Positions 1 to 64,000 of a DNA stretch of 64,000 nucleotides are shown here, in pieces. The stretch is taken from NCBI GenBank assembly GCA_963730935.1, contig CAVSTP010000002.1, positions 320,001 through 384,000 on the forward strand, given 5' to 3'. A program made the translations under genes and the position numbers. Below the pieces are notes generated by a model. It did not search any database and had not been told where the DNA came from. It worked only from the letters and a program-made list of their open reading frames with translations. The stretch is from an uncultured Nitrospiraceae bacterium. Its GTDB lineage: Bacteria; Nitrospirota; Nitrospiria; Nitrospirales; Nitrospiraceae. Position 1 is the first letter of the stretch; each line of letters starts with the position of its first letter.

Positions 1-136
1 GGACCATCAACCGCTTGGTCAGTCTGCCTTAGGCCGGAAAGCTACAAAATGGTCTAGTTGCCACTTCTCCAATTTTTTACCTACCTCTTTCAGGGAATAG
101 CGTCCGCCTTTCCGACTGTTTAGGATTCTGAACAGG

Positions 137-379
137 ATGACCTGGACACATCGGACGCCAAGCATACCTGGGTGGTACTGGATGCTAGACCCCAGTAAAC
201 AGCCCAATCTGCCCACGATTGTACAAATCGTGTTTGATCGGAAGAACCGTGGTTGGTTGGCGCTTATTCCTGCTTCCCACTACCCCAAGACTTCTGGCAA
301 GGAGGTAGCGCTTGAAAGTGTGGACGCCATGTGGGCTGGACCTATCGAACTACCTCGGGTTTTGGCATACGCTGCTTAG
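137..379 (+). CDS. hypothetical protein (PGWYW motif, phage-like small protein)
   Basis: 80-aa ORF, upstream AGGA; WTxxxPxxPGWYW N-terminus. Confidence 0.55.
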   Translation: MTWTHRTPSIPGWYWMLDPSKQPNLPTIVQIVFDRKNRGWLALIPASHYPKTSGKEVALESVDAMWAGPIELPRVLAYAA

Positions 380-543
380 AAGATGTCGCTGATCACATCC
401 CGTGTCCGACATGCCTCATTTCTCCATGCCCTCCTCGGCTCATCATCTAGGGCCGTTTTTTGGGCAGTGACATTTTGCTCTTCACCTAGGGTAGTGAGTA
501 GGTCACTGATATCTCGCACCCTCCTAGACTCCGGTAACAAACG

Positions 544-789
544 ATGGAGGGTGCTTCCTTGATTACTCTATGTGCATGGTGTGAACAAGAGGGAAGGCCA
601 GCCGTTCTTTACAAGACACGGGATGACTCTTCGGCATCGCGGGAACTCCATTCCCATGGCATTTGCAAGGGACATCGCGATCAATTGCTCAGAGAGATGC
701 AAATGTCGTTGGCCGACGGACCTTCCTCTCTCGCGAGTAATTCCCTGTCGAATGCCCCCTCCGCTTTTATCGCTCCGCTTCCCGCTTGA
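544..789 (+). CDS. small stand-alone Zn-ribbon-like protein (CAWC...SHGIC)
   Basis: LCAWC and SHGICKGH motifs like the C-terminal Cys/His ribbon of PAS/REC signalling proteins. Confidence 0.55.
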   Translation: MEGASLITLCAWCEQEGRPAVLYKTRDDSSASRELHSHGICKGHRDQLLREMQMSLADGPSSLASNSLSNAPSAFIAPLPA

Positions 790-836
790 CGCTGGCCTCT
801 AATCCCGTCAAACTGTCTTTCCACTGCACACACAAC

Positions 837-865
837 TGCCGACGGCCTCTGGAGGGCCCGACCGC
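837..865 (+). repeat. 29-bp dispersed repeat, copy 1 (copy 2 at 7132-7160)
   Basis: tgccgacggcctctggagggcccgaccgc identical at both sites. Confidence 0.9.
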
Positions 866-886
866 CGACTGAAATAGCGGTGGGCC

Positions 887-1297
887 ATGTCTGACGCCAC
901 TACTGTTCTGCTTATCGACGACGATCCCCACTACCGTGTTTATTACGCACAGCGCCTTTATGCATCGTCATCAAAGTACGATGTGGTCGAAGCAGTTACT
1001 GGCCGATCTGGGTTAGACATCTGCGCAAGGCAACCAATTGATTGTGTCGTGCTCGAGATTGACCTGCCGGACATGTCTGGCTTTGAGGTGTTGGCAAAGC
1101 TCGTTCCCCGTGCCTATCATCCCGAGATCGCCGTGATCATCCTGACAAGGCTCCCCAATCCATTCCTCTTAGATGTCGCAATCAAGAACGGCGCACAGGC
1201 CGCATTGCAAAAGATTGTGGGCAGCGGAGACCTTCTCGCACCATCCATCCTCAGGGCCATTTCGAGGGTGCAAATGCTCCATAGACTCGCTAGTTGA
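887..1297 (+). CDS. single-domain response regulator, atypical (phospho-Asp replaced by Glu)
   Basis: VLLIDDD...DCVVLEIDLPDMSG...ILT...K receiver signature. Confidence 0.85.
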   Translation: MSDATTVLLIDDDPHYRVYYAQRLYASSSKYDVVEAVTGRSGLDICARQPIDCVVLEIDLPDMSGFEVLAKLVPRAYHPEIAVIILTRLPNPFLLDVAIKNGAQAALQKIVGSGDLLAPSILRAISRVQMLHRLAS

Positions 1298-1533
1298 CTG
1301 GTGGAGCGACTACGAGGTCATCGTCGTCGACTATGACTAGCCCCACGTTCGGCGGCTCTTACGAACGAAAAAGCTAGGACCATCGCTGGTGCGGCAGTGA
1401 TCATCAATAAGAAAGAGCGACGCGTTCCAATACTTGTCCGTGTGAACGGCTAGGCTACTTCGGGAGATTTCCTGGTTATTTTCCTAGGGGCGCAAGTTAA
1501 GGCAGCCTAGTATTCTGACACTACCTTAGACTA

Positions 1534-1605
1534 CGGCAGTGGAAACATTGCCGAATCCAAGAGGGGGAGCCCGCTCACCGAAAGGGAGGCGGGCTCTTTG
1601 TTTTT
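1534..1605 (+). ncRNA. candidate small structured RNA ending in an intrinsic terminator
   Basis: CGGCAGTG-GAAA-CATTGCCG hairpin, then GAGCCCGC...GAAA...GCGGGCTC plus T-tract, in a non-coding gap. Confidence 0.4.
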
Positions 1606-1621
1606 CTTGCCGGCTCGCATC

Positions 1622-1649
1622 TTGTGCACGCCGCACAGTCAACTATAAT
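1622..1649 (+). promoter_or_regulatory. putative sigma-70 promoter for the NarL-type regulator
   Basis: TTGTGC-16nt-TATAAT about 30 bp upstream of the TTG start at 1682. Confidence 0.45.
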
Positions 1650-1681
1650 GGGAATTATACGTAGCCTGGGAGATACCGCTC

Positions 1682-2329
1682 TTGCACACGAATGAGATCA
1701 AGATACTATTAGCTGATGACCATCCACTTGTTCTTGAGAGTGTCAGCAAGCTGCTCGAACGGGACTTCAGAATCGTAGATACTGTTCAAAACCCCGGCGA
1801 GATCATCGCTCGCGCCCTTCAGCACCAGCCGGACGTTATTCTCTTAGATGTCCGTATGCCTGGATTAAGCGGGTTTACGGCTACCAGAGAAGTAAAGAAG
1901 GTGCTTCCCAAGGTGAAAGTAATTTTGGTGACGATGCTGACCGAAGCTATTGCCATTAGCGAGGCGTTTCGCGCAGGAGCGAGCGGCTATGTCTTAAAGC
2001 AGTCGGCGGGCGAAGAATTGCGTGTAGCGATTGAGACTGTACTCGCCAACAAACGTTTCCTCTCAGAGAAAATTGCGCCAGAAGTGCGCGAGGCATTGGA
2101 ACACGAATGGTTCAGGCCGGAAGGCTATTCCAGTGATTTGACTGACCGGCAGAAAGAAGTCTTGGTGTTGCTGGCGCAAGGACGGTCCGCCCAGGCCATT
2201 GCTGAACAACTCAATATTTCAAAGAAAACGGTGGAGTTTCATAGAGCGAATATTACGAGGAAACTCGGTGTCCATACGACCTCCGAGCTTATCAAGTTCG
2301 CGCTATCACAAGGACTTACCTCACTGTGA
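1682..2329 (+). CDS. NarL/FixJ-family response regulator (REC + LuxR HTH)
   Basis: LLADDH, DVILLDVRMP, LTDRQKEVL...IAEQLNISKKTVEFHRANITRKL. Confidence 0.95.
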   Translation: MHTNEIKILLADDHPLVLESVSKLLERDFRIVDTVQNPGEIIARALQHQPDVILLDVRMPGLSGFTATREVKKVLPKVKVILVTMLTEAIAISEAFRAGASGYVLKQSAGEELRVAIETVLANKRFLSEKIAPEVREALEHEWFRPEGYSSDLTDRQKEVLVLLAQGRSAQAIAEQLNISKKTVEFHRANITRKLGVHTTSELIKFALSQGLTSL

Positions 2330-2528
2330 TGAGCCCTATGAACCGCCTTCCCGTGTGCCACCGTTCCGCAGCCTGTATTAGCATTGACGCCACCATCGCA
2401 TTATCTCCAATTCCCCAGATTATGTACTGCTTGAGGCCCGGTGCTTCAACGCTCCTGCTTTGGGATTGTAAGATTCCACGTAGTTTGAATCCTACATAGG
2501 CCCGCATAAACTGGAAGAGTGAGTAACG

Positions 2529-2924
2529 CTAAGCGAAGTTTTTGAACGATGCTTGTTGGTGTCTGATGGCCTCGTGAATGGACGGACGCAGACTTTCGAA
2601 CAGGTCAGCCTTATTAAGTAACGCTGTCGCTCCAGCAGCAAAGATCAGCTCTTTTTCTGAATCGCGTGTTTCGCCAGCCGTAAGGATAATGACCGCCGTT
2701 CCGGGGTTACGGAGCCTGATCAATTTGGCTGCTTCGATTCCGTTTAACATTGGAAGGTTTATGTCAATGATGACCACAGAAGGCTGCAATTCTGTCGGTT
2801 TCGTTACCGCATCTTCACCATTTTCTGCTTCTCCGACGACAGGGAGATCCGCGTAAGCCTCTAACATCTCCCGGAGGATAAGCCTCATTTGTGGATGATC
2901 ATCGACGAGGAGAACAGGAATCAC
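2529..2924 (-). CDS. single-domain response regulator (NarL-like REC)
   Basis: VLLVDDH...GEAENGEDA...IIDINLPMLNG. Confidence 0.9.
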   Translation of the reverse strand: MIPVLLVDDHPQMRLILREMLEAYADLPVVGEAENGEDAVTKPTELQPSVVIIDINLPMLNGIEAAKLIRLRNPGTAVIILTAGETRDSEKELIFAAGATALLNKADLFESLRPSIHEAIRHQQASFKNFA

Positions 2925-3390
2925 GAGCGATGCCCCAATAAGGTAGAATCCTGACGCGTAGTAAGCGCTCTTTCATACCTCTTCGTAAACGATCCAAAAG
3001 AATTACGATTAAGTACGTAAAAACGTAAAAAGGCGCCCGCTCACGGCTTGCGTCGCATCTCCCACCGTTCCGCCTGCTGGATGAGCTGCGACACCACCTG
3101 GGCCGAGTCCCCAATCCCACGGATTTGCAAGAGTCGCTTCAGTAGAGTTCTTTTTTTGATGTGGAAAATTCTGATTTGGCGACATCTCACTATAACCAAG
3201 CCATGCCCTCCCGCCGCCCCCCACCCATATCAAGCCTCCTCCGTTTCTAAAGACGGAATAGTCCTCTGCCTACAATGCTGTAGGCCAAAGGAGTATTGGC
3301 CTGTAACCCATTGGTATACTTGAAGAAAAATACGTAGCGGTATATGTTTTTACATGTACAGTTCCCTGACCCTTTTTTGAAGGGAGAGCT

Positions 3391-3774
3391 ATGGCACCTA
3401 TACGCGTGCTGCTCGTAGATGATGAATCCATGGTCCGCGGGATTCTAAAGCAAATCCTTAAAACACACCCCGATATGGAGTTGGTTGGCGAAGCAGCGAC
3501 CGGCTATGAAGCTGTGGCTGCCGCGGAGAGACTTCAACCGGACATTGTGATTATGGATATTCGGATGCCTGGATTGGATGGAATTGCCGCGGCTCGGGAG
3601 ATCAGGGATAAGTATCCGCAGATAAAAATTATCGGCTTGTCAGAATATGCGTACGGATACAACACAGATGCGATGGAAAAGGCTGGAGCTGTTGGTGTCT
3701 ATCAAAAATCGATGGCTTTGGAGGAACTCTACCCGGCAATTAAGAAAGTCTCAGCTATTCATTTGACCACATAA
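3391..3774 (+). CDS. single-domain response regulator (NarL-like REC)
   Basis: VLLVDDE...PDIVIMDIRMPGLDG; RBS GGGAG. Confidence 0.9.
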   Translation: MAPIRVLLVDDESMVRGILKQILKTHPDMELVGEAATGYEAVAAAERLQPDIVIMDIRMPGLDGIAAAREIRDKYPQIKIIGLSEYAYGYNTDAMEKAGAVGVYQKSMALEELYPAIKKVSAIHLTT

Positions 3775-4052
3775 GCGACAAACTTCCGCCCCGGTGATTC
3801 ATCCAGCCGCAAAAGCTACCATCGCCACTCTCCACTAACTGACACATGCTTCTCTTGAGTAGCGAATGCTCTTCTTAGCGAAGTGAGGCGAACGTAGGGA
3901 GGGGGTCGCACTCCTTGTCAATCGCTTTTGTCTGGCAGGCTTGTTAGTCCTTCTCCAGGTTTCAGGTGTTTTACCGTGATCTTCACCCAGTGACAACCTG
4001 GAGAAATAAGAGGGGTATGTTACAGCGCCCTTGACCACTTATACTGTGCGTC

Positions 4053-4245
4053 ATGCACCTGGCGAAGACGATCACGCGCTTGCGGCTCGCACGAGGGCTG
4101 ACGCAAACGGCGCTCGCCAAGAAGATCGGCGTCAGTCAGGCGTTCATCGCGCAGTTGAAAACGGGTGCTGAGACAACCCGACGCTCGATACCCTGACGCA
4201 CTTGCGAAGGCGTTGCAGGTCAAGCTGAGCACGTTGGTGGACTAA
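4053..4245 (+). pseudogene. XRE-family HTH regulator with two frameshifts
   Basis: MHLAKTITRLRLARGLTQTALAKKIGVSQAFIAQLKTG, then NPTLDTL and ALAKALQVKLSTLVD in other frames; TATACT 7 nt before the ATG (leaderless-like). Confidence 0.75.
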
Positions 4246-4268
4246 CAACCAGGAGGGCAAAGATCGCG

Positions 4269-5135
4269 ATGCGAGTCATCTCTCTCATATTGCTGCTGCT
4301 CAGTGGCTGTGGCGACGGTGGCATGACAACCCCCCCGCAGCCAGCATCACAACCAGCACCCCAACAACCCGCCCCCCAACCCGTGAGCCAACCGTCCGCT
4401 CCCGCCGTGACGCCCACGGCCAACGCGGGGCCAGATCAAACGGTCAAAGCTGCGGACCGGGTGACGCTCAAGGGGACCATCAGCCCTGCGGATGCCCCGG
4501 TCTGCTGGCAGATCGTGAGTATCCCTGCGCACAGTCAGATGATCCTGCGAGAGGACGAGGACGACCAACTGACGGCCAGGTTCACCGCCGGATTGCCGGG
4601 CGACTACATCATCAAACTCGGGTGTACCGCGCCCACCGATCCGTTCGATACCGTCAAGATCACGGCAGAAGAAACCCTGGTCACCCTCAAGTTTAGCGCG
4701 ACCCTGGGGACCACTGGCAAGGTCGAAGGGACGTTCAGTTATGTCCCGACACAAGGGCCAGTCGAAACCAACATCAGAGGCCTCAAGCCGAATGTCCGCT
4801 ATCAGCTGCGCTCGTGGCAGTTCGTGGTCGAACCCGGCGACGTGACGCTGGTGCCTGCGACGGAGTACAACAGCCACAAGACGACGGACAGCGCAGAATT
4901 CTGTCAGGGCATCTGTGTGTTTGCGTCAGGCAACACCGTGACCCTGATTCACAAGAATGAGACGGAGTACGTGCTGCAGATTTACTTCAACACGGCTGAT
5001 CCCACCCTCGACACGAATCCCCCAGCGTCACGCGCGGAGTGGGGCAGTCCGCTAGAGGCCACGTATCGAATCCCGTGCCCGGTGTGTGTGCCGCTGGTAA
5101 CTTTGGGGAATGTCACGTTACAGCCAAGTGAATAA
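4269..5135 (+). CDS. lipoprotein with Pro/Gln linker and PKD/K319L-like domain
   Basis: LLSGC lipobox, PQPA repeats, PTANAGPDQTV...VTLKG motif; RBS AGGAGG. Confidence 0.8.
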   Translation: MRVISLILLLLSGCGDGGMTTPPQPASQPAPQQPAPQPVSQPSAPAVTPTANAGPDQTVKAADRVTLKGTISPADAPVCWQIVSIPAHSQMILREDEDDQLTARFTAGLPGDYIIKLGCTAPTDPFDTVKITAEETLVTLKFSATLGTTGKVEGTFSYVPTQGPVETNIRGLKPNVRYQLRSWQFVVEPGDVTLVPATEYNSHKTTDSAEFCQGICVFASGNTVTLIHKNETEYVLQIYFNTADPTLDTNPPASRAEWGSPLEATYRIPCPVCVPLVTLGNVTLQPSE

Positions 5136-5342
5136 CCTGAAAGGAGCGAAAAATATCTCGACGCTCCTTCACATGCTAAGTGAAACACGCCTACCCCCCG
5201 CCCCAGCCTTTTTGGTTCGTGCGCAACATGCACTACCGGTAGCCGTACCCACCCCCCGGCATGACTTGGCGCAAGGGTGTACCCCGTGCTCTATCCCGTC
5301 GGTTCATCACGCCCATATCATGACACTGAGCAGATCACAACG

Positions 5343-5401
5343 CCTCGCCCTCAACTAGTCAAAACGATGGTTAGCGCCAACCCTAGTTCCAGGGCTTCGT
5401 C
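5343..5401. repeat. dispersed imperfect repeat (inverted copy at 20811-20867) with core ACCCTAGTTCCAGGG
   Basis: 15-bp core identical in reverse complement; flanks align with few differences. Confidence 0.7.
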
Positions 5402-5901
5402 CAGATCAGATTGGCTATGAAGCCCTCCTAGTGAAACCTCAGAATTCGGAAATACGATACTCATAGGGATAAACCCAGTGTCGAATCCGTGCGCACTGGC
5501 GGTCTCGCCCATAGGCGACCGGAGGCGATTCGACGTAACCTTGAGGTATGCACAACCAACCCACCATGCGGTGCGGAAAGTGCCAAGGGACTCTTCGAGT
5601 TGAGAAAACCATTGAACTGCTCACCGGACTGGTCATCGAGCAGTACGTGTGCTTCAACTGTGGGCGGCGTTCGGAATGCGCGAAGCCGCGACCGATGACC
5701 ACCGCCGCTTAATCGAGACTCCTGGCCAAGGAGGACGACGATGCCATACGAAAACGAAAACGAGCGCGTGGCCGACGTTGACGGGGAAAGTCTGCTGTGC
5801 TGGGAATCCGAGAGCTTCCTCCGACCCGAGACGACAATTGATCTGCACGCCGGTTCCTTCGAGACGCTGCCTTTGTCTCCGCTCGTTGGTAGGTTTGAAG
5901 T

Positions 5902-6267
5902 ATGAATCGTACATTGAGTCTCCCAGTCCAAGAGCTCATTCGCGCATCTGAGCGAGTCCTTGTGTTCGTTACTAACCATAAGGGCTTGCCCAAAGATGAC
6001 TTCGAGGCGATCTTGTCTTGTGCTTATGAACTCATACATGACATCAAATCGAGCCGCCCGTCCTCCTCTCAAAAGGTTCAAGTTTGTCTTCTCTTTTGTC
6101 TTTGCTGTCGGCTCGTTCGTGACGAGCAAGAACCTGTCGATGCGCCCTGGATCACACAACAGACCTATCAACAAAGCACTGGGATCGATCCAACCGATTG
6201 CCTTTTGATTCACACCTACTGTCCTGTGTGCTATCAATACCGGCAATACCTCCCAAAAGCCGCGTGA
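5902..6267 (+). CDS. hypothetical protein with C-terminal Zn-ribbon (CxxCRLVRD...W...HTYCPVC)
   Basis: motif matches the CxxCxxIRD..W..HGxCPxC pattern. Confidence 0.65.
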   Translation: MNRTLSLPVQELIRASERVLVFVTNHKGLPKDDFEAILSCAYELIHDIKSSRPSSSQKVQVCLLFCLCCRLVRDEQEPVDAPWITQQTYQQSTGIDPTDCLLIHTYCPVCYQYRQYLPKAA

Positions 6268-6287
6268 CGTCGGCCGGAACGGAGTTT

Positions 6288-6620
6288 ATGACCACATCAG
6301 AAGCGGTTCGCCTAAGAAAGCGGTGGAAAATTTTGAAGTATCCAATTAAATGCCAACATAGGGTGAATCTGTTAGAACGAAGTGATAAGGGGCACCTCAC
6401 CGGTAATTATGTATGCTCGACTTGCGGCGAAGTGCTGATCCCAAGGATCTACCCGACTGAAGACCGCGAAGCGAAGCAGCGTGTGAGCAAGGCGCTGGTC
6501 CAGCACCCACTAGTGCTCTTGGACCAGCAACTCAAGCGCCTGGTCAAGGAGGTCACCATGCTGCACAAAGACAGGTCCGACGGTTACCGCTCTTGTGCTG
6601 CTGGGAACCGTCGAAACTAG
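6288..6620 (+). CDS. hypothetical protein, CxH...CxxC Zn-finger
   Basis: RBS GGAG before ATG 6288; KCQH...YVCSTCG. Confidence 0.55.
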   Translation: MTTSEAVRLRKRWKILKYPIKCQHRVNLLERSDKGHLTGNYVCSTCGEVLIPRIYPTEDREAKQRVSKALVQHPLVLLDQQLKRLVKEVTMLHKDRSDGYRSCAAGNRRN

Positions 6621-6688
6621 TTGTTTTTGTTAAGGCGTCATCAAGCTCGAGTACGAGGACCTTCTACATACTGCCCTTTGGTCTTGAA

Positions 6689-6922
6689 ATGTCAGGCCCG
6701 CAAAGTACCGCCGCGCGTCTCGCTGATCTGTTCCGTGTCCGTGGCAGCATTCCACAGCATCCCGCAACATCGCGCCGAGCACTGTCCAAACCAAAATGTC
6801 GGTGCGTGTGGCAACGTGTAACACGCCGCCGATGGTTGGCCCATCTGGTGAGCTGGTTGGGATGGTATCCATGGCAGTGCAAGCGATGCCGGGCTCGCTC
6901 CTATTTCCGTTCCCGATTCTAA
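6689..6922 (+). CDS. small basic Cys-rich hypothetical protein
   Basis: C..RVTRRRW...YPWQCKRCRAR pattern; start uncertain. Confidence 0.4.
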   Translation: MSGPQSTAARLADLFRVRGSIPQHPATSRRALSKPKCRCVWQRVTRRRWLAHLVSWLGWYPWQCKRCRARSYFRSRF

Positions 6923-7131
6923 AGCGGGGCAACGACACAATCCCCGTGCTTAATTTGATAGATCCAGTCCCAGTCATCGAAGGGCTGTGGCTGCTGAACC
7001 AAGGACATCGGTTGCCGAATAACCATGTGACCCCATAACAACTGCTTTGGTTATCTGCCTGGTCTCGGTAACCTCAAAGTTCTCCGTCGATGTGCTTCTT
7101 AGGCGCATAGGCTTGATCGCTCTCACCTAGA

Positions 7132-7160
7132 TGCCGACGGCCTCTGGAGGGCCCGACCGC
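7132..7160 (+). repeat. 29-bp dispersed repeat, copy 2
   Basis: identical to 837-865. Confidence 0.9.
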
Positions 7161-7239
7161 TGCCGCACCAGCGATCGTCATGTCTTTTTCGTCTTCGCGG
7201 GGATCGCCCGCGGTCAACCCCAATGATCGCGGTAAACGG

Positions 7240-8376
7240 CTATGCGGCGACTGGTAGCGTGAATGAAAATTTACTGCCACGGCCCGGCTCACTCTCTACC
7301 CAGATATTGCCACCATGTAGTTCCACGAGACTCTTACTCACCGCCAAGCCCAGGCCGGCGCCTTCTTGCACGGGAGAGGGAGCACGATGGAATTTGAGAA
7401 ATACTTTCTCTTCATGACCGGCCGGGATGCCGCAGCCGGTATCTGCGACCGTGATGGTGACTTTGTCAGTGCCGGTCAGATGCGATTGCACTACGACCTC
7501 GCCGCGCGGAGGAGTGAACTTTAGCGCATTATGGAAGAGGTTGTGCAATACTTGTACAACTTTACCGCGATCAGCTCTCACAGGCGTGTCCATCACCGCC
7601 GAGGCACAAATAGCGATCCCTTTCTTTCGCGCGAGGCATTCAAAATCCCTCACCACGTCAGTAATGACCTCGGACACCGATACGGTATCGAGTTCTAAAC
7701 GCATGTGCCCGGCCTCTATGCGGGAGATGTCCAACATCATATTGACTAACCGGATCACACGGTCCGTATTGGAGCCGATGCGAGTAAGATAGTAGAAGAC
7801 CTTCTCTGGCAGCTCACCCGCGACGCCTTCGAATAAGTTGTCGATGAGCGCCTTGATGGCAGTCAGGGGAGAGCGTAGCTCGTGCGTGGCGACCGTCGTT
7901 GATAGGGATTTGTCTAGCGCTTCTTTCTTGGCCTGTTCCAGGCGTAGCACGGTCTCGTGTAGATGATCCTCCAATTGCTTGCGGTCGGTCATGTCTCGTG
8001 TGATTTTTGCATATCCCTTTATTTCTCCCTTTTTATTGTACAGCGCCGTAATGACGACAGAGGCCCAGAAGCGCGAGCCATTTTTTCTGACGCGCCAGCC
8101 TTCATCGGTGACTCGACCAGCGACTGCCGCTTGGGATAGCAACATGCCAGGCTTCCCCGTTTCGATGTCGGATGGCACATAAAAGCGAGAGAAGGACTGT
8201 CCTACGATTTCCTCGGCTCGATAGCCCTTCATCATCTCAGCGCCGAGATTCCACGTTTTCACAATTCCTTCGGGGTTCATCACGAAAATGGCATAGTCCT
8301 TAATGCTTTCGAAGAGTAAGCGAAACGTCTCTTCACTCTGACTTTCAATAGAGGGCCTGTTTTGTTCGTCTGCCAT
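7240..8376 (-). CDS. PAS-domain sensor histidine kinase
   Basis: PAS ([11 protein letters not shown]...[11 protein letters not shown]), H-box THELRSPL, N-box [10 protein letters not shown]-boxes DTGCGI/GAGLGL. Confidence 0.95.
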
Positions 8377-8403
8377 GGTAAACAGCCTCGTGGATCCGAT
8401 CCA

Positions 8404-8802
8404 CTACAAGGCAGGTGGCTGATATGCCGGACCGAAACACCCTCGCACTGCCTCTTTAAATTGAGCAGTTCCAAACGGCTTTGCGATATACCCGCACGCT
8501 AGATTGGATTCCTTCGCGGCCTGAAGACGGGACGAGGATGCAGACATTACAAGCACAGGCAAATGAGGGAGGGCTTGTCGTGTGTCGGCAAGGAGTTGAA
8601 TGCCGGTCACACGGGGTAAGTTCAAATCCAGCAGTACACCGTCGAATGAACCCTCTGTCTGCAACATTTCGGTACCGATCTGGCCATCCTTCGCGCATGA
8701 GACCGCGTATCCGTATAGTTCCAAACGATCACGGACCGCCATCGATTGATCGGGATCATCTTCGATCACCAACAGGCGCTTCACTGTACCTTGGAGTGCC
8801 AT
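8404..8802 (-). CDS. single-domain response regulator
   Basis: LLVIEDD...DGVLLDLNLP...YIAKPF. Confidence 0.9.
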   Translation of the reverse strand: MALQGTVKRLLVIEDDPDQSMAVRDRLELYGYAVSCAKDGQIGTEMLQTEGSFDGVLLDLNLPRVTGIQLLADTRQALPHLPVLVMSASSSRLQAAKESNLACGYIAKPFGTAQFKEAVRGCFGPAYQPPAL

Positions 8803-9870
8803 ACCGCACCTCTATAGGGTTACGGACGTCTAGTGCTTGGCTGATGAAGTGAACATAGTTAATTGGGTAGGTGTATCGCATTCGAACCACTCCGTATTCA
8901 TTCCGATCCAGAAAGCCAGCAGGCATTGATGCGTTCTAATCTCGCCACACGTACCCTAATAAAAAGGAGCGCTCCTGATACGCTTGCGACATGACGTAAT
9001 ACATGCTTTCTCCTTTCTTCACATTTATGTGTGCTAGCTTCTCTATTCTGTGCAAAGTGCATTCCGAAGCGACCAGGCAAAGAAAAACAATAGCAGCATT
9101 CTCAGGTCGTGCGCGGTGTAATTCGAGGCAGGAGAGAAGCGGCTATTCAAATCTCATTAACCACCGTCGCTAGGGAGGCAGATACATCATTGCTGCGGAA
9201 AACTCGAAAAGAGCAAAACAGTATTGTCAATAACTTGGATATGACGTGATTAAGCGGCGTTCGAGTCATATCCTTCGGTCAGGCGTTTCGCCTCTTCCGA
9301 GGGCACTGCATTTCTAGGCAAATCATGCGGCCCTGGCACTAAACAATTCTTTAAAGATTAGCCCGCCTTCAAAACCGCGGATATCGGCTTCTTCCTCGCT
9401 GTTATAGACGGTGGGGTCTGAGAACGGTTGCATGTTCAACAACATTGCTTCCATTGCCTGAAGCAGCGAGCGGCTCAGGGTTGGATTGTTGTATGACATA
9501 GTCTTTGTACTGAACCTGTCTTCCCACAAAGCAAAAGAATCCCTCCTTGAGAAGTGCCAAAAGAATGGGCCCCAGCCTTCAGAATCCGGCTTCCTGTCAG
9601 CTGCTGGTGAGCCGCCTGGGTTCGTACGCGCGCGAACTTAGTGGAGCCGGATGATATGCAATCAGCCGGCTGAAGAGGAAAGGATCACACTTTCGAAACT
9701 GGGATCGCTATCTTCATGTGTGTTCATATTCTAAGAATTCTAAGACGAGGCCAAATGCCAAAATGGCGTAACATTGGTAGCAGGCGGGTAGCACAATGTG
9801 TAACTTGTCGGTGGCTGACAAGAGTAGAGCTGGTCACTACCCGGCACTCATAAAATGTATTGGCCAAATC

Positions 9871-11340
9871 CTAAGTGCCGTTTTGGGCCTGTTTACGATC
9901 TGTAATATCCGTCCAATACAGGTTCGCATAGTTCTCATGAGCGATCGGTGTCACATTCACCAGATACAATCGCGAATTCAGGCGAACTTCGACCAGTTCT
10001 GCAGTTGATGTCTGCAAGGAGCTTTGAACCAACCCCATCAGATGTGGCGACACCGGGCTTCCCACAGATAAAGCAGAATCTTGTAATGAGTGATCTGCTG
10101 CGGGATTTTTATAAAGCAAAATGCCTTCTCCATCTATCCGCAGTACCGGTGAAGGGTTTTGAACGGGCAACAATGCCATGGCCTTCACCGTCTCCTCAGC
10201 TTTCCTCCGGTCCGTCACATCGATGCAGGAGCCGATGTACCCCACAAACTCGCCGCTCTCCGCATAGCGTGGAATACCGTGATCAAGCGCCCACCTGTAT
10301 TCACCATCCCGTCGCCGCAAACGATATTCCATCTCAAATGGCTGTCGAGCATCGAAAGACGACGAGTAGATGGACCAGCACTGATCGAAGTCTTCCGGAT
10401 GAATGCCCTGTGCCCAACCATTTCCGAGTTCCTGCTCCAAGGTTTTGCCGGTAAAGTCAAGCCATGGTTTGTTGAACCATGTACATCGTTTTTCGGTATC
10501 CGCCAGCCAAATAAAAACCGGCGCGGTGTCTGCCATATTCCGAAAGCGTGCCTCACTTTCCCGCAGTTGGCACTCGGCGTTCTTTCTCTCGGTGATGTCG
10601 GTTTCTGAGCCCACCATGCGAACAGCGCGACCTTGGGTGTTCCATAGGGCCATCCCACGATCAACAATCCACCGATAGGTTCCATCTTTACAGCGCGTGC
10701 GATATTCACACTCGAATCTAGGGATCGTTTTGTTGAGGTATTGTTGGACCGTATTCATGACCATCTGGAGATCATCGGGATGGATACGCGAGGACCATTC
10801 ATTCTCCTGTGTCCCAATCTCATTTTCGGTATATCCACGCACTTCCTTCCACCGTGAAGAGAGAAACACCGTATGGTTTACGATGTCCCAATCCCATATG
10901 CCATCTGTGGACCCCGCAAGAGCGAGTTGCCAACGTTCTTCATTTTCTCGAAGCGCCTTCGTGGTTTGACTCTTGTAGATGGCAATATCCAGTTGGATGG
11001 CGAGGTCACGTTCGGAGAAGGGCTTAAGCACGTACCCGAAATGTCCAGCCAAATTTGCCCGTTGGACCGTCTCTCGGTCTGAGTGAGCCGTCACATACAC
11101 CACGGGGATTTGATGGAGCGCATTCAGTTGTTTCGCGGTTTCGACCCCATCAAGTGTTCCGGCCAATGTCAGGTCAAGCATGACCAGATCTGGGCGATGC
11201 GTTTCTGCGAGTTGAATCGCTTCTTCTCCGGTACAGGCCGTCGCCAGGACGCGATATCCTAACGCGCTCACCTTCTGCGCAAGATCGTCGGCCACAATGG
11301 CTTCATCCTCAACGATGATAATCGTGCGAAGCGTCGACAC
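9871..11340 (-). CDS. REC-PAS-PAS-PAS protein without output domain (possibly a truncated kinase)
   Basis: REC (IVEDE, DLVMLDL, VLKPF), three PAS/PAC units; stops just after DITDRKQAQ. Confidence 0.85.
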   Translation of the reverse strand: MSTLRTIIIVEDEAIVADDLAQKVSALGYRVLATACTGEEAIQLAETHRPDLVMLDLTLAGTLDGVETAKQLNALHQIPVVYVTAHSDRETVQRANLAGHFGYVLKPFSERDLAIQLDIAIYKSQTTKALRENEERWQLALAGSTDGIWDWDIVNHTVFLSSRWKEVRGYTENEIGTQENEWSSRIHPDDLQMVMNTVQQYLNKTIPRFECEYRTRCKDGTYRWIVDRGMALWNTQGRAVRMVGSETDITERKNAECQLRESEARFRNMADTAPVFIWLADTEKRCTWFNKPWLDFTGKTLEQELGNGWAQGIHPEDFDQCWSIYSSSFDARQPFEMEYRLRRRDGEYRWALDHGIPRYAESGEFVGYIGSCIDVTDRRKAEETVKAMALLPVQNPSPVLRIDGEGILLYKNPAADHSLQDSALSVGSPVSPHLMGLVQSSLQTSTAELVEVRLNSRLYLVNVTPIAHENYANLYWTDITDRKQAQNGT

Positions 11341-11944
11341 GACGGCCTCACATACAGAAATAAGAGGCCGATATGGTAGCGTTGATCGAACAGTTTATCA
11401 AACCGAGTCTTGAAGCATTTCAGGGCATATGGCTTGCGCCATATCCGTGGTGCATCCTGTATCCTGTTATGAGGAATGTAGTTTAGGAATGTAGGGGAGT
11501 ACGGGGCAGAACGGCTTTAATCTGTCCCCCGGTGAGGCGAACGATGTTTGAGAATTACAGGTATGAGTGATGAATTGGAGCGTTATGGAGGCGGCGAAGA
11601 TGAAAACATGTCCTCTCGGGACATCTTGTCACGAGTTACATGATTAAAGATTATCTGAACTTCGGGAGCGACCGAAAAAAATAACATAATCTCATAGGTA
11701 TCTGGCCTCTGCCAGTCGATCTGGTCCCGTGCGTCTTTTGGCCCACCATTTGCTCCTATAGATTGCTTCTCATAGAAATTGCTTCCTCCGCTCACCACCG
11801 GGTGCTTCAGTCTTAAGAGGCAACCAGTCGTGATTCGCTCTTTAATATACCCATCTCATCTGCACAGTTCGCTGACGTGCGTCTGCATACCAAACAGCAA
11901 GGATGACGTGTCAGCTGTCACCGTCTGAGAGAAAGGGGGAAGCC

Positions 11945-12805
11945 ATGTATAAAATCATCACCCTCGTGGCATTGGCGTCGCTTGTGTGGGGATGTCAACA
12001 TGGCACCACGACAGTGGTGCCGCATACCAGCAGGACAGGAAATGTGCACAACGTCAAGCTCGGCCTCAATGAGGGATCGCTTGCAGAGATGACCGTGGGA
12101 GTCGGAGACGAAATTCTCTTCTTCAATGACCGGACCCAGCCGGTGCACGTGATCCTCATTGAAGGAGGACGCAGCATTGCCTGTCAACGCGGATTCGCTG
12201 GCCTGGTGGACCAAGAGGCCCTGATTAACCCGGGAGGAACTGCGAGTTTCTGCTTCGAGAGGGCGGGGACATTTAAATACATGGTCAGGTCACAGGGGGT
12301 CATCGAAGGAGCGGAATCCGTGCAGCCTGGTCAGTTCATTGTACGAGCTGGCCCCGCCGCCCCCATGGCGGCCTCGGGTTTGACGGCCGTGCCAGAAACC
12401 AGCAGAACCGCGAAGGTCCAGGACGTGCACGTCACTCTCACCTATGTTTCACCAACCGAGGCCAGCGTCAGCGTGGGCGACGAGTTGCGTTTCATTAATG
12501 ATCGCGCGGACCCTGTTCGCATCATCCTGATCGACGCGGGCAAGAGCATCGCGTGTAAACGAGGATTCACGGGATCTGTTGATCAACAGGCAGACATTAA
12601 GCCGGGAGAGTCAGCGAGTTTCTGCTTTGAAAAAGCGGGGACGGCAAAGTATATGGTGCGGTCCACGCAAGGGATGGTCGGAGGAGAGAAAGTGGTCTCG
12701 GCTGAAATAGAGATTCGAGAGGCTTCGGCAGAGCCCGTAAAGACCAAAGACAATCTGAAACCCTCTTCCTCGGGACCAGAACTGAGCCTGACGCCCAAGG
12801 AATGA
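11945..12805 (+). CDS. lipoprotein with two tandem cupredoxin-like domains
   Basis: LVWGC lipobox; duplicated GDE..F.NDR...I.PG..ASFCFE.AG..KY unit. Confidence 0.75.
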   Translation: MYKIITLVALASLVWGCQHGTTTVVPHTSRTGNVHNVKLGLNEGSLAEMTVGVGDEILFFNDRTQPVHVILIEGGRSIACQRGFAGLVDQEALINPGGTASFCFERAGTFKYMVRSQGVIEGAESVQPGQFIVRAGPAAPMAASGLTAVPETSRTAKVQDVHVTLTYVSPTEASVSVGDELRFINDRADPVRIILIDAGKSIACKRGFTGSVDQQADIKPGESASFCFEKAGTAKYMVRSTQGMVGGEKVVSAEIEIREASAEPVKTKDNLKPSSSGPELSLTPKE

Positions 12806-12872
12806 CAATATGAATAGTATGCCGCTGGGGAAAGCCACACCCTGAGGGGCATTAACCTTAGATGGATCTACA

Positions 12873-13349
12873 ATGCGCAAGCGTGTGGTGCCAGGGCATC
12901 CAACACAGGGTGCCCCGGCCGATGAAGACTGGCTTCATGTGGAAGGACTGGCGGAAGTCGAGGTGACATCAGAGGCTCTCGCGTATCCTGTTGAGGGTGC
13001 CTTGCTGCCCGAGCCTAGTGCGGGATGGCGCGCAAGCGGGTCCGGCCCACAAACGATCAGGCTTCACTTTCAGCCGCCGCAACAATTGACAAGGATTTGG
13101 CTCTCTTTCGTCGAATCTGAGATGGAACGAACGCAGGAATACACGTTGCGGTGGTCGCACGGGTATGGCGAGCCCTTCCATGAAATCGTGCGGCAACAAT
13201 GGAACTTTAGTCCCCACGGAGCCACCCGCGAAGTTGAAGATTATGATGTGGAACTTCCCTCAGTGGCGATCCTCGAACTCAAAATTATTCCTGATATCCG
13301 TGTCGGGACGAAAGCAGTGGCATCACTGGCTCATTGGAGGCTCGCTTAG
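12873..13349 (+). CDS. discoidin/galactose-binding-fold 'carbohydrate-binding' protein (paralog of 21922-22395)
   Basis: WL.VEGLAEVE.TSE...GWRA..G.QTIRL.F...EIVRQQWNFSP. Confidence 0.75.
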   Translation: MRKRVVPGHPTQGAPADEDWLHVEGLAEVEVTSEALAYPVEGALLPEPSAGWRASGSGPQTIRLHFQPPQQLTRIWLSFVESEMERTQEYTLRWSHGYGEPFHEIVRQQWNFSPHGATREVEDYDVELPSVAILELKIIPDIRVGTKAVASLAHWRLA

Positions 13350-13378
13350 AAGTGTCACCTTCACTACTTTCTTAATGG

Positions 13379-16300
13379 TTGGCTCAAAACATGGACGCCA
13401 GACCTCGTCATATTGCATCGATTCCCCGCTGGTTCCTCGTCTCTGTCCTGTTGATTCTGCTCATTTCAGTCACGAGTGTCATTCTTAATCGTCCGACTGT
13501 TCATCATCGCATTCAGCATTATCTCAAAAGCCAATTCGGCATTGAGACAAGCGCGATCCATGTGCAGTTAGTCCCTACCATTTCTCTCGAAGTATTCGAC
13601 CTTCTCGTGACGGATGACACCACCTCCGAGCCGATTCTGCGAGCTCCCCGAGCGTCTCTCTCAGTACGGCTGTGGCCCCTGCTTACCCAGCAAACGCGAC
13701 TATTGGAGCTCTATGCGGTTCAACCCGAGCTGGTGATCCGCAGAGATCGGGATGGAGTCTGGCATGTCCCATTACTCGATGAGAAGCCCACATCCCAACA
13801 GACGAGCAACACCGCCGATCCCAAATGGGTGATGACCGGTTTTCACATCGTGGACGGGAATCTTGTCATCTTAGACGAAGAGCGACTGGCAGCGGGGGGA
13901 GTCAGCGTCCATCATGTGCAAGCTGTGTGTGAGCGTAATCAGGCCCAAAATCAAGCCGAAATCAAGCTAACCGCTACGACCGACGACGGCGGTGATCTTG
14001 AGATACATGGCTCTGTGGCGCTTGGGAAGAAAGTTAGGCCGGATAGTTCGAACACGACACTGCTTCCAGGTCAATTCGACGGCACCCTTGCTTTTCAGCA
14101 TTTTAACCTCGCCTACTGGCTCGAACGCACGGGGCAATCTGTTCCCGCTCGAAGCAAGGAACTGGCTTGGCGAGGAGACCTCTCTGCCGCCATCCGTCTT
14201 GATCTTCTGGCAGGCACTCAAGGCTTTAACGTCACGATTTCCGATATGCAGACGGATCTCGGTTGGCTGGTGATTCGCGGCGACGGCAATATCGAACACG
14301 CGGGCACGAATCATCCGGTCTATGCAATAAAGCTCTCGACCTCTCCCATCGGTTCGGACAGTTTTTTCGCACATGTTCCTCCTTCTTGGATACCGAATAA
14401 AGTACAAGACGCCGTTGATGCGCATGATTTGGAAAGCACCGTGGAGCTGGTATCTGTAGACCTCAGAGGGTCGATCGACGTGCTTCGTGACCCCGATGAG
14501 TGGAACCTCGTTGCCAGGCTTAACCATGGGAGTGGGGTCTGGGGAGACAAACGGACGCGTATTCACGATCTCTCTGCCACAGTAGCGATGGATCCGCACA
14601 CTGCAGACATCACAAATATTTCTGGGGAGGTGAATGGTGTCCAAATCACCAGCACCAAGCTCACGGTGTCCGATTTGGATCTAGGGCCTACTGTGGACGC
14701 TCACCTTGTAGGCGTCGGACAACTTGAACACATGCTGGGTGTCCTTCAACAGTTCGATGGAGGAACGGTGGGTTCCTCTGTTTTGCGCAACGTGACGGAC
14801 CTCACAGGGACGCTTCACCTGGCAGTTCACGTGGCCGGAGCACTCCTTCCAAGGCCTTCGTTACGACTCATGAAGGCGGAACTGCAGGTCCAGGAATTGG
14901 GTGGCCGACTGGCCAAGAACTTCGCAATTACTCAATTGAATGGAAGCATTGCGGCCGACTCACGCATGCTGGGAGTTACACACCTCCAGGGTGTAATGCA
15001 GGGTATCCAATTTGAGGCACAGGGAGCTGTTGATCTCGATGCGGGCGTCCGGGTGACCAACCTCGCTATAGACATGCGGGCGGATGGCACCGCAATCCGG
15101 GAGCTGCTAGTGACGAACTTTGCGGTCCGTCCTGACATGCACATCGAGGGCTCAGCTCGTGCCATTCTTTCGCTCTCAGGCACGGCAGGTGCGGCTCACT
15201 GTCGGAGCACGATCGATCTAACTGACACAGACCTCATGATTCCCTCGGTCCTTCACAAAAAGAAAGGACTTCCGGGAAAACTGGAATTTGAAGCGAACAT
15301 CCTCGATGCCAAACGTGTGATCCTCGAAGATGTCAGATTGATCCTCTTGGAAAGCGAAATACAGGCTGCGGGGCAGATCGAGCTAGGTCCTACGCCAAAG
15401 TTCCACGTTCATGTGAAATCCGATCCAATTTCACTACCAGCGCTTCTTGATATGGATGTCAGGATCCCCATGACAGCGGGCATACTCGAGACCTCTGCTG
15501 AAATCAGCGGTGAAGGGACGAATTGGAAGTCATGGGCCCCTTCCGGTTGGATCACTCTTCGGAGCGGGGTTGTCACGCTTCCAGGTCTAGAGCACGAGCT
15601 GAGGGAAGTGTCTGGACGCTTACAAGTGACTCCAGGAAGCGCCATACTGGACGAGTTGTCTGTTCAAATGGGCGAGAGCGATGTGAGATTAACGGGAATC
15701 GTCGAGCATTGGCGTGATTATCCGCGAGCGACTTTGATGGTGGAATCTTCTCATCTCGATATTGGCGAACTTGCTCCCAACACGACCAAGAATTCAGCAA
15801 CAACGAGTGCAAATCTGCAGGACTGGATCCGATCGAAAGATACGACCGTCGCGTTTGTCATCAAACAACTACAGTATGACCGATTGTTTCTACGATCGGT
15901 CTCCGGTGAGATCACGGTGGATTCGCAGAAGGTAAAGTTGAACGAATTACAGGGCGAAACTCCCAAAGGCGTGTTCTTTGGGCGCGGAGAAGGACGATTT
16001 GGCACTCGGCAGCGATTGGATCTCGAGGCAGAATTGGACGTGGATGGAATACCGGCGCAGGATCTGCTCTCAAGCAGCGAGGGTGAGACAGAGCCGCTTC
16101 TAGGGAATCTCTCGATGAACGGTGTAATGCAAGCCAGCGTTGACGCCGACAAACCAATATGGAACACGTTAAGCACCGCTCCCCACGGCATCACGATCAA
16201 GGTTCTGGATGGCCGACTTCAACAAGATCCGGTGCTTACGAAAGTTATTAAAATCCTGAACCTCCCTGCCGTCCTCATCGGTCAAGTGGATTTGAACCAA

Positions 16301-16705
16301 GGCGGCCTACCATTTCACTCGCTCACTGCCCGGGTGGTCGCCAAAGATGGGCTGTTTTCGTCCCAGGACATTGTCTTGGATAGCCCCATTATGAAAGTGA
16401 CGGGCGCGGGCAGTGCAGATGTCAAGGACAGTGGATTGGACTTAGCCCTCGCCGTGAGTCCTTTGGCGGCGTACTCAAACTTAATAGGGAAGATCCCTTT
16501 ATTCGGCCCGCTCCTGAGCGGAGATCACCCCGGATTATCCACCGCACTGTTCGAAGCGAAAGGTCCTTTGCGCGATCCTGAAGTCTCCTATCTGCCGCTG
16601 GAATCATTCGCAATGGGTCTGACGGGTTATCCACGGCTTGCGATTGATGTGCTGGTCAACACCATGAATCTACCGGAGACCGCGCTGGCTTACGCCACTC
16701 CCTGA
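13379..16705 (+). CDS. AsmA-family / YhdP-like envelope protein
   Basis: 1108 aa, single N-terminal TM, beta-rich body, AsmA_2-like C-terminus (KIPLFG...FEAKGPLRDPEV). Confidence 0.85.
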   Translation: MAQNMDARPRHIASIPRWFLVSVLLILLISVTSVILNRPTVHHRIQHYLKSQFGIETSAIHVQLVPTISLEVFDLLVTDDTTSEPILRAPRASLSVRLWPLLTQQTRLLELYAVQPELVIRRDRDGVWHVPLLDEKPTSQQTSNTADPKWVMTGFHIVDGNLVILDEERLAAGGVSVHHVQAVCERNQAQNQAEIKLTATTDDGGDLEIHGSVALGKKVRPDSSNTTLLPGQFDGTLAFQHFNLAYWLERTGQSVPARSKELAWRGDLSAAIRLDLLAGTQGFNVTISDMQTDLGWLVIRGDGNIEHAGTNHPVYAIKLSTSPIGSDSFFAHVPPSWIPNKVQDAVDAHDLESTVELVSVDLRGSIDVLRDPDEWNLVARLNHGSGVWGDKRTRIHDLSATVAMDPHTADITNISGEVNGVQITSTKLTVSDLDLGPTVDAHLVGVGQLEHMLGVLQQFDGGTVGSSVLRNVTDLTGTLHLAVHVAGALLPRPSLRLMKAELQVQELGGRLAKNFAITQLNGSIAADSRMLGVTHLQGVMQGIQFEAQGAVDLDAGVRVTNLAIDMRADGTAIRELLVTNFAVRPDMHIEGSARAILSLSGTAGAAHCRSTIDLTDTDLMIPSVLHKKKGLPGKLEFEANILDAKRVILEDVRLILLESEIQAAGQIELGPTPKFHVHVKSDPISLPALLDMDVRIPMTAGILETSAEISGEGTNWKSWAPSGWITLRSGVVTLPGLEHELREVSGRLQVTPGSAILDELSVQMGESDVRLTGIVEHWRDYPRATLMVESSHLDIGELAPNTTKNSATTSANLQDWIRSKDTTVAFVIKQLQYDRLFLRSVSGEITVDSQKVKLNELQGETPKGVFFGRGEGRFGTRQRLDLEAELDVDGIPAQDLLSSSEGETEPLLGNLSMNGVMQASVDADKPIWNTLSTAPHGITIKVLDGRLQQDPVLTKVIKILNLPAVLIGQVDLNQGGLPFHSLTARVVAKDGLFSSQDIVLDSPIMKVTGAGSADVKDSGLDLALAVSPLAAYSNLIGKIPLFGPLLSGDHPGLSTALFEAKGPLRDPEVSYLPLESFAMGLTGYPRLAIDVLVNTMNLPETALAYATP

Positions 16706-16740
16706 CCGTATAAAGATCTGCTTTATGTGGTTCGAGTGTT

Positions 16741-16772
16741 TGGAGCCGGCGACCGATTCGAATCAGCGACCT
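16741..16772 (-). other. degenerate tRNA 3'-end fragment (att-like scar)
   Basis: reverse complement AGGTCGCTGATTCGAATCGGTCGCCGGCTCCA: T-loop, acceptor 3' strand and CCA, no 5' half. Confidence 0.6.
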
Positions 16773-17162
16773 CATCAAATCTTCTCAGGGCTAAGGACGC
16801 CCCATTCATGGTGTCCATGTTTCTCGGCTTTCTAGCCTCTGGATATGCCGAGAGTCAACGGCCTAAACCGCAGGGCAGGCGGCGTTCACAAAGCCTTTGA
16901 AGGGGATGCCCACAAGCCATTCGTGCCATATATCGCAGGTCATCTCTCTTATTTGTGGGAGCGAATCGACCTGCAGGAGGGCAAACCCTACTAAAGTTCC
17001 GTCAAGCTAGTGGTTATCCCCGTCGCTTCCTCTAGCAGAACGCCCGAGAATGATCCGATAGCAGTGTACTTTGGGTAGTGTTCTCGGTATTCACCTTACC
17101 GACGACTTGTCGTTATGCCTTACGAATGACGATGGCGGTATTTTCATGTATCATCCCTGCGC

Positions 17163-19154
17163 ATGAAGGATATGAACCAGGATTCCCTTAACAATGCTCG
17201 CCTCGCCGCAATCGTCAATTCGGCCGACGATGCGATCCTCAGCAAGACCCTCGAGGGCGTGATTACCAGCTGGAATCCCGGCGCTGAGCGGATGTTTGGA
17301 TACAGCGCTGAGGAGATGATTGGTCAACCGATTCTCCGCTTGATTCCTCCAGAGCGTCAGACGGAGGAAGATGAGATCTTGGCGAGGCTTCGAGCGGGGG
17401 AGAGAATCGAACAGTATGAGACCGTGCGTCGGAAGAAGGACGGGACGCTCATTGATGTCTCTCTCACCATTTCACCCATGAGAGATCAGTCAGGTGGCAT
17501 CATCGGAGCCTCTAAGATCATTCGTGATATCACCGACCGCAAGCGAATAGAGCAAGTCTCCGCACATCTCGCCGCGATTGTCACGTCCGCCGACGATGCC
17601 ATCCTCAGCAAGACCCTCGAGGGCGTAATTACCACCTGGAATCCCGGCGCGGAGCGCATGTTTGGCTACAGCGCTGAGGAGATGATTGGTCAACTCGTTC
17701 TCCGCTTGATTCCCCCAGACCGTCAGACAGAGGAAGTTGAAATCTTGGCGCGGCTTCGAGCGGGAAAGCGGATCCAACACTATGAGACCGTGCGTCAGAA
17801 GAAGGACGGGACGCTCTTCGACGTCTCTCTCACCATTTCGCCCATGAGGAACCAAGCGGGTCAGATCATTGGAGCCTGTAAAATCATTCGTGATATCAGC
17901 GAGCGTAAGCAAACTGAGCTCTATCTCAAGGAGAGCCAGCAACGATTGCGAGAGTTTGCTGAAGAGTTGGAGCGGCTAGTCGAAAGCCGTACGTCCGAAC
18001 TCGTGCAATCGCAGCAGCAACTACGCGCGTTGGCGGCACAATTGAACTTATCGGAGCAGAAGGAGCGACAACGTCTGGCAGGAGAACTCCACGACTACCT
18101 CGGACAAATGCTGGCGCTCAACCGAATCAAGATCGGTGTCGCCAAAAAACATCCTATGGAAGCATCACTGGCTCGTCTCCTCGAGGAACTGCAATCGACG
18201 ACTGACAAGGCGTTGGCCTATACCCGTTCGCTCGTGGCTCAACTGAGTCCGCCTGTTCTGCAGGAGTTTGGGTTGGCAATGGCACTCCCTTGGCTAGCTC
18301 AGCAAATGTTGGAGCGCGACCTCGTCGTCTCTTTGCAAGTAAAGACACAGATACCTCCCATACCAGAGGATCAAGCGCTCCTGCTCTTTCAATCCATACG
18401 GGAACTATTGCTCAATTGCATCAAGCATGCTCAGGTGCCACAGGCCGTGGTAGCGCTGGAGTGCAAAGAGGAAGCGCTCTATGTCACTGTTGCGGATCAA
18501 GGATTAGGATTCGATCCCTCTGTGATGCTTTCGGCGAAACAGACCCCAGAGACAGTGAACAAGTATGGTCTTTTTAGCATCCGCGAGCGAATGCTCTCCT
18601 TGGGGGGACGCCTTGAACTCCAATCCTCTCCAGGCAACGGCACGGTAGCCACGCTAGTATTCCCCATTACAACTACTTTGATAGAGATGCCTGCCTCTGC
18701 CGAGGCCTTGAGCACAAAAGAGAACGGAACCAAACGGGCAAATGGCGCAAAGACCTCTTCAATCCCCGGTGGGAAAACCCTATTACTCGTCGTAGACGAT
18801 CATGCGATGGTCCGTCAAGGGTTGTGCAGCCTCTTGGATGCATACGAGGATATCCACGTGGTCGGTGAAGCCAGCAATGGCAAGGAAGCCATCGAGTTGG
18901 CCTCTCGATTAAAGCCTGACGTGATTCTTCTGGATGTGACCATGCCGGACATTGACGGGATCGAAGTGACCAAGCGGATCAAATCCGACCATCCCCACGT
19001 ACTGATCATTGGAATGTCAGTTCACAGTGCCGAACAGGTGGAAAGAGCGATGTCCAACGCCGGCGCGTCAGCATTCATCCATAAAGAGGCCGCTGTAGAT
19101 AAACTTCACCAAACTATTCTAGCGGTTCGGCAATCCGCGGGAAAAACCAAATGA
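17163..19154 (+). CDS. hybrid histidine kinase PAS-PAS-HisKA_3-HATPase-REC
   Basis: two PAS repeats, LAGELHDYLGQ H-box, DQGLGFD, C-terminal VVDDH...DVILLDVTMP. Confidence 0.93.
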   Translation: MKDMNQDSLNNARLAAIVNSADDAILSKTLEGVITSWNPGAERMFGYSAEEMIGQPILRLIPPERQTEEDEILARLRAGERIEQYETVRRKKDGTLIDVSLTISPMRDQSGGIIGASKIIRDITDRKRIEQVSAHLAAIVTSADDAILSKTLEGVITTWNPGAERMFGYSAEEMIGQLVLRLIPPDRQTEEVEILARLRAGKRIQHYETVRQKKDGTLFDVSLTISPMRNQAGQIIGACKIIRDISERKQTELYLKESQQRLREFAEELERLVESRTSELVQSQQQLRALAAQLNLSEQKERQRLAGELHDYLGQMLALNRIKIGVAKKHPMEASLARLLEELQSTTDKALAYTRSLVAQLSPPVLQEFGLAMALPWLAQQMLERDLVVSLQVKTQIPPIPEDQALLLFQSIRELLLNCIKHAQVPQAVVALECKEEALYVTVADQGLGFDPSVMLSAKQTPETVNKYGLFSIRERMLSLGGRLELQSSPGNGTVATLVFPITTTLIEMPASAEALSTKENGTKRANGAKTSSIPGGKTLLLVVDDHAMVRQGLCSLLDAYEDIHVVGEASNGKEAIELASRLKPDVILLDVTMPDIDGIEVTKRIKSDHPHVLIIGMSVHSAEQVERAMSNAGASAFIHKEAAVDKLHQTILAVRQSAGKTK

Positions 19155-19591
19155 ACAATTGTCAGTGTGTCGCTGGGTCCTTGGTCCGACAAGATACCCT
19201 TGACACTTGATGAGGTAGATTCTCGCCAAGTTAGGGGTGCCGTCTTCACCCTCCGTAACCATCAATCATCCGTTCCGTGTCAGCTGCTGAAACAGTCAAA
19301 AAGAACATATTGCGGCAGACCGCCTGAGCCTAAAGCTAATCGTGACGTGATAGAGGGAATGATGGCTCGAAGAGTGCTCTTCTCAAGCGAGGGGATCTCC
19401 GTAAACGGCTCCTTCGCATTGTGAGGAAGAGAAAGATTTGTGATCTGGATGAACTGATACTGGAATGTACGTCCTACAGTTGGACGCAGGTCTTTCTCGA
19501 AGTGGACGATCTGAGTCGCAGTGGTGAACTCTGTTGCTGTGCAAGAAGGCGGGCGAGTACGCCGTTACCCTTCCTCGGGCTGCATAATCCG

Positions 19592-19864
19592 TTATCGTGA
19601 TTCGTTCCACCACTGTTCGCAGTCGCCTGCGTCGACAACGTCGGTGCAGAAGTCAATCAGAGCACTAAGCCCCAGCTCAAATCGCAATCTATTTCCATCT
19701 TCAAATGCCCCATCCAGAACCGTCAGACAATCCTGAAAAAAGGGTTGCTTTTCCACCAGGGCAGGAACACTTTCTATTCTCGTAATTGCTAAACCCCATT
19801 CCCGTTCCCACTCATCGGCAGTCCATCTGGATCGCTTTCTGACGATTATTCGCCTGTTTCTCAT
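19592..19864 (-). CDS. hypothetical protein
   Basis: 90-aa ORF with strong RBS GAGGAGG. Confidence 0.55.
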   Translation of the reverse strand: MRNRRIIVRKRSRWTADEWEREWGLAITRIESVPALVEKQPFFQDCLTVLDGAFEDGNRLRFELGLSALIDFCTDVVDAGDCEQWWNESR

Positions 19865-19900
19865 TATTATCCTCCTCGGTGGGGGACGGCATGGCGTATT

Positions 19901-20149
19901 CTAGGTCCAGACGACTCGTTCTCGATTCAGGAGGTACTCAATCACCTCCATGCTGTCGCGCATTTGAGTTCGAGCGCCCTCGGACATAGGAATGACAGCG
20001 CCATAAATTCTGCCAGGCTCGATTTCGTCGAGTGAGGGGATACCTCCAGGTCCTCGGCGTTCGCCCTCTTCTTTATGACTTGCCACGTCTTGATCTCCCT
20101 TGTTAAACCGTCTATTCCGAAGCATATGACTGGGATACTGCTTAGTCAC
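19901..20149 (-). CDS. hypothetical protein
   Basis: 82-aa ORF co-oriented with 19592-19864. Confidence 0.4.
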   Translation of the reverse strand: MTKQYPSHMLRNRRFNKGDQDVASHKEEGERRGPGGIPSLDEIEPGRIYGAVIPMSEGARTQMRDSMEVIEYLLNRERVVWT

Positions 20150-20509
20150 GTCATATCCAAGTTATTGACAACAGTTTTTTGTTTATCTGAATCCTTTTCG
20201 GCGAGTGGGAAACAAGGGTTCAGTTCCGGACCTTTAGACTCTGCACACCTGCAAATCGTGTGGTATCTGGTATAAGGAGTTAAAAACCAGCGAGGTCAGC
20301 CCTTCTGTGGTGTTTTCTCCTGAGGCGTGGTCTTTTTACGACTCTATTCGTGGCAAGAACGACATACCCAGCTTCGAAAATTGTGTAGTCCTTCGCTTCG
20401 TACGCTCGCGTTATGAGCATTTCCCGTTTCAGACCATTCGTGGTACTGTGTTTGCTACGTAGTTACCTTACTTTCCTTATTCTTAATTCTTATATCCAGA
20501 GAGGCGCTA

Positions 20510-20710
20510 ATGTATCAGTTCCAAAGAGAGGACACCGCATTGCAGGCAGCAAGGCTTCTGGCAGTGTACGAGAGAGCACCAATTCTAGTGATGGCCCGCG
20601 GTATGAGGGCGCTGTATACCATCGGTCCTCTAAACAATCCAGCCGTTCATAAGGCCGGTCAACATATGGCTACGGTTTATCGTTCTGGGCGTGTCGACTA
20701 TATGGGGTGA
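20510..20710 (+). CDS. hypothetical small protein
   Basis: 66 aa, RBS AGAGG. Confidence 0.45.
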   Translation: MYQFQREDTALQAARLLAVYERAPILVMARGMRALYTIGPLNNPAVHKAGQHMATVYRSGRVDYMG

Positions 20711-21044
20711 ACGTGATGTCCCCTCCCTTGGTGCTCTCACAAGTGGAAGAGCCACAGATGCTAAAAATTCGCTGGAAGTCCTAAACCAAGTCCGCAGCGA
20801 TATCATCAGAGACGAACCCTGGAACTAGGGTCAGCGCTACCAGCGTTTAGCCTGGTGTGGGTCGAGGGATTGTTTTCTAACAACTGTCTGGACGATCTGA
20901 TTAAGAGAACGATTTTACCCCGCCGCTTCGAATCGCGCTGAAGCAAGAGAGCTAGGGCCTAGCCCAGTTTCGGCAACCTGCTTTTCCCGCTACTGCTATG
21001 AATCTGTAGTATCACTCCCTTTCGCGCGTATCCAAAACAAGAAA

Positions 21045-21856
21045 ATGGAGGGATTTATGGCGCAACCTTTTCTAGGGGGACTTGCCTTACTATTGTCGGT
21101 CATAGTGTTTATGTCCGTTGCTGATGCCGCCTCTGAGCGAGCCGGGACTGATACACAGCTGCTTTCCGGGGATCGGGTTCTTCTCGGTACGGTAGAGGAA
21201 GTGAGAAGTGATCAGGCCAGAATCAATACCGGGGAAGGGCAGCCGCGGTTCGTTCCGATGAACGTGCGAAAGGATAAGGGATTGTTGGACTTGAAAAAGG
21301 GAGATCAGGTTGAGATCACCGTCAATGACCAGAATCTGCTCGTGGATGTACATAAGGTTGGAGAGTCAAGCCACCATCGTGTTATTCAAGGTCAACTTGC
21401 CGAGCCCTTGGACACCGGGCACGATAAGGCGGTGATTCGTACAAGGAAGGGAAGAAGAGTCTCACCTGTGCGACCGGTCGCACGAGTAAGGTGGCCTCGA
21501 TTCCCGTCGGGGCAGATGTCACCTTTCTCATTGACGAGTTGGATAAGATCGTCGATGTGACAATGGGGACTACCGAATCCATTCATCGATCGGCGGAACT
21601 CGGGCAACAGAAATCGCCCCTCAAGGGTAACCTGAGCCAGATCGCAGGTGTCATTGTCACGCCCTTAAAGAACAATACCATTGTCATTCGCACCGAGGAT
21701 GGCAAGGAGCACGCGTATGAAGCGCGCCCGCTCATTCAGGAGAGACTTGCCCAGTTATCCCGAGGCCAATCCGCCACGTTGTTAGTGGACGCCGAGCAAC
21801 AAGTAGCGGACGTGTCCTTTAACCAGGCGGAAAAAAGTAAACCCAGGCAGAGATGA
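21045..21856 (+). pseudogene. exported OB-fold-repeat-like protein split by frameshift(s) near 21440-21495
   Basis: signal peptide in 21045-21560; 21491-21856 continues the same repeat pattern in another frame. Confidence 0.65.
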
Positions 21857-21921
21857 AAATGCACTGCCGGAAATTTGATCACCATGACAGAATTTCTCCC
21901 GCTTGAAATCAGGAGGCACAC

Positions 21922-22395
21922 ATGCGCAAGCAAATCATTGGCGAAAAACAGGAGAAAACCGCATCTGCTGAGCAGGATTGGTTGAACGTGGAGGGACTGG
22001 CAGAGGTGGAAATCACCTCAGAGGACGCCGCTCATCCCATTGAGTCGGCGTTGCTGCCTGGTCAGAATTCGGGGTGGCGGGCCGCAGAGGCCGGGAAGCA
22101 GACGATCCGACTCCTCTTTAACCATCCGCAACGGCTGCGGCGGATCTGGATGAATTTCGTGGAGCCCCAAACTGAACGCACCCAAGAGTACGTCTTGCGT
22201 TGGTCGCCGGATAGCGGGCAGTCCTTCCGTGAAATTGTTCGGCAGCAGTGGAACTTCAGTCCCCCAAGCACCACGAACGAGACCGAAGATCATCATGTCG
22301 AACTCCCGGCGGTCACGATGCTCGAGTTGAGCATCATTCCAGACATCAGCGGAGGGAATGCGCTCGCGTCGTTGGCGCAGCTGCGGCTTGCCTAA
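21922..22395 (+). CDS. discoidin/galactose-binding-fold protein (paralog of 12873-13349)
   Basis: aligns end-to-end with the 12873 ORF; RBS AGGAGG. Confidence 0.8.
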   Translation: MRKQIIGEKQEKTASAEQDWLNVEGLAEVEITSEDAAHPIESALLPGQNSGWRAAEAGKQTIRLLFNHPQRLRRIWMNFVEPQTERTQEYVLRWSPDSGQSFREIVRQQWNFSPPSTTNETEDHHVELPAVTMLELSIIPDISGGNALASLAQLRLA

Positions 22396-22621
22396 CTTCC
22401 CCAAGTTCGTTAGGTCGCCGTCGTAGTAATGCAAGATTCTACTCTCACCAAGTTTTATGCGGCCACGCAAAACCTGCGTCCATGACGGGTTTAGCCAGCT
22501 CGTGAGCTAGCTGTTACCGTTACGTTAGGCAAGGCAGTGAGTTTTTCAGAGGCGTTGTTTGACAAGCTGTTCAGAATGTGCGGATAGATTGCCACTGCCG
22601 GCATGGTATGACATAAGCATA

Positions 22622-22927
22622 ATGTCTATGAGTCGTACTAATCTGGACCCTCTGATCACCTTCCCTGATGGCTCGCATCTGCTCATTAGTACCCAATGTT
22701 CCAAACAAGGAGAGTTTTCCTGTGCTCTCTACACGGCCATCATTGCACCTGATGATAGTGCCTCTTTTCAGATGGTCTCAAGTCACCTCGAAGCATCAAC
22801 GTGTCTCAGTGCTCAAGAACATGCCTACGATCATGCCGTCCAACTCTTCCCGCGTGCAGTTGAACGAATGAAAAAGCCACCTTACCTGATATGGCAGGGT
22901 CCCCCCCCTAATACATGTTTATTCTAG
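22622..22927 (+). CDS. hypothetical protein
   Basis: about 100 aa, globular composition. Confidence 0.55.
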   Translation: MSMSRTNLDPLITFPDGSHLLISTQCSKQGEFSCALYTAIIAPDDSASFQMVSSHLEASTCLSAQEHAYDHAVQLFPRAVERMKKPPYLIWQGPPPNTCLF

Positions 22928-23397
22928 TTTTTCTCCGGACACGAAGGGCAGCATCGGCCTAACAGCACACTCGAGGCCACCATGGAAAAAGGTCCGGCAA
23001 ATAATAGTTGCATCGGGCTCACCAGCTTCCGACGCTAGCGACCTCTTCCCAGCGTATCTACTACGATCCTTCGTATCTTTTTCAATCCGATTCCCGGGAT
23101 TCATTAGCGACTCGTGCAGTGCCACGCGTCTCCCTAATCGACCCCTTTAAGTCTTTGATATAGCTAGTCTCCCAGCTTCTTGTTCATTGAAATATTTTAT
23201 CTATCCGATTGGTCCAGCAGTTGCTCATATGTCGTTCAACATGGGTAATGGAAATGAAGCCATGAGAAGTATCCTCGATTATGTGCTCGTCCTGACAGTG
23301 CGATTAGGTGCAGGCTCTACGCTCGTGATGTTGAAGAATCTCTGGCCCTAGGAAGAGAGCGTGAAAATAGATTCCCGCTTCTCCGAAGGAGGTTGCG

Positions 23398-23766
23398 ATG
23401 AAACACGTTATGGCAGTCATCATAGGGTGTAATCTAGTTGTCTCTGCTTTCGTGGTTGTAGATTCGGACGCCTGGAGCGGCTGTACTATTGAGCAGCGGA
23501 TTGAACTAGGCAATCAGGGATATGGGAGGGATGAGGTGGAAAAGGCCTGCAGTCAAAGCGGGAATGGTTTCTGGAAGAATGGTCTTACAGATGCCTTGGA
23601 CAAAGCATTAGGAGGAAGCGGAAATAGCTATGCTTCATCGGCCACTCACGGTGCGAGTATGTGCAGTACGAATTACGGGAGCTGCCCCCTGTCAGGAGGG
23701 CCTATGGGCTATCCCTGCTATTGTCCCGGATGGAATGGTTACACAATCACGGGCATCTCAAAATAA
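23398..23766 (+). CDS. secreted Cys-rich hypothetical protein
   Basis: RBS AAGGAGG, signal-like N-terminus, C-x-T-x-x-G-x-C...G-x-P-C-x-C. Confidence 0.7.
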   Translation: MKHVMAVIIGCNLVVSAFVVVDSDAWSGCTIEQRIELGNQGYGRDEVEKACSQSGNGFWKNGLTDALDKALGGSGNSYASSATHGASMCSTNYGSCPLSGGPMGYPCYCPGWNGYTITGISK

Positions 23767-24048
23767 ATCTACTCCAGACTGGGGCTTCCAAGTCAGCTAT
23801 CCGCCCGCATGGGCGGCAGGGTACACACTCGAAAAAGACCCGCTGTTATTCCGGCATGCTGTAGTCCGCGTGTCTTGCAGTAATGGAGTCGAACCGTTTT
23901 CATAAACAGCAATTCGCCAGTCTGGCTAGGCGTGGGAGTCCTCATGAGGCCAGCCGCCCTGCCTGAACATGGCCGGGGGGCCTCTTCTCCCAGGTTGGAA
24001 GGAATAATTTTCAGTTTGTCGTCAGGCCGGCCCGGCACACCGCGTCGA

Positions 24049-24070
24049 ACACGGACAACGCACGGACACC
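24049..24070 (+). repeat. putative integrase arm-type sites, left
   Basis: aCACGGACAacgCACGGACAcc; matches 35487-35509. Confidence 0.65.
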
Positions 24071-24261
24071 AGGCCAGCGCACCGTTACTTTCTATAGGGT
24101 TGTGAAGGCACGTTGGGTCTAGAACCTACCGTTCCTACCGCAGACAAAAGAAGGATGAGTTTCTGAAGGACCATATTCGGCATCGGCCTGACTATCTGAA
24201 AGGATGGCGGGCATTGATGAGGGATTAGTAGTCGAGTGCGGGGATGAATTAGCGGACTAAC

Positions 24262-24678
24262 CTATTTGCTGCGCGTTGATGGACGTTCCATGCGGCCACG
24301 AATGGCTTCTAAGTCTGAGGTCAGTTTCTGAAGATTCACAGCGATAATTTTACTATGCTCTGCATCATCCATGTAATGTTGACGCATCTCGTGGGTAAAG
24401 GCATCAAGCTTCGTAGTCACACTATCCAACTTGTCATAAATACGTTTGACGCGCTCCTCGTCTGTCGAATCAACTTTCTGAACTTGTGTTCCCATTTCCT
24501 TAATTGCATCTTCAGCTTGAACCACGCGGGCGCCTAGGTTCCCAACATAAACTGCGCCTACAATGACGCCTCCAATTATGGTCACAACAAGTGCTAAGGC
24601 TACTGCATGATCAGTAATGAACCACCATAGCTGACGCATGGATTCGTCTCGTGCCATTAATCCACCTCCCAGAAACAA
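24262..24678 (-). CDS. membrane-anchored coiled-coil hypothetical protein
   Basis: one TM helix followed by a heptad-like region. Confidence 0.6.
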   Translation of the reverse strand: MFLGGGLMARDESMRQLWWFITDHAVALALVVTIIGGVIVGAVYVGNLGARVVQAEDAIKEMGTQVQKVDSTDEERVKRIYDKLDSVTTKLDAFTHEMRQHYMDDAEHSKIIAVNLQKLTSDLEAIRGRMERPSTRSK

Positions 24679-24739
24679 CCTCCCAGATTATACCCCCCTT
24701 CCTTACCACTATCCAAAAGGAATACACGAGGGAAACTCA

Positions 24740-25975
24740 CTACCGGATCTTCACAAGATTGGATTTGGCCGACAGAGAGGCAAGATAGTCGCAAGTGCGC
24801 TTCATGGCCTGGCGGAGATCCTCTTCGGAGATGATGTTGTATCGGGAGAAGATTGAGGGGGTGCGATGGCCGGAAATCTGTCGAGCCACGTCAGGGTTGA
24901 CGCCTGCCCGTACCATATTACGGACAGCAGATCGTCGGCAGTCATGGGGGATGGGATACACTTCCACGGTGTGTCCGGTCACTGGGTGACGTTCGACCTT
25001 CACGAGACCGGCCGCACGACACGCACGCTTCCAGACTTTTCTGAACGTCCCCATCTGCTCCCCTCTCCGATGGAAGATATATTGGCAATCCATCTGCCTC
25101 GCGGCCAGCCGTCGCTCAATAACCTCTCGCAAGTCATTCTCCAAGGGGATCGCTCTCCCCTTCCGGTTCTTTGAATCCCTGGCGTGAAGGCGAATGGTCC
25201 AGGTTTCTCGATCGAAGTCAGCCCAGGTCAGCGCCTTCGTTTCGCCCGTTCGCATGCCGGTGAAAAAGCACCAGGCCATGTAGTCTTGGAGGTCACTGTC
25301 GGGCTTTCCACGAACGGTGAGCCGTGACAGAATTGCTTCGAAGTCTGCCCTATCCAAAAAACCCTGCCTAGCATTATCTTCCGGCAAGCTCTTGATGTAA
25401 GGCACATAGGTCAGGACCTGCTGTTCCTTGGCAAGTGTAAAGGCTCGCTGGAGGCCTTCCAGTTCCCGGTTGATCGTGGCATTCGCGGCCTGTTGCTCTT
25501 GCCGTCGCTCCATATAAGCGTTGATCCGATGTGGCGTCACCTCGAGCACTCGATCGTTCCCGAAGAACGCGCGAATGTGTTTCAAATGCTGTTGCAGGCG
25601 GGAGAGTGATGCCAGACCCCGCAATTCATAATGACGTTCCAGTTCCTCCAGCAGACATAGCACGGTGATCCGTTCTTGCTGTGGCCCGCGAAATGGTTGG
25701 ACGCCAAGCCGATGAGCTGCCAGCTCGTCTTGACGCCGTTTCAGCAGTTTTCTTGCCTCCAGTTCGGTAGCTCCCGCTGACTCACGCACTTCAACGCTTC
25801 GCCCATCCCGCTTCACATAGTAGGCAATCCAATACCGTTGCTTGCGCTGGTAGATCCGTCCTGCTCCATGTGGACGCTTCTTTCGTGGTCGTGATTCACT
25901 GGTGACCAGAGAATCGACTAACGCCTGGTGGGATGGCCAATGCTCATTCACGGTGATTGATTGAGTTCCCCTCAT
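24740..25975 (-). CDS. tyrosine recombinase / phage integrase
   Basis: GMRTGE (R), SKN (K), PHDCRR (HxxR), SGH, RYN (Y) all present; SAM-like ATINREL. Confidence 0.95.
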   Translation of the reverse strand: MRGTQSITVNEHWPSHQALVDSLVTSESRPRKKRPHGAGRIYQRKQRYWIAYYVKRDGRSVEVRESAGATELEARKLLKRRQDELAAHRLGVQPFRGPQQERITVLCLLEELERHYELRGLASLSRLQQHLKHIRAFFGNDRVLEVTPHRINAYMERRQEQQAANATINRELEGLQRAFTLAKEQQVLTYVPYIKSLPEDNARQGFLDRADFEAILSRLTVRGKPDSDLQDYMAWCFFTGMRTGETKALTWADFDRETWTIRLHARDSKNRKGRAIPLENDLREVIERRLAARQMDCQYIFHRRGEQMGTFRKVWKRACRAAGLVKVERHPVTGHTVEVYPIPHDCRRSAVRNMVRAGVNPDVARQISGHRTPSIFSRYNIISEEDLRQAMKRTCDYLASLSAKSNLVKIR

Positions 25976-26027
25976 GCATGTGTGATAGTTAACGATATCA
26001 TGCTATCTTAACTATACTCAAGAGGGA

Positions 26028-26345
26028 CTAGTGGCCTTGGTGCCTTCTGATGTACAGCTCAAGCCCATTGTTCGAAAACCTGACATACCTGCCCTGGCGG
26101 ATCATGAAGGGATAGGACCGTGCGTTCCGATAGATAAATCCCTTCGTCACATTAAGCCGAATAGCAACTTCGTCAGCGGTCAGCAGGCGGTCAGGCTGCG
26201 CTTGTACGTTTTTCCCTGTTCCTATGGTCATCTTGAGCCATAACGAGGCTTTCAGCTGCTCCAGGTGTCCCATGAGGAGGGGGCACTGATCAGGGGTGGC
26301 TCTTTCAACGGCTTCCGCTAGGACGCTCCACGTGTCTAGACTCAT
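26028..26345 (-). CDS. excisionase-like HTH_17 protein
   Basis: DRLLTADEVAIRLNVTKGFIYRN...GRYVRFS; directly upstream of int. Confidence 0.8.
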   Translation of the reverse strand: MSLDTWSVLAEAVERATPDQCPLLMGHLEQLKASLWLKMTIGTGKNVQAQPDRLLTADEVAIRLNVTKGFIYRNARSYPFMIRQGRYVRFSNNGLELYIRRHQGH

Positions 26346-26378
26346 CTCTCTTCGTTCTGGCTTCAGCGAGCCAGCCTT

Positions 26379-26621
26379 TCAACGCTCCACAACCACCACC
26401 ACGCGGTTATCTTCGTTATTTTCACGCATCTCAGTGGGTATCAGCCTGGCCGCAATGCGGTAGAACTCCGTTGGATTCTCTTTGGCCCATTTTGAAAAGG
26501 CTTCATGCCCACCGATGTCATCGTAGACGTGCTGAACAGCCTCACGGAAAGCAGTGGTCAGCCGGTTTGGCACGCCGGGCAGTCTTCCGCCTGTTTTTGG
26601 TTTGCCTGGTAGGAATGGCAT
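26379..26621 (-). CDS. terminase-small-subunit-like protein
   Basis: F..G.PKTGGR.PG.PN..T...REA...GG....W A.ENP..FY...RLIP pattern typical of phage TerS-like proteins; RBS AAGGAG. Confidence 0.6.
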   Translation of the reverse strand: MPFLPGKPKTGGRLPGVPNRLTTAFREAVQHVYDDIGGHEAFSKWAKENPTEFYRIAARLIPTEMRENNEDNRVVVVVER

Positions 26622-26650
26622 TCTGTTTCGCTCCTTTTTAGAAATTAGAC

Positions 26651-27058
26651 TTAGTTACCGAGCCCATCCAGGCCATGTTCCCTGACTGTCCACGCGGCCA
26701 GGAGCCGGCCCTTTTCGTTGGTTTGACCCACCGCACGAATGCTTGAAAGGGAAAGGTGTGCTCCATCGGTCAGGACAAGACGCCAGCCTGACCCGTGCCA
26801 CTGGCATTCCTTCACGGTGCCATGCTCCCGTTCGTCTGCGCCGCCCCGAAGTTTGTCGGTCCTGTCGCGATAGACCACAAACCAGCCAGACTCGAGCGGG
26901 GGAATGCGAGCAGGTTCCGAGGGTGGCTGGTCCTCTTCTGAATCCGCTGGAGCATCTGTCGGAACCAGCGGAAGGGGTGCCTTACAGACTAGACAGGCCG
27001 CCCAGTGGACGTTGACCACGGCGTGACACTGAAGGCATCGGCTGACCGTCAGGCTCAT
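26651..27058 (-). CDS. hypothetical protein with N-terminal Zn-ribbon (CxxC-x9-CxxC)
   Basis: likely start MSLTVSRCLQC at 27058; the upstream extension in the ORF track overlaps the iteron array. Confidence 0.65.
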   Translation of the reverse strand: MSLTVSRCLQCHAVVNVHWAACLVCKAPLPLVPTDAPADSEEDQPPSEPARIPPLESGWFVVYRDRTDKLRGGADEREHGTVKECQWHGSGWRLVLTDGAHLSLSSIRAVGQTNEKGRLLAAWTVREHGLDGLGN

Positions 27059-27086
27059 ACAGTCCGCCTTTTTCGCATAACCTGAC

Positions 27087-27272
27087 AGGAAACATTGAGG
27101 CAACTTCCATGTTGCCTGCTCTGGAAAGAGTTTCCAGGTAGGCAACTCGTACACCCCGCATCTGGAGCAGCGTTCCGCCGAAAGTTTCCTAAATTCCCCC
27201 CGCGATTTCGCAGGAGCAAAATAGGCAACATTTTCACGCGGGAGGCAACTTTTGAGGCAACCATTAGGCAAC
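27087..27272. repeat. iteron array, putative replication origin
   Basis: AGGCAAC at 27098, 27140, 27223, 27243, 27255 and 27266; inverted at 27111; AGGAAAC variants at 27087 and (inverted) 27184. Confidence 0.75.
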
Positions 27273-28310
27273 CCCTTCCAGTGCCGCCTTGAGTTTCTTG
27301 ATGATTCTTGAGGCGTAGCCGGGGGAGATATCGAGCTCTATGGCGAGGTCGGACGGCCTAGTCACGCCGTTCTCAAACAGCTCTCTCGCCAGTTCAAACT
27401 TCGAAACTTCCACCGGCTGGTATTGCCAGATGAGTCCGTGACCTTGCTTCACCAAGCGCACATCGAGTGGGGCCACATCATCGCCCGTCACGCCCCGGCA
27501 TTTCGTGAAGTGCATTTCAAAGTGGCATCCGTCGCGGGCATCCCTCAAAGGCGGTTCCTTGAGTTGCACCACGGTGTCTAGCGCATCCTCCCGGCCGCTA
27601 GTGCCACGTTGCTGCCCCTTTTTACCGGAGTGGTGGACTAAGACAGTGGAGAGCCCCCGATGACGCAGGCGGATCAGCCACGCGTTGATCGGCTCCCAAT
27701 CCTGCTTGCTGTCTTCATTGATTCCGCTAAAAAGACAGGAAATATTGTCGAGGATCAGGACGCGGATGTCTGGGCGGGCCTCGAGGATTTTGACAATCTG
27801 TTGTTGCATGCCGTGCGACGTGAGGATGAGATCCTTCCCACCGCATCGCTGATACACCAGTTGACTGGTAAGGAATTCAAACGGGGCGGCTGGCGGCGTA
27901 TCCATGAGCGCCGTGGCGCGTTCTCGGAGTTCGTCCAGCTGCATCTCGCCATCGCAGTACAGCACTCCGACAGGCGCTTGGACCTTCCACTTCAGAAGAT
28001 CCTTGCCGTTGGTCAGGGAGACGCCTAAGGCCAGTTGGAGAAAGGTCTTGCCAATCCCCCGTGGGCCAAAGACCATCACGTTGCCGCCTTCAGGAAGCCA
28101 TGGGAGATGACGGGCTCGCTCTGGAATCTGCAGCGCCATCAGATCGGTATAGTTCACCAGCGCCCGTAAGAGATCGGGGGGCGTCCGATCCTCACTCAAT
28201 CTGTTCGCCGTGCCGTCCCCGGCCAGCATCTGTTCTATGCCTGTGGAAAGCCGCTCCTGCGCTTCATCAAAGGCAGTCGCGGCTTGGGTAAATGCAGCCT
28301 CACTAGTCAT
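27264..28310 (-). CDS. AAA_25 / RepA-like (SF4) helicase with C-terminal HTH
   Basis: Walker A GPRGIGKT, YCDGEM, Walker B LILDN, VHHSGK...RGTS; ATGA overlap with the upstream gene. Confidence 0.85.
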   Translation of the reverse strand: MTSEAAFTQAATAFDEAQERLSTGIEQMLAGDGTANRLSEDRTPPDLLRALVNYTDLMALQIPERARHLPWLPEGGNVMVFGPRGIGKTFLQLALGVSLTNGKDLLKWKVQAPVGVLYCDGEMQLDELRERATALMDTPPAAPFEFLTSQLVYQRCGGKDLILTSHGMQQQIVKILEARPDIRVLILDNISCLFSGINEDSKQDWEPINAWLIRLRHRGLSTVLVHHSGKKGQQRGTSGREDALDTVVQLKEPPLRDARDGCHFEMHFTKCRGVTGDDVAPLDVRLVKQGHGLIWQYQPVEVSKFELARELFENGVTRPSDLAIELDISPGYASRIIKKLKAALEGVA

Positions 28311-28759
28311 ATCGCCTCGCTTTCCAGGAGCTGATAGGCGGCCCCCAAACGCTCTAGGGCGGTGTTGAGTTGTTCGTGAGACCACTTGTCAATGCAGATG
28401 CCGCACGCGGAGTGAATGAATGCTTCTGCTTCTCGCAGAGCATCCATGCGGAGACCATTTGCTGTGTAGGTGGCCTGCTCCTTTGTCTTAGCTTGCTGGC
28501 GTGCTTCCATCGCCTGACGGCGTTCGTTAGGGTTGTTTCCCGTCGTGTCAAAGAACAGATCCTTGACCGAGAGACCCAACGCCCTGGTAATCTCTTCCAC
28601 CGTGCAACCGGCCCAGCACTTCAGCAGCAGGCCCCGGTTGCCTTCAGCTATCGTGAGTGATGGTGAGTTGTCTTGATGTGCGGGGCAGCGGCTAATCCAT
28701 TTGTTCGAGCCGCTAGAGCGTACCCCATCGAGCAGCGGCAGCAGTTCTGTGGCCATCAT
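28307..28759 (-). CDS. CHC2 primase-type zinc-finger protein (no TOPRIM domain)
   Basis: RCPAHQDNSPSL...LLKCWAGC. Confidence 0.85.
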   Translation of the reverse strand: MMATELLPLLDGVRSSGSNKWISRCPAHQDNSPSLTIAEGNRGLLLKCWAGCTVEEITRALGLSVKDLFFDTTGNNPNERRQAMEARQQAKTKEQATYTANGLRMDALREAEAFIHSACGICIDKWSHEQLNTALERLGAAYQLLESEAI

Positions 28760-28872
28760 GCCACGCTCACAGTCTGGCGAACGTCTAGTGCATCATGGAG
28801 TTGACCGTGTGCTCGGTGGCAGTCCCGGAATCGCTCTTGTAACGCTAACCGGTAATCAGGTAGGCTTTGCAT
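28756..28872 (-). CDS. 38-aa ORF translationally coupled to the Zn-finger gene
   Basis: MQSLPDYRLAL...VSVA*; ATGA overlap at 28756-28759. Confidence 0.3.
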   Translation of the reverse strand: MQSLPDYRLALQERFRDCHRAHGQLHDALDVRQTVSVA

Positions 28873-28897
28873 CGTTCACCCTATACAGTTTGTGTTG

Positions 28898-28933
28898 AGC
28901 CGCCGTGGAGGTCGCACTCCCGGCGGCTTTTTT
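28898..28933 (+). terminator. intrinsic-terminator-like hairpin oriented antisense to the replication operon
   Basis: AGCCGCCG-TGGAG...CTCC-CGGCGGCT followed by TTTTT. Confidence 0.55.
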
Positions 28934-28945
28934 GTTCATCGGGAT

Positions 28946-29173
28946 TCACTTCACCACCTTGTTCTGCTCCGCTCGGGTTTGTACTTGGCGTCGTAACGCC
29001 GCCTTCGCTTCTTCAATATCCACTCGCACTCCGTACCCTTTATTGCCAGCGGCATAGGCCGGTACTCTCCCGTTCTTGCAGAGCCGATAGAGGCTCGAAG
29101 GAGCCATGCCTAATTGGCGTGCCGCCTGTTTGACACTGACCAATGCACCGCTTGTTTGGTTGTCGTCGCTCAT
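28946..29173 (-). CDS. AlpA/excisionase-like HTH protein
   Basis: LVSVKQAARQLGMAPSSLYRLCKNGRVPA; RBS AAGGAG before ATG 29173. Confidence 0.8.
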   Translation of the reverse strand: MSDDNQTSGALVSVKQAARQLGMAPSSLYRLCKNGRVPAYAAGNKGYGVRVDIEEAKAALRRQVQTRAEQNKVVK

Positions 29174-29420
29174 GTATCTCCTTCCATGTTGCTCAGGTTG
29201 TTCCCCTATGGAACAACAATGCCTATTTATCCCTATCGTATGAAAAAGAGCGAAGAGAGCAGGCATGAGATGTCTCAGAGGCGGTTCTAAGACCTTGGAT
29301 TTAAATGTTAATTCGTGAACTGGAGACCGAGAAGCTTAAGGCAAGTGTAGATAGGGACGGAAAAGGCCTCTTTATATCCCCATTGAAAACTATGAGAATT
29401 TCCGCCGGTGGGCTAAGGCA

Positions 29421-30170
29421 TTATGTGTGAGAGTTCGCGGAGGGAGGTTGGAGAGAATCGAAAAATTTTTTGAATGCACGAAGGGTGGCCTCGTCCGGCT
29501 GCTGTGAGGGATTAGCTAGGAAGCACTGAAGGACGTTTATATACTTATTTATCAAACCACTGAAATCTTCGAGGTCCGTCTCTCCCGGTGTGACTGATGC
29601 TGCGATTTCATCAATATGTTTCAGGTGCTTTTCCCACTTCCGGTATTGTCTGAGCATGGTATCTGCATTTGGAGGCTTGATGCCGTAACAATTAGTGGTC
29701 CATAAACTTGAACTAGTATCGCCATCTTTACGGAACAGCGCTTTCACTTGTTTGGCGACTTGTCTGCAAGCCTCCGTCTTTGACAGTCCCCCAATCACGA
29801 GCTTGTGGACTGCCTGGCATAAAACCTCCAGCATGTTCTTCCGCACTCTTTGAGGGACCTCGGCGGCTTTCGTCTTCCCTGTCCCTTCCCCCTTGAAGCC
29901 TAAGGCAATATCTAGCGACTTAATGTCCGGCGATGTGATGCGGTCGTTTGTCGCCGCCTTAAATAATTTGACGGCCCACATGGGGGCGGCAATGCCGAGA
30001 AGTCCCGCGCTTACCATTGCTGACGTTGCCAAAAAGGGGGTCTTCGGCTCGGTGTAATGGCATTCGTACAAGCTCAGGATTGCCTCTCGGCGCCAAGGTT
30101 CCGCTTCCCCCTCAAGCTGCTCATCGAGAAACGCTAGAAAAGGATCTGTTGTCTGTGGATTTGTGGACAT
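29421..30170 (-). CDS. hypothetical protein (possible element regulator)
   Basis: 249 aa, SD AGGAGG, helical C-terminal part (GLSKTEACRQVA). Confidence 0.7.
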   Translation of the reverse strand: MSTNPQTTDPFLAFLDEQLEGEAEPWRREAILSLYECHYTEPKTPFLATSAMVSAGLLGIAAPMWAVKLFKAATNDRITSPDIKSLDIALGFKGEGTGKTKAAEVPQRVRKNMLEVLCQAVHKLVIGGLSKTEACRQVAKQVKALFRKDGDTSSSLWTTNCYGIKPPNADTMLRQYRKWEKHLKHIDEIAASVTPGETDLEDFSGLINKYINVLQCFLANPSQQPDEATLRAFKKFFDSLQPPSANSHT

Positions 30171-30199
30171 GTCCCCTCCTGTCGGGTCCTGGTGAGGAG

Positions 30200-30261
30200 G
30201 GGCAGCGCCCGCGCCAGGAAACGCGAGCCGGCCAGGGGATCAAGCCCGACCGTTGCTGCCC
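30200..30261 (-). ncRNA. three-way-junction RNA, c4/CI-like antisense or leader switch candidate
   Basis: P1 GGGCAGC/GCTGCCC, P2 CGGTCGGG/CCTGGCCG, P3 GCTCGCG/CGCGGGC; segments complementary to sequence beside the downstream SD. Confidence 0.6.
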
Positions 30262-30362
30262 GAGGAGAATCATTTCACGCCGCGCACGTCAAGTGCGTGG
30301 CTAATCATGTCTACCTCAAGCGTTGTATAATCGCAACGCAAGGAACGCTCCAGAAGGAACAG

Positions 30363-30596
30363 ATGGGGAAAGGCGACAAAGGGAAACAGAAGTTCATGAT
30401 GGGCTTCCGGCCAGTCGTGCGAGCCCGTGAGGGCCGCATGCTTGGCATCCGTCAGCCACTAGACGGACCCATCTTCGAAACGATGAGAGATGCTGAGAAC
30501 TGGTGCATCCATGCCATGATCAGTCACTTCGATAGACGGCTTGGCATGTCGGATGCGACGATTGAACCGTTCAAAGGGATGGTGCTTTGTTTCTGA
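30363..30596 (+). CDS. small hypothetical protein (MGKGDKG family), intact copy
   Basis: RBS AAGGA before ATG 30363; homologous segments at 32369 and 34223. Confidence 0.7.
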   Translation: MGKGDKGKQKFMMGFRPVVRAREGRMLGIRQPLDGPIFETMRDAENWCIHAMISHFDRRLGMSDATIEPFKGMVLCF

Positions 30597-31066
30597 AGGA
30601 CGTCTAAGCACTGCAGCCGTTTTCCACGTGCTTATTTACCATTCCGAAGCCTGACTAGAGGTTCGGATTCTCATTCTGAATCGTTATGCATCAATTGCGA
30701 CCCTGCTTTTTCGGACTGGTTCTCATCACAATAGCCCGATGTTCCGGAGGGGAGGAGGGCAATCAAGGAAATCCTGGAGCGACGGTGTCATTGATGTGGG
30801 ATCCAGTTATTGATGCATTGCCGATCAGCTATACGGTGCATTATGGTAAGGAATCGCCTCGCAATGTCGGATCATGCAAGTACGAGTATTCTTTGAGCAC
30901 GTCCGAACCCTTTGCCACCATCACCGATCTTGAATTTGATGCGATCTACTACTTTGCCGTCAGTGCCTTCAACGGACTTCGCGGCCCTTGTTCCAACGAG
31001 CTAGTAAAAGTGACCGGAAAACCAGGACAGGACACACCACAAAGCCAATAACAACACTGTTCGGCT
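30394..31066 (+). repeat. 673-bp direct repeat, copy 1 (copy 2 at 34223-34895)
   Basis: offset 3829 bp; two substitutions seen near the 3' end. Confidence 0.95.
30686..31051 (+). CDS. fibronectin type III domain (lipo)protein, copy 1
   Basis: VSLMWDP...YTVHYG...ITDL....YYFAVSAFNG...SNE. Confidence 0.8.
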   Translation: MHQLRPCFFGLVLITIARCSGGEEGNQGNPGATVSLMWDPVIDALPISYTVHYGKESPRNVGSCKYEYSLSTSEPFATITDLEFDAIYYFAVSAFNGLRGPCSNELVKVTGKPGQDTPQSQ

Positions 31067-31436
31067 AGCACCCTAGTCAGTTGACCGAGTTGCAAAGGAC
31101 ACGGGTAGCCAGTAGCGACGCGAAACCAGGTACAGACGACGAGTAACTACACCCACAATATCCTCCCTAAATCTTCATCTAGCTTACGCGGACGGCAGCA
31201 ATCATGAAAATCCGTCCCCTATGGCGTCCTGTTCTTCAAGAAACAGATCCAAGTTCTCCATCACAACATCCCACCACGTGCCCCCATCTCCGAAGCAATC
31301 CGCTCAATGTGCGCTTTCAGTCGGTCGTCCCACTCGTGCGTCCACTTCCTGATGATGAGTTCTTGAATAGCTAGCTCGGATTCTGCTACTCGATTCATGT
31401 TTTCAACAGGGAACGTGAATCAATCTATTTCCATCT

Positions 31437-32021
31437 TTAATACTTATCTGCATGGGAGCCACCACGCACGCACCAGACATGCCTTGTCCCCGTCTTTCCC
31501 GAATCCCCAGTGGTGCCATCAAAGAAGCGAACTTCCCATGCTTGTGTCGGAATGAACGCTTGTCGGACATCGGTCGTGGATGACCAGTAGGCCGACTCGA
31601 AAAGTCCTCCGGTTTGGACATTTTGAAAGGGATGACCAGGAGGAAGAGCTGGTCCGGGGGCTGGGACGGTCGAATCAACCAAACTCGCCAACTCTTCAAT
31701 TAATGGAAGATGCCAGCCCATTCGACCTCCAACTTGTCGCAGCCAGCAGGTTCTGACCGCATCCTCCCATGAACGCGAATTTGTTTCTGGCGACTTTTCC
31801 CACACTAGCCCTGTCTCACGGTCCAACACTGCGGCATTTCCAAAATCTGGCAAGACAACAAATCGCCTGTTGGCGTTCACGATGATGTTGCTCCAAGATT
31901 TTAAGTGCGGCTGCGTCGCTGGATCGAGAGGATCGGAACCGAATGCTCCCAGAGGATTCAGAATGACTAGAATAGCGCCCATCGCGAATGGACTAAATGC
32001 ACGGATAAAGTTCTTTGTCAT
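31437..32021 (-). CDS. DUF1566 (Lcl C-terminal-like) exported protein
   Basis: VLDRETGLVWEK...W.DA...C...GWHLP.IEELASL...YWSSTT...WCVR. Confidence 0.85.
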   Translation of the reverse strand: MTKNFIRAFSPFAMGAILVILNPLGAFGSDPLDPATQPHLKSWSNIIVNANRRFVVLPDFGNAAVLDRETGLVWEKSPETNSRSWEDAVRTCWLRQVGGRMGWHLPLIEELASLVDSTVPAPGPALPPGHPFQNVQTGGLFESAYWSSTTDVRQAFIPTQAWEVRFFDGTTGDSGKTGTRHVWCVRGGSHADKY

Positions 32022-32368
32022 GATGTCCTCCAGTGGGAATGACTTTCATGAGCGGACCTTGGATTGGCTGCAAAAGCCAAGAGGCGCCTCTATAGCATTA
32101 ACAGAGCTTGGAAGGCTAGGATTCTTTATGGTGGAATAATTACGTGTATTTTTGGCAGTAGAGTCTTATTTGCCAGTTTCCTTTTGTTGAATCGAAGCTA
32201 TGATCGAAGTTATGCTTGATAGGCTGCTGCAGACAAGGATTCTCATCACTTTAACGGCTCGCCTTGATGCGTTGATCGCGGATCAAGGGTGGCTGTTGGA
32301 AGTCATCCGTAATAAACAGCCTGAGGCAGTTCGGATGGGGGAAGCACCTCGGCTAAGGAGAGAGACTG

Positions 32369-32524
32369 ATGGGGAAAGGCGATAAAGGCACACAAACCTT
32401 CATGGTTGGCTATCGCCCTTCCGTGTATGCCCGCGAAGGCCGCATGCTGGGGATCAGGCAACCCTTGGATGGACCAATCTTTGACACAGAACGAGATGCC
32501 GAGCACAATCGACCATCCCTCTGA
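32369..32524 (+). pseudogene. diverged, 3'-truncated MGKGDKG-family copy
   Basis: MGKGDKGTQTFMVGYRPSVYAREGRMLGIRQPLDGPIFDTERDAE, then homology ends; RBS AAGGAG. Confidence 0.75.
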
Positions 32525-32559
32525 ATGGCTCAATGTGAAGGAAGACAAGTAAGAAAGGA

Positions 32560-32712
32560 ATGGACCTTTTATTTCTCGAGGCCGCTGCTGCTTTCTCCAA
32601 GCATGCTGTGGTCTTGTTGGGCACGGGTACAGTCATTGCCGGCTACCGTGCATATCGTTTCGCTCTTCGGCGGGTCTTTGTGAACCTTGAGTCGACGCCA
32701 CTCAAAGCCTAG
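32560..32712 (+). CDS. 50-aa small membrane protein
   Basis: AAAGGA upstream; one hydrophobic stretch. Confidence 0.35.
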   Translation: MDLLFLEAAAAFSKHAVVLLGTGTVIAGYRAYRFALRRVFVNLESTPLKA

Positions 32713-32764
32713 TTTCATTGCACATGGGAGTCCCTATAGATGTGTGTAGGATTGTTGTTGTCTT

Positions 32765-33502
32765 CTACCGACCTGGAAACACCACCATTGATTCGCTCGG
32801 GACGACAATAGTGTCACCTGACTGCAACTCAAAGTTTTCATTGATTCCGGAGCGAAGCACAATTTCATCGTAACTAGCTGTCAACCGCTTCATGCCAGGC
32901 GCACTTTCCGTGAACCGGAAGATGACGATTTGATTTCTGGCAGCGGTCGGGTTGAATCCTCCGGCTATCGTAATACTCTGTAACAATGTCGTTCTGCTCT
33001 TGAGGGGAAATTTGCCGGAAGTTTTCACTTCCCCAAGCACAAAAAAATTCGAGCTATTGACCTCTTTCAAGCTTACTGCGACGACAGGATTTTGCACGTA
33101 CTCCTTCAGCTTAATGGTCATTTCTTCAGCTAATTGCGTGGGCGTTTTTCCAACAGCGACGATGTCACGAATGATCGGCAGGGACGCTCGCCCATCCGGA
33201 CGAACTTGGACGACCTTGGACAGGTCTGGATTTCTCCATACCGTGATGTCCAGCATATCTTCTGCTCCGATGATGTACTCGCTGCTGACGGCGTTTGAGA
33301 GTTTTTCCATCACTTGCGCAGGAAGACTGGCATCCTTGTTTATCGGAAAGGTTTTTTCGTTAGACGCAGAAGATGGCGCATCAGCCGGCGTTTTAGCTGG
33401 ACTGACTGCGACCATGGGGGCAGACTCTGAAAATCCAACACTCGGAGCCCAGATCACCGAGAGCAACACCATTAATACGAATAATGCGCGTGCCATAAAC
33501 AT
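32765..33502 (-). CDS. polysaccharide biosynthesis/export family protein (Poly_export + SLBB)
   Basis: YIIGAEDMLDITVW...VRPDGRASLP...VLGEV...AGGF...LQSGDTIVVP. Confidence 0.9.
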   Translation of the reverse strand: MFMARALFVLMVLLSVIWAPSVGFSESAPMVAVSPAKTPADAPSSASNEKTFPINKDASLPAQVMEKLSNAVSSEYIIGAEDMLDITVWRNPDLSKVVQVRPDGRASLPIIRDIVAVGKTPTQLAEEMTIKLKEYVQNPVVAVSLKEVNSSNFFVLGEVKTSGKFPLKSRTTLLQSITIAGGFNPTAARNQIVIFRFTESAPGMKRLTASYDEIVLRSGINENFELQSGDTIVVPSESMVVFPGR

Positions 33503-33888
33503 TCGCCCTCCTGTCTTTGCAGCAACCCCTGTTTGAGAATGCTGCGTATCTCAGTCGCTGACAAATGTGCGTACCGGCTCATCACGCCTGACAAAGCTCC
33601 AACTCGCTCGTTATGAACAAGCCGACAGAGATGACAGACAAGAAGAGGGTTCAAGTTAGAATAAGGTTCGCAGACTAACCCGTCAATGACCAGTCTTTCA
33701 TTGCTCACGTTCAAGAAGGGCTAGCAAAGACCCTTGATTGCGATTACTCAAAGCCTAGATCCACTAGGATGGCTGAAATGGGCCACCATCCCAACGTAGA
33801 ACAAGTAGCCTGCCTCTGGTATGGTCGAGATTCCATCCGAGTCGTCACCCCGAGTCGTCACCTTTTAGTTTTTAAACTTGGGTCACCT

Positions 33889-34222
33889 ATGAATTATTTA
33901 GAAGGTTCTGTTTGGAGGAAATGGGACTTACATGTGCACACGCCGGCGTCAATCGGCCACCACTACAGTATTGAGGCGAAGATCCATGGCACACTTTCAT
34001 AGACCAGTTAGAACAACTACCGGCCGACATCAAGGTTCTCGGAGTAAACGATTATATTTTTATAGATGGCTATAAAAGACTGCGCCAGGAAAAGGCACAG
34101 GGAAGAATCCCTAATATAGATCTTCTATTGCCTGTCATAGAACTGAGACTGGATAAATTTGGAGGATCACCAGGTCATCTAAGCCGAGTGAACTATCATG
34201 TCATTTTCTCAGACGACGTTGC
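33889..34222 (+). pseudogene. N-terminal PHP domain of a TrlF/Ppl-like PHP-ATPase, frameshifted and truncated
   Basis: GSVWRKWDLHVHTP, then in another frame VLGVNDYIFIDGY...PVIELRL...VNYHVIFSD; cut at repeat copy 2. Confidence 0.75.
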
Positions 34223-34895
34223 TCATGATGGGCTTCCGGCCAGTCGTGCGAGCCCGTGAGGGCCGCATGCTTGGCATCCGTCAGCCACTAGACGGACCCA
34301 TCTTCGAAACGATGAGAGATGCTGAGAACTGGTGCATCCATGCCATGATCAGTCACTTCGATAGACGGCTTGGCATGTCGGATGCGACGATTGAACCGTT
34401 CAAAGGGATGGTGCTTTGTTTCTGAAGGACGTCTAAGCACTGCAGCCGTTTTCCACGTGCTTATTTACCATTCCGAAGCCTGACTAGAGGTTCGGATTCT
34501 CATTCTGAATCGTTATGCATCAATTGCGACCCTGCTTTTTCGGACTGGTTCTCATCACAATAGCCCGATGTTCCGGAGGGGAGGAGGGCAATCAAGGAAA
34601 TCCTGGAGCGACGGTGTCATTGATGTGGGATCCAGTTATTGATGCATTGCCGATCAGCTATACGGTGCATTATGGTAAGGAATCGCCTCGCAATGTCGGA
34701 TCATGCAAGTACGAGTATTCTTTGAGCACGTCCGAACCCTTTGCCACCATCACCGATCTTGAATTTGATGCGATCTACTACTTTGCCGTCAGTGCCTTCA
34801 ACGGACTTCGCGGCCCTTGTTCCAACGAGCTAGTAAAAGTGACCGGAAAACCGGGACAGAACACACCACAAAGCCAATAACAACACTGTTCGGCT
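34223..34895 (+). repeat. 673-bp direct repeat, copy 2
   Basis: see copy 1. Confidence 0.95.
34515..34880 (+). CDS. fibronectin type III domain (lipo)protein, copy 2
   Basis: identical to copy 1 except one D->N. Confidence 0.8.
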   Translation: MHQLRPCFFGLVLITIARCSGGEEGNQGNPGATVSLMWDPVIDALPISYTVHYGKESPRNVGSCKYEYSLSTSEPFATITDLEFDAIYYFAVSAFNGLRGPCSNELVKVTGKPGQNTPQSQ

Positions 34896-34993
34896 GTTCC
34901 GCTGTGTGCCGCTGCGTTCCGCCGTGTTTTCCACATATCATATGCTGTCAAGTGCTAGTACCTATCGAGGACACCGTGCTATGCTCCCGCGCC

Positions 34994-35182
34994 ATGGCAA
35001 AAAAGACAGAAGTTGAAAAGGGGGGGGCCTGGATCTTCCGAGACATCCCCCGCGATCTGATGAAGCGCGCAAAGATCGCCGCCGCTGTCGAGGGCAAAAC
35101 GATTAAGGCGCTGGTGCTCGAGGCGCTTGAAGGAAAGATCCAGGAACTCGAGAAGAAGGGATTACTTCCCAAAGGTAAGTAA
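34994..35182 (+). CDS. ribbon-helix-helix DNA-binding protein
   Basis: WIFRDIPRDLMKRAKIAAAVEGKTIKALVLEAL; TATGCT just upstream of the ATG. Confidence 0.75.
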   Translation: MAKKTEVEKGGAWIFRDIPRDLMKRAKIAAAVEGKTIKALVLEALEGKIQELEKKGLLPKGK

Positions 35183-35184
35183 GA

Positions 35185-35385
35185 ATGACCACGCAGCCCC
35201 GTCCCACAATCAACTATCCAAAGAACTGCGGACATCAGGCCTGTACGTGTCAGGCACGGGAACATAGCTCGTTTTGTAGTGATGCCTGCGAGCAGGCCTC
35301 ACCGCCTCTCCCAGGAGCCACCTGCCCGTGCGAGCATCCTGGCTGTGAGAAGTCATCTGTCGCTGAAAGCAGCGGATTCGGCTGA
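35185..35385 (+). CDS. bacterial metallothionein-like protein
   Basis: CGHQACTC...FCSDAC...CPCEHPGC. Confidence 0.7.
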   Translation: MTTQPRPTINYPKNCGHQACTCQAREHSSFCSDACEQASPPLPGATCPCEHPGCEKSSVAESSGFG

Positions 35386-35486
35386 CTTCTCGTCGTTAAA
35401 CCCTCATCGTTTACCAATCACGGCCACCCTTATTTCGCTTAATTCGTTAAATTCGCCAATGGGCTTGGAAAGTTGTGTGCTCATAG

Positions 35487-35561
35487 ACACGGACACTTTC
35501 ACGGACACCGGAACCATTTTTCGCGGTTCCGGGCAGTCTTGGAAGATGGAAGTGATTGATT
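35487..35561 (+). promoter_or_regulatory. att-arm region: CACGGACA pair, hairpin and IHF-like site
   Basis: aCACGGACActttCACGGACAcc; CCGGAACC/GGTTCCGG hairpin; gAAgtgaTTGATT is one mismatch from the IHF consensus. Confidence 0.55.
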
Positions 35562-35565
35562 TAAT

Positions 35566-35642
35566 TGGTGCGCCCGGCAGGAATTGAACCTGCGACCTGC
35601 GGGTTCGAAGCCCGACGCTCTATCCAACTGAGCTACGGGCGC
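35566..35642 (-). tRNA. tRNA-Arg (anticodon TCG)
   Basis: GCGCCCG TAGCTCAGTTGGATAGAGC...CT-TCG-AA...GGTTCAATTCC...CGGGCGC A CCA. Confidence 0.95.
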
Positions 35643-35697
35643 CCGAAGCTATTTCAAGCACTTTTCCCAAGAAATTGTCAAGGATAGGTGCAGGTGG

Positions 35698-36198
35698 TCA
35701 GAGCTGCCTCAGAATAGTTGTTGCCAATTCGTCGACCGACCGGCCGTCCGTGGCGATAGTCAGGTCAGCCGCGGCCTGATATTTTGGCGTTCGTTCAGTG
35801 AGGACATCTCGAATCTCTTCCACATGGGACTTCGTACCGGTGAGCGACGGTCGCTTGGTATCGCCGCCGATTCGGGCTGCGATGGTCTCCACCGAAGCCG
35901 TCAGCCAAATCAGCCGTCCGTTGCGCTTGAAGACCTCCACGTTTTGCTGACGTAAAATCGCGCCCCCTCCTGTATCGATAACGAGGTTGTTCTGTCCCGC
36001 AAGTTCCTGGCAGACAGCGCTCTCTAGATCGCGAAAGTAGTCCCAACCATGAGCGGCGACAATATCGGGGATTGACGAGCCTGCGCGCCGGACGATTTCT
36101 CTATCGGTCGAGACGAGGGGACGGCCAAGCCGGGCCGCCACAACTTTTCCCACGGTGCTCTTGCCGGTCCCTCGGTACCCGATCAGGACAACGTTCAT
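35698..36198 (-). CDS. aroK: shikimate kinase
   Basis: IGYRGTGKSTVG, FRDLE, TGGG, RPSL. Confidence 0.95.
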   Translation of the reverse strand: MNVVLIGYRGTGKSTVGKVVAARLGRPLVSTDREIVRRAGSSIPDIVAAHGWDYFRDLESAVCQELAGQNNLVIDTGGGAILRQQNVEVFKRNGRLIWLTASVETIAARIGGDTKRPSLTGTKSHVEEIRDVLTERTPKYQAAADLTIATDGRSVDELATTILRQL

Positions 36199-36232
36199 CG
36201 CCTACCATGAGCTGATGGCCGACCGCAGGTCA

Positions 36233-37096
36233 TCATTTCAGGCGGGACTCCAACACGGCACGCATGACGTGCGTGGGAGCGGATTGGCCTGTCCAGCGTT
36301 CGAACTGCGCCGCGGCCTGATAGAGGAACATTTCAAGGCCAGAAATCGTCCGGCAGCCGGCAGCCTTCGCATCGGTAAGCAGCTGGGTGTCGCGGGGATT
36401 ATAGACAATATCCATGACCGTCAGGCCGGGATGGAGGAGATGAGTCGGCACACAGCTCATGCCAGTCTTTGGCGACATGCCGATCGGCGTACAGTGAACC
36501 AACACTCGGGCCTCCGCCAGGGCGGTCTTGAGAGACTGCTCTTCGAGAAAAGCGTCCTCGACCTGTACGGCCGTCTTCTGCATCAAATCCGAGGCCAGCC
36601 CTCGTCGTTCCTGATCCTCGATCCCCAAAAGATGCATGCGGGCAATCCCGGCCTCTGTTGCAAGCGCAAATGCGATCGCGCGCGCCGCTCCCCCTGAACC
36701 GAGGATGACCACGGGTTCGCCGCTCAGCGGAGCATTTCCCTCTTTCAACGCACGAAGTGCACCGGTGGCATCGGTGTTTGCGCCGAGTAATTTCCCGTTC
36801 TGCGAGACGATGGTATTGATGGCGCCGATGTGGCGTGCCATCGTTTCTACTTCGTCTAGACAGGGCAGAACCGCCACCTTATGCGGAATGGTCACGCTCG
36901 CACCGCGAAAATTGCCAAGTGCCCGGAGCCCCTTGACGGCATCCCCGATGGCTTCGACCTTCCAGGCCAGATAGACAAAGTTGAGGCCGAGCGTTTGAAA
37001 GGCCGCGTTGTGAATCACGGGGGAGAGGGAATGCTCGATAGGGTTTCCAATCACCCCGCAAAATTGCGTCGTGGCATCGATCTCCATCGCGTTCAT
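36233..37096 (-). CDS. aroE: shikimate dehydrogenase
   Basis: GNPIEHSLSP, SVTIPHK, GAINT, NTD, GSGGAARA. Confidence 0.95.
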   Translation of the reverse strand: MNAMEIDATTQFCGVIGNPIEHSLSPVIHNAAFQTLGLNFVYLAWKVEAIGDAVKGLRALGNFRGASVTIPHKVAVLPCLDEVETMARHIGAINTIVSQNGKLLGANTDATGALRALKEGNAPLSGEPVVILGSGGAARAIAFALATEAGIARMHLLGIEDQERRGLASDLMQKTAVQVEDAFLEEQSLKTALAEARVLVHCTPIGMSPKTGMSCVPTHLLHPGLTVMDIVYNPRDTQLLTDAKAAGCRTISGLEMFLYQAAAQFERWTGQSAPTHVMRAVLESRLK

Positions 37097-37854
37097 CCCT
37101 TGGACACGGTCATACCGCCGTCGATCGTGAATGTCCCACCCGTCACCCATCCCGCTTCGTCGGACGCCAGGTACAGCACCATATTCGCGACTTCTTCTGG
37201 GGTGCCAGGCCGTCGTAGGGCATAGTGATTGAGAATCGGTTGAAGCATATCCGGATTGGCCATCAGAGGAGCGGCCATCGGCGTGTCGATCAAACCGGGA
37301 TTGACGATGTTGCAGCGAATCCCGTCCTTGGCATAATCGATCGCAAGCGCGCGCGTAAGGGCATCGACGCCCCCCTTCGTAGCCGCGTAGGCCGGGGCGC
37401 CGGGAATACCGACTAGGCTCGCGACCGAGGAAATGTTCACAATCGCACCGCGGCCTTGCTTGAGCATCTGAGGAACAACGGCCCTGGTCATGCGGAAAAC
37501 ACCCGTCAGGTTCACATCAAGAAGCGTCGCCCACGTGGCGTCGTCTGTTTCATGAATGCGCTTCCCGAAGTCTCCGATTCCGGCATTGTTGACCAGGATG
37601 TCGATGCGTCCGAAGCTGTCGAGTGTCCGCTGCATCACGTCCCGTACATGCAGCTCGTCAGTCACCGACCCTGCGACAGCCAAACCTTTACCTTTGTTAT
37701 GTCTGATCCCACTCATCACACGGTCGAGCTCCGATTGCCTTCGGCCGGTGATGACCACCGCAGCCCCTTCCGCGGCGAAGCGCTTAGCGACCGCTTCTCC
37801 GATGCCCGCATTGCCGCCGGTCACGATGGCCACCTTCCCCTCTAGTCGGTTCAT
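37093..37854 (-). CDS. short-chain dehydrogenase/reductase
   Basis: TGGNAGIG, NNAG, YAATK. Confidence 0.95.
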   Translation of the reverse strand: MNRLEGKVAIVTGGNAGIGEAVAKRFAAEGAAVVITGRRQSELDRVMSGIRHNKGKGLAVAGSVTDELHVRDVMQRTLDSFGRIDILVNNAGIGDFGKRIHETDDATWATLLDVNLTGVFRMTRAVVPQMLKQGRGAIVNISSVASLVGIPGAPAYAATKGGVDALTRALAIDYAKDGIRCNIVNPGLIDTPMAAPLMANPDMLQPILNHYALRRPGTPEEVANMVLYLASDEAGWVTGGTFTIDGGMTVSKG

Positions 37855-38726
37855 CGCGTCTCGTCCTTTCCGTTTTCCTCCGCTGGCCCGTCGTCTTCAG
37901 GACCCGACGGCGTAGTCCCACGTGACCAGAAACCCGGCTCCACCTTTCTTGCTACCGTGAGGAATCCGGAATGCGCAACCATCCGATGATCCGGTCGAAC
38001 GCTGCGCCCTTGGACCGACCAGGTACGAAGGAGAGTTTCAAAGGTCTCGACCATGGCAAACACGGCAGCGTGTTGCAACGCCGCCACGGTCTGCTGAACC
38101 TGAGGTACGGTGGGGACAAAGCTCAGATAGATCCCGCCCGATCTCAGCACTCGTGCGGCGTGTGGCACCACCTGCCAGGGCTCAGGAAGATCCAACACGA
38201 CACGATCAAAAGGCACTCCGTCGTCCAGAAGTTGGATCCCTTGATACGCATTGTTCCGGAGCGCAACAAGATTCGGGACTGCGCCCATATACCGTTCGAT
38301 ATTGAGTCTTGCCGTTCTTGCAAAATCTTCCCGAGCTTCATATGTGACCACGAGGCCTCGTGGTCCGACAGCCCGAAGCAGCGCCATGGTTAGGGCACCC
38401 GACCCGGTGCCTGCTTCAAACACCCGCGCGCCTGGATAGACATCGGCCCACATCTGGATGAGAGCCAGATCTTTGGGATACAGCACTTGTGCGCCTCGAG
38501 GCATTTTCAAGACGTAATCCCCGAAGGTCGGGCGCAGGGCCAGCATCGACTTACCGCCAGAAAGCGTCACGATCGAACCATCCACCTTATCGATGAGAGC
38601 GTCGTGCGCAATTTTGTGACCGCTCAGTTGATAGAAATCGCCGGCTTTGAGCGTCAAGGCGTAGTGGCGGCCCTTCGCATCGACGAGATGAATGCGTTCG
38701 CCGTTCTGCAATCGAGCATGTGACAT
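37851..38726 (-). CDS. trmI: tRNA (adenine-58-N1)-methyltransferase
   Basis: MPRGAQVLYPKD, EAGTGSG, LDLPEPW, RPDHRMVAHSGF. Confidence 0.92.
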   Translation of the reverse strand: MSHARLQNGERIHLVDAKGRHYALTLKAGDFYQLSGHKIAHDALIDKVDGSIVTLSGGKSMLALRPTFGDYVLKMPRGAQVLYPKDLALIQMWADVYPGARVFEAGTGSGALTMALLRAVGPRGLVVTYEAREDFARTARLNIERYMGAVPNLVALRNNAYQGIQLLDDGVPFDRVVLDLPEPWQVVPHAARVLRSGGIYLSFVPTVPQVQQTVAALQHAAVFAMVETFETLLRTWSVQGRSVRPDHRMVAHSGFLTVARKVEPGFWSRGTTPSGPEDDGPAEENGKDETR

Positions 38727-39148
38727 GACGCGCCATTCTAGAAGCGGACCGGCGGCTTTTCAACAACAGCGCGGATGGCCCTCCGGTCCTTTCCCCTTCT
38801 GATGTATCGCGCATCGCATGACATTTTAAGGCCGGCTGACAACTTATCCCGCATGTGACAAATCTGCCCGGCCCTATCTCAAACCCTACACATTCGCAGC
38901 AGGATTGCCTCAGGACGCATCAACCCTTCTTCATTAAGTCCTTCTAATAGTCCCAATATTTCATGACGATCGCGAAGAAAAATTCTCATGATCAATCCAG
39001 CATAGGAATTGCTGCGTAGATACCTGCAGCGGACAGGAGTGAATCTTTTGCAGCGGGATTGCCTCTCAGTAAAGGAGACTTAATGAAATATGGTCATCGA
39101 GAACGTACCGGGGGCCGCTGAGAGAAGAAGGTTGAGGAGGATGATCAC

Positions 39149-40402
<1,254 letters not shown>

Positions 40403-40424
40403 CACATCGAACAAGGGCGATGAC

Positions 40425-40460
40425 GGGGTGAGGAGTCAGCTCCTCACCCCATTGTTTTTT
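40425..40460 (+). terminator. intrinsic terminator
   Basis: GGGGTGAGGAG-TCAG-CTCCTCACCCC plus T-tract. Confidence 0.8.
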
Positions 40461-40480
40461 GGGCATGGCTTTTCCTGGGA

Positions 40481-41551
40481 GTGGAGTTATGCGAGAATGG
40501 TTCTGAGTTTATGCCACCGCCCAGCGCCACCTGCCGCGTTCTGTGGATCACTAGCCTGATAGCATTTCTTGCCTATGGCTCCGCCTGGGGGGCACCGTGT
40601 GGAAATGTCACGTCCAGCGAGAAGAACCTTTCCGTTCCCGCCGTCGTCGCGAAAGTCCGCTCATCCGTGGTCACAATTCTGACGCGGGGAGTGCCGGCAA
40701 GTCCCTCGCAGACCCAGTCGGGCTCCGGCTCCGGAGTCATTATCGACGACGGCGGATACATATTGACCAACAACCACCTGGTGACCGGCGTCAAGAGCAT
40801 GGTGGTCGGACTGTCTACCGGCCGTCTGACGCCTGGCCGTGTCGTGGCGCGAGATTTCCTCCTCGACCTAGCCTTGGTCAAAATCAATGCACAAGATCTT
40901 GTGGCTGCAACGCTGCACCAAAAGCCGGACTTGGAAATCGGAGAGTCTGTTGTGGCGATCGGCAATCCCCTGGCACTAAAGGGAGGGTCGACCGTTACCG
41001 TCGGCGTTGTCAGCGCGCTGGACCGGTCGGTCTTGACTCCCGATGGTGAAACCCTCTACGACTTGATTCAAACTGATGCGGCCATCAACCCGGGCAACAG
41101 CGGCGGCCCGCTGGTCGACCTATCGGGCCGAGTCGTGGGCATCAATGTGATCATCGCGCCGTCGGCACAAGCGATCAGTTATGCCCTCTCAATGGAAGCC
41201 ATTTATCCCCATATCCAATCAATGATGGTCCGCGGATCCATCTACCGGCCGGACCTCGGATTCACGCCGGTCACGATCACCCCGAGCATCATGGCAAGCT
41301 TCGGCCTGGAAGGCGACCGCGGTGTGCTGGCCTTGCAGGTCGACTCCGCAAAACCAGCGGGGCTCGGCGGACTCCAAAACGGCGACATTATCACGGCAGT
41401 CGACCAGCATCAGGTGTTCAACATGGGTGATTTCTGGCATGCGCTGCTTCGCTCAGGAGATCAACCCACGGTGCAATTGACCTTGCACGGGAAAAGCGGT
41501 CCGGCAACCCTTCAACTGCCGAAACCGGCCGCGCTCAAGGCAGCACAGTGA
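40481..41551 (+). CDS. HtrA/DegP-like serine protease with PDZ domain
   Basis: TNNHL, DLAL, QTDAAINPGNSGGPL. Confidence 0.92.
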   Translation: MELCENGSEFMPPPSATCRVLWITSLIAFLAYGSAWGAPCGNVTSSEKNLSVPAVVAKVRSSVVTILTRGVPASPSQTQSGSGSGVIIDDGGYILTNNHLVTGVKSMVVGLSTGRLTPGRVVARDFLLDLALVKINAQDLVAATLHQKPDLEIGESVVAIGNPLALKGGSTVTVGVVSALDRSVLTPDGETLYDLIQTDAAINPGNSGGPLVDLSGRVVGINVIIAPSAQAISYALSMEAIYPHIQSMMVRGSIYRPDLGFTPVTITPSIMASFGLEGDRGVLALQVDSAKPAGLGGLQNGDIITAVDQHQVFNMGDFWHALLRSGDQPTVQLTLHGKSGPATLQLPKPAALKAAQ

Positions 41552-42291
41552 CTCTCATTGAAGCGGCCATAGCGCAAACCCCGGGTCATGGATTGCCGCT
41601 GATAACGAATCCTCCTCAACCAGGTGTGCTGATGACGTTTAGAAAACCGGTGGGCTATTCAGCCGCCTGGTCGCTTCAACAACAATTCCATGCCGAACGG
41701 CTTTTGGGGAACCGCCCGGACACGCTGATGTTACTTCAACATCTTCCTGTCTATACCGCGGGGCGCCGAACAAGACCGGTCCATCTTCATCCAGAGGTTG
41801 CTTCTTCGGGCGATCTCGGAGCCCCCGTTGTGGCAGTCAACCGTGGCGGATCGGTGACCTATCACGGACCTGGCCAGCTGGTCGCCTACCCGATTTTTTC
41901 GCTCTCACGCTATGCACAGGGAGCGAAGGCCTATGTGCATTTGCTCGAAGAGGTACTCATTCGGACACTCCGAGGTTGGGATATCCATGGATACCGGGTG
42001 GAAAAGGCACCGGGCATTTGGGGGCGCGACCGACAGGGCGAGGCCAAAATTGCCTCAATCGGTGCACGGATCGACCGAGGAATCACCTTGCATGGCTTTG
42101 CGCTGAACGTCACCAATGACCTTGTTCCGTTCTCGCGCATCGTGCCCTGCGGGCTTGAGGGGTGCCGCATGACGTCCCTGGCGCAAATTACGCAAACGCC
42201 GGTCTCCGTGCATGTGGTCGCCGAAGAACTCGCCAAGACCTTTTCTACCGTCTTTCACGTTGAATGGACTCATTCTTCCCTGGAAGAGTGA
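41548..42291 (+). CDS. lipB: octanoyltransferase
   Basis: HLPVYTAG, RGGSVTYHGPGQLVAY, KIASIG, HGFALN, PCG. Confidence 0.93.
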   Translation: MTLIEAAIAQTPGHGLPLITNPPQPGVLMTFRKPVGYSAAWSLQQQFHAERLLGNRPDTLMLLQHLPVYTAGRRTRPVHLHPEVASSGDLGAPVVAVNRGGSVTYHGPGQLVAYPIFSLSRYAQGAKAYVHLLEEVLIRTLRGWDIHGYRVEKAPGIWGRDRQGEAKIASIGARIDRGITLHGFALNVTNDLVPFSRIVPCGLEGCRMTSLAQITQTPVSVHVVAEELAKTFSTVFHVEWTHSSLEE

Positions 42292-42351
42292 TGAAAATAG
42301 AGATCGAGACACAACGGGTCGTTGACACGAAGAAGGAACACTGACGCACGT

Positions 42352-43617
42352 ATGTCTTCACTGCATGAACTCGATACGCCGACGTTCCGACTCGCCGTAG
42401 CGCAATTCGATCAAGCTGCAGAATTGATGGGGCTGGATTCCAACCTCCGTGAACGATTGAAACTACCTCAGCGATCTCTGGTCGTCAGCGTTCCCATCCG
42501 GATGGATGACGGTCGCGTCGAGGTCTTTACCGGGTATCGAGTTCAACATGATTCCTCACGCGGCCCTTCGAAGGGAGGGATTCGCTATCATCCGGAAGTC
42601 AACCTCGGCGAAGTCGCCGCGCTGGCCATGTGGATGACGTGGAAATGCGCCCTGGCCGACCTCCCTTACGGCGGAGCCAAGGGGGGGGTGGCCGTCGCTC
42701 CAAAAGCACTGTCTCGATCCGAACTTCAGCGGCTCACGCGGCGATACGCTTCGGAAATTTTTCCGTTGGTCGGCCCGGATAAGGATGTGCCGGCTCCGGA
42801 CGTCGGCACGGACGCCCAGGTCATGGCCTGGATCATGGACACCTATAGTCAACAGGTCGGGTACGCCGTCCCCGGCGTCGTGACCGGAAAGCCGCTTTCG
42901 ATCGGAGGGAGCCTCGGTCGAGAAGAGGCGACAGGGCGCGGGGTGGTGTGCGTGACGGTTGAGGCCTTACGTCATCTCAAAATCGAGGTCAGTGAGACCA
43001 CCGTGGCTATTCAGGGATTCGGGAACGTCGGATCCCATACTGCCAGGATCATGCATGAATCGGGAGCCAAGGTGATTGCGGTCAGCGATGTGAGCGGAGG
43101 GATTTACAATCCTCGAGGCCTCGACATTCCCAAACTGCTGTCGACCTACAAGTCTAGCGGTCAGACGCTCGCTGAGACGAAGCTGGGGGATCCGTTGACC
43201 AACGCGGAACTCCTGCAACTCAAATGCACGGTCCTGGTTCCTGCCGCATTGTCCGAACAGATCACGAAATACAATGCGTCGCAGCTCAATTGCCGTGTGC
43301 TGGCAGAGGGAGCGAACGGCCCCACGACCTTGGACGCCGACCGCATCGTGCAGGACAAGGGCATCTTCGTGATCCCTGACATTCTGGCCAATTCGGGAGG
43401 CGTCATCGTCTCCTATTTTGAATGGGTGCAGGATGCACAGCGGTTTTTTTGGAAAGCGACCGACATACAAGACCGCCTCCGCGATCTCATGACGTCTGCC
43501 TTTCAACGAACGCTGCAATTCGCCATCGCGAAGGGCACATCCATGCGGATGGCGGCGCTGATGACCGGGATAGACAAGGTGGCACAAGCCCATCTGAGCC
43601 GCGGCCTCTATCCATAA
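42352..43617 (+). CDS. gdhA: Glu/Leu/Phe/Val (glutamate) dehydrogenase
   Basis: GPSKGGIRY, GGAKGG, VPAPD, GFGNVG, EGANGP. Confidence 0.9.
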   Translation: MSSLHELDTPTFRLAVAQFDQAAELMGLDSNLRERLKLPQRSLVVSVPIRMDDGRVEVFTGYRVQHDSSRGPSKGGIRYHPEVNLGEVAALAMWMTWKCALADLPYGGAKGGVAVAPKALSRSELQRLTRRYASEIFPLVGPDKDVPAPDVGTDAQVMAWIMDTYSQQVGYAVPGVVTGKPLSIGGSLGREEATGRGVVCVTVEALRHLKIEVSETTVAIQGFGNVGSHTARIMHESGAKVIAVSDVSGGIYNPRGLDIPKLLSTYKSSGQTLAETKLGDPLTNAELLQLKCTVLVPAALSEQITKYNASQLNCRVLAEGANGPTTLDADRIVQDKGIFVIPDILANSGGVIVSYFEWVQDAQRFFWKATDIQDRLRDLMTSAFQRTLQFAIAKGTSMRMAALMTGIDKVAQAHLSRGLYP

Positions 43618-43643
43618 CGCATGTTGATCAGTCGCCAAGCGTC

Positions 43644-43985
43644 ATGCATCGCACCGCGAGGAACAGGGGGTCGTCAGAGGAGCCCGGTTCGGTGAACCGA
43701 GAAACGGTCGGCAGATTATGGGAAGCGCATAAGCAGGCCGGGTGGCCCCGCGTCGCGACCCAGCTTGAGGGACCGCTGATGACACTCGACACGGTGATCA
43801 GCGGCTGCGTCGTCTATTTCCTGGACAGCGAGGAGGGACTCGACGAGCAACGCCGCACGATCGTCGGTGACTGTCTGGGTGACCTCGAGACCATAGAACA
43901 TGAGCTCGAGGAGGATTGTCGTCCCTACTTTCAGCGTCTCCGTGAGCTGGGCGCCATGCTCCTCATTACACCTCCCAAGTCCTAG
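43644..43985 (+). CDS. hypothetical protein
   Basis: helical acidic ORF; start uncertain. Confidence 0.65.
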   Translation: MHRTARNRGSSEEPGSVNRETVGRLWEAHKQAGWPRVATQLEGPLMTLDTVISGCVVYFLDSEEGLDEQRRTIVGDCLGDLETIEHELEEDCRPYFQRLRELGAMLLITPPKS

Positions 43986-44174
43986 GCAATCCAATCTGCG
44001 GCCTCCTCTACACATGCCCAAGGATTGCGAACCGAGCAAGCACCATGACGCTTGGAACCGTTCCTTGCAAGTTGGTTGGCCCTCCGATAAAATAATCAAA
44101 GCTATAATTTACCGCCGTTTATCCACATCGGATATCCACACGGCCGTTCAGACAGGCTACTGAGTAAGGAGGGG

Positions 44175-44711
44175 TTGATGAAGGCGATGTTACGAGCGTA
44201 CCTCCAGACTTGCCTGGTGCTCGGCATGATGGTTCTAGTCGTCGCGTCGGCGAGCGCCGAACCCTATGAGCTAAGCAAGAACGACGTGATGGATCCTAAG
44301 GCGATTAAAAGTCCTGACATTTCTCTCTTTGGTGTCAAGATCGGTGACAGCGAGGCCAAGGCCATGGATGTCTTGGTGAACGAGAAAATACCCGGCATCA
44401 AGGTCGAACAAGAAGCGTTGTTCATCTTCTTGGTCGATCAGCGGAAACCAACCGGTCCCATGGCCGGCGTGCGCGTCCAGGACGGCAAAGTCGACCTAAT
44501 CTTCATCAACAACCGTTTTGCCTATAAGACGCGTGGGCTATTTCGCAACGTGCTCAACAGCGAAAGTCCGGAGGATATCCGCAAGCTCCTAGGCCACGAA
44601 GACTATGGTGACGAAAACGTCATGGGGGCGGTGTTGGCCTACGACAAGCAGGGATTCGTCATCAATTATCTGGGTAAAGACGTCAACATCGAGTTCTCAC
44701 CTGTTCACTGA
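44175..44711 (+). CDS. exported hypothetical protein
   Basis: RBS AAGGAGG, signal peptide. Confidence 0.8.
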   Translation: MMKAMLRAYLQTCLVLGMMVLVVASASAEPYELSKNDVMDPKAIKSPDISLFGVKIGDSEAKAMDVLVNEKIPGIKVEQEALFIFLVDQRKPTGPMAGVRVQDGKVDLIFINNRFAYKTRGLFRNVLNSESPEDIRKLLGHEDYGDENVMGAVLAYDKQGFVINYLGKDVNIEFSPVH

Positions 44712-44817
44712 TCCTCTCCATTCAGTCCCCTCAGCACGGCCGGCTCTCAAGGGGAAGCCGGTCCCTTTTCCATATCATCGCTAGCACGCCATGTGATGAG
44801 GTCGAGCGCTTATCGCG

Positions 44818-45708
44818 CTAGAAGGATGGGCCAGAGGCGCGCAACCCGTAACTGATCAAACTTGTGGCCGTATTCCATCGGCGGTTGGAATTCAAAATGA
44901 CCACCAGGAGGTCGCTGCCGTTCTGAGAGACTTTGGCGATAAGACACCGTCCCGCTTTCGACGTAAAGCCGGTCTTGATGCCTTCAACGCCGGGAATTCG
45001 ACCGAGCAAACGATTTGTCGTGTGCAGAATATACGCATGAGTGCCGTTCACCGGCATGATCATGGCGCGTTCCTCTTTCACCAGATTCCTGAAAATGGGC
45101 TGTTGCAGGGCGATCACGCTTAAAGTGGCAAGATCTGCTGCGGTCGAATAATGATCAGGGCCGTCAAATCCGCACCCGTTCGTAAAGTGCGTATTGTGCA
45201 AGCCCAACGCCGCCGCCTTGTCGTTCATCAAGCCCACGAACTGGGTTTCGTCACCACCGACGTGTTCGATCGCCGCCAGACACGCATCATTGGCGGATAC
45301 AATGAGCATCGCCTTAAGCAGGTCGTCGAGCCTGAATACCTGGCCTGCCTTGAGCCGCAAATGGGTCTTATGCGCACGGGCGGCCGCTGGACTGACAGTG
45401 ACCAAATCGTCGAGCCTTCCGTGCTCGAGGATCACGAGCGCCGACATGATTTTTGTCAGACTGGCGGGTGACAACCGCTTTCCGGAGTCATGCTCATAGA
45501 GGACGCGGCCCGTGTTGAGTTCTTTGAGGAGAATACTGTGGGCGGGCACGCGGCGCCACGGCAACGTCTGGTTGTCCTCGCTGACCGTGTGCACCTGCTT
45601 CGTTTTTCCGCTGGCACGTTTCGCTTGGACTGTTGCAGGGACAAGCAACACGAGGCACAGCGCCGTCAGGATGCACGCGCTCATTCGACGACTTTGAGCA
45701 GAGAACAT
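44818..45708 (-). CDS. D-alanyl-D-alanine carboxypeptidase (peptidase S11)
   Basis: PASLTK (SxxK), SAN, KTG. Confidence 0.92.
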   Translation of the reverse strand: MFSAQSRRMSACILTALCLVLLVPATVQAKRASGKTKQVHTVSEDNQTLPWRRVPAHSILLKELNTGRVLYEHDSGKRLSPASLTKIMSALVILEHGRLDDLVTVSPAAARAHKTHLRLKAGQVFRLDDLLKAMLIVSANDACLAAIEHVGGDETQFVGLMNDKAAALGLHNTHFTNGCGFDGPDHYSTAADLATLSVIALQQPIFRNLVKEERAMIMPVNGTHAYILHTTNRLLGRIPGVEGIKTGFTSKAGRCLIAKVSQNGSDLLVVILNSNRRWNTATSLISYGLRASGPSF

Positions 45709-45724
45709 GGCGTGCGCCTCGCGT

Positions 45725-45913
45725 TTAGAGCGTGAAGGATTCCCGAACCTTCGTGCCCCGGAACCCGCTATCGATGACTTTGTGGAAAAATCGAAGAAGA
45801 TCGGCGAGATCGATCCAAAATCCGCAATTGAGACAACGGGCATAGAGCCGGCGGTTCATGAGCGTATAGTGCCGCTCGACCATCATAAAGCCTTTACACT
45901 TGAGACAATCCAT
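45725..45913 (-). CDS. small Zn-finger protein
   Basis: MDCLKCKG...RCLNCG. Confidence 0.65.
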   Translation of the reverse strand: MDCLKCKGFMMVERHYTLMNRRLYARCLNCGFWIDLADLLRFFHKVIDSGFRGTKVRESFTL

Positions 45914-45935
45914 CGTTCGAGCTGCCAACCAGTCG

Positions 45936-46169
45936 TTATCTGATGCGCTTCATCACCAAGGCGAGGCACGCGGCCAGGAGACCGCCGCCGAAAATCGTCG
46001 TGGTGAATGACAGGTACGGACTCGCCCCGGCGCTAGGATGCGCGCCATCGAACAAGTCGCGCACCCCTCCCTGAACCATGAGCACCGACAGGGTGAGGAG
46101 CGCGCCCATGCCGAACCACCATGAGAAGGATCTCACCTCTGTCCTCGTGCAGGGCGACCGACTGTCCAA
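45936..46169 (-). CDS. small two-TM membrane protein
   Basis: two hydrophobic segments. Confidence 0.55.
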   Translation of the reverse strand: MDSRSPCTRTEVRSFSWWFGMGALLTLSVLMVQGGVRDLFDGAHPSAGASPYLSFTTTIFGGGLLAACLALVMKRIR

Positions 46170-46242
46170 AAGCCGCGCCTGCCGGTCACTCTAGCCGAGG
46201 GGTCCTGGACTGTCAAGCTGACAGCTCCGTTTCGACCGCGGG

Positions 46243-47451
46243 CTACGGAGCGGCTTTGGACGAAGTGGCAGCGGTTGCCGGAGCCTGTCCTCCTTTGAGC
46301 CCGCGATGAAGAAAAATCGATACCGACCCGTCGCCGTTATCGGCCGTGACGAGCCCTGGCTCCTCGATCTCGCTGCTCGTCACGTGGTATAACGCGATCG
46401 CGAATGGCCCCGCCTTTGTGCGGTAATTCCTTGGCGGATATTCGAACGTGCCGTCGCCCCGGCCGAAGAGGATCGAGAGATCGCTGGACTGCAGATTGAC
46501 GATGGCGACGTCCACGCGATGGTCCCCGTTAAAGTCCCGAGCCAATCCGTAGTTCGGGCCGGCGTTGGCACCGGAGTCGCGCCCTGCCTGGAACGTGGCA
46601 TTGCCATTTCCCAAGAATGTTGAAAAGCTGTCCCGTTCTCCGTTGATGACGAGCAGGTCCCGGATGCGGTCGTTGTTGAAGTCTGCAAAGCTGACTCCCA
46701 ACGGACGTCTGCCGGAGCGGTAATCCGTCGGCGACTGGAACGTCCCGTCTCCGTTACCGATCCAGATGGAGACGGCGTTGGACATGGGACCTCCATTGGT
46801 GACCACCAGATCGATTTTCCCGTCACCGTTGAGATCCGACAACGCGACCGAGGTCGGCGTATCACCATATTCATACTGCGCTCCGTGCCTGAATTCACCA
46901 TTGCCCTGACCAAGAAACACCTTTATCTTGTCATTGCGCAACGCGACGACAAGATCCGCCATCCGATCGCCGTTCAAATCGTCGCTGGCAATGGATACGG
47001 GTGTCCGATGGACGGGGTATTGCGGCCCTTCTGTGAACTTGCCGTCGCCCCTGCCGAACAATACGGCAATTTGATCTCCGCCCGCGCAGGCCAGCACGAT
47101 GTCCAGATAGGCATCAGCATTGAAGAAGCCTGTCGCGAGCGACCGTGGTTCCTGACAGACGTGCAGTTGCACTTGTTCGTGAAAGCTCCCATCGCCGTTT
47201 CCGATCAGGATCGACAGCGTGTTGCTGCTCACATTGGTCGTCATGAGATCCGTCACACCATCCTGGTTGATATCGATGGCGGTGATGGTGGTGGGATTCT
47301 TGCCGACCTTATAGCTCGTGAAGTAGTAGAACAGATCAGGCGGAACGTATGGGTCCTGCTTGGAACAAGCTGCGGCCAGTATGATCGTGATGATCCCGGA
47401 CACGAGAAGAGTCGAACGATATCTGCCTGCCATTGGCTGCCGTGCCCGCAC
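46243..47451 (-). CDS. FG-GAP/VCBS repeat lipoprotein
   Basis: LAAAC lipobox; repeated D(L/F)NGDG..D...G.GDG.F. Confidence 0.9.
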   Translation of the reverse strand: MRARQPMAGRYRSTLLVSGIITIILAAACSKQDPYVPPDLFYYFTSYKVGKNPTTITAIDINQDGVTDLMTTNVSSNTLSILIGNGDGSFHEQVQLHVCQEPRSLATGFFNADAYLDIVLACAGGDQIAVLFGRGDGKFTEGPQYPVHRTPVSIASDDLNGDRMADLVVALRNDKIKVFLGQGNGEFRHGAQYEYGDTPTSVALSDLNGDGKIDLVVTNGGPMSNAVSIWIGNGDGTFQSPTDYRSGRRPLGVSFADFNNDRIRDLLVINGERDSFSTFLGNGNATFQAGRDSGANAGPNYGLARDFNGDHRVDVAIVNLQSSDLSILFGRGDGTFEYPPRNYRTKAGPFAIALYHVTSSEIEEPGLVTADNGDGSVSIFLHRGLKGGQAPATAATSSKAAP

Positions 47452-47646
47452 GTCCAGGCCTCATCCGTCCCGCAATCGTCGTTGAATCGCCAACTCTTGG
47501 AAGGGTGAGTATACCGGCGGCGGCTTTCCCCTGGCAATCAATTGGGCCGCGCCCGGCCCGATGCCGGCTGCCCACGCGGAGGAAACAGCCTTTGAAAGTC
47601 GCCTCCGGTCTAGGGTAGACTACACTCCTTTTTCAAGGAGGAGTCC

Positions 47647-47967
47647 ATGGGTAACACGGTAAAGGTTGACATCACGATGTACGGCATTGCAGAAGTCCTG
47701 CACTGGTGCCACGACCGGAATAAGGGACGAATCCCCGGCGTGGACACGGCGGGATTTGAAAAGATGAAGACGCTGTTGGCGGGAAAGCCCCAGTCAGGCG
47801 ATTACTTTACGTTGGATCAGTTTTGGAAGAAAAAGGTGACGCTGGAACTGACGGAAGAGGAAGTGGCGCTCATCGACCGCTGCCTGTATGACATTCCGAA
47901 CTTAGATAACGAACCTTTGCCTCAGATCCGCCACAAATTTTGGCCGCAACAGGCCGCCGCACATTAG
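47647..47967 (+). CDS. conserved hypothetical protein
   Basis: RBS AGGAGGAG; core-like codon usage. Confidence 0.75.
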   Translation: MGNTVKVDITMYGIAEVLHWCHDRNKGRIPGVDTAGFEKMKTLLAGKPQSGDYFTLDQFWKKKVTLELTEEEVALIDRCLYDIPNLDNEPLPQIRHKFWPQQAAAH

Positions 47968-48030
47968 CGCTCACTCAGGTCTCGACCTTACAAGGGACGG
48001 TCCGGACCTGTTGAGACGGCTTTTGCAGGA

Positions 48031-49032
48031 CTACAGCGTTCCCTCTCCCTTGAGATAGCGCCTGAATCGGTCCATTAATTCGGCCCCCAACGTCCCTCCC
48101 TCCGGCTTTTTGGTCTCGGGATCGGCAAAGTGGCTCCGGATTTCTTGAAGCCGTTTTTCAGCCTGTTCGTTGCCTTGTAACCGCTTGGTCTTTTCCAAGG
48201 CAGTGTCGAAGGCCTCAAAGGTCAATTCCTTGTATCCGAAGGAGCGAATGCGTTTGACGGCCTTCATCATGGCCTGGTTGCGAAAGCCGGTGAGATGCGC
48301 GGAGTCGATTTCCTTCAACCCCAGCTTGCGGGCGCGCCGCTCGGCAGCCTTCCGAATACCGCTCCTGACGAAGTCCGGTGAGGTTTGCAGCCGTTTCCAC
48401 GCCTCATCAGTCCAGGCGATTCGTTCTTGCGGCGCGTCCCACAGTTGTACGAGAGTTTGCTCGTCAATCTGCGCTAGGCCCTTCTCGCGTGCCAAGTCTT
48501 CCGTGTCACGTTTCAGCATGTCGGTCACGAATTCAATCGCGATCGGCGGCGACTGCTGAAGCTTTTCTCGAAGCCGCGCCAGCGCACCTTCCGTCCAGGG
48601 CAATGGGGGTAACGCGGCCTCGCGGACATCTCCCAGGGCTTCCACCCGCTCGAAGAGATCCACATTGACTTCCATGTGGCCTCCTTCCTTGGCCACTTCT
48701 TCGGCGATCTGCTTAATCATGCCGCGCATGAATTCAGGCACCGTATTCAGCCGCTCCTTCGCCGCGGCGGTCCAGGGCAGCCGACCCTGCGCCATCGCTT
48801 CCACCGCCTCGGTCATGCCCGAAGCACCTCCCATTCCGCCCATCATCTGGCTCTTGAACTGTTCGAGGGTCGCCTCGGTGATTTCCGCATAACCCAGTTC
48901 CCGCGCCTTTTTTTCGGCGAGCCGGCGGACCATGCCTCGCAGGAAGACGGGGGCACGCTCCATGCGTTTGAGAGCCCCTTCTGTCCATCGAACGTCGGTG
49001 GCAACGGTGTCGTCGGAATCTGATGCAGCCAT
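48031..49032 (-). CDS. protein with four tandem PCP_red-like repeats
   Basis: WTxxA..R...P.F.R......E..A...G...I four times. Confidence 0.8.
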   Translation of the reverse strand: MAASDSDDTVATDVRWTEGALKRMERAPVFLRGMVRRLAEKKARELGYAEITEATLEQFKSQMMGGMGGASGMTEAVEAMAQGRLPWTAAAKERLNTVPEFMRGMIKQIAEEVAKEGGHMEVNVDLFERVEALGDVREAALPPLPWTEGALARLREKLQQSPPIAIEFVTDMLKRDTEDLAREKGLAQIDEQTLVQLWDAPQERIAWTDEAWKRLQTSPDFVRSGIRKAAERRARKLGLKEIDSAHLTGFRNQAMMKAVKRIRSFGYKELTFEAFDTALEKTKRLQGNEQAEKRLQEIRSHFADPETKKPEGGTLGAELMDRFRRYLKGEGTL

Positions 49033-49056
49033 TAGGTGTTCCTCTATGTACGCGAA

Positions 49057-49335
49057 TTACTGGTTGAGCAATTCCTTGAGCTCTTTGCCGGCCTTGAAGA
49101 AAGGCACTTTCTTGGCAGGCACAGCCACGGTAGCTCCAGTCTTCGGGTTTCGTCCTTCCTTCATCCGCCTGGACCTGAGGCGGAAACTCCCGAATCCCCG
49201 GATTTCGGTCTTATCGCCGTTCTTCAACGAGTCCCTGACGCAATCGAAAATCGTGTTCACCACGATTTCCGCCTGCCGTTTGGTCAATGTCGTGACCTGC
49301 TCAGAGACACGTTCGATAATCTGCGCCTTGGTCAT
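49057..49335 (-). CDS. ihfB: integration host factor beta / HU family
   Basis: EIRGFGSF...GRNPKTG...PFFKAGKEL; rpsA-sppA-ihfB context. Confidence 0.85.
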   Translation of the reverse strand: MTKAQIIERVSEQVTTLTKRQAEIVVNTIFDCVRDSLKNGDKTEIRGFGSFRLRSRRMKEGRNPKTGATVAVPAKKVPFFKAGKELKELLNQ

Positions 49336-49385
49336 GTCCGACTCCCCTTTCGCTGCGGCGAGCGCCGGCCCGCGCTTCGACCGAG

Positions 49386-50297
49386 TTAAAACGCCATGAG
49401 ATACTTGAAGCTGACCCCCGAATAGAAATCCAGCTTTGGGAAGAGTACCGACAAGCGGGACTCGAGAAGTTCCCTGATCGAGAACCGTCGTCGCGGCTCC
49501 ACGACTTTCGGCTCCCCCTCAATTCCCGCCAGTTCAGCGGCAAGCTGTATGGCATCGTCCAAATTGCCGAGCTCATCCACGAGCTTCGCTTCCTTGGCTT
49601 GTCGACCGGTAAAGATGCGGCCGTCGGCCAAGGCCTGGACCGTCGAAGGTTCGAGCGCCCGTCCCTCGGCGACGGCCTCAATGAACTGCTTATGCACGTC
49701 GTCCATGACAGATTGGAGCAGCGCCTGCTCCTCTCCGGTCATTTTCCTGAGCGGCGAGCCGACATCCTTGAACTTCCCGCTCTTCACCACGATGCCCTCG
49801 ACTCCGATCTTTTTCAGCAGACCTTCGACGTTGGCCGTCTCCATAATGACGCCAATGCTGCCCGTGAGTGTGCCCGGATTCGCAATAATGCGGTCAGTGG
49901 CGGCGGCGATATAATAGCCCCCGGAAGCGGCGACCGTGCCCATTGAGGCAATGACCGCTTTGTTGTTCTTATTCCGCACACGCTGCACCGCATCGTAGAT
50001 TTCCTGAGACGGAACCACGCCTCCGCCGGGACTGTCGATCCGCAGGACAATAGCTTTGACGGAGGGGTTCTCTCCAAACCGTTTCAACTCGGTGACGGTG
50101 GACTGAGCGTCTAGGATCACGCCCTCAACCCGGATGAGCGCCACCCGATCCTCAGTCGAGAGATCGAGGTCCGGGAACAACAGATTCAAGAGCAGCAGGA
50201 ACGCGATCCCAATCCCCGCCAAAAGCAAGATCTTTCGAACGAGGGATCGCTTGGCCGGCTTGCTCGACGTTTCTTCACTCATAGAGGGTCCGCCCAT
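49386..50297 (-). CDS. sppA: signal peptide peptidase
   Basis: RIDSPGG, AASGGYY, TGSIGV. Confidence 0.92.
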   Translation of the reverse strand: MGGPSMSEETSSKPAKRSLVRKILLLAGIGIAFLLLLNLLFPDLDLSTEDRVALIRVEGVILDAQSTVTELKRFGENPSVKAIVLRIDSPGGGVVPSQEIYDAVQRVRNKNNKAVIASMGTVAASGGYYIAAATDRIIANPGTLTGSIGVIMETANVEGLLKKIGVEGIVVKSGKFKDVGSPLRKMTGEEQALLQSVMDDVHKQFIEAVAEGRALEPSTVQALADGRIFTGRQAKEAKLVDELGNLDDAIQLAAELAGIEGEPKVVEPRRRFSIRELLESRLSVLFPKLDFYSGVSFKYLMAF

Positions 50298-50337
50298 CGG
50301 CGCGGGAGCCTGACGGTCCCGCGCCGGTGATCGCTAC

Positions 50338-52053
50338 CTACTTCTCGTCGTCATCGGAACCACGCTTCCGACTTTGCTTCGCGGCTCGGCCAAGACTCTG
50401 ATCCGGCGCCCCCTGCGCAGCATGGTACTCGTCCACATGCCGCCGCTCGGAGTCCAATTGGTGGTCCCGAAGGCTCAGTGCAATCTTGCGCTCCTCTCGA
50501 TCCACCTTGATGATCTTCGCGGCGACCTCATCCTGCAATTTGAACTTCTCTTCCAGCTTGGCGTTCTGATCCAACCCGGCCTCGCTGATATGGATCAGTC
50601 CTTCGATGCCACCTTCAAGCTCCACGAAAATGCCGAAATCCGCCACCTTACTGACCTTCCCGCTGGCCGGATCCCCCACGCGGTACCGCGCAGGAATTTC
50701 GTCATCCCATGGATCACGGGTCAACTGCTTATAGCCCAGAGACAGCCGCTCTTTTTCCTTGTCGATGCGAAGCACCACGGCCTCGACCTTCTGAGCTTTC
50801 TTGAAGATTTCCGATGGATGCTTGATGTGCTTCGTCCAAGACATATCGGAGATATGGATCAAGCCGTCGATGCCTTCGTCCAAGCCGATGAAGGCGCCGA
50901 AATCCGTCAGGCTCTTCACCTTCCCCTCAATGCGGGTTCCGATCGGATACTTGCCTTCCACCATGTCCCAGGGATTGGGCGCCGTCTGCTTCATGCCCAG
51001 CGAAATCTTCCGGCTGGCCGGATCGACATTCAGCACGGCGGCTTCGACTTGATCACCGATCGCCACGACGCGGGACGGATGGCGGACTTCGTGCGTCCAG
51101 GACATCTCGGAAACGTGGACCAGGCCTTCGACGCCAGGCTCCAGCTCCACAAATGCGCCATAATCGGTCAGGCTCACGACCCGGCCCTTCACGCGTGTAC
51201 CGATCGGATATTTGCCGGCCACGTTAGTCCAGGGATCGGCCGACTTTTGCTTCAGACCCAACGAAATCCTGCCGGTTTCACGGTCGTACTTGAGCACGCT
51301 CACTTCGACACGGTCGCCGACATTGAACATTTCCGACGGATGCCCTACACGGCCCCAGGACATATCCGTGATGTGGAGCAGGCCATCGATGCCGCCGAGG
51401 TCGATGAAGGCTCCGTAGTCGGTGATGTTCTTGACCATCCCCTGAATCAACTGCCCTTCCTTCAACGTGGCCAAGGTGGTCTGGCGCTTCTTGTCCCTCG
51501 TTTCCTCGAGCAGAACGCGGCGGGAAACGACCACGTTGCCGCGGCGGTGGTTGATCTTGATGATTTTCATCGGAAACGTGCGTCCGACCAATCCGTCGAG
51601 ATCGCGCACGGGATGCAGGTCAATTTGCGATCCGGGCAGGAACGCCTTGACGCCGATGTCCACCATCATGCCGCCCTTGATCCGGGAGACGACCTTGCCG
51701 TCGATGCTCTTCTCTTCCTTGTACAGCTTTTCCAATTCTTCCCAAATTTTCATCTTGTCGGCTTTTTCTTTGGAAAGAATCAGATTGCCGTCGGCGTCCT
51801 CGCATTCTTCGATATAGACCTGAATGCGGTCGCCGATCTTCAACTGCTGCAGATCGTCATGGGAAAACTGATCGCTCGGGATCATCCCTTCGGACTTGTA
51901 GCCGATGTCGACGACGACTTTATCTTTGGTTAATGCGACGACCCGGCCTTCTGTGATGGTACCCTCTTCGAGGTTTTTGAAAGTTTCCTCGTACAGGGCG
52001 GCCAAGGCCTCGCGATCCAACTGCGGCTCACTCGATTTCGAAACCATACTCAT
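50338..52053 (-). CDS. rpsA: 30S ribosomal protein S1
   Basis: six S1 repeats (YGAFIDLGGIDGLLHITDMSW etc.). Confidence 0.97.
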   Translation of the reverse strand: MSMVSKSSEPQLDREALAALYEETFKNLEEGTITEGRVVALTKDKVVVDIGYKSEGMIPSDQFSHDDLQQLKIGDRIQVYIEECEDADGNLILSKEKADKMKIWEELEKLYKEEKSIDGKVVSRIKGGMMVDIGVKAFLPGSQIDLHPVRDLDGLVGRTFPMKIIKINHRRGNVVVSRRVLLEETRDKKRQTTLATLKEGQLIQGMVKNITDYGAFIDLGGIDGLLHITDMSWGRVGHPSEMFNVGDRVEVSVLKYDRETGRISLGLKQKSADPWTNVAGKYPIGTRVKGRVVSLTDYGAFVELEPGVEGLVHVSEMSWTHEVRHPSRVVAIGDQVEAAVLNVDPASRKISLGMKQTAPNPWDMVEGKYPIGTRIEGKVKSLTDFGAFIGLDEGIDGLIHISDMSWTKHIKHPSEIFKKAQKVEAVVLRIDKEKERLSLGYKQLTRDPWDDEIPARYRVGDPASGKVSKVADFGIFVELEGGIEGLIHISEAGLDQNAKLEEKFKLQDEVAAKIIKVDREERKIALSLRDHQLDSERRHVDEYHAAQGAPDQSLGRAAKQSRKRGSDDDEK

Positions 52054-52112
52054 GGGGACAGTCCTACTCTTCCGACGTCCGTCGGGTGCTGATGATGAAC
52101 GACCACCGGGGC

Positions 52113-52760
52113 TCACTCAGCGTTGCGAGCACCGGCACTAGCGTGATGCGGCGGCGGGGCGACGCCGCCCAATGCGGCAATCCGCTCCATCACGATTCGA
52201 CTCACTTCCTGATAAAACGCTTTCGTCTGGGTATTCTCCCCGGGAAAAGACAGCGCTGGTCCGAACGACACGGACACGGGATAAAACCGCGGCCGCTTGG
52301 CACCCGCCGGCAAGACGTCAAACGTGCCTTTGAGATAGGCCGGCACCACAGGACAACCCGTCTGCGCCACTATCATGCCAAGACCCGCCTTGGCGTTCCG
52401 CAACCGCCCGTCCAGGCTGCGGCCTCCCTCAGGGAAAATCACCACGACCTTTCCGGCCTTGATCAATGCAATCGCCCGATCGAAGGCCTTGCGATCCAGC
52501 CGGCCGAGCTTGAGCGGGATCCACCCCAGCCACTGCAGCATTCCTTTCACACCAGGGATAAACAAGTCACTGCGGCCCAGGTACCATGCCCGCCTGAACA
52601 TTCCGCATCCCAGCAGCGGAATGTCGAAGTAACTCGCATGGTTGGCCGCCACCAGCAAGCCGCCCTGCTTCGGCACGGAACCAACGACGCGAAACCCAAA
52701 GAATAGTCGCGCCACCGTGCGTGCGAGCACCCAGAGAATCGCGTACAAGACCGAACTCAC
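52113..52760 (-). CDS. plsC: 1-acyl-sn-glycerol-3-phosphate acyltransferase
   Basis: NHASYFD, FPEGGRS. Confidence 0.88.
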   Translation of the reverse strand: MSSVLYAILWVLARTVARLFFGFRVVGSVPKQGGLLVAANHASYFDIPLLGCGMFRRAWYLGRSDLFIPGVKGMLQWLGWIPLKLGRLDRKAFDRAIALIKAGKVVVIFPEGGRSLDGRLRNAKAGLGMIVAQTGCPVVPAYLKGTFDVLPAGAKRPRFYPVSVSFGPALSFPGENTQTKAFYQEVSRIVMERIAALGGVAPPPHHASAGARNAE

Positions 52761-53416
52761 AACTTGGCCGTCACCACAGCCCACATCCTGTTGACGACCT
52801 CATCGGCCGACAAAGTCGACGTATCGATATGGTGTGCGTCCTCGGCCGGGATCAGCGGCGCCATGGCTCGGGAGCGGTCGCGATCATCCCGTCCCGCCAG
52901 TTCCGCGCTCGTCTGCTCGATGGCGCCCCGATGACCGGCCGCCACGAGTTCATGATGTCGACGTTGTGCCCGGATCGTCGGATCGGCCTCGAGAAAGAAT
53001 TTGACCGGTGCCGACGGAAAAACCTTCGTGCCGACATCACGACCCTCTGCCACTACGGAACCCCTCTTGCCGATCTGTCGCTGGACCGGCAGAAGCCAGG
53101 CTCTGACGGCCGGAATTGCCGAGACCACGGATGCCGCTGCTGACACCGCCGGCGTCCGAAGTTCTTTGGTCACGTCCTCTCCATTCATGGAAACCGTCAC
53201 CTCGTTGTTCGTCATTTCCATCTGAAGCGACAGCTTCGGTAGTAGCCCCGCCACCGCCTCGGCATCCGCCGGCTCAATCCCGTGCCTCAGGACCCCCCAA
53301 GCCACCGCCCGGTACAGCGCCCCTGTGTCGAGATAGAAGAAGCCCAGCCGAGAAGCCAAGAGCTTCGCCACTGTGCTTTTCCCCACACCGGCCGGGCCGT
53401 CAATCGCCACAATCAT
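52757..53416 (-). CDS. cmk: cytidylate kinase
   Basis: AIDGPAGVGKST, DTGALYR, EGRDVGT. Confidence 0.95.
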   Translation of the reverse strand: MIVAIDGPAGVGKSTVAKLLASRLGFFYLDTGALYRAVAWGVLRHGIEPADAEAVAGLLPKLSLQMEMTNNEVTVSMNGEDVTKELRTPAVSAAASVVSAIPAVRAWLLPVQRQIGKRGSVVAEGRDVGTKVFPSAPVKFFLEADPTIRAQRRHHELVAAGHRGAIEQTSAELAGRDDRDRSRAMAPLIPAEDAHHIDTSTLSADEVVNRMWAVVTAKL

Positions 53417-54750
53417 AGCTTCGCATTCCCTTCTGCAGCTCCCGTTATTCGCAACAAGGAAGCGCGAAAATCCGGGAACGATGTCTCGATGCAATCCGTG
53501 TCCTGCACAACCGATTCCCCGGGAGCCGTCAAAGCCGCAATGGCGAGAGACATCGCCACACGATGATCACCATGACTGCGCCCGCTTGCTGATTGCAGTC
53601 GCCCGTTTTCGCGAGAATGCCCGAGGCCTTGAATGACCATGCCATCCGGTCTCTCGCTGATCCGTGCTCCCATAGCTCGCAGTTCGGCGGCCATCGTCGC
53701 AATCCGGTCACTTTCCTTCACGCGCAACTCGTCTGCTCCTGTGATCACGGTCTGCCCCTCGGCCACTGCAGCGGCCACGCAGAGGATGGGAAACTCATCG
53801 ATGGTCTGAGGAATCAGATCCGCCCCGATTGTGACTCCGTGGAGCGGAGCGCATTTCACACGAATGTCCGCCACCGGCTCGCCAGCTTCCTCTCGCCGGT
53901 TGAGCAACTCAATATCACCGCCCATGCGATCCAGGACGTCGAGCAGACCTGTTCTCGTCGGGTTCACGCCGACGCCCGTAATCGTGATGTCAGAACCCGG
54001 AATGATGGTCGCTCCGACAATGAAAAAGGCGGCGGCGGAGAGGTCGCCCGGCACGGTCAGTTGAGGTGCAGCGGCCCATCCCACGGACGGTCGACCTTCG
54101 ATGGTGACCGTGAGTTCGTCGCGCATCAGCGGCAATCCGAAAAACTCGAACAATCGCTCGGTATGATCCCGTGATCGCCGGGGCTCCGAGAGACGGGTCG
54201 TGCCTTCGGCAAACAGCGCCGCGAGCAGAAGCGAAGATTTCACCTGGGCGCTTGCAACGGGCGAGGCATAGGCGATGGCACGAAGCGTTGTCCCGGTAAC
54301 CGCCAATGGAGCAAGCTCACCGCCCTTTCGTCCAGCGATGGTCGCCCCCATCTCGCGGAGCGGTTTGACGATCCGTCCCATCGGACGACGCCGGATCGAT
54401 GCGTCACCGGTGAGGACGGTGAAAAAATCCTGTCCGGCCAGCAGGCCGGTCAACAGACGGATGCCCGTGCCCGAGTTGCCGCAATCAATGATGCCTCCGG
54501 GCTCCGTGAGTCCCCACAACCCTTTCCCATGGACGTGTAGCTCATCGTGTGTTTCGTCGATTCTCACTCCGAGGGCCTGCAACGCGCGCATGGTATTGAG
54601 ACAGTCTTCTCCACGGCAATAGTGTTTGAGCGCGCCCTCGCCTTCGGCCAGTGCCGTGAGAATCAGCGCACGGTGGGTGATGGATTTGTCGCCGGGAACG
54701 GCAATTGTCCCACTGAGAGACTGCCCTGGTGTGATCGTTAACGTCGCCAA
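53413..54750 (-). CDS. aroA: EPSP synthase
   Basis: PGDKSITHR, CGNSGT, ASAQVKS, RVKESDR, DHRVAM. Confidence 0.97.
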   Translation of the reverse strand: MATLTITPGQSLSGTIAVPGDKSITHRALILTALAEGEGALKHYCRGEDCLNTMRALQALGVRIDETHDELHVHGKGLWGLTEPGGIIDCGNSGTGIRLLTGLLAGQDFFTVLTGDASIRRRPMGRIVKPLREMGATIAGRKGGELAPLAVTGTTLRAIAYASPVASAQVKSSLLLAALFAEGTTRLSEPRRSRDHTERLFEFFGLPLMRDELTVTIEGRPSVGWAAAPQLTVPGDLSAAAFFIVGATIIPGSDITITGVGVNPTRTGLLDVLDRMGGDIELLNRREEAGEPVADIRVKCAPLHGVTIGADLIPQTIDEFPILCVAAAVAEGQTVITGADELRVKESDRIATMAAELRAMGARISERPDGMVIQGLGHSRENGRLQSASGRSHGDHRVAMSLAIAALTAPGESVVQDTDCIETSFPDFRASLLRITGAAEGNAKL

Positions 54751-54803
54751 CTGCCCCTCATCCTCTTTCCATCGTGTTCACTGAGCTGTACCCTCGCTGC
54801 ATA

Positions 54804-55682
54804 TCACGTCCGGATAGGGAATTTCTCCCGTTCTTCCTTCGCCCGCTCCAGCATCTTCTCGATACCGGCGGCATCCCCGGTCTCAATCAACTGTCTCAAT
54901 TCACCTAGTGATCGTTCATACGCGCGCATCCAGGCAACGACATGCTCCCGATTCCAGAGGAAAATATCGCGCCACATTTCCGGCGAGCTCGCAGCGATCC
55001 GCGTCGTGTCACGCAATCCCCCTCCCGAGTGGCCGGCCAGGTCCAGTCCAGGCACTTCCATCCTGATCTCGATGAGCGCGATCATCAGGGCGAATGCCGC
55101 CGCGTGGGGCAAGTGACTGACGGCTCCCAAAATCTTGTCGTGGAGCTGGGGATCCATCGTGAGCACGACCGCCCCCGCCTCCTGCCAGAGGGCCCGGACC
55201 TGTTCGAGCGCCTGAGGGTTCGTCTGATGAGTCGGCGTCAAAATGCAGCGTCTCCCGCTGAAGAGGTCTTCGGAGCCCGCCGCCGCACCCGTCTTTTCCT
55301 TTCCGGCGATCGGATGCCCACCGACGAAATGCACGCCGGCCGGCATCTGGCGTTCCGACCGTACAACCAACTCCCCTTTGACGCTGCCGACGTCGGTGAC
55401 GATGGCGCCGGGGCGCAAACAGGAGGCCCACTCCTTCAGATGGCGTTCATACGTATCGACCGGCGTCGCGAGAATGACGAGGTCCGCCTCTTTCACCGCC
55501 TCTTTCGAATCCACGACGTACCGATCGATCGCTCCGACGGTAACCGCTGTCCTCAGATTTTCAATGCGCCGCCCCACTCCCACGACGCTGGAGGCCAATT
55601 GTTTACGGCGCAGAATCATGCCCAGGGAACTACCGATCAACCCGACCCCGATAATGACCGCCTGGTTGAAATGCAATTTCAT
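54804..55682 (-). CDS. tyrA: prephenate dehydrogenase
   Basis: [31 protein letters not shown]. Confidence 0.93.
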
Positions 55683-56695
55683 TACACTTCTCTTCCGACC
55701 GCGTGGGCAATCTTGCGCATATCGTGCATCAGTTCTTTGAACTTGGTCGGCTTGATCGACTCCTCCCCGTCGCACAGCGCGCACTCGGGATTCGAATGGA
55801 CTTCAATGAGGATCCCATCGGCGCCCGCCGCCACTGCCGCCTTGGACATCGGCGCGACCAGATTCCACTTTCCGGTGGCATGGCTGGGATCCACGATCAC
55901 GGGCAGATGTGACAACTCCTTCAACGTCGGGATTGCGGCAAGATCCAGGGTGTTACGGTATTGCGTTTCAAAGGTCCGGATACCGCGTTCACAGAGCATG
56001 ACGTTGCGGTTTCCACGGGACATGATGTATTCGGCGGACAAGAGAAATTCCTTAATCGTGGCTGAAAGCCCCCGCTTCAACAGCACCGGCTTGTCGTAGG
56101 CACCGACCTCCTTCAACAGTTCAAAATTCTGCATGTTGCGGGCACCGATTTGGATGATGTCGGCCTTCTCGAGAAAGAGCTCGATATCGCGAGTGTCGAG
56201 GATTTCGCTGACGACTGGCAGGCCCGTCTGTTTCCTGGCCTCGGCCAGATAATCCAAACCCTCGCGGCCCAACCCTTGGAACGAATATGGCGACGTGCGC
56301 GGCTTATAGGCGCCACCGCGCAGGATACTGGCTCCGGCGGCCTTCACCTCATGCGCAATGCCGACGGTCAGCTCCAACCGTTCCACGGCGCAGGGGCCGG
56401 CCATGATCGCCAGTCGGTTGGCGCCGATCTTCACCCCCCCCACGTCGATGATGGTCCCTTCCTTCTTGAATTCCCGGCTGACCAACTTCCAGGGAGCCAA
56501 AATGGGCAGGACGCTCTCCACTCCAGGCAACGCCGTGAGCGGCTGGTTTTGAAGGATGCGGTCGTCTCCGATGACGCCGATGATCGTCCGTTCCTGTCCT
56601 GTCGAGAGCTGCGATTTCAATCCCAGTTCCCGAAGCCGATCCACGATGTGATCGACTTCCCGCTCGGATGCATCCGGCCTCAACACGATGATCAT
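55682..56695 (-). CDS. aroF: DAHP synthase (class I-beta)
   Basis: [30 protein letters not shown]. Confidence 0.93.
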
Positions 56696-56711
56696 GATGT
56701 CCTCGTTTTGG

Positions 56712-57794
56712 TCAGCCCGCCTGTAACACCTGCCCGAGTGCCGCAAGGAACGTCGTATTTTCTTCTGCCTGTCCGATCGTCACGCGGATCATGCGCCCTT
56801 CGATATGACGAACGATGACGCCCAGCCGCAAGAGCGCGTCAAAGACGCGACGGCCATCGCGCCCCACGTCAAAATACACAAAATTGGTTTCGCTTGCGAT
56901 CGGCGCCAACCCAAGCGTCCGTAATCCGTTGACGACCTGGTCCATCCCCGTCTGATTCACTGCACGGCTGTTCGCCACGTGCTCATCGTCGTCCAACGCC
57001 GCCAATGCTGCGCGCTGGGCCAAGCTGTTGGCGTTGAATGGCGGCCTGACGCGGTTCAAGAAGTTCGCGATTTCAGGAGTGGTCACCCCATAACCGATGC
57101 GCAAACCGGCCAACCCATAAATTTTTGAAAACGTTCTCAAGACAATGGCATTTCGTCCTCGTTTCACATAGGCCATGGAATCCGGGAATTCCGAACTGCG
57201 CACATATTCGAAGTAGGCCTCGTCGAAGACGATCACGACATGCTCCGGAACCCTCGCGAGCAGCCTGGTCACCTCATCGGCCGACACCATGGTGCCCGTC
57301 GGGTTGTTGGGATTACAGAGAAACAGGAGCCGCGTCCGCTCCGTAATGGCAGCGGCCATCGCCATGACATCATGGCGCCACTGTACCAGAGGGACGAGCA
57401 CGGCCTTCCCATGCGCGGCCATGACTTCCATCTTGTAAATGACGAACGTCTGATCGGCCATGACCGCTTCGTCCCCAGGCGACAGAAATGTGCGGGCCAG
57501 GAGGCCGAGGATTTCGTCGGAGCCATTGCCAAGAATGACCTGCTCCGCAGACACCTTCCAACGGTCGGCAATTGCCTGCCGCAGCCGGAAGGCTCCGCCG
57601 TCCGGGTACCGATGCAGTGTCCCGACCCCTTCATTGATCACGGCCATGGCTTTCGGCGACGGGCCCAATGGGTTTTCATTCGACGCCAGCTTGATTACGC
57701 GTGTGAGGCCCAACTCACGCTGCAGCTCCTCCACCGGTTTCCCCGGCACATAAGGGCTCAAGGCGGCAATATCGGGATGAACGTGAAGCGTCAT
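56712..57794 (-). CDS. hisC: histidinol-phosphate aminotransferase
   Basis: KLASNENP, NPNNPTG, DEAY, RTFSKIYGLAGLRIG. Confidence 0.95.
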   Translation of the reverse strand: MTLHVHPDIAALSPYVPGKPVEELQRELGLTRVIKLASNENPLGPSPKAMAVINEGVGTLHRYPDGGAFRLRQAIADRWKVSAEQVILGNGSDEILGLLARTFLSPGDEAVMADQTFVIYKMEVMAAHGKAVLVPLVQWRHDVMAMAAAITERTRLLFLCNPNNPTGTMVSADEVTRLLARVPEHVVIVFDEAYFEYVRSSEFPDSMAYVKRGRNAIVLRTFSKIYGLAGLRIGYGVTTPEIANFLNRVRPPFNANSLAQRAALAALDDDEHVANSRAVNQTGMDQVVNGLRTLGLAPIASETNFVYFDVGRDGRRVFDALLRLGVIVRHIEGRMIRVTIGQAEENTTFLAALGQVLQAG

Positions 57795-57798
57795 GGGA

Positions 57799-58875
57799 TT
57801 AATTGTGGGCCGGATAGGAGCCGAGCACTTTCATGAAGAGACAGCGCCCGGTGATTTCCTCGACGGCCTTTTTGACTCGTTCCTCTTCAATATGGCCTTC
57901 GACGTCCACAAAAAAGATGTACTCCCACGCCTTGCGTCTGGAGGGGCGCGACTCGATCTTGGTCATGCTCAACCCGTGGGAGGCGAAGGGGCGCAACAAA
58001 TCGTATAGCGCACCGACCTTGTCCTTAATCGATAACATGAGTGACGTCTTGTCTTTGCCGGTGCGTTGCGGAGGCTTCTGCGACAAGACGAGGAACCGCG
58101 TGAAGTTGTTGAGATTGTCCTCGATCCGTGACTTGACGACCTTCAAGCCGTATAACTGCGCGGCCAACTCAGAGGCGATCGCGGCGATGGACGGGTCGTC
58201 GAGGCACATCTCGGCTGCACGGGCCGTGCTGGCGACTTCAGAGACCGGGAGGTGAGGCATGTTGGTCTCCAACCAATTGCGGCACTGGGCGATCGCGTGG
58301 GGATGAGAGCAAATCTTTTTGATCTCTTCTGCGGCACCGGACTTCGACATCAAATGGTGCGACACTTCCTGAAGCACTTCTCCGTAAATCAAGAGGTTCG
58401 AGTCGATGAACATGTCGAGGGTGTGGTTGACGACGCCTTCGGTCGTGTTTTCGATGGGGACGACTCCGAAGTTCGCCCTTCCCCGCTCCACCTCGCTGAA
58501 GACATCCTTAATGCTGTTGACCGGGACATACTGGGCCGATGCCCCGAACTTCTGGGTACAGGCCATGTGCGTGAAGGTCGCCCGAGGCCCGAGGTAGGCC
58601 ACCTTCTGTGGACCCTCCAAGGAGAGAGATGCAGACATGATCTCCCGGTATACGGGCCGGATGGCGTCGGAAGGAAATGGACCGGTGTTTTCCGCAATGA
58701 GGCGCTCGATGATGGCCGCTTCCCTGGCAGGGGTATGGAGATTCGCACCGGCATCCTGCTGTTTTTTCAGCTTGCCGATCTCGACGACACTTTTTGAGCG
58801 CTCGTTGAGGAGACGCAAAATCTCGTCATCGATGCGGTCGATTTCTTTCCGGTAATCGGAAAGGTCACCGGGCAT
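57799..58875 (-). CDS. pheA: chorismate mutase / prephenate dehydratase
   Basis: RKEIDRID, PIENTTEG, NFTRF, KIESRP. Confidence 0.95.
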   Translation of the reverse strand: MPGDLSDYRKEIDRIDDEILRLLNERSKSVVEIGKLKKQQDAGANLHTPAREAAIIERLIAENTGPFPSDAIRPVYREIMSASLSLEGPQKVAYLGPRATFTHMACTQKFGASAQYVPVNSIKDVFSEVERGRANFGVVPIENTTEGVVNHTLDMFIDSNLLIYGEVLQEVSHHLMSKSGAAEEIKKICSHPHAIAQCRNWLETNMPHLPVSEVASTARAAEMCLDDPSIAAIASELAAQLYGLKVVKSRIEDNLNNFTRFLVLSQKPPQRTGKDKTSLMLSIKDKVGALYDLLRPFASHGLSMTKIESRPSRRKAWEYIFFVDVEGHIEEERVKKAVEEITGRCLFMKVLGSYPAHN

Positions 58876-59074
58876 GAATGGGACCCCCTCCACCCCTGCC
58901 CCATGAGTTGGACGAGCGTCCAGAAGCAGGACGGGTGCGAGTAAGCAACGAATGATACAGGAACCGCTTTACGGAATGCAAGGAGAGCCCAAGACTTTCA
59001 GGAACTTGCGTGCACTTTGCGGGTAGAAAATGGACCGCAGCCTTGTACTGGTCGGCCGGGCGCGGCAGGTGGGG

Positions 59075-60079
59075 TTAATACAGGAGATTGGACGGCCGCC
59101 TGAAATGGTCCAAGGCAGCCTTTGTGACCTGGCGGCCGCGACCCGTCCGGTCGAGGAAGCCCGCCTGTATCAGATACGGCTCGTACACGTCCTCGAGCGT
59201 GCTTCGATCCTCTTGAACCGCGGCGGCCAACGACTCGACGCCCACTGGACCACCGCCAAACTTATCGATGATCGTTAAGAGGATGTTCCGGTCCATCTCG
59301 TCAAAGCCAGCGGCATCCACGCCCAGCCACGTCAGGGCCTCTTGGGCTACAACTCGGGTGATCCGACCTTCTGCCTTTACTTGCGCATAGTCACGAACCC
59401 GCTTGATGAGCCGGTTGACGATCCGAGGCGTCCCTCGGGCACGACGTGCGATCTCCTCAGCTCCGGGCCGATCGATGGCAATCCCCAGTAACCCGGCTGA
59501 GCGCACCACGATAATTTCCAGTTCTGCCGGAGAATAGAATTCCAGCCGATGCACGAGGCCGAATCGGTCCCGCAGCGGCGAGGTCAAGGCTCCGGCTTTC
59601 GTTGTGGCGCCCACCAGCGTGAAACGGGGCAGGTCAAGCTTGACCGTCCGCGCCGCGGGTCCTTGGCCGACAACCAGATCCAGCTGGAAGTCTTCCATTG
59701 CCGGATACAACGCTTCCTCTACCGAAGCAGGCAATCGGTGAATTTCATCGATGAAGAGGACGTCATGCTCTTGGAGATTCGTCAGGATCGCCGCAAGATC
59801 GCCCGCGTGCGCGAGGACCAGCCCGGAAGTCGAGCACAACGTCCCCCCCATTTCACGCGCAATGATATGGGCAATGGTCGTCTTCCCGAGCCCTGGCGGA
59901 CCATAGAAAATCGCATGGTCGAGCGGCTCTCGCCGCTGTTTCGCCGCTTCGATGCAGATCCGCAGGGAATCCTTCATGCGCGCTTGCCCGATGTACTCGT
60001 CGAGGGTCTGCGGGCGGAGCGTCTGCTCCATGCTGCGTTCATCGTCCGTCAACTGCGCATTAACGACTCGTTGGGACAT
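59075..60079 (-). CDS. ruvB: Holliday junction helicase RuvB
   Basis: [32 protein letters not shown]. Confidence 0.97.
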
Positions 60080-60107
60080 GACGGTTCAGGTCTCCTGGCG
60101 CATTTCG

Positions 60108-60608
60108 TCACGGTTTCGCCGGCGGTGGAACGTGTTTCGGCGGCGGCGGCAAGGCGCCTTGGCCCGGAGCCGGCATACCGCCGCAATCCGGCGGACAGAC
60201 TTTTCCACCTTGAGTCGGATCGGGAAGATTGAGCTCCATCCGCTCCAATTGACACTGCGATAGCCGTCCTCCATCTTGGCTTCCGCAACGAGCTGGCACG
60301 GACGAGCTTCCGATCTCGCGGTATCCCTCGGGGCAGGACCCGCAGACCGCCAGCATGTTCGCCCCGAGCGGGACACACTGGACGAGCGTCGCGTCGCCTT
60401 CTTTGCAATTCTCAGGCGATTGCGTCATGCCGGTTGTGGCATAGCCATCGGGACATTTCCCACAGGTCTTGCGGATGCTCTTCGGCTCTACGGGCGCCTC
60501 ATCGGCCGACGAGACAACCGCAGGAGACCCACAAAGAACGCCGACCAAAGCGAATCCGAGACAGGACCTCTTCCATAGGACGGTTCGTCTGTTCGCGTGC
60601 ATGGTCAA
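60108..60608 (-). CDS. secreted Cys-rich hypothetical protein
   Basis: signal peptide; two CGxCPxGY repeats. Confidence 0.7.
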   Translation of the reverse strand: MTMHANRRTVLWKRSCLGFALVGVLCGSPAVVSSADEAPVEPKSIRKTCGKCPDGYATTGMTQSPENCKEGDATLVQCVPLGANMLAVCGSCPEGYREIGSSSVPARCGSQDGGRLSQCQLERMELNLPDPTQGGKVCPPDCGGMPAPGQGALPPPPKHVPPPAKP

Positions 60609-61213
60609 CCCCTTGCCAGTTTTTTTAAGCTTTCACGAATGAGTTCCTGGAGCGTCAAGGGTCCGGACCGCGACTGTTGAGCGGCCTTTAAGGCCTCTTT
60701 GGCATCGGATGCACGGTAGCCCAAGTTCGTCAGGGCAGAAAGCGCGTCGTCGAACGGTTCGTCCCGGCCTCTGAGCAGCTGAGCGTCGGGAGGCATGAGC
60801 CCCGGATGCAGCTTCGTCAATTTATCTTTGAGTTCAAGGACAAGGCGGCCCGCCGATTTTTTGCCTATTCCTGGGACCGTCTCCAGTTTTTCGACATCCC
60901 CTGATTGGATGGCCGAAACGAGATCGGAAACAGGGAGCGCGGACAAAATTCCCAGCGCCGACTTGGGTCCGATGCCGGAGACGCTCAGTAACAGAACAAA
61001 CGCATCCTTTTCTTGCGGTGTGCTGAAACCGAACAATTGGATGGCGTCTTCACGAACATGGGTATGGATGCTCAACGACAGGCTGTCCTGGACGTTCGGG
61101 AGGTTGTAGTAGGTGCTGAGGGGAATAAAAACTTCGTATCCGACCCCTTGAACATCAAGAGCCAGATGCGTCGGCGCCTTGAAGGCCAATCGGCCTGTCA
61201 GGAGGGCGATCAT
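60605..61213 (-). CDS. ruvA: Holliday junction DNA-binding protein RuvA
   Basis: GVGYEV, VREDA..LFGF, VSGIGPK, VPGIGKK. Confidence 0.97.
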   Translation of the reverse strand: MIALLTGRLAFKAPTHLALDVQGVGYEVFIPLSTYYNLPNVQDSLSLSIHTHVREDAIQLFGFSTPQEKDAFVLLLSVSGIGPKSALGILSALPVSDLVSAIQSGDVEKLETVPGIGKKSAGRLVLELKDKLTKLHPGLMPPDAQLLRGRDEPFDDALSALTNLGYRASDAKEALKAAQQSRSGPLTLQELIRESLKKLARG

Positions 61214-61230
61214 GCGTCGATGGTGGAAGC

Positions 61231-61989
61231 CTATCCCGCGGCGGTGGCCGCGACCTTTTCCATCACGTCGTCCGGGATGTCGAAATTCGCATGCACCTTC
61301 TGCACGTCATCGTGCTCGTCAAGGACTTCCATGAGTCTCAACATCTGCTCAGCGCCTTTTTCTTCGAGCTTGATCGTGTTCTGCGGAATGAAGGTGATCT
61401 CTGCGAGGGACGTATCGATCTTCGCATCGGCGAGCGCTTTCTTGACCGCGTCGAAGTCCTGCGGGTTGGTCACCACCTCAAAAGACTTTTCTCCGACTTT
61501 CACGTCTTCGGCACCCGCATCGAGTGCCAGCGACAACAGCGTGTCTTCATCGCTCTTGGACCTGTCGATCGCGAGCAGTCCCTTTTTATGGAACTGCCAG
61601 GAGACAGCCCCGGCTTCGGCCATATTGCCGTGATTTTTCGTTAGGACACTGCGGATTTCGGCGACGGTGCGGTTGCGGTTGTCACTGGTGATTTCGATCA
61701 ACAAGGCGGTTCCACCCGGCCCGTAGCCCTCGAGGGAGAACTCTTCATACGTCACCCCGGGCAACTCTCCCGTACCTCGCTGAATTGCCTTCTTCAAGGT
61801 GTCACCGGGCATGTTCGCTTCCTTGGCCTTGGCAATGGCCAGCCTCAACCGGGGATTCCCGTCGGGGTCACCTCCCGTACGAGCGGCTATGGTCACTTCG
61901 CGAATAATCCGGGTAAAAATCTTTCCCCGTTTCGCGTCTTGAGCCCCTTTATGGCGCTTGATAGTCGCCCAGTGGCTATGTCCGCCCAT
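61231..61989 (-). CDS. yebC: YebC/PmpR family protein
   Basis: MGGHSHWATIKRHKG, EGYGPGG, DNRNRT. Confidence 0.95.
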   Translation of the reverse strand: MGGHSHWATIKRHKGAQDAKRGKIFTRIIREVTIAARTGGDPDGNPRLRLAIAKAKEANMPGDTLKKAIQRGTGELPGVTYEEFSLEGYGPGGTALLIEITSDNRNRTVAEIRSVLTKNHGNMAEAGAVSWQFHKKGLLAIDRSKSDEDTLLSLALDAGAEDVKVGEKSFEVVTNPQDFDAVKKALADAKIDTSLAEITFIPQNTIKLEEKGAEQMLRLMEVLDEHDDVQKVHANFDIPDDVMEKVAATAAG

Positions 61990-62113
61990 GGTCCACTCCG
62001 TTCAGCCGTATTGCCACGGCCGGTGTTTCGAGAGGTGAGATCGTGTGAGGTTGTACAGGTAACATAGCGTTTGGAAGGGTGTCAATTACGGCGACAGGCG
62101 GGAAGGAGAGGGC

Positions 62114-62893
62114 TCACTCAGAATACAGGAGCAGCTGCGCGCCAATAAGGAGAATGAGGGAAACCCATACCCATTCCCAGTTTGTGGAGCCGGACCGTTC
62201 GGCCGGCATGACCCATGTGGAGACGAGCTTGGTCGAACCTGCCGTGACGGCCATCGTGCCCATGATGGCGTGATGCATGGCGATTTTCTGTGCAGAAGGG
62301 TGAAACCCATGTGAATGGCCGAAAAGCATCAGGCCTCCCACGATAGCCATAAGCGGAAGCGGTGATGCCCACGCTTTGTGCCCGATTCGTCCTAGCCGGC
62401 GGAACAGCTCGACGCTTCCCACCCCAAAGGCCAGAATCCCGTACATCTTATGCTGCAAAATCTCGTAGTCTCCACCAGCGAATGTTTCAATAAGCGTGAG
62501 CGAGCCGATGGGCCAGGCTTCGTGATCGCTCCAAACGATGATGAGGAAGCCGGCGACTACCAAAATCGACGGCAGGAGGAGCCTGGCCCATCTCAGGGAG
62601 GACAGGCGCAAAACATGGCTTAACTCGGCTATCCCCATCAACAAGACCATGAAACCGGCCACGTGATGGTTACGTTCCGAGTAGGCAATACCTATCGCCG
62701 AACCTTCCCAGACTTCCGCCTGAGCTTCAAGGTCGTGCCGGTCATGGGCTTCAGCGTGCGGTGAGTCATGGGGAAACGGAACGGAATGTTGGGCCAGTGC
62801 GGGAGCCACGGTCAACAGTGTCAGAAGCGTCATGCGGCACACTAGGATTGTCAGGGAGGAGCTGCGTCGCATGGGCATTCTAGGTTGTGGCAA
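62114..62893 (-). CDS. His-rich polytopic membrane protein (possibly metal/heme binding)
   Basis: YSERNHH, QHK, HSHG, HH; about six TM segments. Confidence 0.7.
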   Translation of the reverse strand: MPQPRMPMRRSSSLTILVCRMTLLTLLTVAPALAQHSVPFPHDSPHAEAHDRHDLEAQAEVWEGSAIGIAYSERNHHVAGFMVLLMGIAELSHVLRLSSLRWARLLLPSILVVAGFLIIVWSDHEAWPIGSLTLIETFAGGDYEILQHKMYGILAFGVGSVELFRRLGRIGHKAWASPLPLMAIVGGLMLFGHSHGFHPSAQKIAMHHAIMGTMAVTAGSTKLVSTWVMPAERSGSTNWEWVWVSLILLIGAQLLLYSE

Positions 62894-62958
62894 TGGAAAG
62901 GCCCATCCAGTCCGACCAGATGGGCCTTTGGTCTCTCGGGGGAATCAGCAATCTCACG

Positions 62959-63708
62959 CTACATGAACTTCATAAATTTGTCCTTGGCATCGTCCATCAC
63001 TTGAGCCGTGATGGTGACGACGCCTCGTTCCTTCGCGAGTCGCTCAATCTCCTTACGGGCCATCGGACGGATGAAGTCGGGAATGTTGTCGAGGCGCTGC
63101 TGCGCTTCGGGCGTCCAAGCCATACCGTTCGGTGAGTCATTTTTCGAGTCGTCCATGACCTGTAACGTGATCGTCTGATACCCCTGTTTACGCGCGAAGG
63201 CTTCAACGCTGCTTTGCACCATCGGCTTCACAAAGGCAGGGAGCCGTTCGAGCTTGTCCTTTGCATCAGGACTCCAAGTGAACTCGGACTTGCCCGGGCC
63301 GCCGTTGGCAGGCTTCCCGCTCGAGGTCAGACCCATTTCAGCAACCATCGCAGAGAACGGACATCCCCCGCCCGATTTTTCCCCCGTCTTCCCCGGAGCG
63401 GCAGTCGCAGCTACCGGCTGTCCGCCCTGAATTTTTTCATTCAAGTACGCAGCCATTTGTCCGGAACCTTCCTGCGCTTCCTCTTTGAGTGTGCCGCGCG
63501 TCATCTCAAAGGGCTGCGCCTGCGCCGTCCTTCCGCCTAACTGTACACCAAGCGAACTGACCATCTGCGTCTCACCGGGGTTGGTGACCATCGAGAACTT
63601 GGCGCCGCAGGAGGGGCAGCCGAAGAAGACCCCGAGCGATCCTTCGCCGGGTTTTTCCACCTTCTCGAAGTTCATGTAGGTTTCGCAGTTGAGACACACA
63701 AATTTCAT
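62959..63708 (-). CDS. Zn-ribbon + two PCP_red-like repeats
   Basis: start MKFVCLNC with RBS AGGAG; CxxC/CxxC; GCPF; two W.P.A...L...P.F..P repeats. Confidence 0.8.
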   Translation of the reverse strand: MKFVCLNCETYMNFEKVEKPGEGSLGVFFGCPSCGAKFSMVTNPGETQMVSSLGVQLGGRTAQAQPFEMTRGTLKEEAQEGSGQMAAYLNEKIQGGQPVAATAAPGKTGEKSGGGCPFSAMVAEMGLTSSGKPANGGPGKSEFTWSPDAKDKLERLPAFVKPMVQSSVEAFARKQGYQTITLQVMDDSKNDSPNGMAWTPEAQQRLDNIPDFIRPMARKEIERLAKERGVVTITAQVMDDAKDKFMKFM

Positions 63709-63724
63709 GGCAGCTCCTCTCCGC

Positions 63725-64000
63725 TCACAATTTTTCCGCCAAGACTCTCTTGTAATCCAACAGGGTCCTGATCCGGCCCGCAATGTCTTGATACCGCTGA
63801 ATAGTGGGGTAGGTCTCATCCAGCAACGGTTCGCCTTTGTCGAAGGTCCGAGCGAGTTTGCGGTCGAAAGGAATCCGGCCCAACAAGGGAAGGTCCAGCG
63901 CTTCGCACATGGCGTCGGTGTTGCCTTCAAACAATTCGTTCTGCTCGCCGCAGGAGGGACATCGATACTCGCTCATATTTTCCACGATGCCGAACACCTT
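63725..64000 (-). CDS. Mrp/ApbC (NBP35) Fe-S carrier ATPase, 3' part only
   Basis: GIVENMS..CPSC...LF...LLGRIPFD; runs off the window. Confidence 0.85.
   Translation of the reverse strand, partial: KVFGIVENMSEYRCPSCGEQNELFEGNTDAMCEALDLPLLGRIPFDRKLARTFDKGEPLLDETYPTIQRYQDIAGRIRTLLDYKRVLAEKL

Follow-up and report, generated by a model that had tools for sequence, protein, structure and literature searches.

What kind of element is the compact run of small genes that lies beside a tRNA-Arg gene of an uncultured Nitrospiraceae bacterium, and does it belong to any of the known types of phage satellites? The locus was analysed within a window of 64,000 nucleotides, and a preliminary description had taken positions 24049–35565 for a helper-dependent satellite, possibly of an undescribed family. 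Our best explanation, to which we assign a probability of about 0.7, is a tRNA-integrated PICI-like satellite that would excise, replicate from a repeat array through the HTH domain of its helicase and be packaged by the large terminase of a helper phage. In such a cycle, a phage would trigger induction via the AlpA-like gene and Int together with Xis would drive excision. The C-terminal HTH of the helicase would bind the repeats directly, with the helicase loading itself at the array and the host primase probably serving those forms that lack their own. Finally, TerS would redirect the large terminase of the helper, bringing the element into helper particles. The element resembles a PICI without a capsid gene; this lifestyle is already known, and the best new feature is the helicase-origin replicon.

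Gene content of the element

The core genes form one unbroken minus-strand run of intact ORFs, as revealed by an ORF scan of the window and by Pfam and PHROGs profiles (Table 1). The single gene run that had been claimed is indeed uninterrupted from the 249-aa ORF through the integrase, and the integrase, as had also been noted, possesses the full catalytic set (R242, K269, H344, R347, H370 and Y379). Homologs of the Xis-like HTH protein precede related integrases, and those of the small RHH-like protein adjoin the integrase in several relatives. The AlpA/Xis-like HTH_17 gene, which has a ribosome-binding site, likely starts at 29173. The proposed CHC2 zinc finger was matched, but the gene represents this piece alone and the primase catalytic domain is absent; the same stand-alone form is present in at least 12 relatives. 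The stop of this gene overlaps the start of the helicase gene. The 69-codon ORF, in turn, overlaps the helicase stop with its start and the Zn-ribbon start with its stop, and these overlaps with both neighbors are likely to mean translational coupling; 21 of the 26 close loci keep this frame open, as against 5% of shuffles.

The label "regulator-like" attached to the 249-aa ORF found no support in family, PHROGs and homolog searches, the single homolog being a protein of locus L021 (35%). For this ORF and the Zn-ribbon ORF, an ESM Atlas search led to unnamed clusters only. Counts of promoters and terminators were at chance level, and an Rfam search returned only tRNA. The reported absence of structural and transfer genes was confirmed: no capsid, portal, tail, lysis or conjugation families were matched among the ORFs scanned at window positions 1–35565, and PHROGs and Pfam detected no holin, portal, tail or head-tail genes among the window ORFs scanned.

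Table 1. Features of the element and its surroundings (positions in the window)
Feature	Positions	Strand	Remarks
Accessory DNA in the same att-bounded interval	1-24048		No integrase or phage structural match
Arm-type repeat pair, integrase-proximal	24049-24070	-	No att core behind
Membrane-anchored coiled-coil ORF, 138 aa	24262-24678	-	Between integrase and arm repeats
Tyrosine integrase	24740-25975	-	phrog_1 1e-53, PF00589 4.7e-20
Xis-like HTH protein	26028-26345	-	phrog_66 5e-6, HTH_17 0.002
80-aa ORF, TerS family member	26379-26621	-	Assigned by gene context
Zn-ribbon protein	26651-27058	-	Conserved directly after putative origin in relatives
69-codon ORF across putative origin	27055-27264	-	Same frame open in close loci
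Putative origin, 10 phased repeats	27088-27272		7 GTTGCC, 3 GTTTCC
AAA_25 helicase, RecA-fold, 348 aa	27264-28310	-	AAA_25 1.2e-25
CHC2-like primase zinc-finger protein	28307-28759	-	phrog_6088 primase N-terminus, 2.7e-13
AlpA/Xis-like HTH_17 protein	28946-29173	-	HTH_17 E 4e-7 to 8e-7; phrog_66
249-aa ORF	29421-30170	-	No family match; slot filled by diverse proteins in relatives
Cargo	30394-34895		Bracketed by 673-bp direct repeat
Lcl-domain protein	31437-32021		Cargo
Wza-like polysaccharide export protein	32765-33502		Cargo
Small RHH-like protein	34994-35182	+	Weak ParD match
Arm-type direct repeat pair, tRNA-proximal	35489-35510	-	TGTCCGTG x2, ~55 nt from core
tRNA-Arg(TCG)	35566-35642	-	3' 46 nt (35566-35611) = att core

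Integration site and ends

The link to tRNA-Arg stands, but the left end proposed at 24049 does not: the att core has a partner, identical at 46/46 positions and also equipped with its own arms, at C2:318,368-318,413, 1.6 kb to the left of window position 1. The att-bounded unit thus spans 37.2 kb, and within it the element's integrase is the only PF00589 gene. The tRNA-proximal arm arrangement is matched in nine other of the 371 family genomes. The integrase-proximal arm pair is likely the original right end of the element; no exact tRNA match of 11–14 nt was found near it, and in this genome the element seems to have lost its right-hand core. Excision would consequently have to use the distant core, carrying 37.2 kb.

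These observations give considerable, if less than even, weight to the possibility that the family represents satellites, while the window copy itself is grounded, lying in a 47-kb island built up by accretion at tRNA-Arg, and incapable of compact excision. The arms devoid of a core and the 138-aa ORF placed between them and the integrase point in this direction, and so does the tRNA-Lys element of the same genome, which keeps the expected succession of integrase, arms, ~120 nt and core. Three more tRNA-Arg remnants are present further left. Related integrases also target other tRNAs: the nearest (50–76%) use tRNA-Met and those at 44–49% mostly tRNA-Lys, not tRNA-Arg(TCG). Nine tRNA-Arg(TCG) sites of the same family, of which six carry the arm motif, showed no integrase homolog in the up to 20–40 kb read. 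On the other hand, the core ORFs are all intact and seemingly coupled, the origin spacing is preserved, and the perfect core 37.2 kb away has its own arms, with the sole integrase inside the interval. Circular-junction reads, suggested earlier as a check, were sought in sequencing runs, where all shares were below 0.15. Four runs compared at 85% likeness yielded short soil contigs, some identical to the core and flanks, and none of these contigs showed circularization.

The cargo between the core genes and the tRNA measures ~5.4 kb, close to the ~5 kb stated previously. Copies of the 673-bp repeat (30394-31066 and 34223-34895) differ at 2 positions and each encodes an fn3-like secreted protein. 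The accessory DNA on the other side contains response regulators, PAS histidine kinases, AsmA/YhdP-like and cupredoxin-like genes. A weak joint in these contigs, 23983>34902, with 37 nt on its short side and located at a repeated hairpin, was not taken as a boundary because the two places have no repeat of more than 9 nt in common. On paper, a hypothetical inversion between tRNA-Arg and the C2:403,678 remnant fails to restore an integrase beside tRNA-Met.

The helicase and its putative origin

The helicase is predicted to adopt a RecA-type fold, with KaiC, RadA and RecA as top Foldseek matches, and ends in a three-helix HTH at about residues 300–344. The putative origin sits 3' of the helicase gene and features repeats in mixed orientation, their spacing (11-12-20-40-43-11-19-12-11) fitting the family layout. 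Nowhere else in the 4.05-Mb genome do 6 GTTGCC sites occur inside 250 bp. The origin has no strongly AT-rich center, the maximum being 64% AT over 25 nt. Among 172 helicase loci, 19 with less than 250 nt downstream were left out; in 101 of the remaining 153, an array of at least 6 copies exceeded that of shuffles, and the repeat spacing is conserved. The wider helicase module reaches far outside Nitrospira, with 2,129 clusters at 50% identity scoring E<=1e-30. Among the forms without their own primase, two relatives carry a fused DnaB N-terminal domain.

The position of HTH residue R335 tracks a single base of the repeat: Arg goes with GTTGCC and Lys with GTTTCC. This rule is kept in all 27 close loci and in 46 of 47 applicable wider loci, L177 being the only one against it; 45 of the 92 Arg/Lys helices have repeats that are not of the GTT[GT]C class. 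Loci with Arg have 84 G-type and 5 T-type sites, and those with Lys 5 G-type and 185 T-type sites. The covariation likely reveals how the helicase recognizes its own origin. It is unlikely that it reflects linkage only, with the HTH codons and the origin swapped together and the tracked residue taking no direct part in recognition. They are indeed less than 300 bp apart, and an Asn six residues before the tracked residue is common to 8 of 9 Arg loci, which could represent a shared converted tract. Tree support for independent switches is also weak: in a tree built without L032, L037, L038 and L040 (truncated or frameshifted), there are 6 independent pairs on the best tree and 1 on strongly supported branches, and with this single pair a sign test is unable to reach significance. 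Yet masked origin scaffolds do not cluster by type, nearest neighbors crossing the Arg/Lys divide, and the window HTH is closest to HTHs other than Arg ones. The rule also persists in loci merely 36–46% identical, KSTISK-GTTTCA versus KSTISR-GTTGCA being one example. Monophyly of the Arg group was rejected (AU p=3.5e-5), and the helix-repeat partial correlation was 0.24, the maximum in 200 random core-column sets being 0.20. If direct recognition holds, the element offers a replicon built on one gene, whose protein–DNA code can be put directly to the test and in which the co-evolution of an initiator and its iteron array can be asked about; the family would also provide orthogonal origins occurring in nature, and perhaps a start for Nitrospira vectors.

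Assignment of the small terminase gene

Gene context supports the assignment of the 80-aa ORF to a small terminase subunit (TerS) family, guessed at in the preliminary description. Its viral homologs are directly followed by TerL in 8 of 9 loci (two pairs of which are related), and in the ninth TerL lies within ~3 kb. In Nitrospiraceae, where the family was found in 23 of 371 genomes, mostly within small tRNA-linked elements, xis-int takes the place of TerL behind the gene. Of 23 non-self matches, 17 were examined in their context; none of them had TerL or portal by tblastn and PHROGs, for which positive controls matched, and 13 had a co-oriented integrase downstream. A Pfam scan had proved a weak test for TerL, missing the control L223, and was repeated with PHROGs. 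No TerL (phrog_2) was found in the host genome, the weak match that was checked being PhoH. The protein itself matched neither Terminase_2 nor any named PHROG, and a PDB sequence search gave nothing significant. Its predicted structure (pLDDT 71.7, pTM 0.41) found nothing at E<=0.001 in a Foldseek viral search and reached a best Z of 3.2 (VIA-align). A four-copy complex prediction, with a median of 0.24 against a mark of 0.42, counts neither for nor against the assignment.

In L228 the slot of this gene is occupied by another TerS type (Terminase_2), and in L227/L007 by a further type, whose one viral relative, located upstream of TerL, matches phrog_2538 TerS. Conversely, one TerS family is retained alongside four different helicase types. 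Such a pattern fits packaging-related selection. It speaks against a self-replicating integrative element that dispenses with phage packaging and spreads in vesicles, through transformation or by passive transduction, as has been proposed for cargo-type tycheposons; TerS would then merely be carried along or serve to interfere with phages. We consider this scheme improbable, even if a recognizable TerS is missing in several helicase relatives (e.g. L004, L022, L025, L028), relatives carry defense-like cargo (TIR-STAND, Fic, NYN, HicB), and the search of viral contigs proposed earlier found no close helicase relative in IMG/VR (best identity 41%). TerS-family relatives with other helicases are mostly devoid of a strong post-stop repeat array (3–7 copies), and two TerS-bearing Nitrospiraceae relatives carry DUF3987.

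A recurring family in Nitrospiraceae

The PICI-like satellite reading gains from the relatives. A search with one query sequence missed the helicase in all 60 nearest relatives, whereas a profile detected it in 12 of the 371 genomes of the family. Complete units running from att to att, 5.9–11.9 kb long and located at different tRNAs, are seen in at least 14 relatives. Nine att-bounded helicase relatives (6.8–10.0 kb) had no head, tail or lysis matches besides TerS-type ones. Such islands, without structural genes and with the TerS-family gene occurring there without TerL, support a helper-dependent satellite-type element recurring in the family. A decayed prophage that lost its late genes is already largely refuted and very improbable: the core genes all have phage homologs, viral contigs contain members of the wider helicase family, with a TerL-like match near 8 of 62 longer array-bearing loci, and L223 carries a TerL, but at least 14 relatives are complete att-bounded islands, xis-int follows TerS in host genomes, and no decay is visible in the window core.

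Gene order is conserved among the relatives, as the suggested synteny comparison established, with the integrase last in 12 of the 16 helicase loci that show one and first in L009, L010, L040 and L228. The "distal from the tRNA" position holds for the window copy only: the 10 integrase-last relatives whose intact tRNA could be seen all have the integrase within ~1.6 kb of that tRNA. Phage and plasmid collections gave partial matches only. In the literature covered, mainly open-access papers, we found no phage satellites in Nitrospira and no description of this satellite family or of the Arg/Lys code, although the SatelliteFinder tables may list such elements. A more specific reading, which we hold tentatively at slightly under even odds, is that of an undescribed family of integrase-last, TerS-hijacking Nitrospiraceae satellites, in which AAA_25 members use a self-loading RecA-fold helicase-initiator and an Arg-G/Lys-T code. 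The code would have undergone repeated one-residue switches together with whole-array conversion, the window copy (7 G, 3 T) being caught mid-switch. If true, phage satellites would extend to a phylum of key nitrifiers, and detection tools would probably undercount such satellites, their TerS family being missed by standard profiles.

Comparison with known satellites and integrative elements

P4-like satellites feature Sid, Psu, Delta, Ash and an alpha-type primase-helicase; none of these had a Pfam or PHROG match among the core ORFs. Nor did the searches reveal a capsid, portal, TerL or head-tail gene belonging to the element itself, as would characterize a cf-PICI. The closest counterpart is the Gram-negative PICI (EcCICFT073; SatelliteFinder PICI type B). 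As far as the accessible texts describe it, it shares with our element the integrase, an AlpA-like HTH, a primase-helicase module and TerS, and has no master repressor and no structural or lysis genes (PMC6092414, PMC10085698). Unidirectional transcription, an origin (putative in our element) directly 3' of rep and a size of ~10 kb are also common to both (PMC6092414, PMC10085698). Four core functions without a capsid constitute an accepted PICI type (PMC10085698), type B lacking one component, and no capsid morphogenesis gene was seen among the window ORFs scanned. The candidate for the regulation module (alpA, merR or stl) is the HTH_17 protein, which scores above the cut-off and matches phrog_66, with no PF05930 among the matches listed. 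The primase-replicase module is represented by the CHC2-like and AAA_25 proteins, identified with Pfam/PHROGs profiles, and the small terminase by gene context. Of the two iteron sets around an AT-rich region expected at a PICI origin, position and mixed orientation fit, whereas the AT-rich center is weak.

The gene order had been regarded as unlike that of canonical families. This is true of the integrase, first in PICIs and last, after a second xis-like HTH, in the window element; co-orientation and the absence of a divergent repressor are described Gram-negative PICI features (PMC6092414). Further differences are the RecA-fold AAA_25 helicase, the TerS family outside named profiles and the lack of a capsid gene. 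The main text of PMC10085698 contains neither "Nitrospir" nor AAA_25/PF13481.

PICMIs share the minimal set of int, AlpA (PF12728 counting as such) and primase without capsid genes, but, in the text accessible, they are described with a fis site, DUF3987/DUF5906 primases and no mention of a terminase (PMC10803314); our element resides at tRNA-Arg and has an AAA_25 helicase. AICEs (pSAM2, pMEA300) are also tRNA-integrated and ~10 kb long, with rep followed by xis in pMEA elements, as their accessible description has it (PMC2440964). Unlike them, the window element has TerS and a replication protein of a different class, and no conjugative transfer gene had a Pfam match among the island ORFs scanned. 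PICI-like tycheposons have tRNA-specific tyrosine integrases, xis, swappable primase/helicase and terS, and accrete as tandem islands at tRNAs (10.1101/2020.12.28.424599). Their definition is by an integrase clade of their own in Prochlorococcus and marine bacteria; "Nitrosp" does not occur in the accessible preprint text.

At the level of the replicon, the closest parallel is provided by SaPI Reps, which, according to the accessible text, bind iterons 3' of their gene via a C-terminal winged helix (PMC9371898). In both systems, one protein appears to combine helicase and initiator with a C-terminal DNA-binding domain, and 6–12 short repeats follow immediately downstream. SaPI Reps belong to SF3 or SF6 and have an AT-rich origin center (PMC9371898), whereas the window motor is of the predicted RecA fold, the putative origin has no strongly AT-rich center and is traversed by a coupled ORF. 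Within the tentative family reading given above, the RecA-fold helicase-initiator would add a third class to the helicases that follow the SaPI strategy.

Gene run and conserved order

From its sequence, we regard the PICI-like core as real and intact, and as a member of a family that recurs in Nitrospiraceae. The PICI-like kind is already known; this is a variant in Nitrospiraceae whose replicon yields a sharp, cheaply checked prediction in the form of a residue-base code. The single gene run claimed in the preliminary description is indeed present in this 4.05-Mb genome, and the integrase is a tyrosine integrase with the complete set of catalytic residues, as had been stated. Both small HTH genes of the core match HTH_17; further family matches are to a zinc finger of primase type, to AAA_25 with an HTH at the C-terminus and, weakly, to a double zinc ribbon. 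Start/stop codon overlaps join the zinc-finger, helicase, origin-crossing ORF and Zn-ribbon genes. The first ORF (249 aa) has no family match and a single homologue, which occupies the same slot in a related locus (L021). GC content is 54% in the core, 51% in the cargo and 57.5% in the genome. A 673-bp direct repeat with 2 differences brackets the Lcl and Wza genes. It either arose by recent duplication or is an artefact of assembly, and it includes a short ORF of a family with about 10 copies near tRNAs of the source genome. The 66-aa Cys-rich ORF adjoining the tRNA is metallothionein-like by composition only and has homologues beside two related elements.

Features of the element, its genome and related loci (plain numbers, window positions; C2, contig CAVSTP010000002.1, of which the window is 320,001-384,000; L-numbers, loci of relatives)
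Feature	Location	Remark
Response regulators and PAS histidine kinases	887-19154	dense, stand-alone regulators; within att-bounded island
Hairpin-like repeat	23921-23983	about 60 nt
Second arm pair	24049-24070
Gene run	30170 -> 24740	minus strand
TerS-family ORF	26379..26621	minus strand
Putative array/origin	27088-27272
AAA_25 helicase	27264..28310	minus strand
673-bp direct repeat	30394-31066 / 34223-34895
Cys-rich ORF	35185-35385
tRNA-Arg(TCG)	ends at 35566	att target
Third arm pair	C2:318,521
tRNA-Met, arm repeats, then 12 nt on, 36-nt tRNA-Arg remnant	C2:403,508-403,713
Copies of RHH/PilZ cassette	C2:403,951 and 412,640
Second element, at tRNA-Leu(GAG)	C2:535,520-540,383	outside window
AAA_25 helicase with fused DnaB N-terminal domain replacing primase	L226:12247-13620, L297:9018-10691
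Defence-like cargo	L006:4057-6621, L226:7399-8613, L298:6748-8938
Family member with adjoining prophage-like genes	L010:1-14450	7.4 kb, between two tRNA-Arg(TCT) remnants
TerL in small tRNA-linked elements	L223:4673-6184, L029:5949-7424
Integrase-last loci	window, L004, L005, L006, L007, L020, L022, L023, L025, L028, L226, L227
Integrase-first loci	L009, L010, L040, L228	four

The helicase profile matches 12 of the 371 family genomes and at least 567 metagenome stretches, the best 80 of which were taken forward; the close helicase relatives are labelled Nitrospira or Nitrospiraceae. The synteny check proposed for helicase and integrase homologues gave a conserved order across relatives, running from an unknown ORF through AlpA-like gene, primase part, helicase, array and Zn ribbon to a variable slot. 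Of the 16 loci with a visible integrase, 12 have it at the end of the run and in the same orientation. Every one of the 10 integrase-last relatives that show an intact tRNA (Gly, Arg-CCT, Leu, Pro or Thr) has the integrase at most about 1.6 kb from it. Nine relatives are att-bounded, at 6.8-10.0 kb, and their 96 ORFs of at least 120 aa (48 in one family scan, the rest in other scans or identified by tblastn) gave no capsid, portal, tail or lysis family match. The primase part is swappable: some relatives have just a zinc finger there, others a Toprim, Prim-Pol, NrS-1-like or DUF3854 form, or the N-terminal domain of DnaB. This DnaB domain binds DnaG, and its presence suggests that relatives carrying it recruit the host primase. 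Defence-like cargo of relatives includes a TIR-STAND-FGE protein, a Fic protein and an AbiEii-type ATPase with a DUF4435 partner. The L010 member and its neighbouring prophage-like genes, which include an endolysin, may be a pair of satellite and helper. Two uncharacterised ORFs around the TerS slot are common to L010 and L228.

Putative origin and residue-base code

Ten repeats lie 3' of the helicase stop codon, and the GTTGCC cluster there is the only such cluster in the genome. The near-11-bp phasing of the repeats is kept across 26 close loci, and a significant array was found in 101 of the 153 helicase loci (172 in total) with enough downstream DNA. By its predicted structure the helicase is a RecA-type ATPase, with KaiC, RadA and RecA as top Foldseek matches, and the model has a confident three-helix C-terminal domain, the HTH spanning residues of about 295-348. 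All 27 close loci pair Arg335 with GTTGCC or Lys (as in L025) with GTTTCC, the ratio of G-type to T-type sites being 84:5 in Arg loci and 5:185 in Lys loci. In the wider set the rule is kept in 46 of 47 loci with a GTT[GT]C-containing repeat (40 of 41 without near-duplicates), L177 being the exception. Different helices come with different repeats, and the repeats of 45 of the 92 Arg/Lys helices are not of the GTT[GT]C class. The best tree, built from the ATPase only, has 6 switches of the trait, with only one strongly supported independent pair. A constraint holding the Arg loci together was rejected. That the residue-base match arose through linkage alone is unlikely. An ORF of about 70 codons crosses the array, the same frame being open in 21 of 26 loci versus 5% of shuffles, a count inflated by kinship.

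TerS-family gene

Homologues of about the same length as the 80-aa ORF number 168. Its designation as TerS-like is supported by context, but no named profile matches it, and its sole PHROG match is an unnamed one. Among nine IMG/VR loci with a relative (about seven independent, since L014/L019 and L017/L018 are related pairs), TerL directly follows in eight and lies within about 3 kb in one. The family is present in 23 of the 371 Nitrospiraceae genomes; in the contexts examined (17 of 23 non-self matches), neither TerL nor portal was found near the gene (0/17), a co-oriented integrase lies downstream in 13, and att repeats enclose five of them, 5.9-11.9 kb in size. The helicases of these contexts are of DUF3631, DUF3987, AAA_25 or primase-fused types. 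That an orphan TerS is retained while replicons are swapped is the chief reason to think that the gene may serve packaging hijack; structure searches with the protein added no support. In helicase relatives the TerS slot can be occupied by Terminase_2 (L228) or, in L007 and L227, by a third type of TerS; it can also contain an HTH protein or no recognisable gene. The TerL proteins of L223 and L029 are 75% identical to each other; no capsid gene was noticed in either element, and the L029 element has serine recombinases.

Comparison with known systems

PICIs are described as having five core components, four being enough for type B (PMC10085698), Gram-negative PICIs as unidirectional and AlpA-activated, with an origin 3' of rep (PMC6092414), and SaPI Reps as self-loading SF3/SF6 helicases whose C-terminal winged helix reads downstream iterons (PMC9371898). 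By its gene content, the element would work like PICIs and SaPI Rep replicons. However, we would not class it among canonical PICIs, because the integrase-first order fails, the helicase is of another class (RecA-type AAA_25) and the TerS family lacks a named profile. The order had been considered unlike that of canonical families; this is borne out by the integrase-last position, whereas unidirectional transcription is shared by Gram-negative PICIs (PMC6092414). PICMI, tycheposons, AICEs and EPIPs fit less well than PICI. The literature searched, with limited coverage, yielded no account of such elements in Nitrospira or of the Arg/Lys code.

Boundaries and att sites

The first arm pair, made up of TGTCCGTG repeats, is found some 55 nt past the end of tRNA-Arg(TCG). 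Only the third pair has a core, about 100 nt on and 46/46 identical to the tRNA-Arg(TCG) 3' end, so the att-bounded unit is 37.2 kb. Its only PF00589 gene is the element's integrase, and its extra 25 kb hold signalling and envelope protein genes. The left end first placed at 24049 has arms but no tRNA-like core near it. It is plausibly the original element end with its core lost, because a tRNA-Lys element of the source genome (integrase 44% identical) shows the order integrase, arms, about 120 nt and core, at the end distal from its intact tRNA. Against so simple a story count the integrase relatives: those nearest to the window's (50-76% identity) are located at tRNA-Met, and those 44-49% identical mostly at tRNA-Lys, several with the same arm motif. 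The tRNA-Arg core with arm occurs in 9 other genomes of the 371, and nine tRNA-Arg(TCG) sites read, six from this set, showed no adjacent integrase homologue. The copy in the window, inside a larger island, is possibly grounded and no longer excising. The hairpin-like repeat has five more genome copies, one identical over 59 nt, and no Rfam match.

Other tRNA-linked elements

The second element of the source genome looks degraded and has the same order as the window's: zinc finger, fragmented helicase, ORF, HTH protein, xis and integrase. Judged from the common N-terminus, its integrase resembles in type those of L290, L294 and L296, with 89-90% similarity. The 1-kb RHH/PilZ cassette of the tRNA-Arg island's far end has two 99% copies elsewhere on the contig. 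Arm repeats are present in tRNA-Arg(TCG) islands of relatives (L254-L264), and one of these, L261, includes a complete cassette of 2.7 kb, att to att, that lacks an integrase; this suggests that it is mobilised in trans.

Follow-up and report, generated by a model that had tools for sequence, protein, structure and literature searches.

The operon and its leader

The window, by which we mean the whole 64,000-nt stretch of Nitrospiraceae DNA analysed here, carries on its minus strand an operon that starts with a gene of no family and ends with a tyrosine integrase. The genes behind the first one span 24740–29266 and were assigned by Pfam and PHROGs scans.

29421–30170 (−), first gene, 249 aa, no family; its ATG is at 30170–30168, 2 nt past the Shine-Dalgarno block
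28946–29266 (−), HTH_17 protein
28307–28759 (−), primase Zn-ribbon-like protein
27264–28385 (−), AAA_25 helicase-like protein
26651–27271 (−), protein without assignment
26028–26345 (−), HTH_17/excisionase-like protein
24740–25975 (−), tyrosine integrase

The first gene is preceded by a folded RNA on the minus strand, 30261–30168. Read from the sequence, its helices are as the earlier note described them. Three stems, P1, P2 and P3, are followed by an anti-Shine-Dalgarno (anti-SD) stretch that is perfectly complementary to the Shine-Dalgarno (SD) sequence of the first gene and overlaps the 3′ end of P1. The 14-nt loop between anti-SD and SD contains both CCAGGA and CCCGAC, at the positions claimed. 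The helix of anti-SD and SD is called P4 here, and the loops of P2 and P3 are called L2 and L3.

30261–30255 (−), 5′ strand of P1, GGGCAGC, pairing with GCTGCCC at 30206–30200
30254–30253 (−), J1/2, two unpaired A (AA)
30229–30252 (−), P2 hairpin, with the apical loop CTTGATCC at 30244–30237
30252–30245 and 30236–30229 (−), P2 stem, CGGTCGGG with CCTGGCCG, 8 bp, two of them G·U
30244–30237 (−), L2, the apical loop of P2, CUUGAUCC, with the palindromic core GAUC
30207–30228 (−), P3 hairpin, with the loop TTTCCTGG at 30221–30214
30228–30222 and 30213–30207 (−), P3 stem, GCTCGCG with CGCGGGC, 7 bp, one of them G·U
30221–30214 (−), L3, the loop of P3, UUUCCUGG
30206–30200 (−), 3′ strand of P1, GCUGCCC, whose last 3 nt can alternatively lengthen the anti-SD helix
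30202–30195 (−), anti-SD, CCCCTCCT, complementary to AGGAGGGG at 30180–30173, with a 3-nt overlap with P1
30195–30199 (−), CUCCU of the anti-SD, the 5′ strand of P4
30192–30187 (−), CCAGGA, the pseudoknot site in the 14-nt loop, complementary to UCCUGG of L3
30186–30181 (−), CCCGAC, conserved linker in the 14-nt loop, for which a partner was not found
30173–30180 (−), SD, AGGAGGGG, the 3′ strand of P4

The minimum-free-energy fold of the window RNA recovers P1, P2 and P3. Its energy is only moderately unusual by itself (z = −2.76, equalled by 4 of 200 shuffles), and the comparative data are decisive for the reality of the fold.

Little can be said of the first gene from its product. The AF2 model is all-helical with a pLDDT of 66, and Foldseek finds no match for it in the PDB at E ≤ 0.001. 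Protein-pattern scans of genome contigs and of metagenome contigs gave no relatives, and a word-index search gave 6, on short contigs. One relative with 38% identity, found among 200 genomes of the family, was the starting point of the comparison. The first genes behind other copies of the motif are mostly unrelated to each other and belong to no Pfam family.

The remainder of the operon is more regular. The first gene usually leads an HTH protein, a replication module, an excisionase and an integrase. In the window and 17 extended loci, a replication-type protein lies downstream on the same strand in 14 of 18 (Toprim+DUF3987, DnaB, AAA_25, D5_N, DUF3631, IstB or DUF3854), and a tyrosine integrase in 12 of 18. 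Upstream, a same-strand gene with a DNA-binding HTH domain is present in 4 of the 17 extended loci (HTH-plus-peptidase M78, LuxR-type and NikA-like). A consensus scan of the window upstream of the RNA reveals no clear sigma-70-type promoter; only L023, L049 and L181 have promoter-like hexamers, which end a few nt ahead of P1. The conserved fold described below and this gene context bear out the earlier reading of an RNA with several stems that heads the first operon of a mobile element.

Conservation of the fold and of the L3 pairing

Covariance models derived from the window RNA were used to search related genomes, viral contigs and metagenome contigs. They found 36 full copies, spread over related genomes and one viral contig, and 46 further distinct copies in metagenome contigs. 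All genome matches are confined to one bacterial order, which is probably Nitrospirota.

P1, P2 and P3 show strong covariation. In an alignment of 38 rows, 92.1% of cells are paired, against 72.3% in shuffles, none of 500 of which equals the observed value; control helices slid along the alignment have 42–59% of cells paired. Changes on both sides occur in 25 of 27 pairs, counted on alignments that had been fitted to the structure of the model. RNAalifold predicts P1–P3 unaided on the metagenome set. P1 has both-sided changes in 6 of 7 pairs (93% of cells paired), P2 in 7 of 8 and P3 in all 7 (96% of cells paired). Thus the flagged stretch is a genuine conserved RNA and not a product of chance, and the structural conservation in relatives that had been asked for is present.

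The SD also lies in a conserved helix with the anti-SD, as had been claimed. P4 has 5 pairs with 86% of cells paired, with changes from C-G to U·G and some both-sided changes. Its covariation is weaker because the SD is also constrained by the ribosome, and some of it may be alignment noise. The anti-SD CUCCU is retained within a non-coding linker. In most copies the motif ends with AGGAGG-N-ATG or GTG and an ORF follows; ATG stands at the end of the model in 36 of the 46 metagenome copies.

Several positions outside the standard pairs are conserved as well. J1/2 is AA in 30 of the 36 genome-set copies (AAA, GAA, CA or TA in the others) and in 46 of 46 metagenome copies. Among the 37 rows that have letters at the pair closing P3 at the junction, this pair is G·U in 29, G-C in 6 and U·G in 2; the window has G-C. 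P1 starts with GG in most copies. Across P1–P3, 95 cells are G·U and 19 are A·C, which assigns the fold to the same strand as the downstream ORF.

The pairing of L3 was examined across both sets. Pairs were counted by script; a MAFFT alignment of the 3′ half gave an inconsistent register for the site. The consensus is UCCUGR for L3 and YCAGGA for the site, with 5–7 bp between them, and the site lies 6–7 nt upstream of the SD, adjoining the SD and not on it. At least 5 contiguous bp form in 29 of 36 copies, and none of 1000 trials with permuted tails equalled the observed value. The terminal pair in the 36 copies is G-C in 20, A-U in 11, G·U in 3 and A·C in 2, and in the 46 metagenome copies G-C in 39, A-U in 4, G·U in 3 and A·C in none. 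Hence a compensatory change from G-C to A-U is seen in 11/36 and 4/46 copies, and this variable pair is mismatched in only 2 of 82. The penultimate pair is G-C in 34 and C-G in 2 of the 36, the two reversals being in L182 and L184, and L181 has G-C in place of U-A. Judged from these sequences, UCCUGG:CCAGGA is a genuine pseudoknot with compensatory changes.

The match had been described as a bipartite antisense one. The arm formed by the P3 loop stands, with compensatory changes in the genome and the metagenome sets. The other arm, CCCGAC with GUCGGG of the P2 5′ strand, falls away as a chance match: only 2 of 36 copies, that of the window and that of its nearest relative, have the full 6-nt complementarity, matches elsewhere span 2–4 nt, and there is no covariation. 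The geometry of the remaining pairing may be no less suited to an intramolecular pseudoknot than to antisense action in trans.

Known families do not account for the motif. Rfam 15 cmscan places no family on it, at the gathering score in the window, at E ≤ 10 over 29900–30700, or at E ≤ 1 in 15 other members. The check for membership of c4 and related families thus came out negative, with no c4 score in the window at E ≤ 10 or in the 15 members at E ≤ 1. A Flavi_ISFV_xrRNA candidate (14.5 bits against a gathering score of 50, E = 2.8) is absent in the 15 relatives and was rejected. The motif int-alpA is one of the Rfam motifs associated with prophages and islands. These resemble the leader in being non-coding structures beside integrase and AlpA-type genes, but none matches it in the window (E ≤ 10) or in the 15 relatives (E ≤ 1). 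By blastn the leader has no match in a phage collection and one match at chance level (E = 0.3) in a plasmid collection. A pattern search of IMG/VR with CACCAGGACCCNNCAGGAGG gave 0 matches, and a literature search, including one on nitrospira, RNA motif and integrase, found the motif described nowhere. The leader belongs to an RNA family that was previously uncatalogued and undescribed.

The palindromic loop of P2

A palindrome of 4 nt or more is present in L2 of 34 of the 36 genome-set and 45 of the 46 metagenome copies (79/82); shuffled loops give means of 11.8/36 and 18.1/46. The palindrome is 6 nt long in 17/36 and 35/46 copies. About ten kinds of core occur (GAUC, UGAUCA, UCAUGA, UAGCUA, UAAUUA, UUAUAA, UCGCGA, GGAUCC, CGCG and AGCU), each set off from the P2 stem by 1–2 unpaired bases. 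A second copy of the core in cis, within ±400 nt, is absent in most copies of the motif. Pairing of L2 with the 3′ end of 16S rRNA was also considered and rejected, as it fits the GAUC type only and not CAUG, AGCU, AAUU, UAUA or CGCG.

The palindromes suggest RNA–RNA kissing between two copies of the leader. Kissing is weak on the computed energies. By nearest-neighbour rules the common hexamers reach about −5 kcal/mol as self-duplexes, A/U-only hexamers −0.4 to −0.6, and bare tetramers, including GAUC of the window, −1.2 to −2.5. Copies that reside together show no clear avoidance of a shared core: of 6 genomes or contigs with more than one copy, 4 have differing cores, which is roughly the chance level.

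Palindromic loops of this type are known in RNA viruses. In the sections of PMC4066764, PMC4588261 and PMC3575852 that deal with them, the retroviral dimerisation initiation site and the loop of the SARS-CoV frameshift pseudoknot carry 6 self-complementary nt in an apical loop of about 8–9 nt, and they vary between lineages yet stay palindromic; the SARS-CoV loop is part of a three-stem pseudoknot that tunes translation. L2 likewise keeps a self-complementary apical core through sequence change, as is characteristic of dimerisation-type loops. In contrast to the viral cases, L2 belongs to an mRNA leader of a bacterial DNA element, for which a role in genome packaging is unimaginable, its cores are mostly weaker and richer in A/U, and the dimer is only predicted.

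A candidate translational gate and its alternatives

We lean, with a confidence slightly above even, towards a cis-acting leader of about 95 nt, a three-way junction with a pseudoknot, that acts as a gate on translation of the early operon of the element. It stands at the head of the genes for regulation, replication, excision and integration in small integrative elements. P1, P2 and P3 form the junction, with P3 about as long as P1, and L3 pairs with YCAGGA inside the loop of the fourth helix, where CUCCU is paired to the SD AGGAG. This compact fold would close the ribosome-binding site of the first gene, which would remain at a low level until some trigger opened the fold. If the downstream genes depend on the first one, by coupling or polarity, the entire early operon would be kept low. 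As far as sequence goes, a pseudoknot that opens the SD would fit as well as one that closes it.

Small islands with an integrase and replication genes are common, and their silencing is mostly unexplained outside a few model satellites. Here one RNA module is kept across elements that differ in first genes, regulators and replication proteins, and therefore appears to be the best-conserved part of the switch. Its covariance model provides a handle for finding such elements in nitrifier-type genomes and metagenomes, and P4, the pseudoknot and the palindromic loop are amenable to mutational tests.

L2 may add a second layer to this gate. It is directed away from the junction and has a self-complementary core of 4–6 nt that varies between elements, and the most economical view is that it would pair with L2 of a second RNA copy. 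Kissing would make the gate depend on RNA concentration or on the type of element. A tentative proposal, to which we give distinctly less weight than to the gate, is that L2 is a self-recognition site. Leaders of the same type would pair loop-to-loop through the 6-nt palindrome, so that the leader would act as sensor and target at once. Through dimerisation the level of the element's own transcript or copies would be gauged, or a like element noticed, and the pseudoknotted SD gate would be switched. The ten or so palindromes would then be specificity or incompatibility types. If so, a mobile element of bacterial DNA would possess a system akin to dimerisation initiation. Natural RNA homodimers are reportedly rare, as stated in part of PMC7357161, and kissing through L2 would make the leader a rare natural bacterial homodimer with a regulatory role.

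The candidate c4/CI-like switch of the earlier note survives in part: the closing stem with two hairpins is present and covaries, while a c4 score in Rfam and a target for the second loop are lacking. The P4 CI RNA is similar to c4. In the portion of PMC5320573 that describes c4 of P1/P7, a closing stem and two hairpins, whose loops pair with their own transcript near the ribosome-binding site, decide at the head of an operon whether it is active. The closing stem and hairpins of the leader also fit that description in a length of about 60–77 nt, a position ahead of the operon controlled, and a temperate or integrative element as carrier (PMC5320573). The pairing of L3 beside the SD may correspond to the c4 loop that pairs at the ribosome-binding site, but a cis pseudoknot explains it equally well. 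Applied here, a 62-nt junction would be excised from the leader, for instance through RNase P cleavage at the base of P1, and would accumulate. Its L3 would pair in trans with YCAGGA or with CAGGAG of the SD in its own or incoming related transcripts and shut the early operon. The GG at the start of P1 would suit such an RNA, and UUCCUG of L3 is indeed complementary to CAGGAG; with the SD admitted as a target, this duplex ranked first in 11 of 31 copies. ORFs of only 3–51 aa follow the motif in 7/36 copies; some copies thus appear to persist next to decayed first genes, as a trans-acting gene might. Nevertheless, we consider an immunity RNA unlikely. Neither c4 nor any other Rfam family matches, and only one loop has a target. 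That target lies inside the loop of the anti-SD:SD helix, unlike in c4, which makes a cis pseudoknot likely, and the fact that P1 and P3 are equally long and the linker of 6–13 nt also suit an intramolecular pseudoknot. The loop and its site are near-invariant between elements and hence not a specificity determinant as in c4; co-resident elements would cross-react, and element-specific immunity would not result. The other loop is palindromic. The leader resembles c4 and CI in architecture and is not a member of the c4 family.

A comparable pseudoknot activates translation in the IncI1/IncB plasmids, according to the account of repZ/repA in PMC8053102, where a hairpin loop pairs just 5′ of a sequestered SD in a replication-related operon. 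In that system the SD helix is opened by termination on a leader peptide, and an antisense Inc RNA is directed against the hairpin loop. By analogy, translation of an upstream frame would remodel the leader, and the L3:YCAGGA pseudoknot would open the SD rather than close it. The pairing of L3 just 5′ of the SD has the geometry of repZ (PMC8053102), and here too an upstream frame often ends nearby. In 7 of the 17 extended loci a same-strand ORF of at least 100 aa terminates 6–23 nt ahead of the motif; in the viral contig L090 the distance from such an upstream ORF is 16 nt, and the window has a frame of 12 codons, with GAGG as its SD, that stops 8 nt short of P1. Yet these frames end before the entire motif and not at the SD helix as in repZ/repA. 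The stop precedes the SD by about 75–80 nt, so that a ribosome terminating there could unfold P1 but would not reach P4. Several loci have a host gene of the opposite strand as their upstream neighbour, and stops shortly before intergenic motifs are frequent by chance. The hairpin, unlike that of repZ/repA, belongs to a three-way junction, and no antisense partner was seen in a consensus promoter scan. We regard this coupling as quite improbable.

Binding of a small molecule, or of a host or helper-phage protein, to the junction or the loops could also open the SD, and the conserved positions without a partner (AA of J1/2, the G·U that closes P3, and ACC-CGAC of the linker) are what a riboswitch or a protein operator might display. 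We hold this to be highly unlikely, in that no Rfam riboswitch class matches, two unpaired junction bases are too few for a typical ligand pocket, and the downstream genes are unrelated mobile-element genes and not a metabolic regulon. The two CAGGA boxes resemble the GGA sites of CsrA, but a search of the genome that holds the window, which is 99.9% complete, did not find CsrA (PF02599).

A structure that acts as DNA, with the repeats and palindrome serving for protein binding or methylation, as a single-strand origin or as an att structure, would be most surprising, for although the L2 cores are classic 4–6 bp DNA palindromes and the motif lies near the element end in several loci (tmRNA/tRNA fragments are 160–300 nt away in L053, L059 and L009), the excess of G·U over A·C places the fold on the sense strand of the ORF only, the stems make imperfect DNA palindromes, unpaired bases separate the core from the stem, and the motif is locked to an SD and a start codon. 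ARAGORN and Rfam do not recognise the motif as a tRNA- or tmRNA-like gene; the only tRNA of the window is a tRNA-Arg at 35566–35642.

The folded leader and its relatives

The leader RNA of the window lies on the minus strand and consists of a three-way junction of the helices P1, P2 and P3, followed by a tail with the anti-Shine-Dalgarno (anti-SD) sequence, the SD and the ATG.

Parts of the motif in the window
30261-30255, minus: P1 5' strand GGGCAGC, with AA next
30252-30229, minus: P2, CGGTCGGG / CTTGATCC / CCTGGCCG
30228-30207, minus: P3, GCTCGCG / TTTCCTGG / CGCGGGC
30206-30200, minus: P1 3' strand GCTGCCC
30199-30168, minus: tail CTCCT-CA-CCAGGA-CCCGAC-AGGAGGGG-AC-ATG

The complementarities described in the earlier note, which had proposed a c4/CI-like RNA switch with two loop-target matches, are all present in the window sequence. 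ViennaRNA recovers P1-P3 from this sequence, with a modest single-sequence statistic (z = -2.76; equally good folds in 4/200 shuffles). A 12-codon frame on the minus strand (30270-30308; ATG 30308-30306, TGA 30272-30270), with GAGG 5 nt 5' of its ATG, stops 8 nt 5' of P1; it could encode a leader peptide or be due to chance.

The first gene after the motif is rare: 200 family genomes contained a single relative, at 38% identity, and short metagenome contigs six more. L003, the leader of the single genomic relative, forms this three-way junction from other stem sequences, and the covariance models R1, R2 and R3 were built starting from it. At the family level, R2 gave 19 matches at E<=2e-4 in 18/151 genomes and reached 24/151 genomes at E<=1; 9/39 genera had a match. 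At the order level it found the motif in 19/151 genomes including the window's own (families f1 14/62, f2 4/62, f3 0/21, f4 0/5). Outside f1, the motif occurred in none of 97 genomes at the class level (R2) and none of 132 at the phylum level (R3). In IMG/VR a loose pattern produced at least 119 raw matches, with one true motif (L090, 74.6 bits) among 80 loci examined. A tighter pattern on metagenome contigs produced at least 120, and 50 of the 80 loci examined held 51 true matches, 46 of them distinct. The genome set (n = 36) and the metagenome set (n = 46) are not fully independent, for at least one metagenome contig (L192) agrees in length and motif with a genome contig (L031) and is probably the same record. 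The nearest Atlas cluster of the window's shikimate kinase hints, as a lead only, that the organism is probably one of the Nitrospirota.

In the 38-row alignment, standard pairs fill 92.1% of helix cells versus 72.3% in shuffles (0/500 as high), and 25/27 helix pairs change on both sides (an earlier count used 22 rows), in alignments that were fitted to the covariance model. Sliding the partners by 1-3 columns as a control lowers pairing to 42-59%. RNAalifold predicts P1, P2 and P3 unaided from the metagenome alignment, with compensatory change in 12/19 pairs. P1-P3 hold 95 G.U cells versus 19 A.C cells, and this excess indicates that the fold belongs to the ORF-carrying strand. Judged by these comparisons of sequences, the P1-P3 helices are real. 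The AA between P1 and P2 and the equal length of P1 and P3 (7 bp) are conserved, and the junction-closing pair of P3 is G.U in 29/37 rows with letters there. The fold is established together with its link to the start codon; the covariance model ends in AGGAGG-N-ATG, and the ORF begins there in most copies.

A second copy in the window's own genome, L183 (C2:317799-317899, 2.2 kb before the window; 50 bits with R3), is partly decayed: it has CCAUGA at the pseudoknot site and lacks an SD, and the ORF behind it is just 39 codons long. Its P2 loop is UUAGCUA, and about 470 nt further downstream there is a fragment that resembles a tRNA. The metagenome contig L210 carries two copies (467-556 and 962-1057, about 400 nt apart) that differ in the P2-loop palindrome, UCGCGA and UCAUGA; the upstream one has no SD tail.

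Contacts of the apical loops

The match claimed for the P3 loop proved to be a genuine pseudoknot, in which L3 (UCCUGR), the apical loop of P3, pairs with YCAGGA of the tail. It shows compensatory changes, and when tails were swapped among sequences the observed mean pairing was reached in 0/1000 trials. At least five contiguous pairs form in 29/36 genome copies and 43/46 metagenome copies, and in the copy L181 a pair further in has changed from U-A to G-C. L3 is also complementary to the SD's own CAGGAG; the covarying L3 position fits the upstream site only.

Pseudoknot pairs; most of L3, though not its partner, was predetermined by the pattern used to collect the metagenome set
Variable terminal pair, genome set (n = 36): G-C 20, A-U 11, G.U 3, A.C 2
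Variable terminal pair, metagenome set (n = 46): G-C 39, A-U 4, G.U 3, A.C 0
Next pair, genome set (n = 36): G-C 34, C-G 2
Next pair, metagenome set (n = 46): G-C 46

The other proposed match, CCCGAC with the 5' strand of P2, did not hold. It extends to 6 nt in only 2/36 copies, the window and its closest relative, and P2 varies freely in the others while CCCGAC stays constant. This complementarity is treated as chance.

Unexpectedly, L2, the apical loop of P2, is palindromic in nearly all copies. Switching between the kinds would require paired changes that preserve self-complementarity, in effect a covariation of the loop with itself. In general the core has no second copy in cis, so the natural partner would be the same loop on a second molecule. 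The calculated loop duplexes are of modest stability: the common hexamers reach about -5 kcal/mol, those of A/U only stay near 0, and the GAUC of the window has -1.8. Co-resident copies have different cores in 4/6 cases, about the chance rate.

P2-loop palindromes; the counts overstate independence, as the sequences are mutually related
At least 4 nt, genome set: 34/36 (shuffled loops mean 11.8, max 22)
At least 4 nt, metagenome set: 45/46 (mean 18.1, max 32)
6 nt, genome set: 17/36 (mean 2.1, max 9)
6 nt, metagenome set: 35/46 (mean 3.9, max 11)
Kinds (genome + metagenome): GAUC 15 + 8; UGAUCA 6 + 13; UCAUGA 6 + 11; UAGCUA 3 + 4; UAAUUA 0 + 4; UUAUAA 1 + 2; UCGCGA 0 + 1; GGAUCC 1 + 0; CGCG 1 + 1; AGCU 1 + 1

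A proposed cis-acting gate and its alternatives

The best-supported reading of the motif is a cis-acting gate. The SD would be held by CUCCU in a helix, P4, whose loop would be tied to L3 through the pseudoknot, and the three-way junction would brace the whole. P1 and P3, being of equal length and side by side, would place L3 at the tail's exit from P1, as the geometry suggests. That the motif represses, that a trigger opens it and that L2 has a role is what we infer.

With Rfam 15 at gathering score, the whole window gave a tRNA at 35569-35642 as its sole match and none on the motif; ARAGORN found only tRNA-Arg(TCG) at 35566-35642. Within 29900-30700 at E<=10, the motif reached only 14.5 bits to insect flavivirus xrRNA (gathering 50, E = 2.8). 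No Rfam family matched it in 15 relatives, and the match to c4 or related families sought after the earlier note was found neither there nor in the window. The CI RNA of phage P4 is similar to c4. A processed RNA of this kind acting in trans is the foremost alternative to the gate; compared with c4 as described in PMC5320573, the architecture is the same, but the motif fails the c4 family model, is without the second target and has an invariant loop-target pair.

Second stands a pseudoknot like that of IncI1/IncB, which activates translation following upstream translation (for IncI1, PMC8053102). A same-strand ORF of at least 100 aa ends 6-23 nt before the motif at 7/17 loci, including resolvases, an HTH-peptidase M78 protein and unknowns; at other loci a host gene of opposite orientation precedes the motif. 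An operator for a ligand or protein ranks third, and CsrA was not found in the window's own genome. A DNA-level site comes last, as the strand-specific G.U pairs speak against it.

A search of the literature for the motif found no description. The motif represents a new RNA family, although its general kind, a structured leader with a regulatory role in a mobile element, is known. Two of its traits are unusual: the pseudoknot with the loop of the helix that contains the SD, and the diversified palindromic apical loop. The name 'int-alpA' belongs to a motif tied to prophages and islands.

The elements carrying the motif

The element in the window is a small island, about 6 kb long, of the integrative and self-replicating type, and the motif heads its operon.

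Genes behind the motif in the window (Pfam and PHROGs scans)
29421-30170, minus: first ORF, 249 aa, no Pfam/PHROG family
28946-29266, minus: HTH_17 protein
28307-28759, minus: primase Zn-ribbon-like protein
27264-28385, minus: AAA_25 helicase-like protein
26651-27271, minus: unknown protein
26028-26345, minus: HTH_17/excisionase-like protein
24740-25975, minus: tyrosine integrase

Seventeen loci were extended to about 12 kb and considered together with the window. Downstream on the same strand, 14/18 encode a replication-type protein, with at least seven different families among them, and 12/18 a tyrosine integrase, with HTH_17 or HTH_3 proteins between. The upstream neighbourhood varies. The first ORFs are mostly without mutual relatedness or Pfam families, and in 7/36 copies the ORF has only 3-51 codons and looks decayed. 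From these comparisons, no other part of these mosaic elements is as well conserved as the RNA. Many first ORFs of the relatives open with Met-Pro and a basic stretch (MPRK, MPKR and similar), and a subset (L014, L016, L057, L090) has PYPY..IP and F(F/I)RIEALLRS in common; thus some 'unrelated' first genes may be fast-evolving relatives.

Pieces of tmRNA or tRNA lie 160-300 nt from the motif at L053, L059 and L009, which places it near the element's end there. At L034, L040 and L090 the motif is preceded on the same strand, at a distance of 16-110 nt, by the end of a tyrosine integrase gene. In L034 and L040 another integrase follows downstream, whereas L090 has two integrase genes in tandem on the upstream side. 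Such a pattern would be expected from tandem insertions at a single site. Short direct repeats, candidate operators, iterons or promoter elements, occur 30-110 nt upstream of the motif at L016, L053, L057, L051 and L056 (for example AACCGTGAC-AAA-TTCGG twice and ACTTGACA twice).

In the window, a 13-nt exact direct repeat, GTTTCTGAAGGAC, at 24159-24171 and 30589-30601 flanks the integrase operon and the motif; the expected number of matches of this kind between the two regions compared is about 0.03. An element of about 6.4 kb may have this repeat as its att core. The repeat shares bases with the stop codon of a small ORF (30398-30596), and the boundary is ambiguous because the adjoining inner stretch recurs unchanged in the paralogous copy at 34223. 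This copy belongs to a 673-bp direct duplication of 99.7% identity (30394-31066 and 34223-34895) that starts some 130 nt before the motif, on its upstream side. Both copies contain the small ORF and a 121-aa fn3-like ORF (30686-31051 and 34515-34880), and a third, partial and diverged copy (about 73%) lies at 32365-32506. Other tandem duplications in the window are 17202-17553/17568-17919 (86%) and 50833-51059/51094-51320 (70%).
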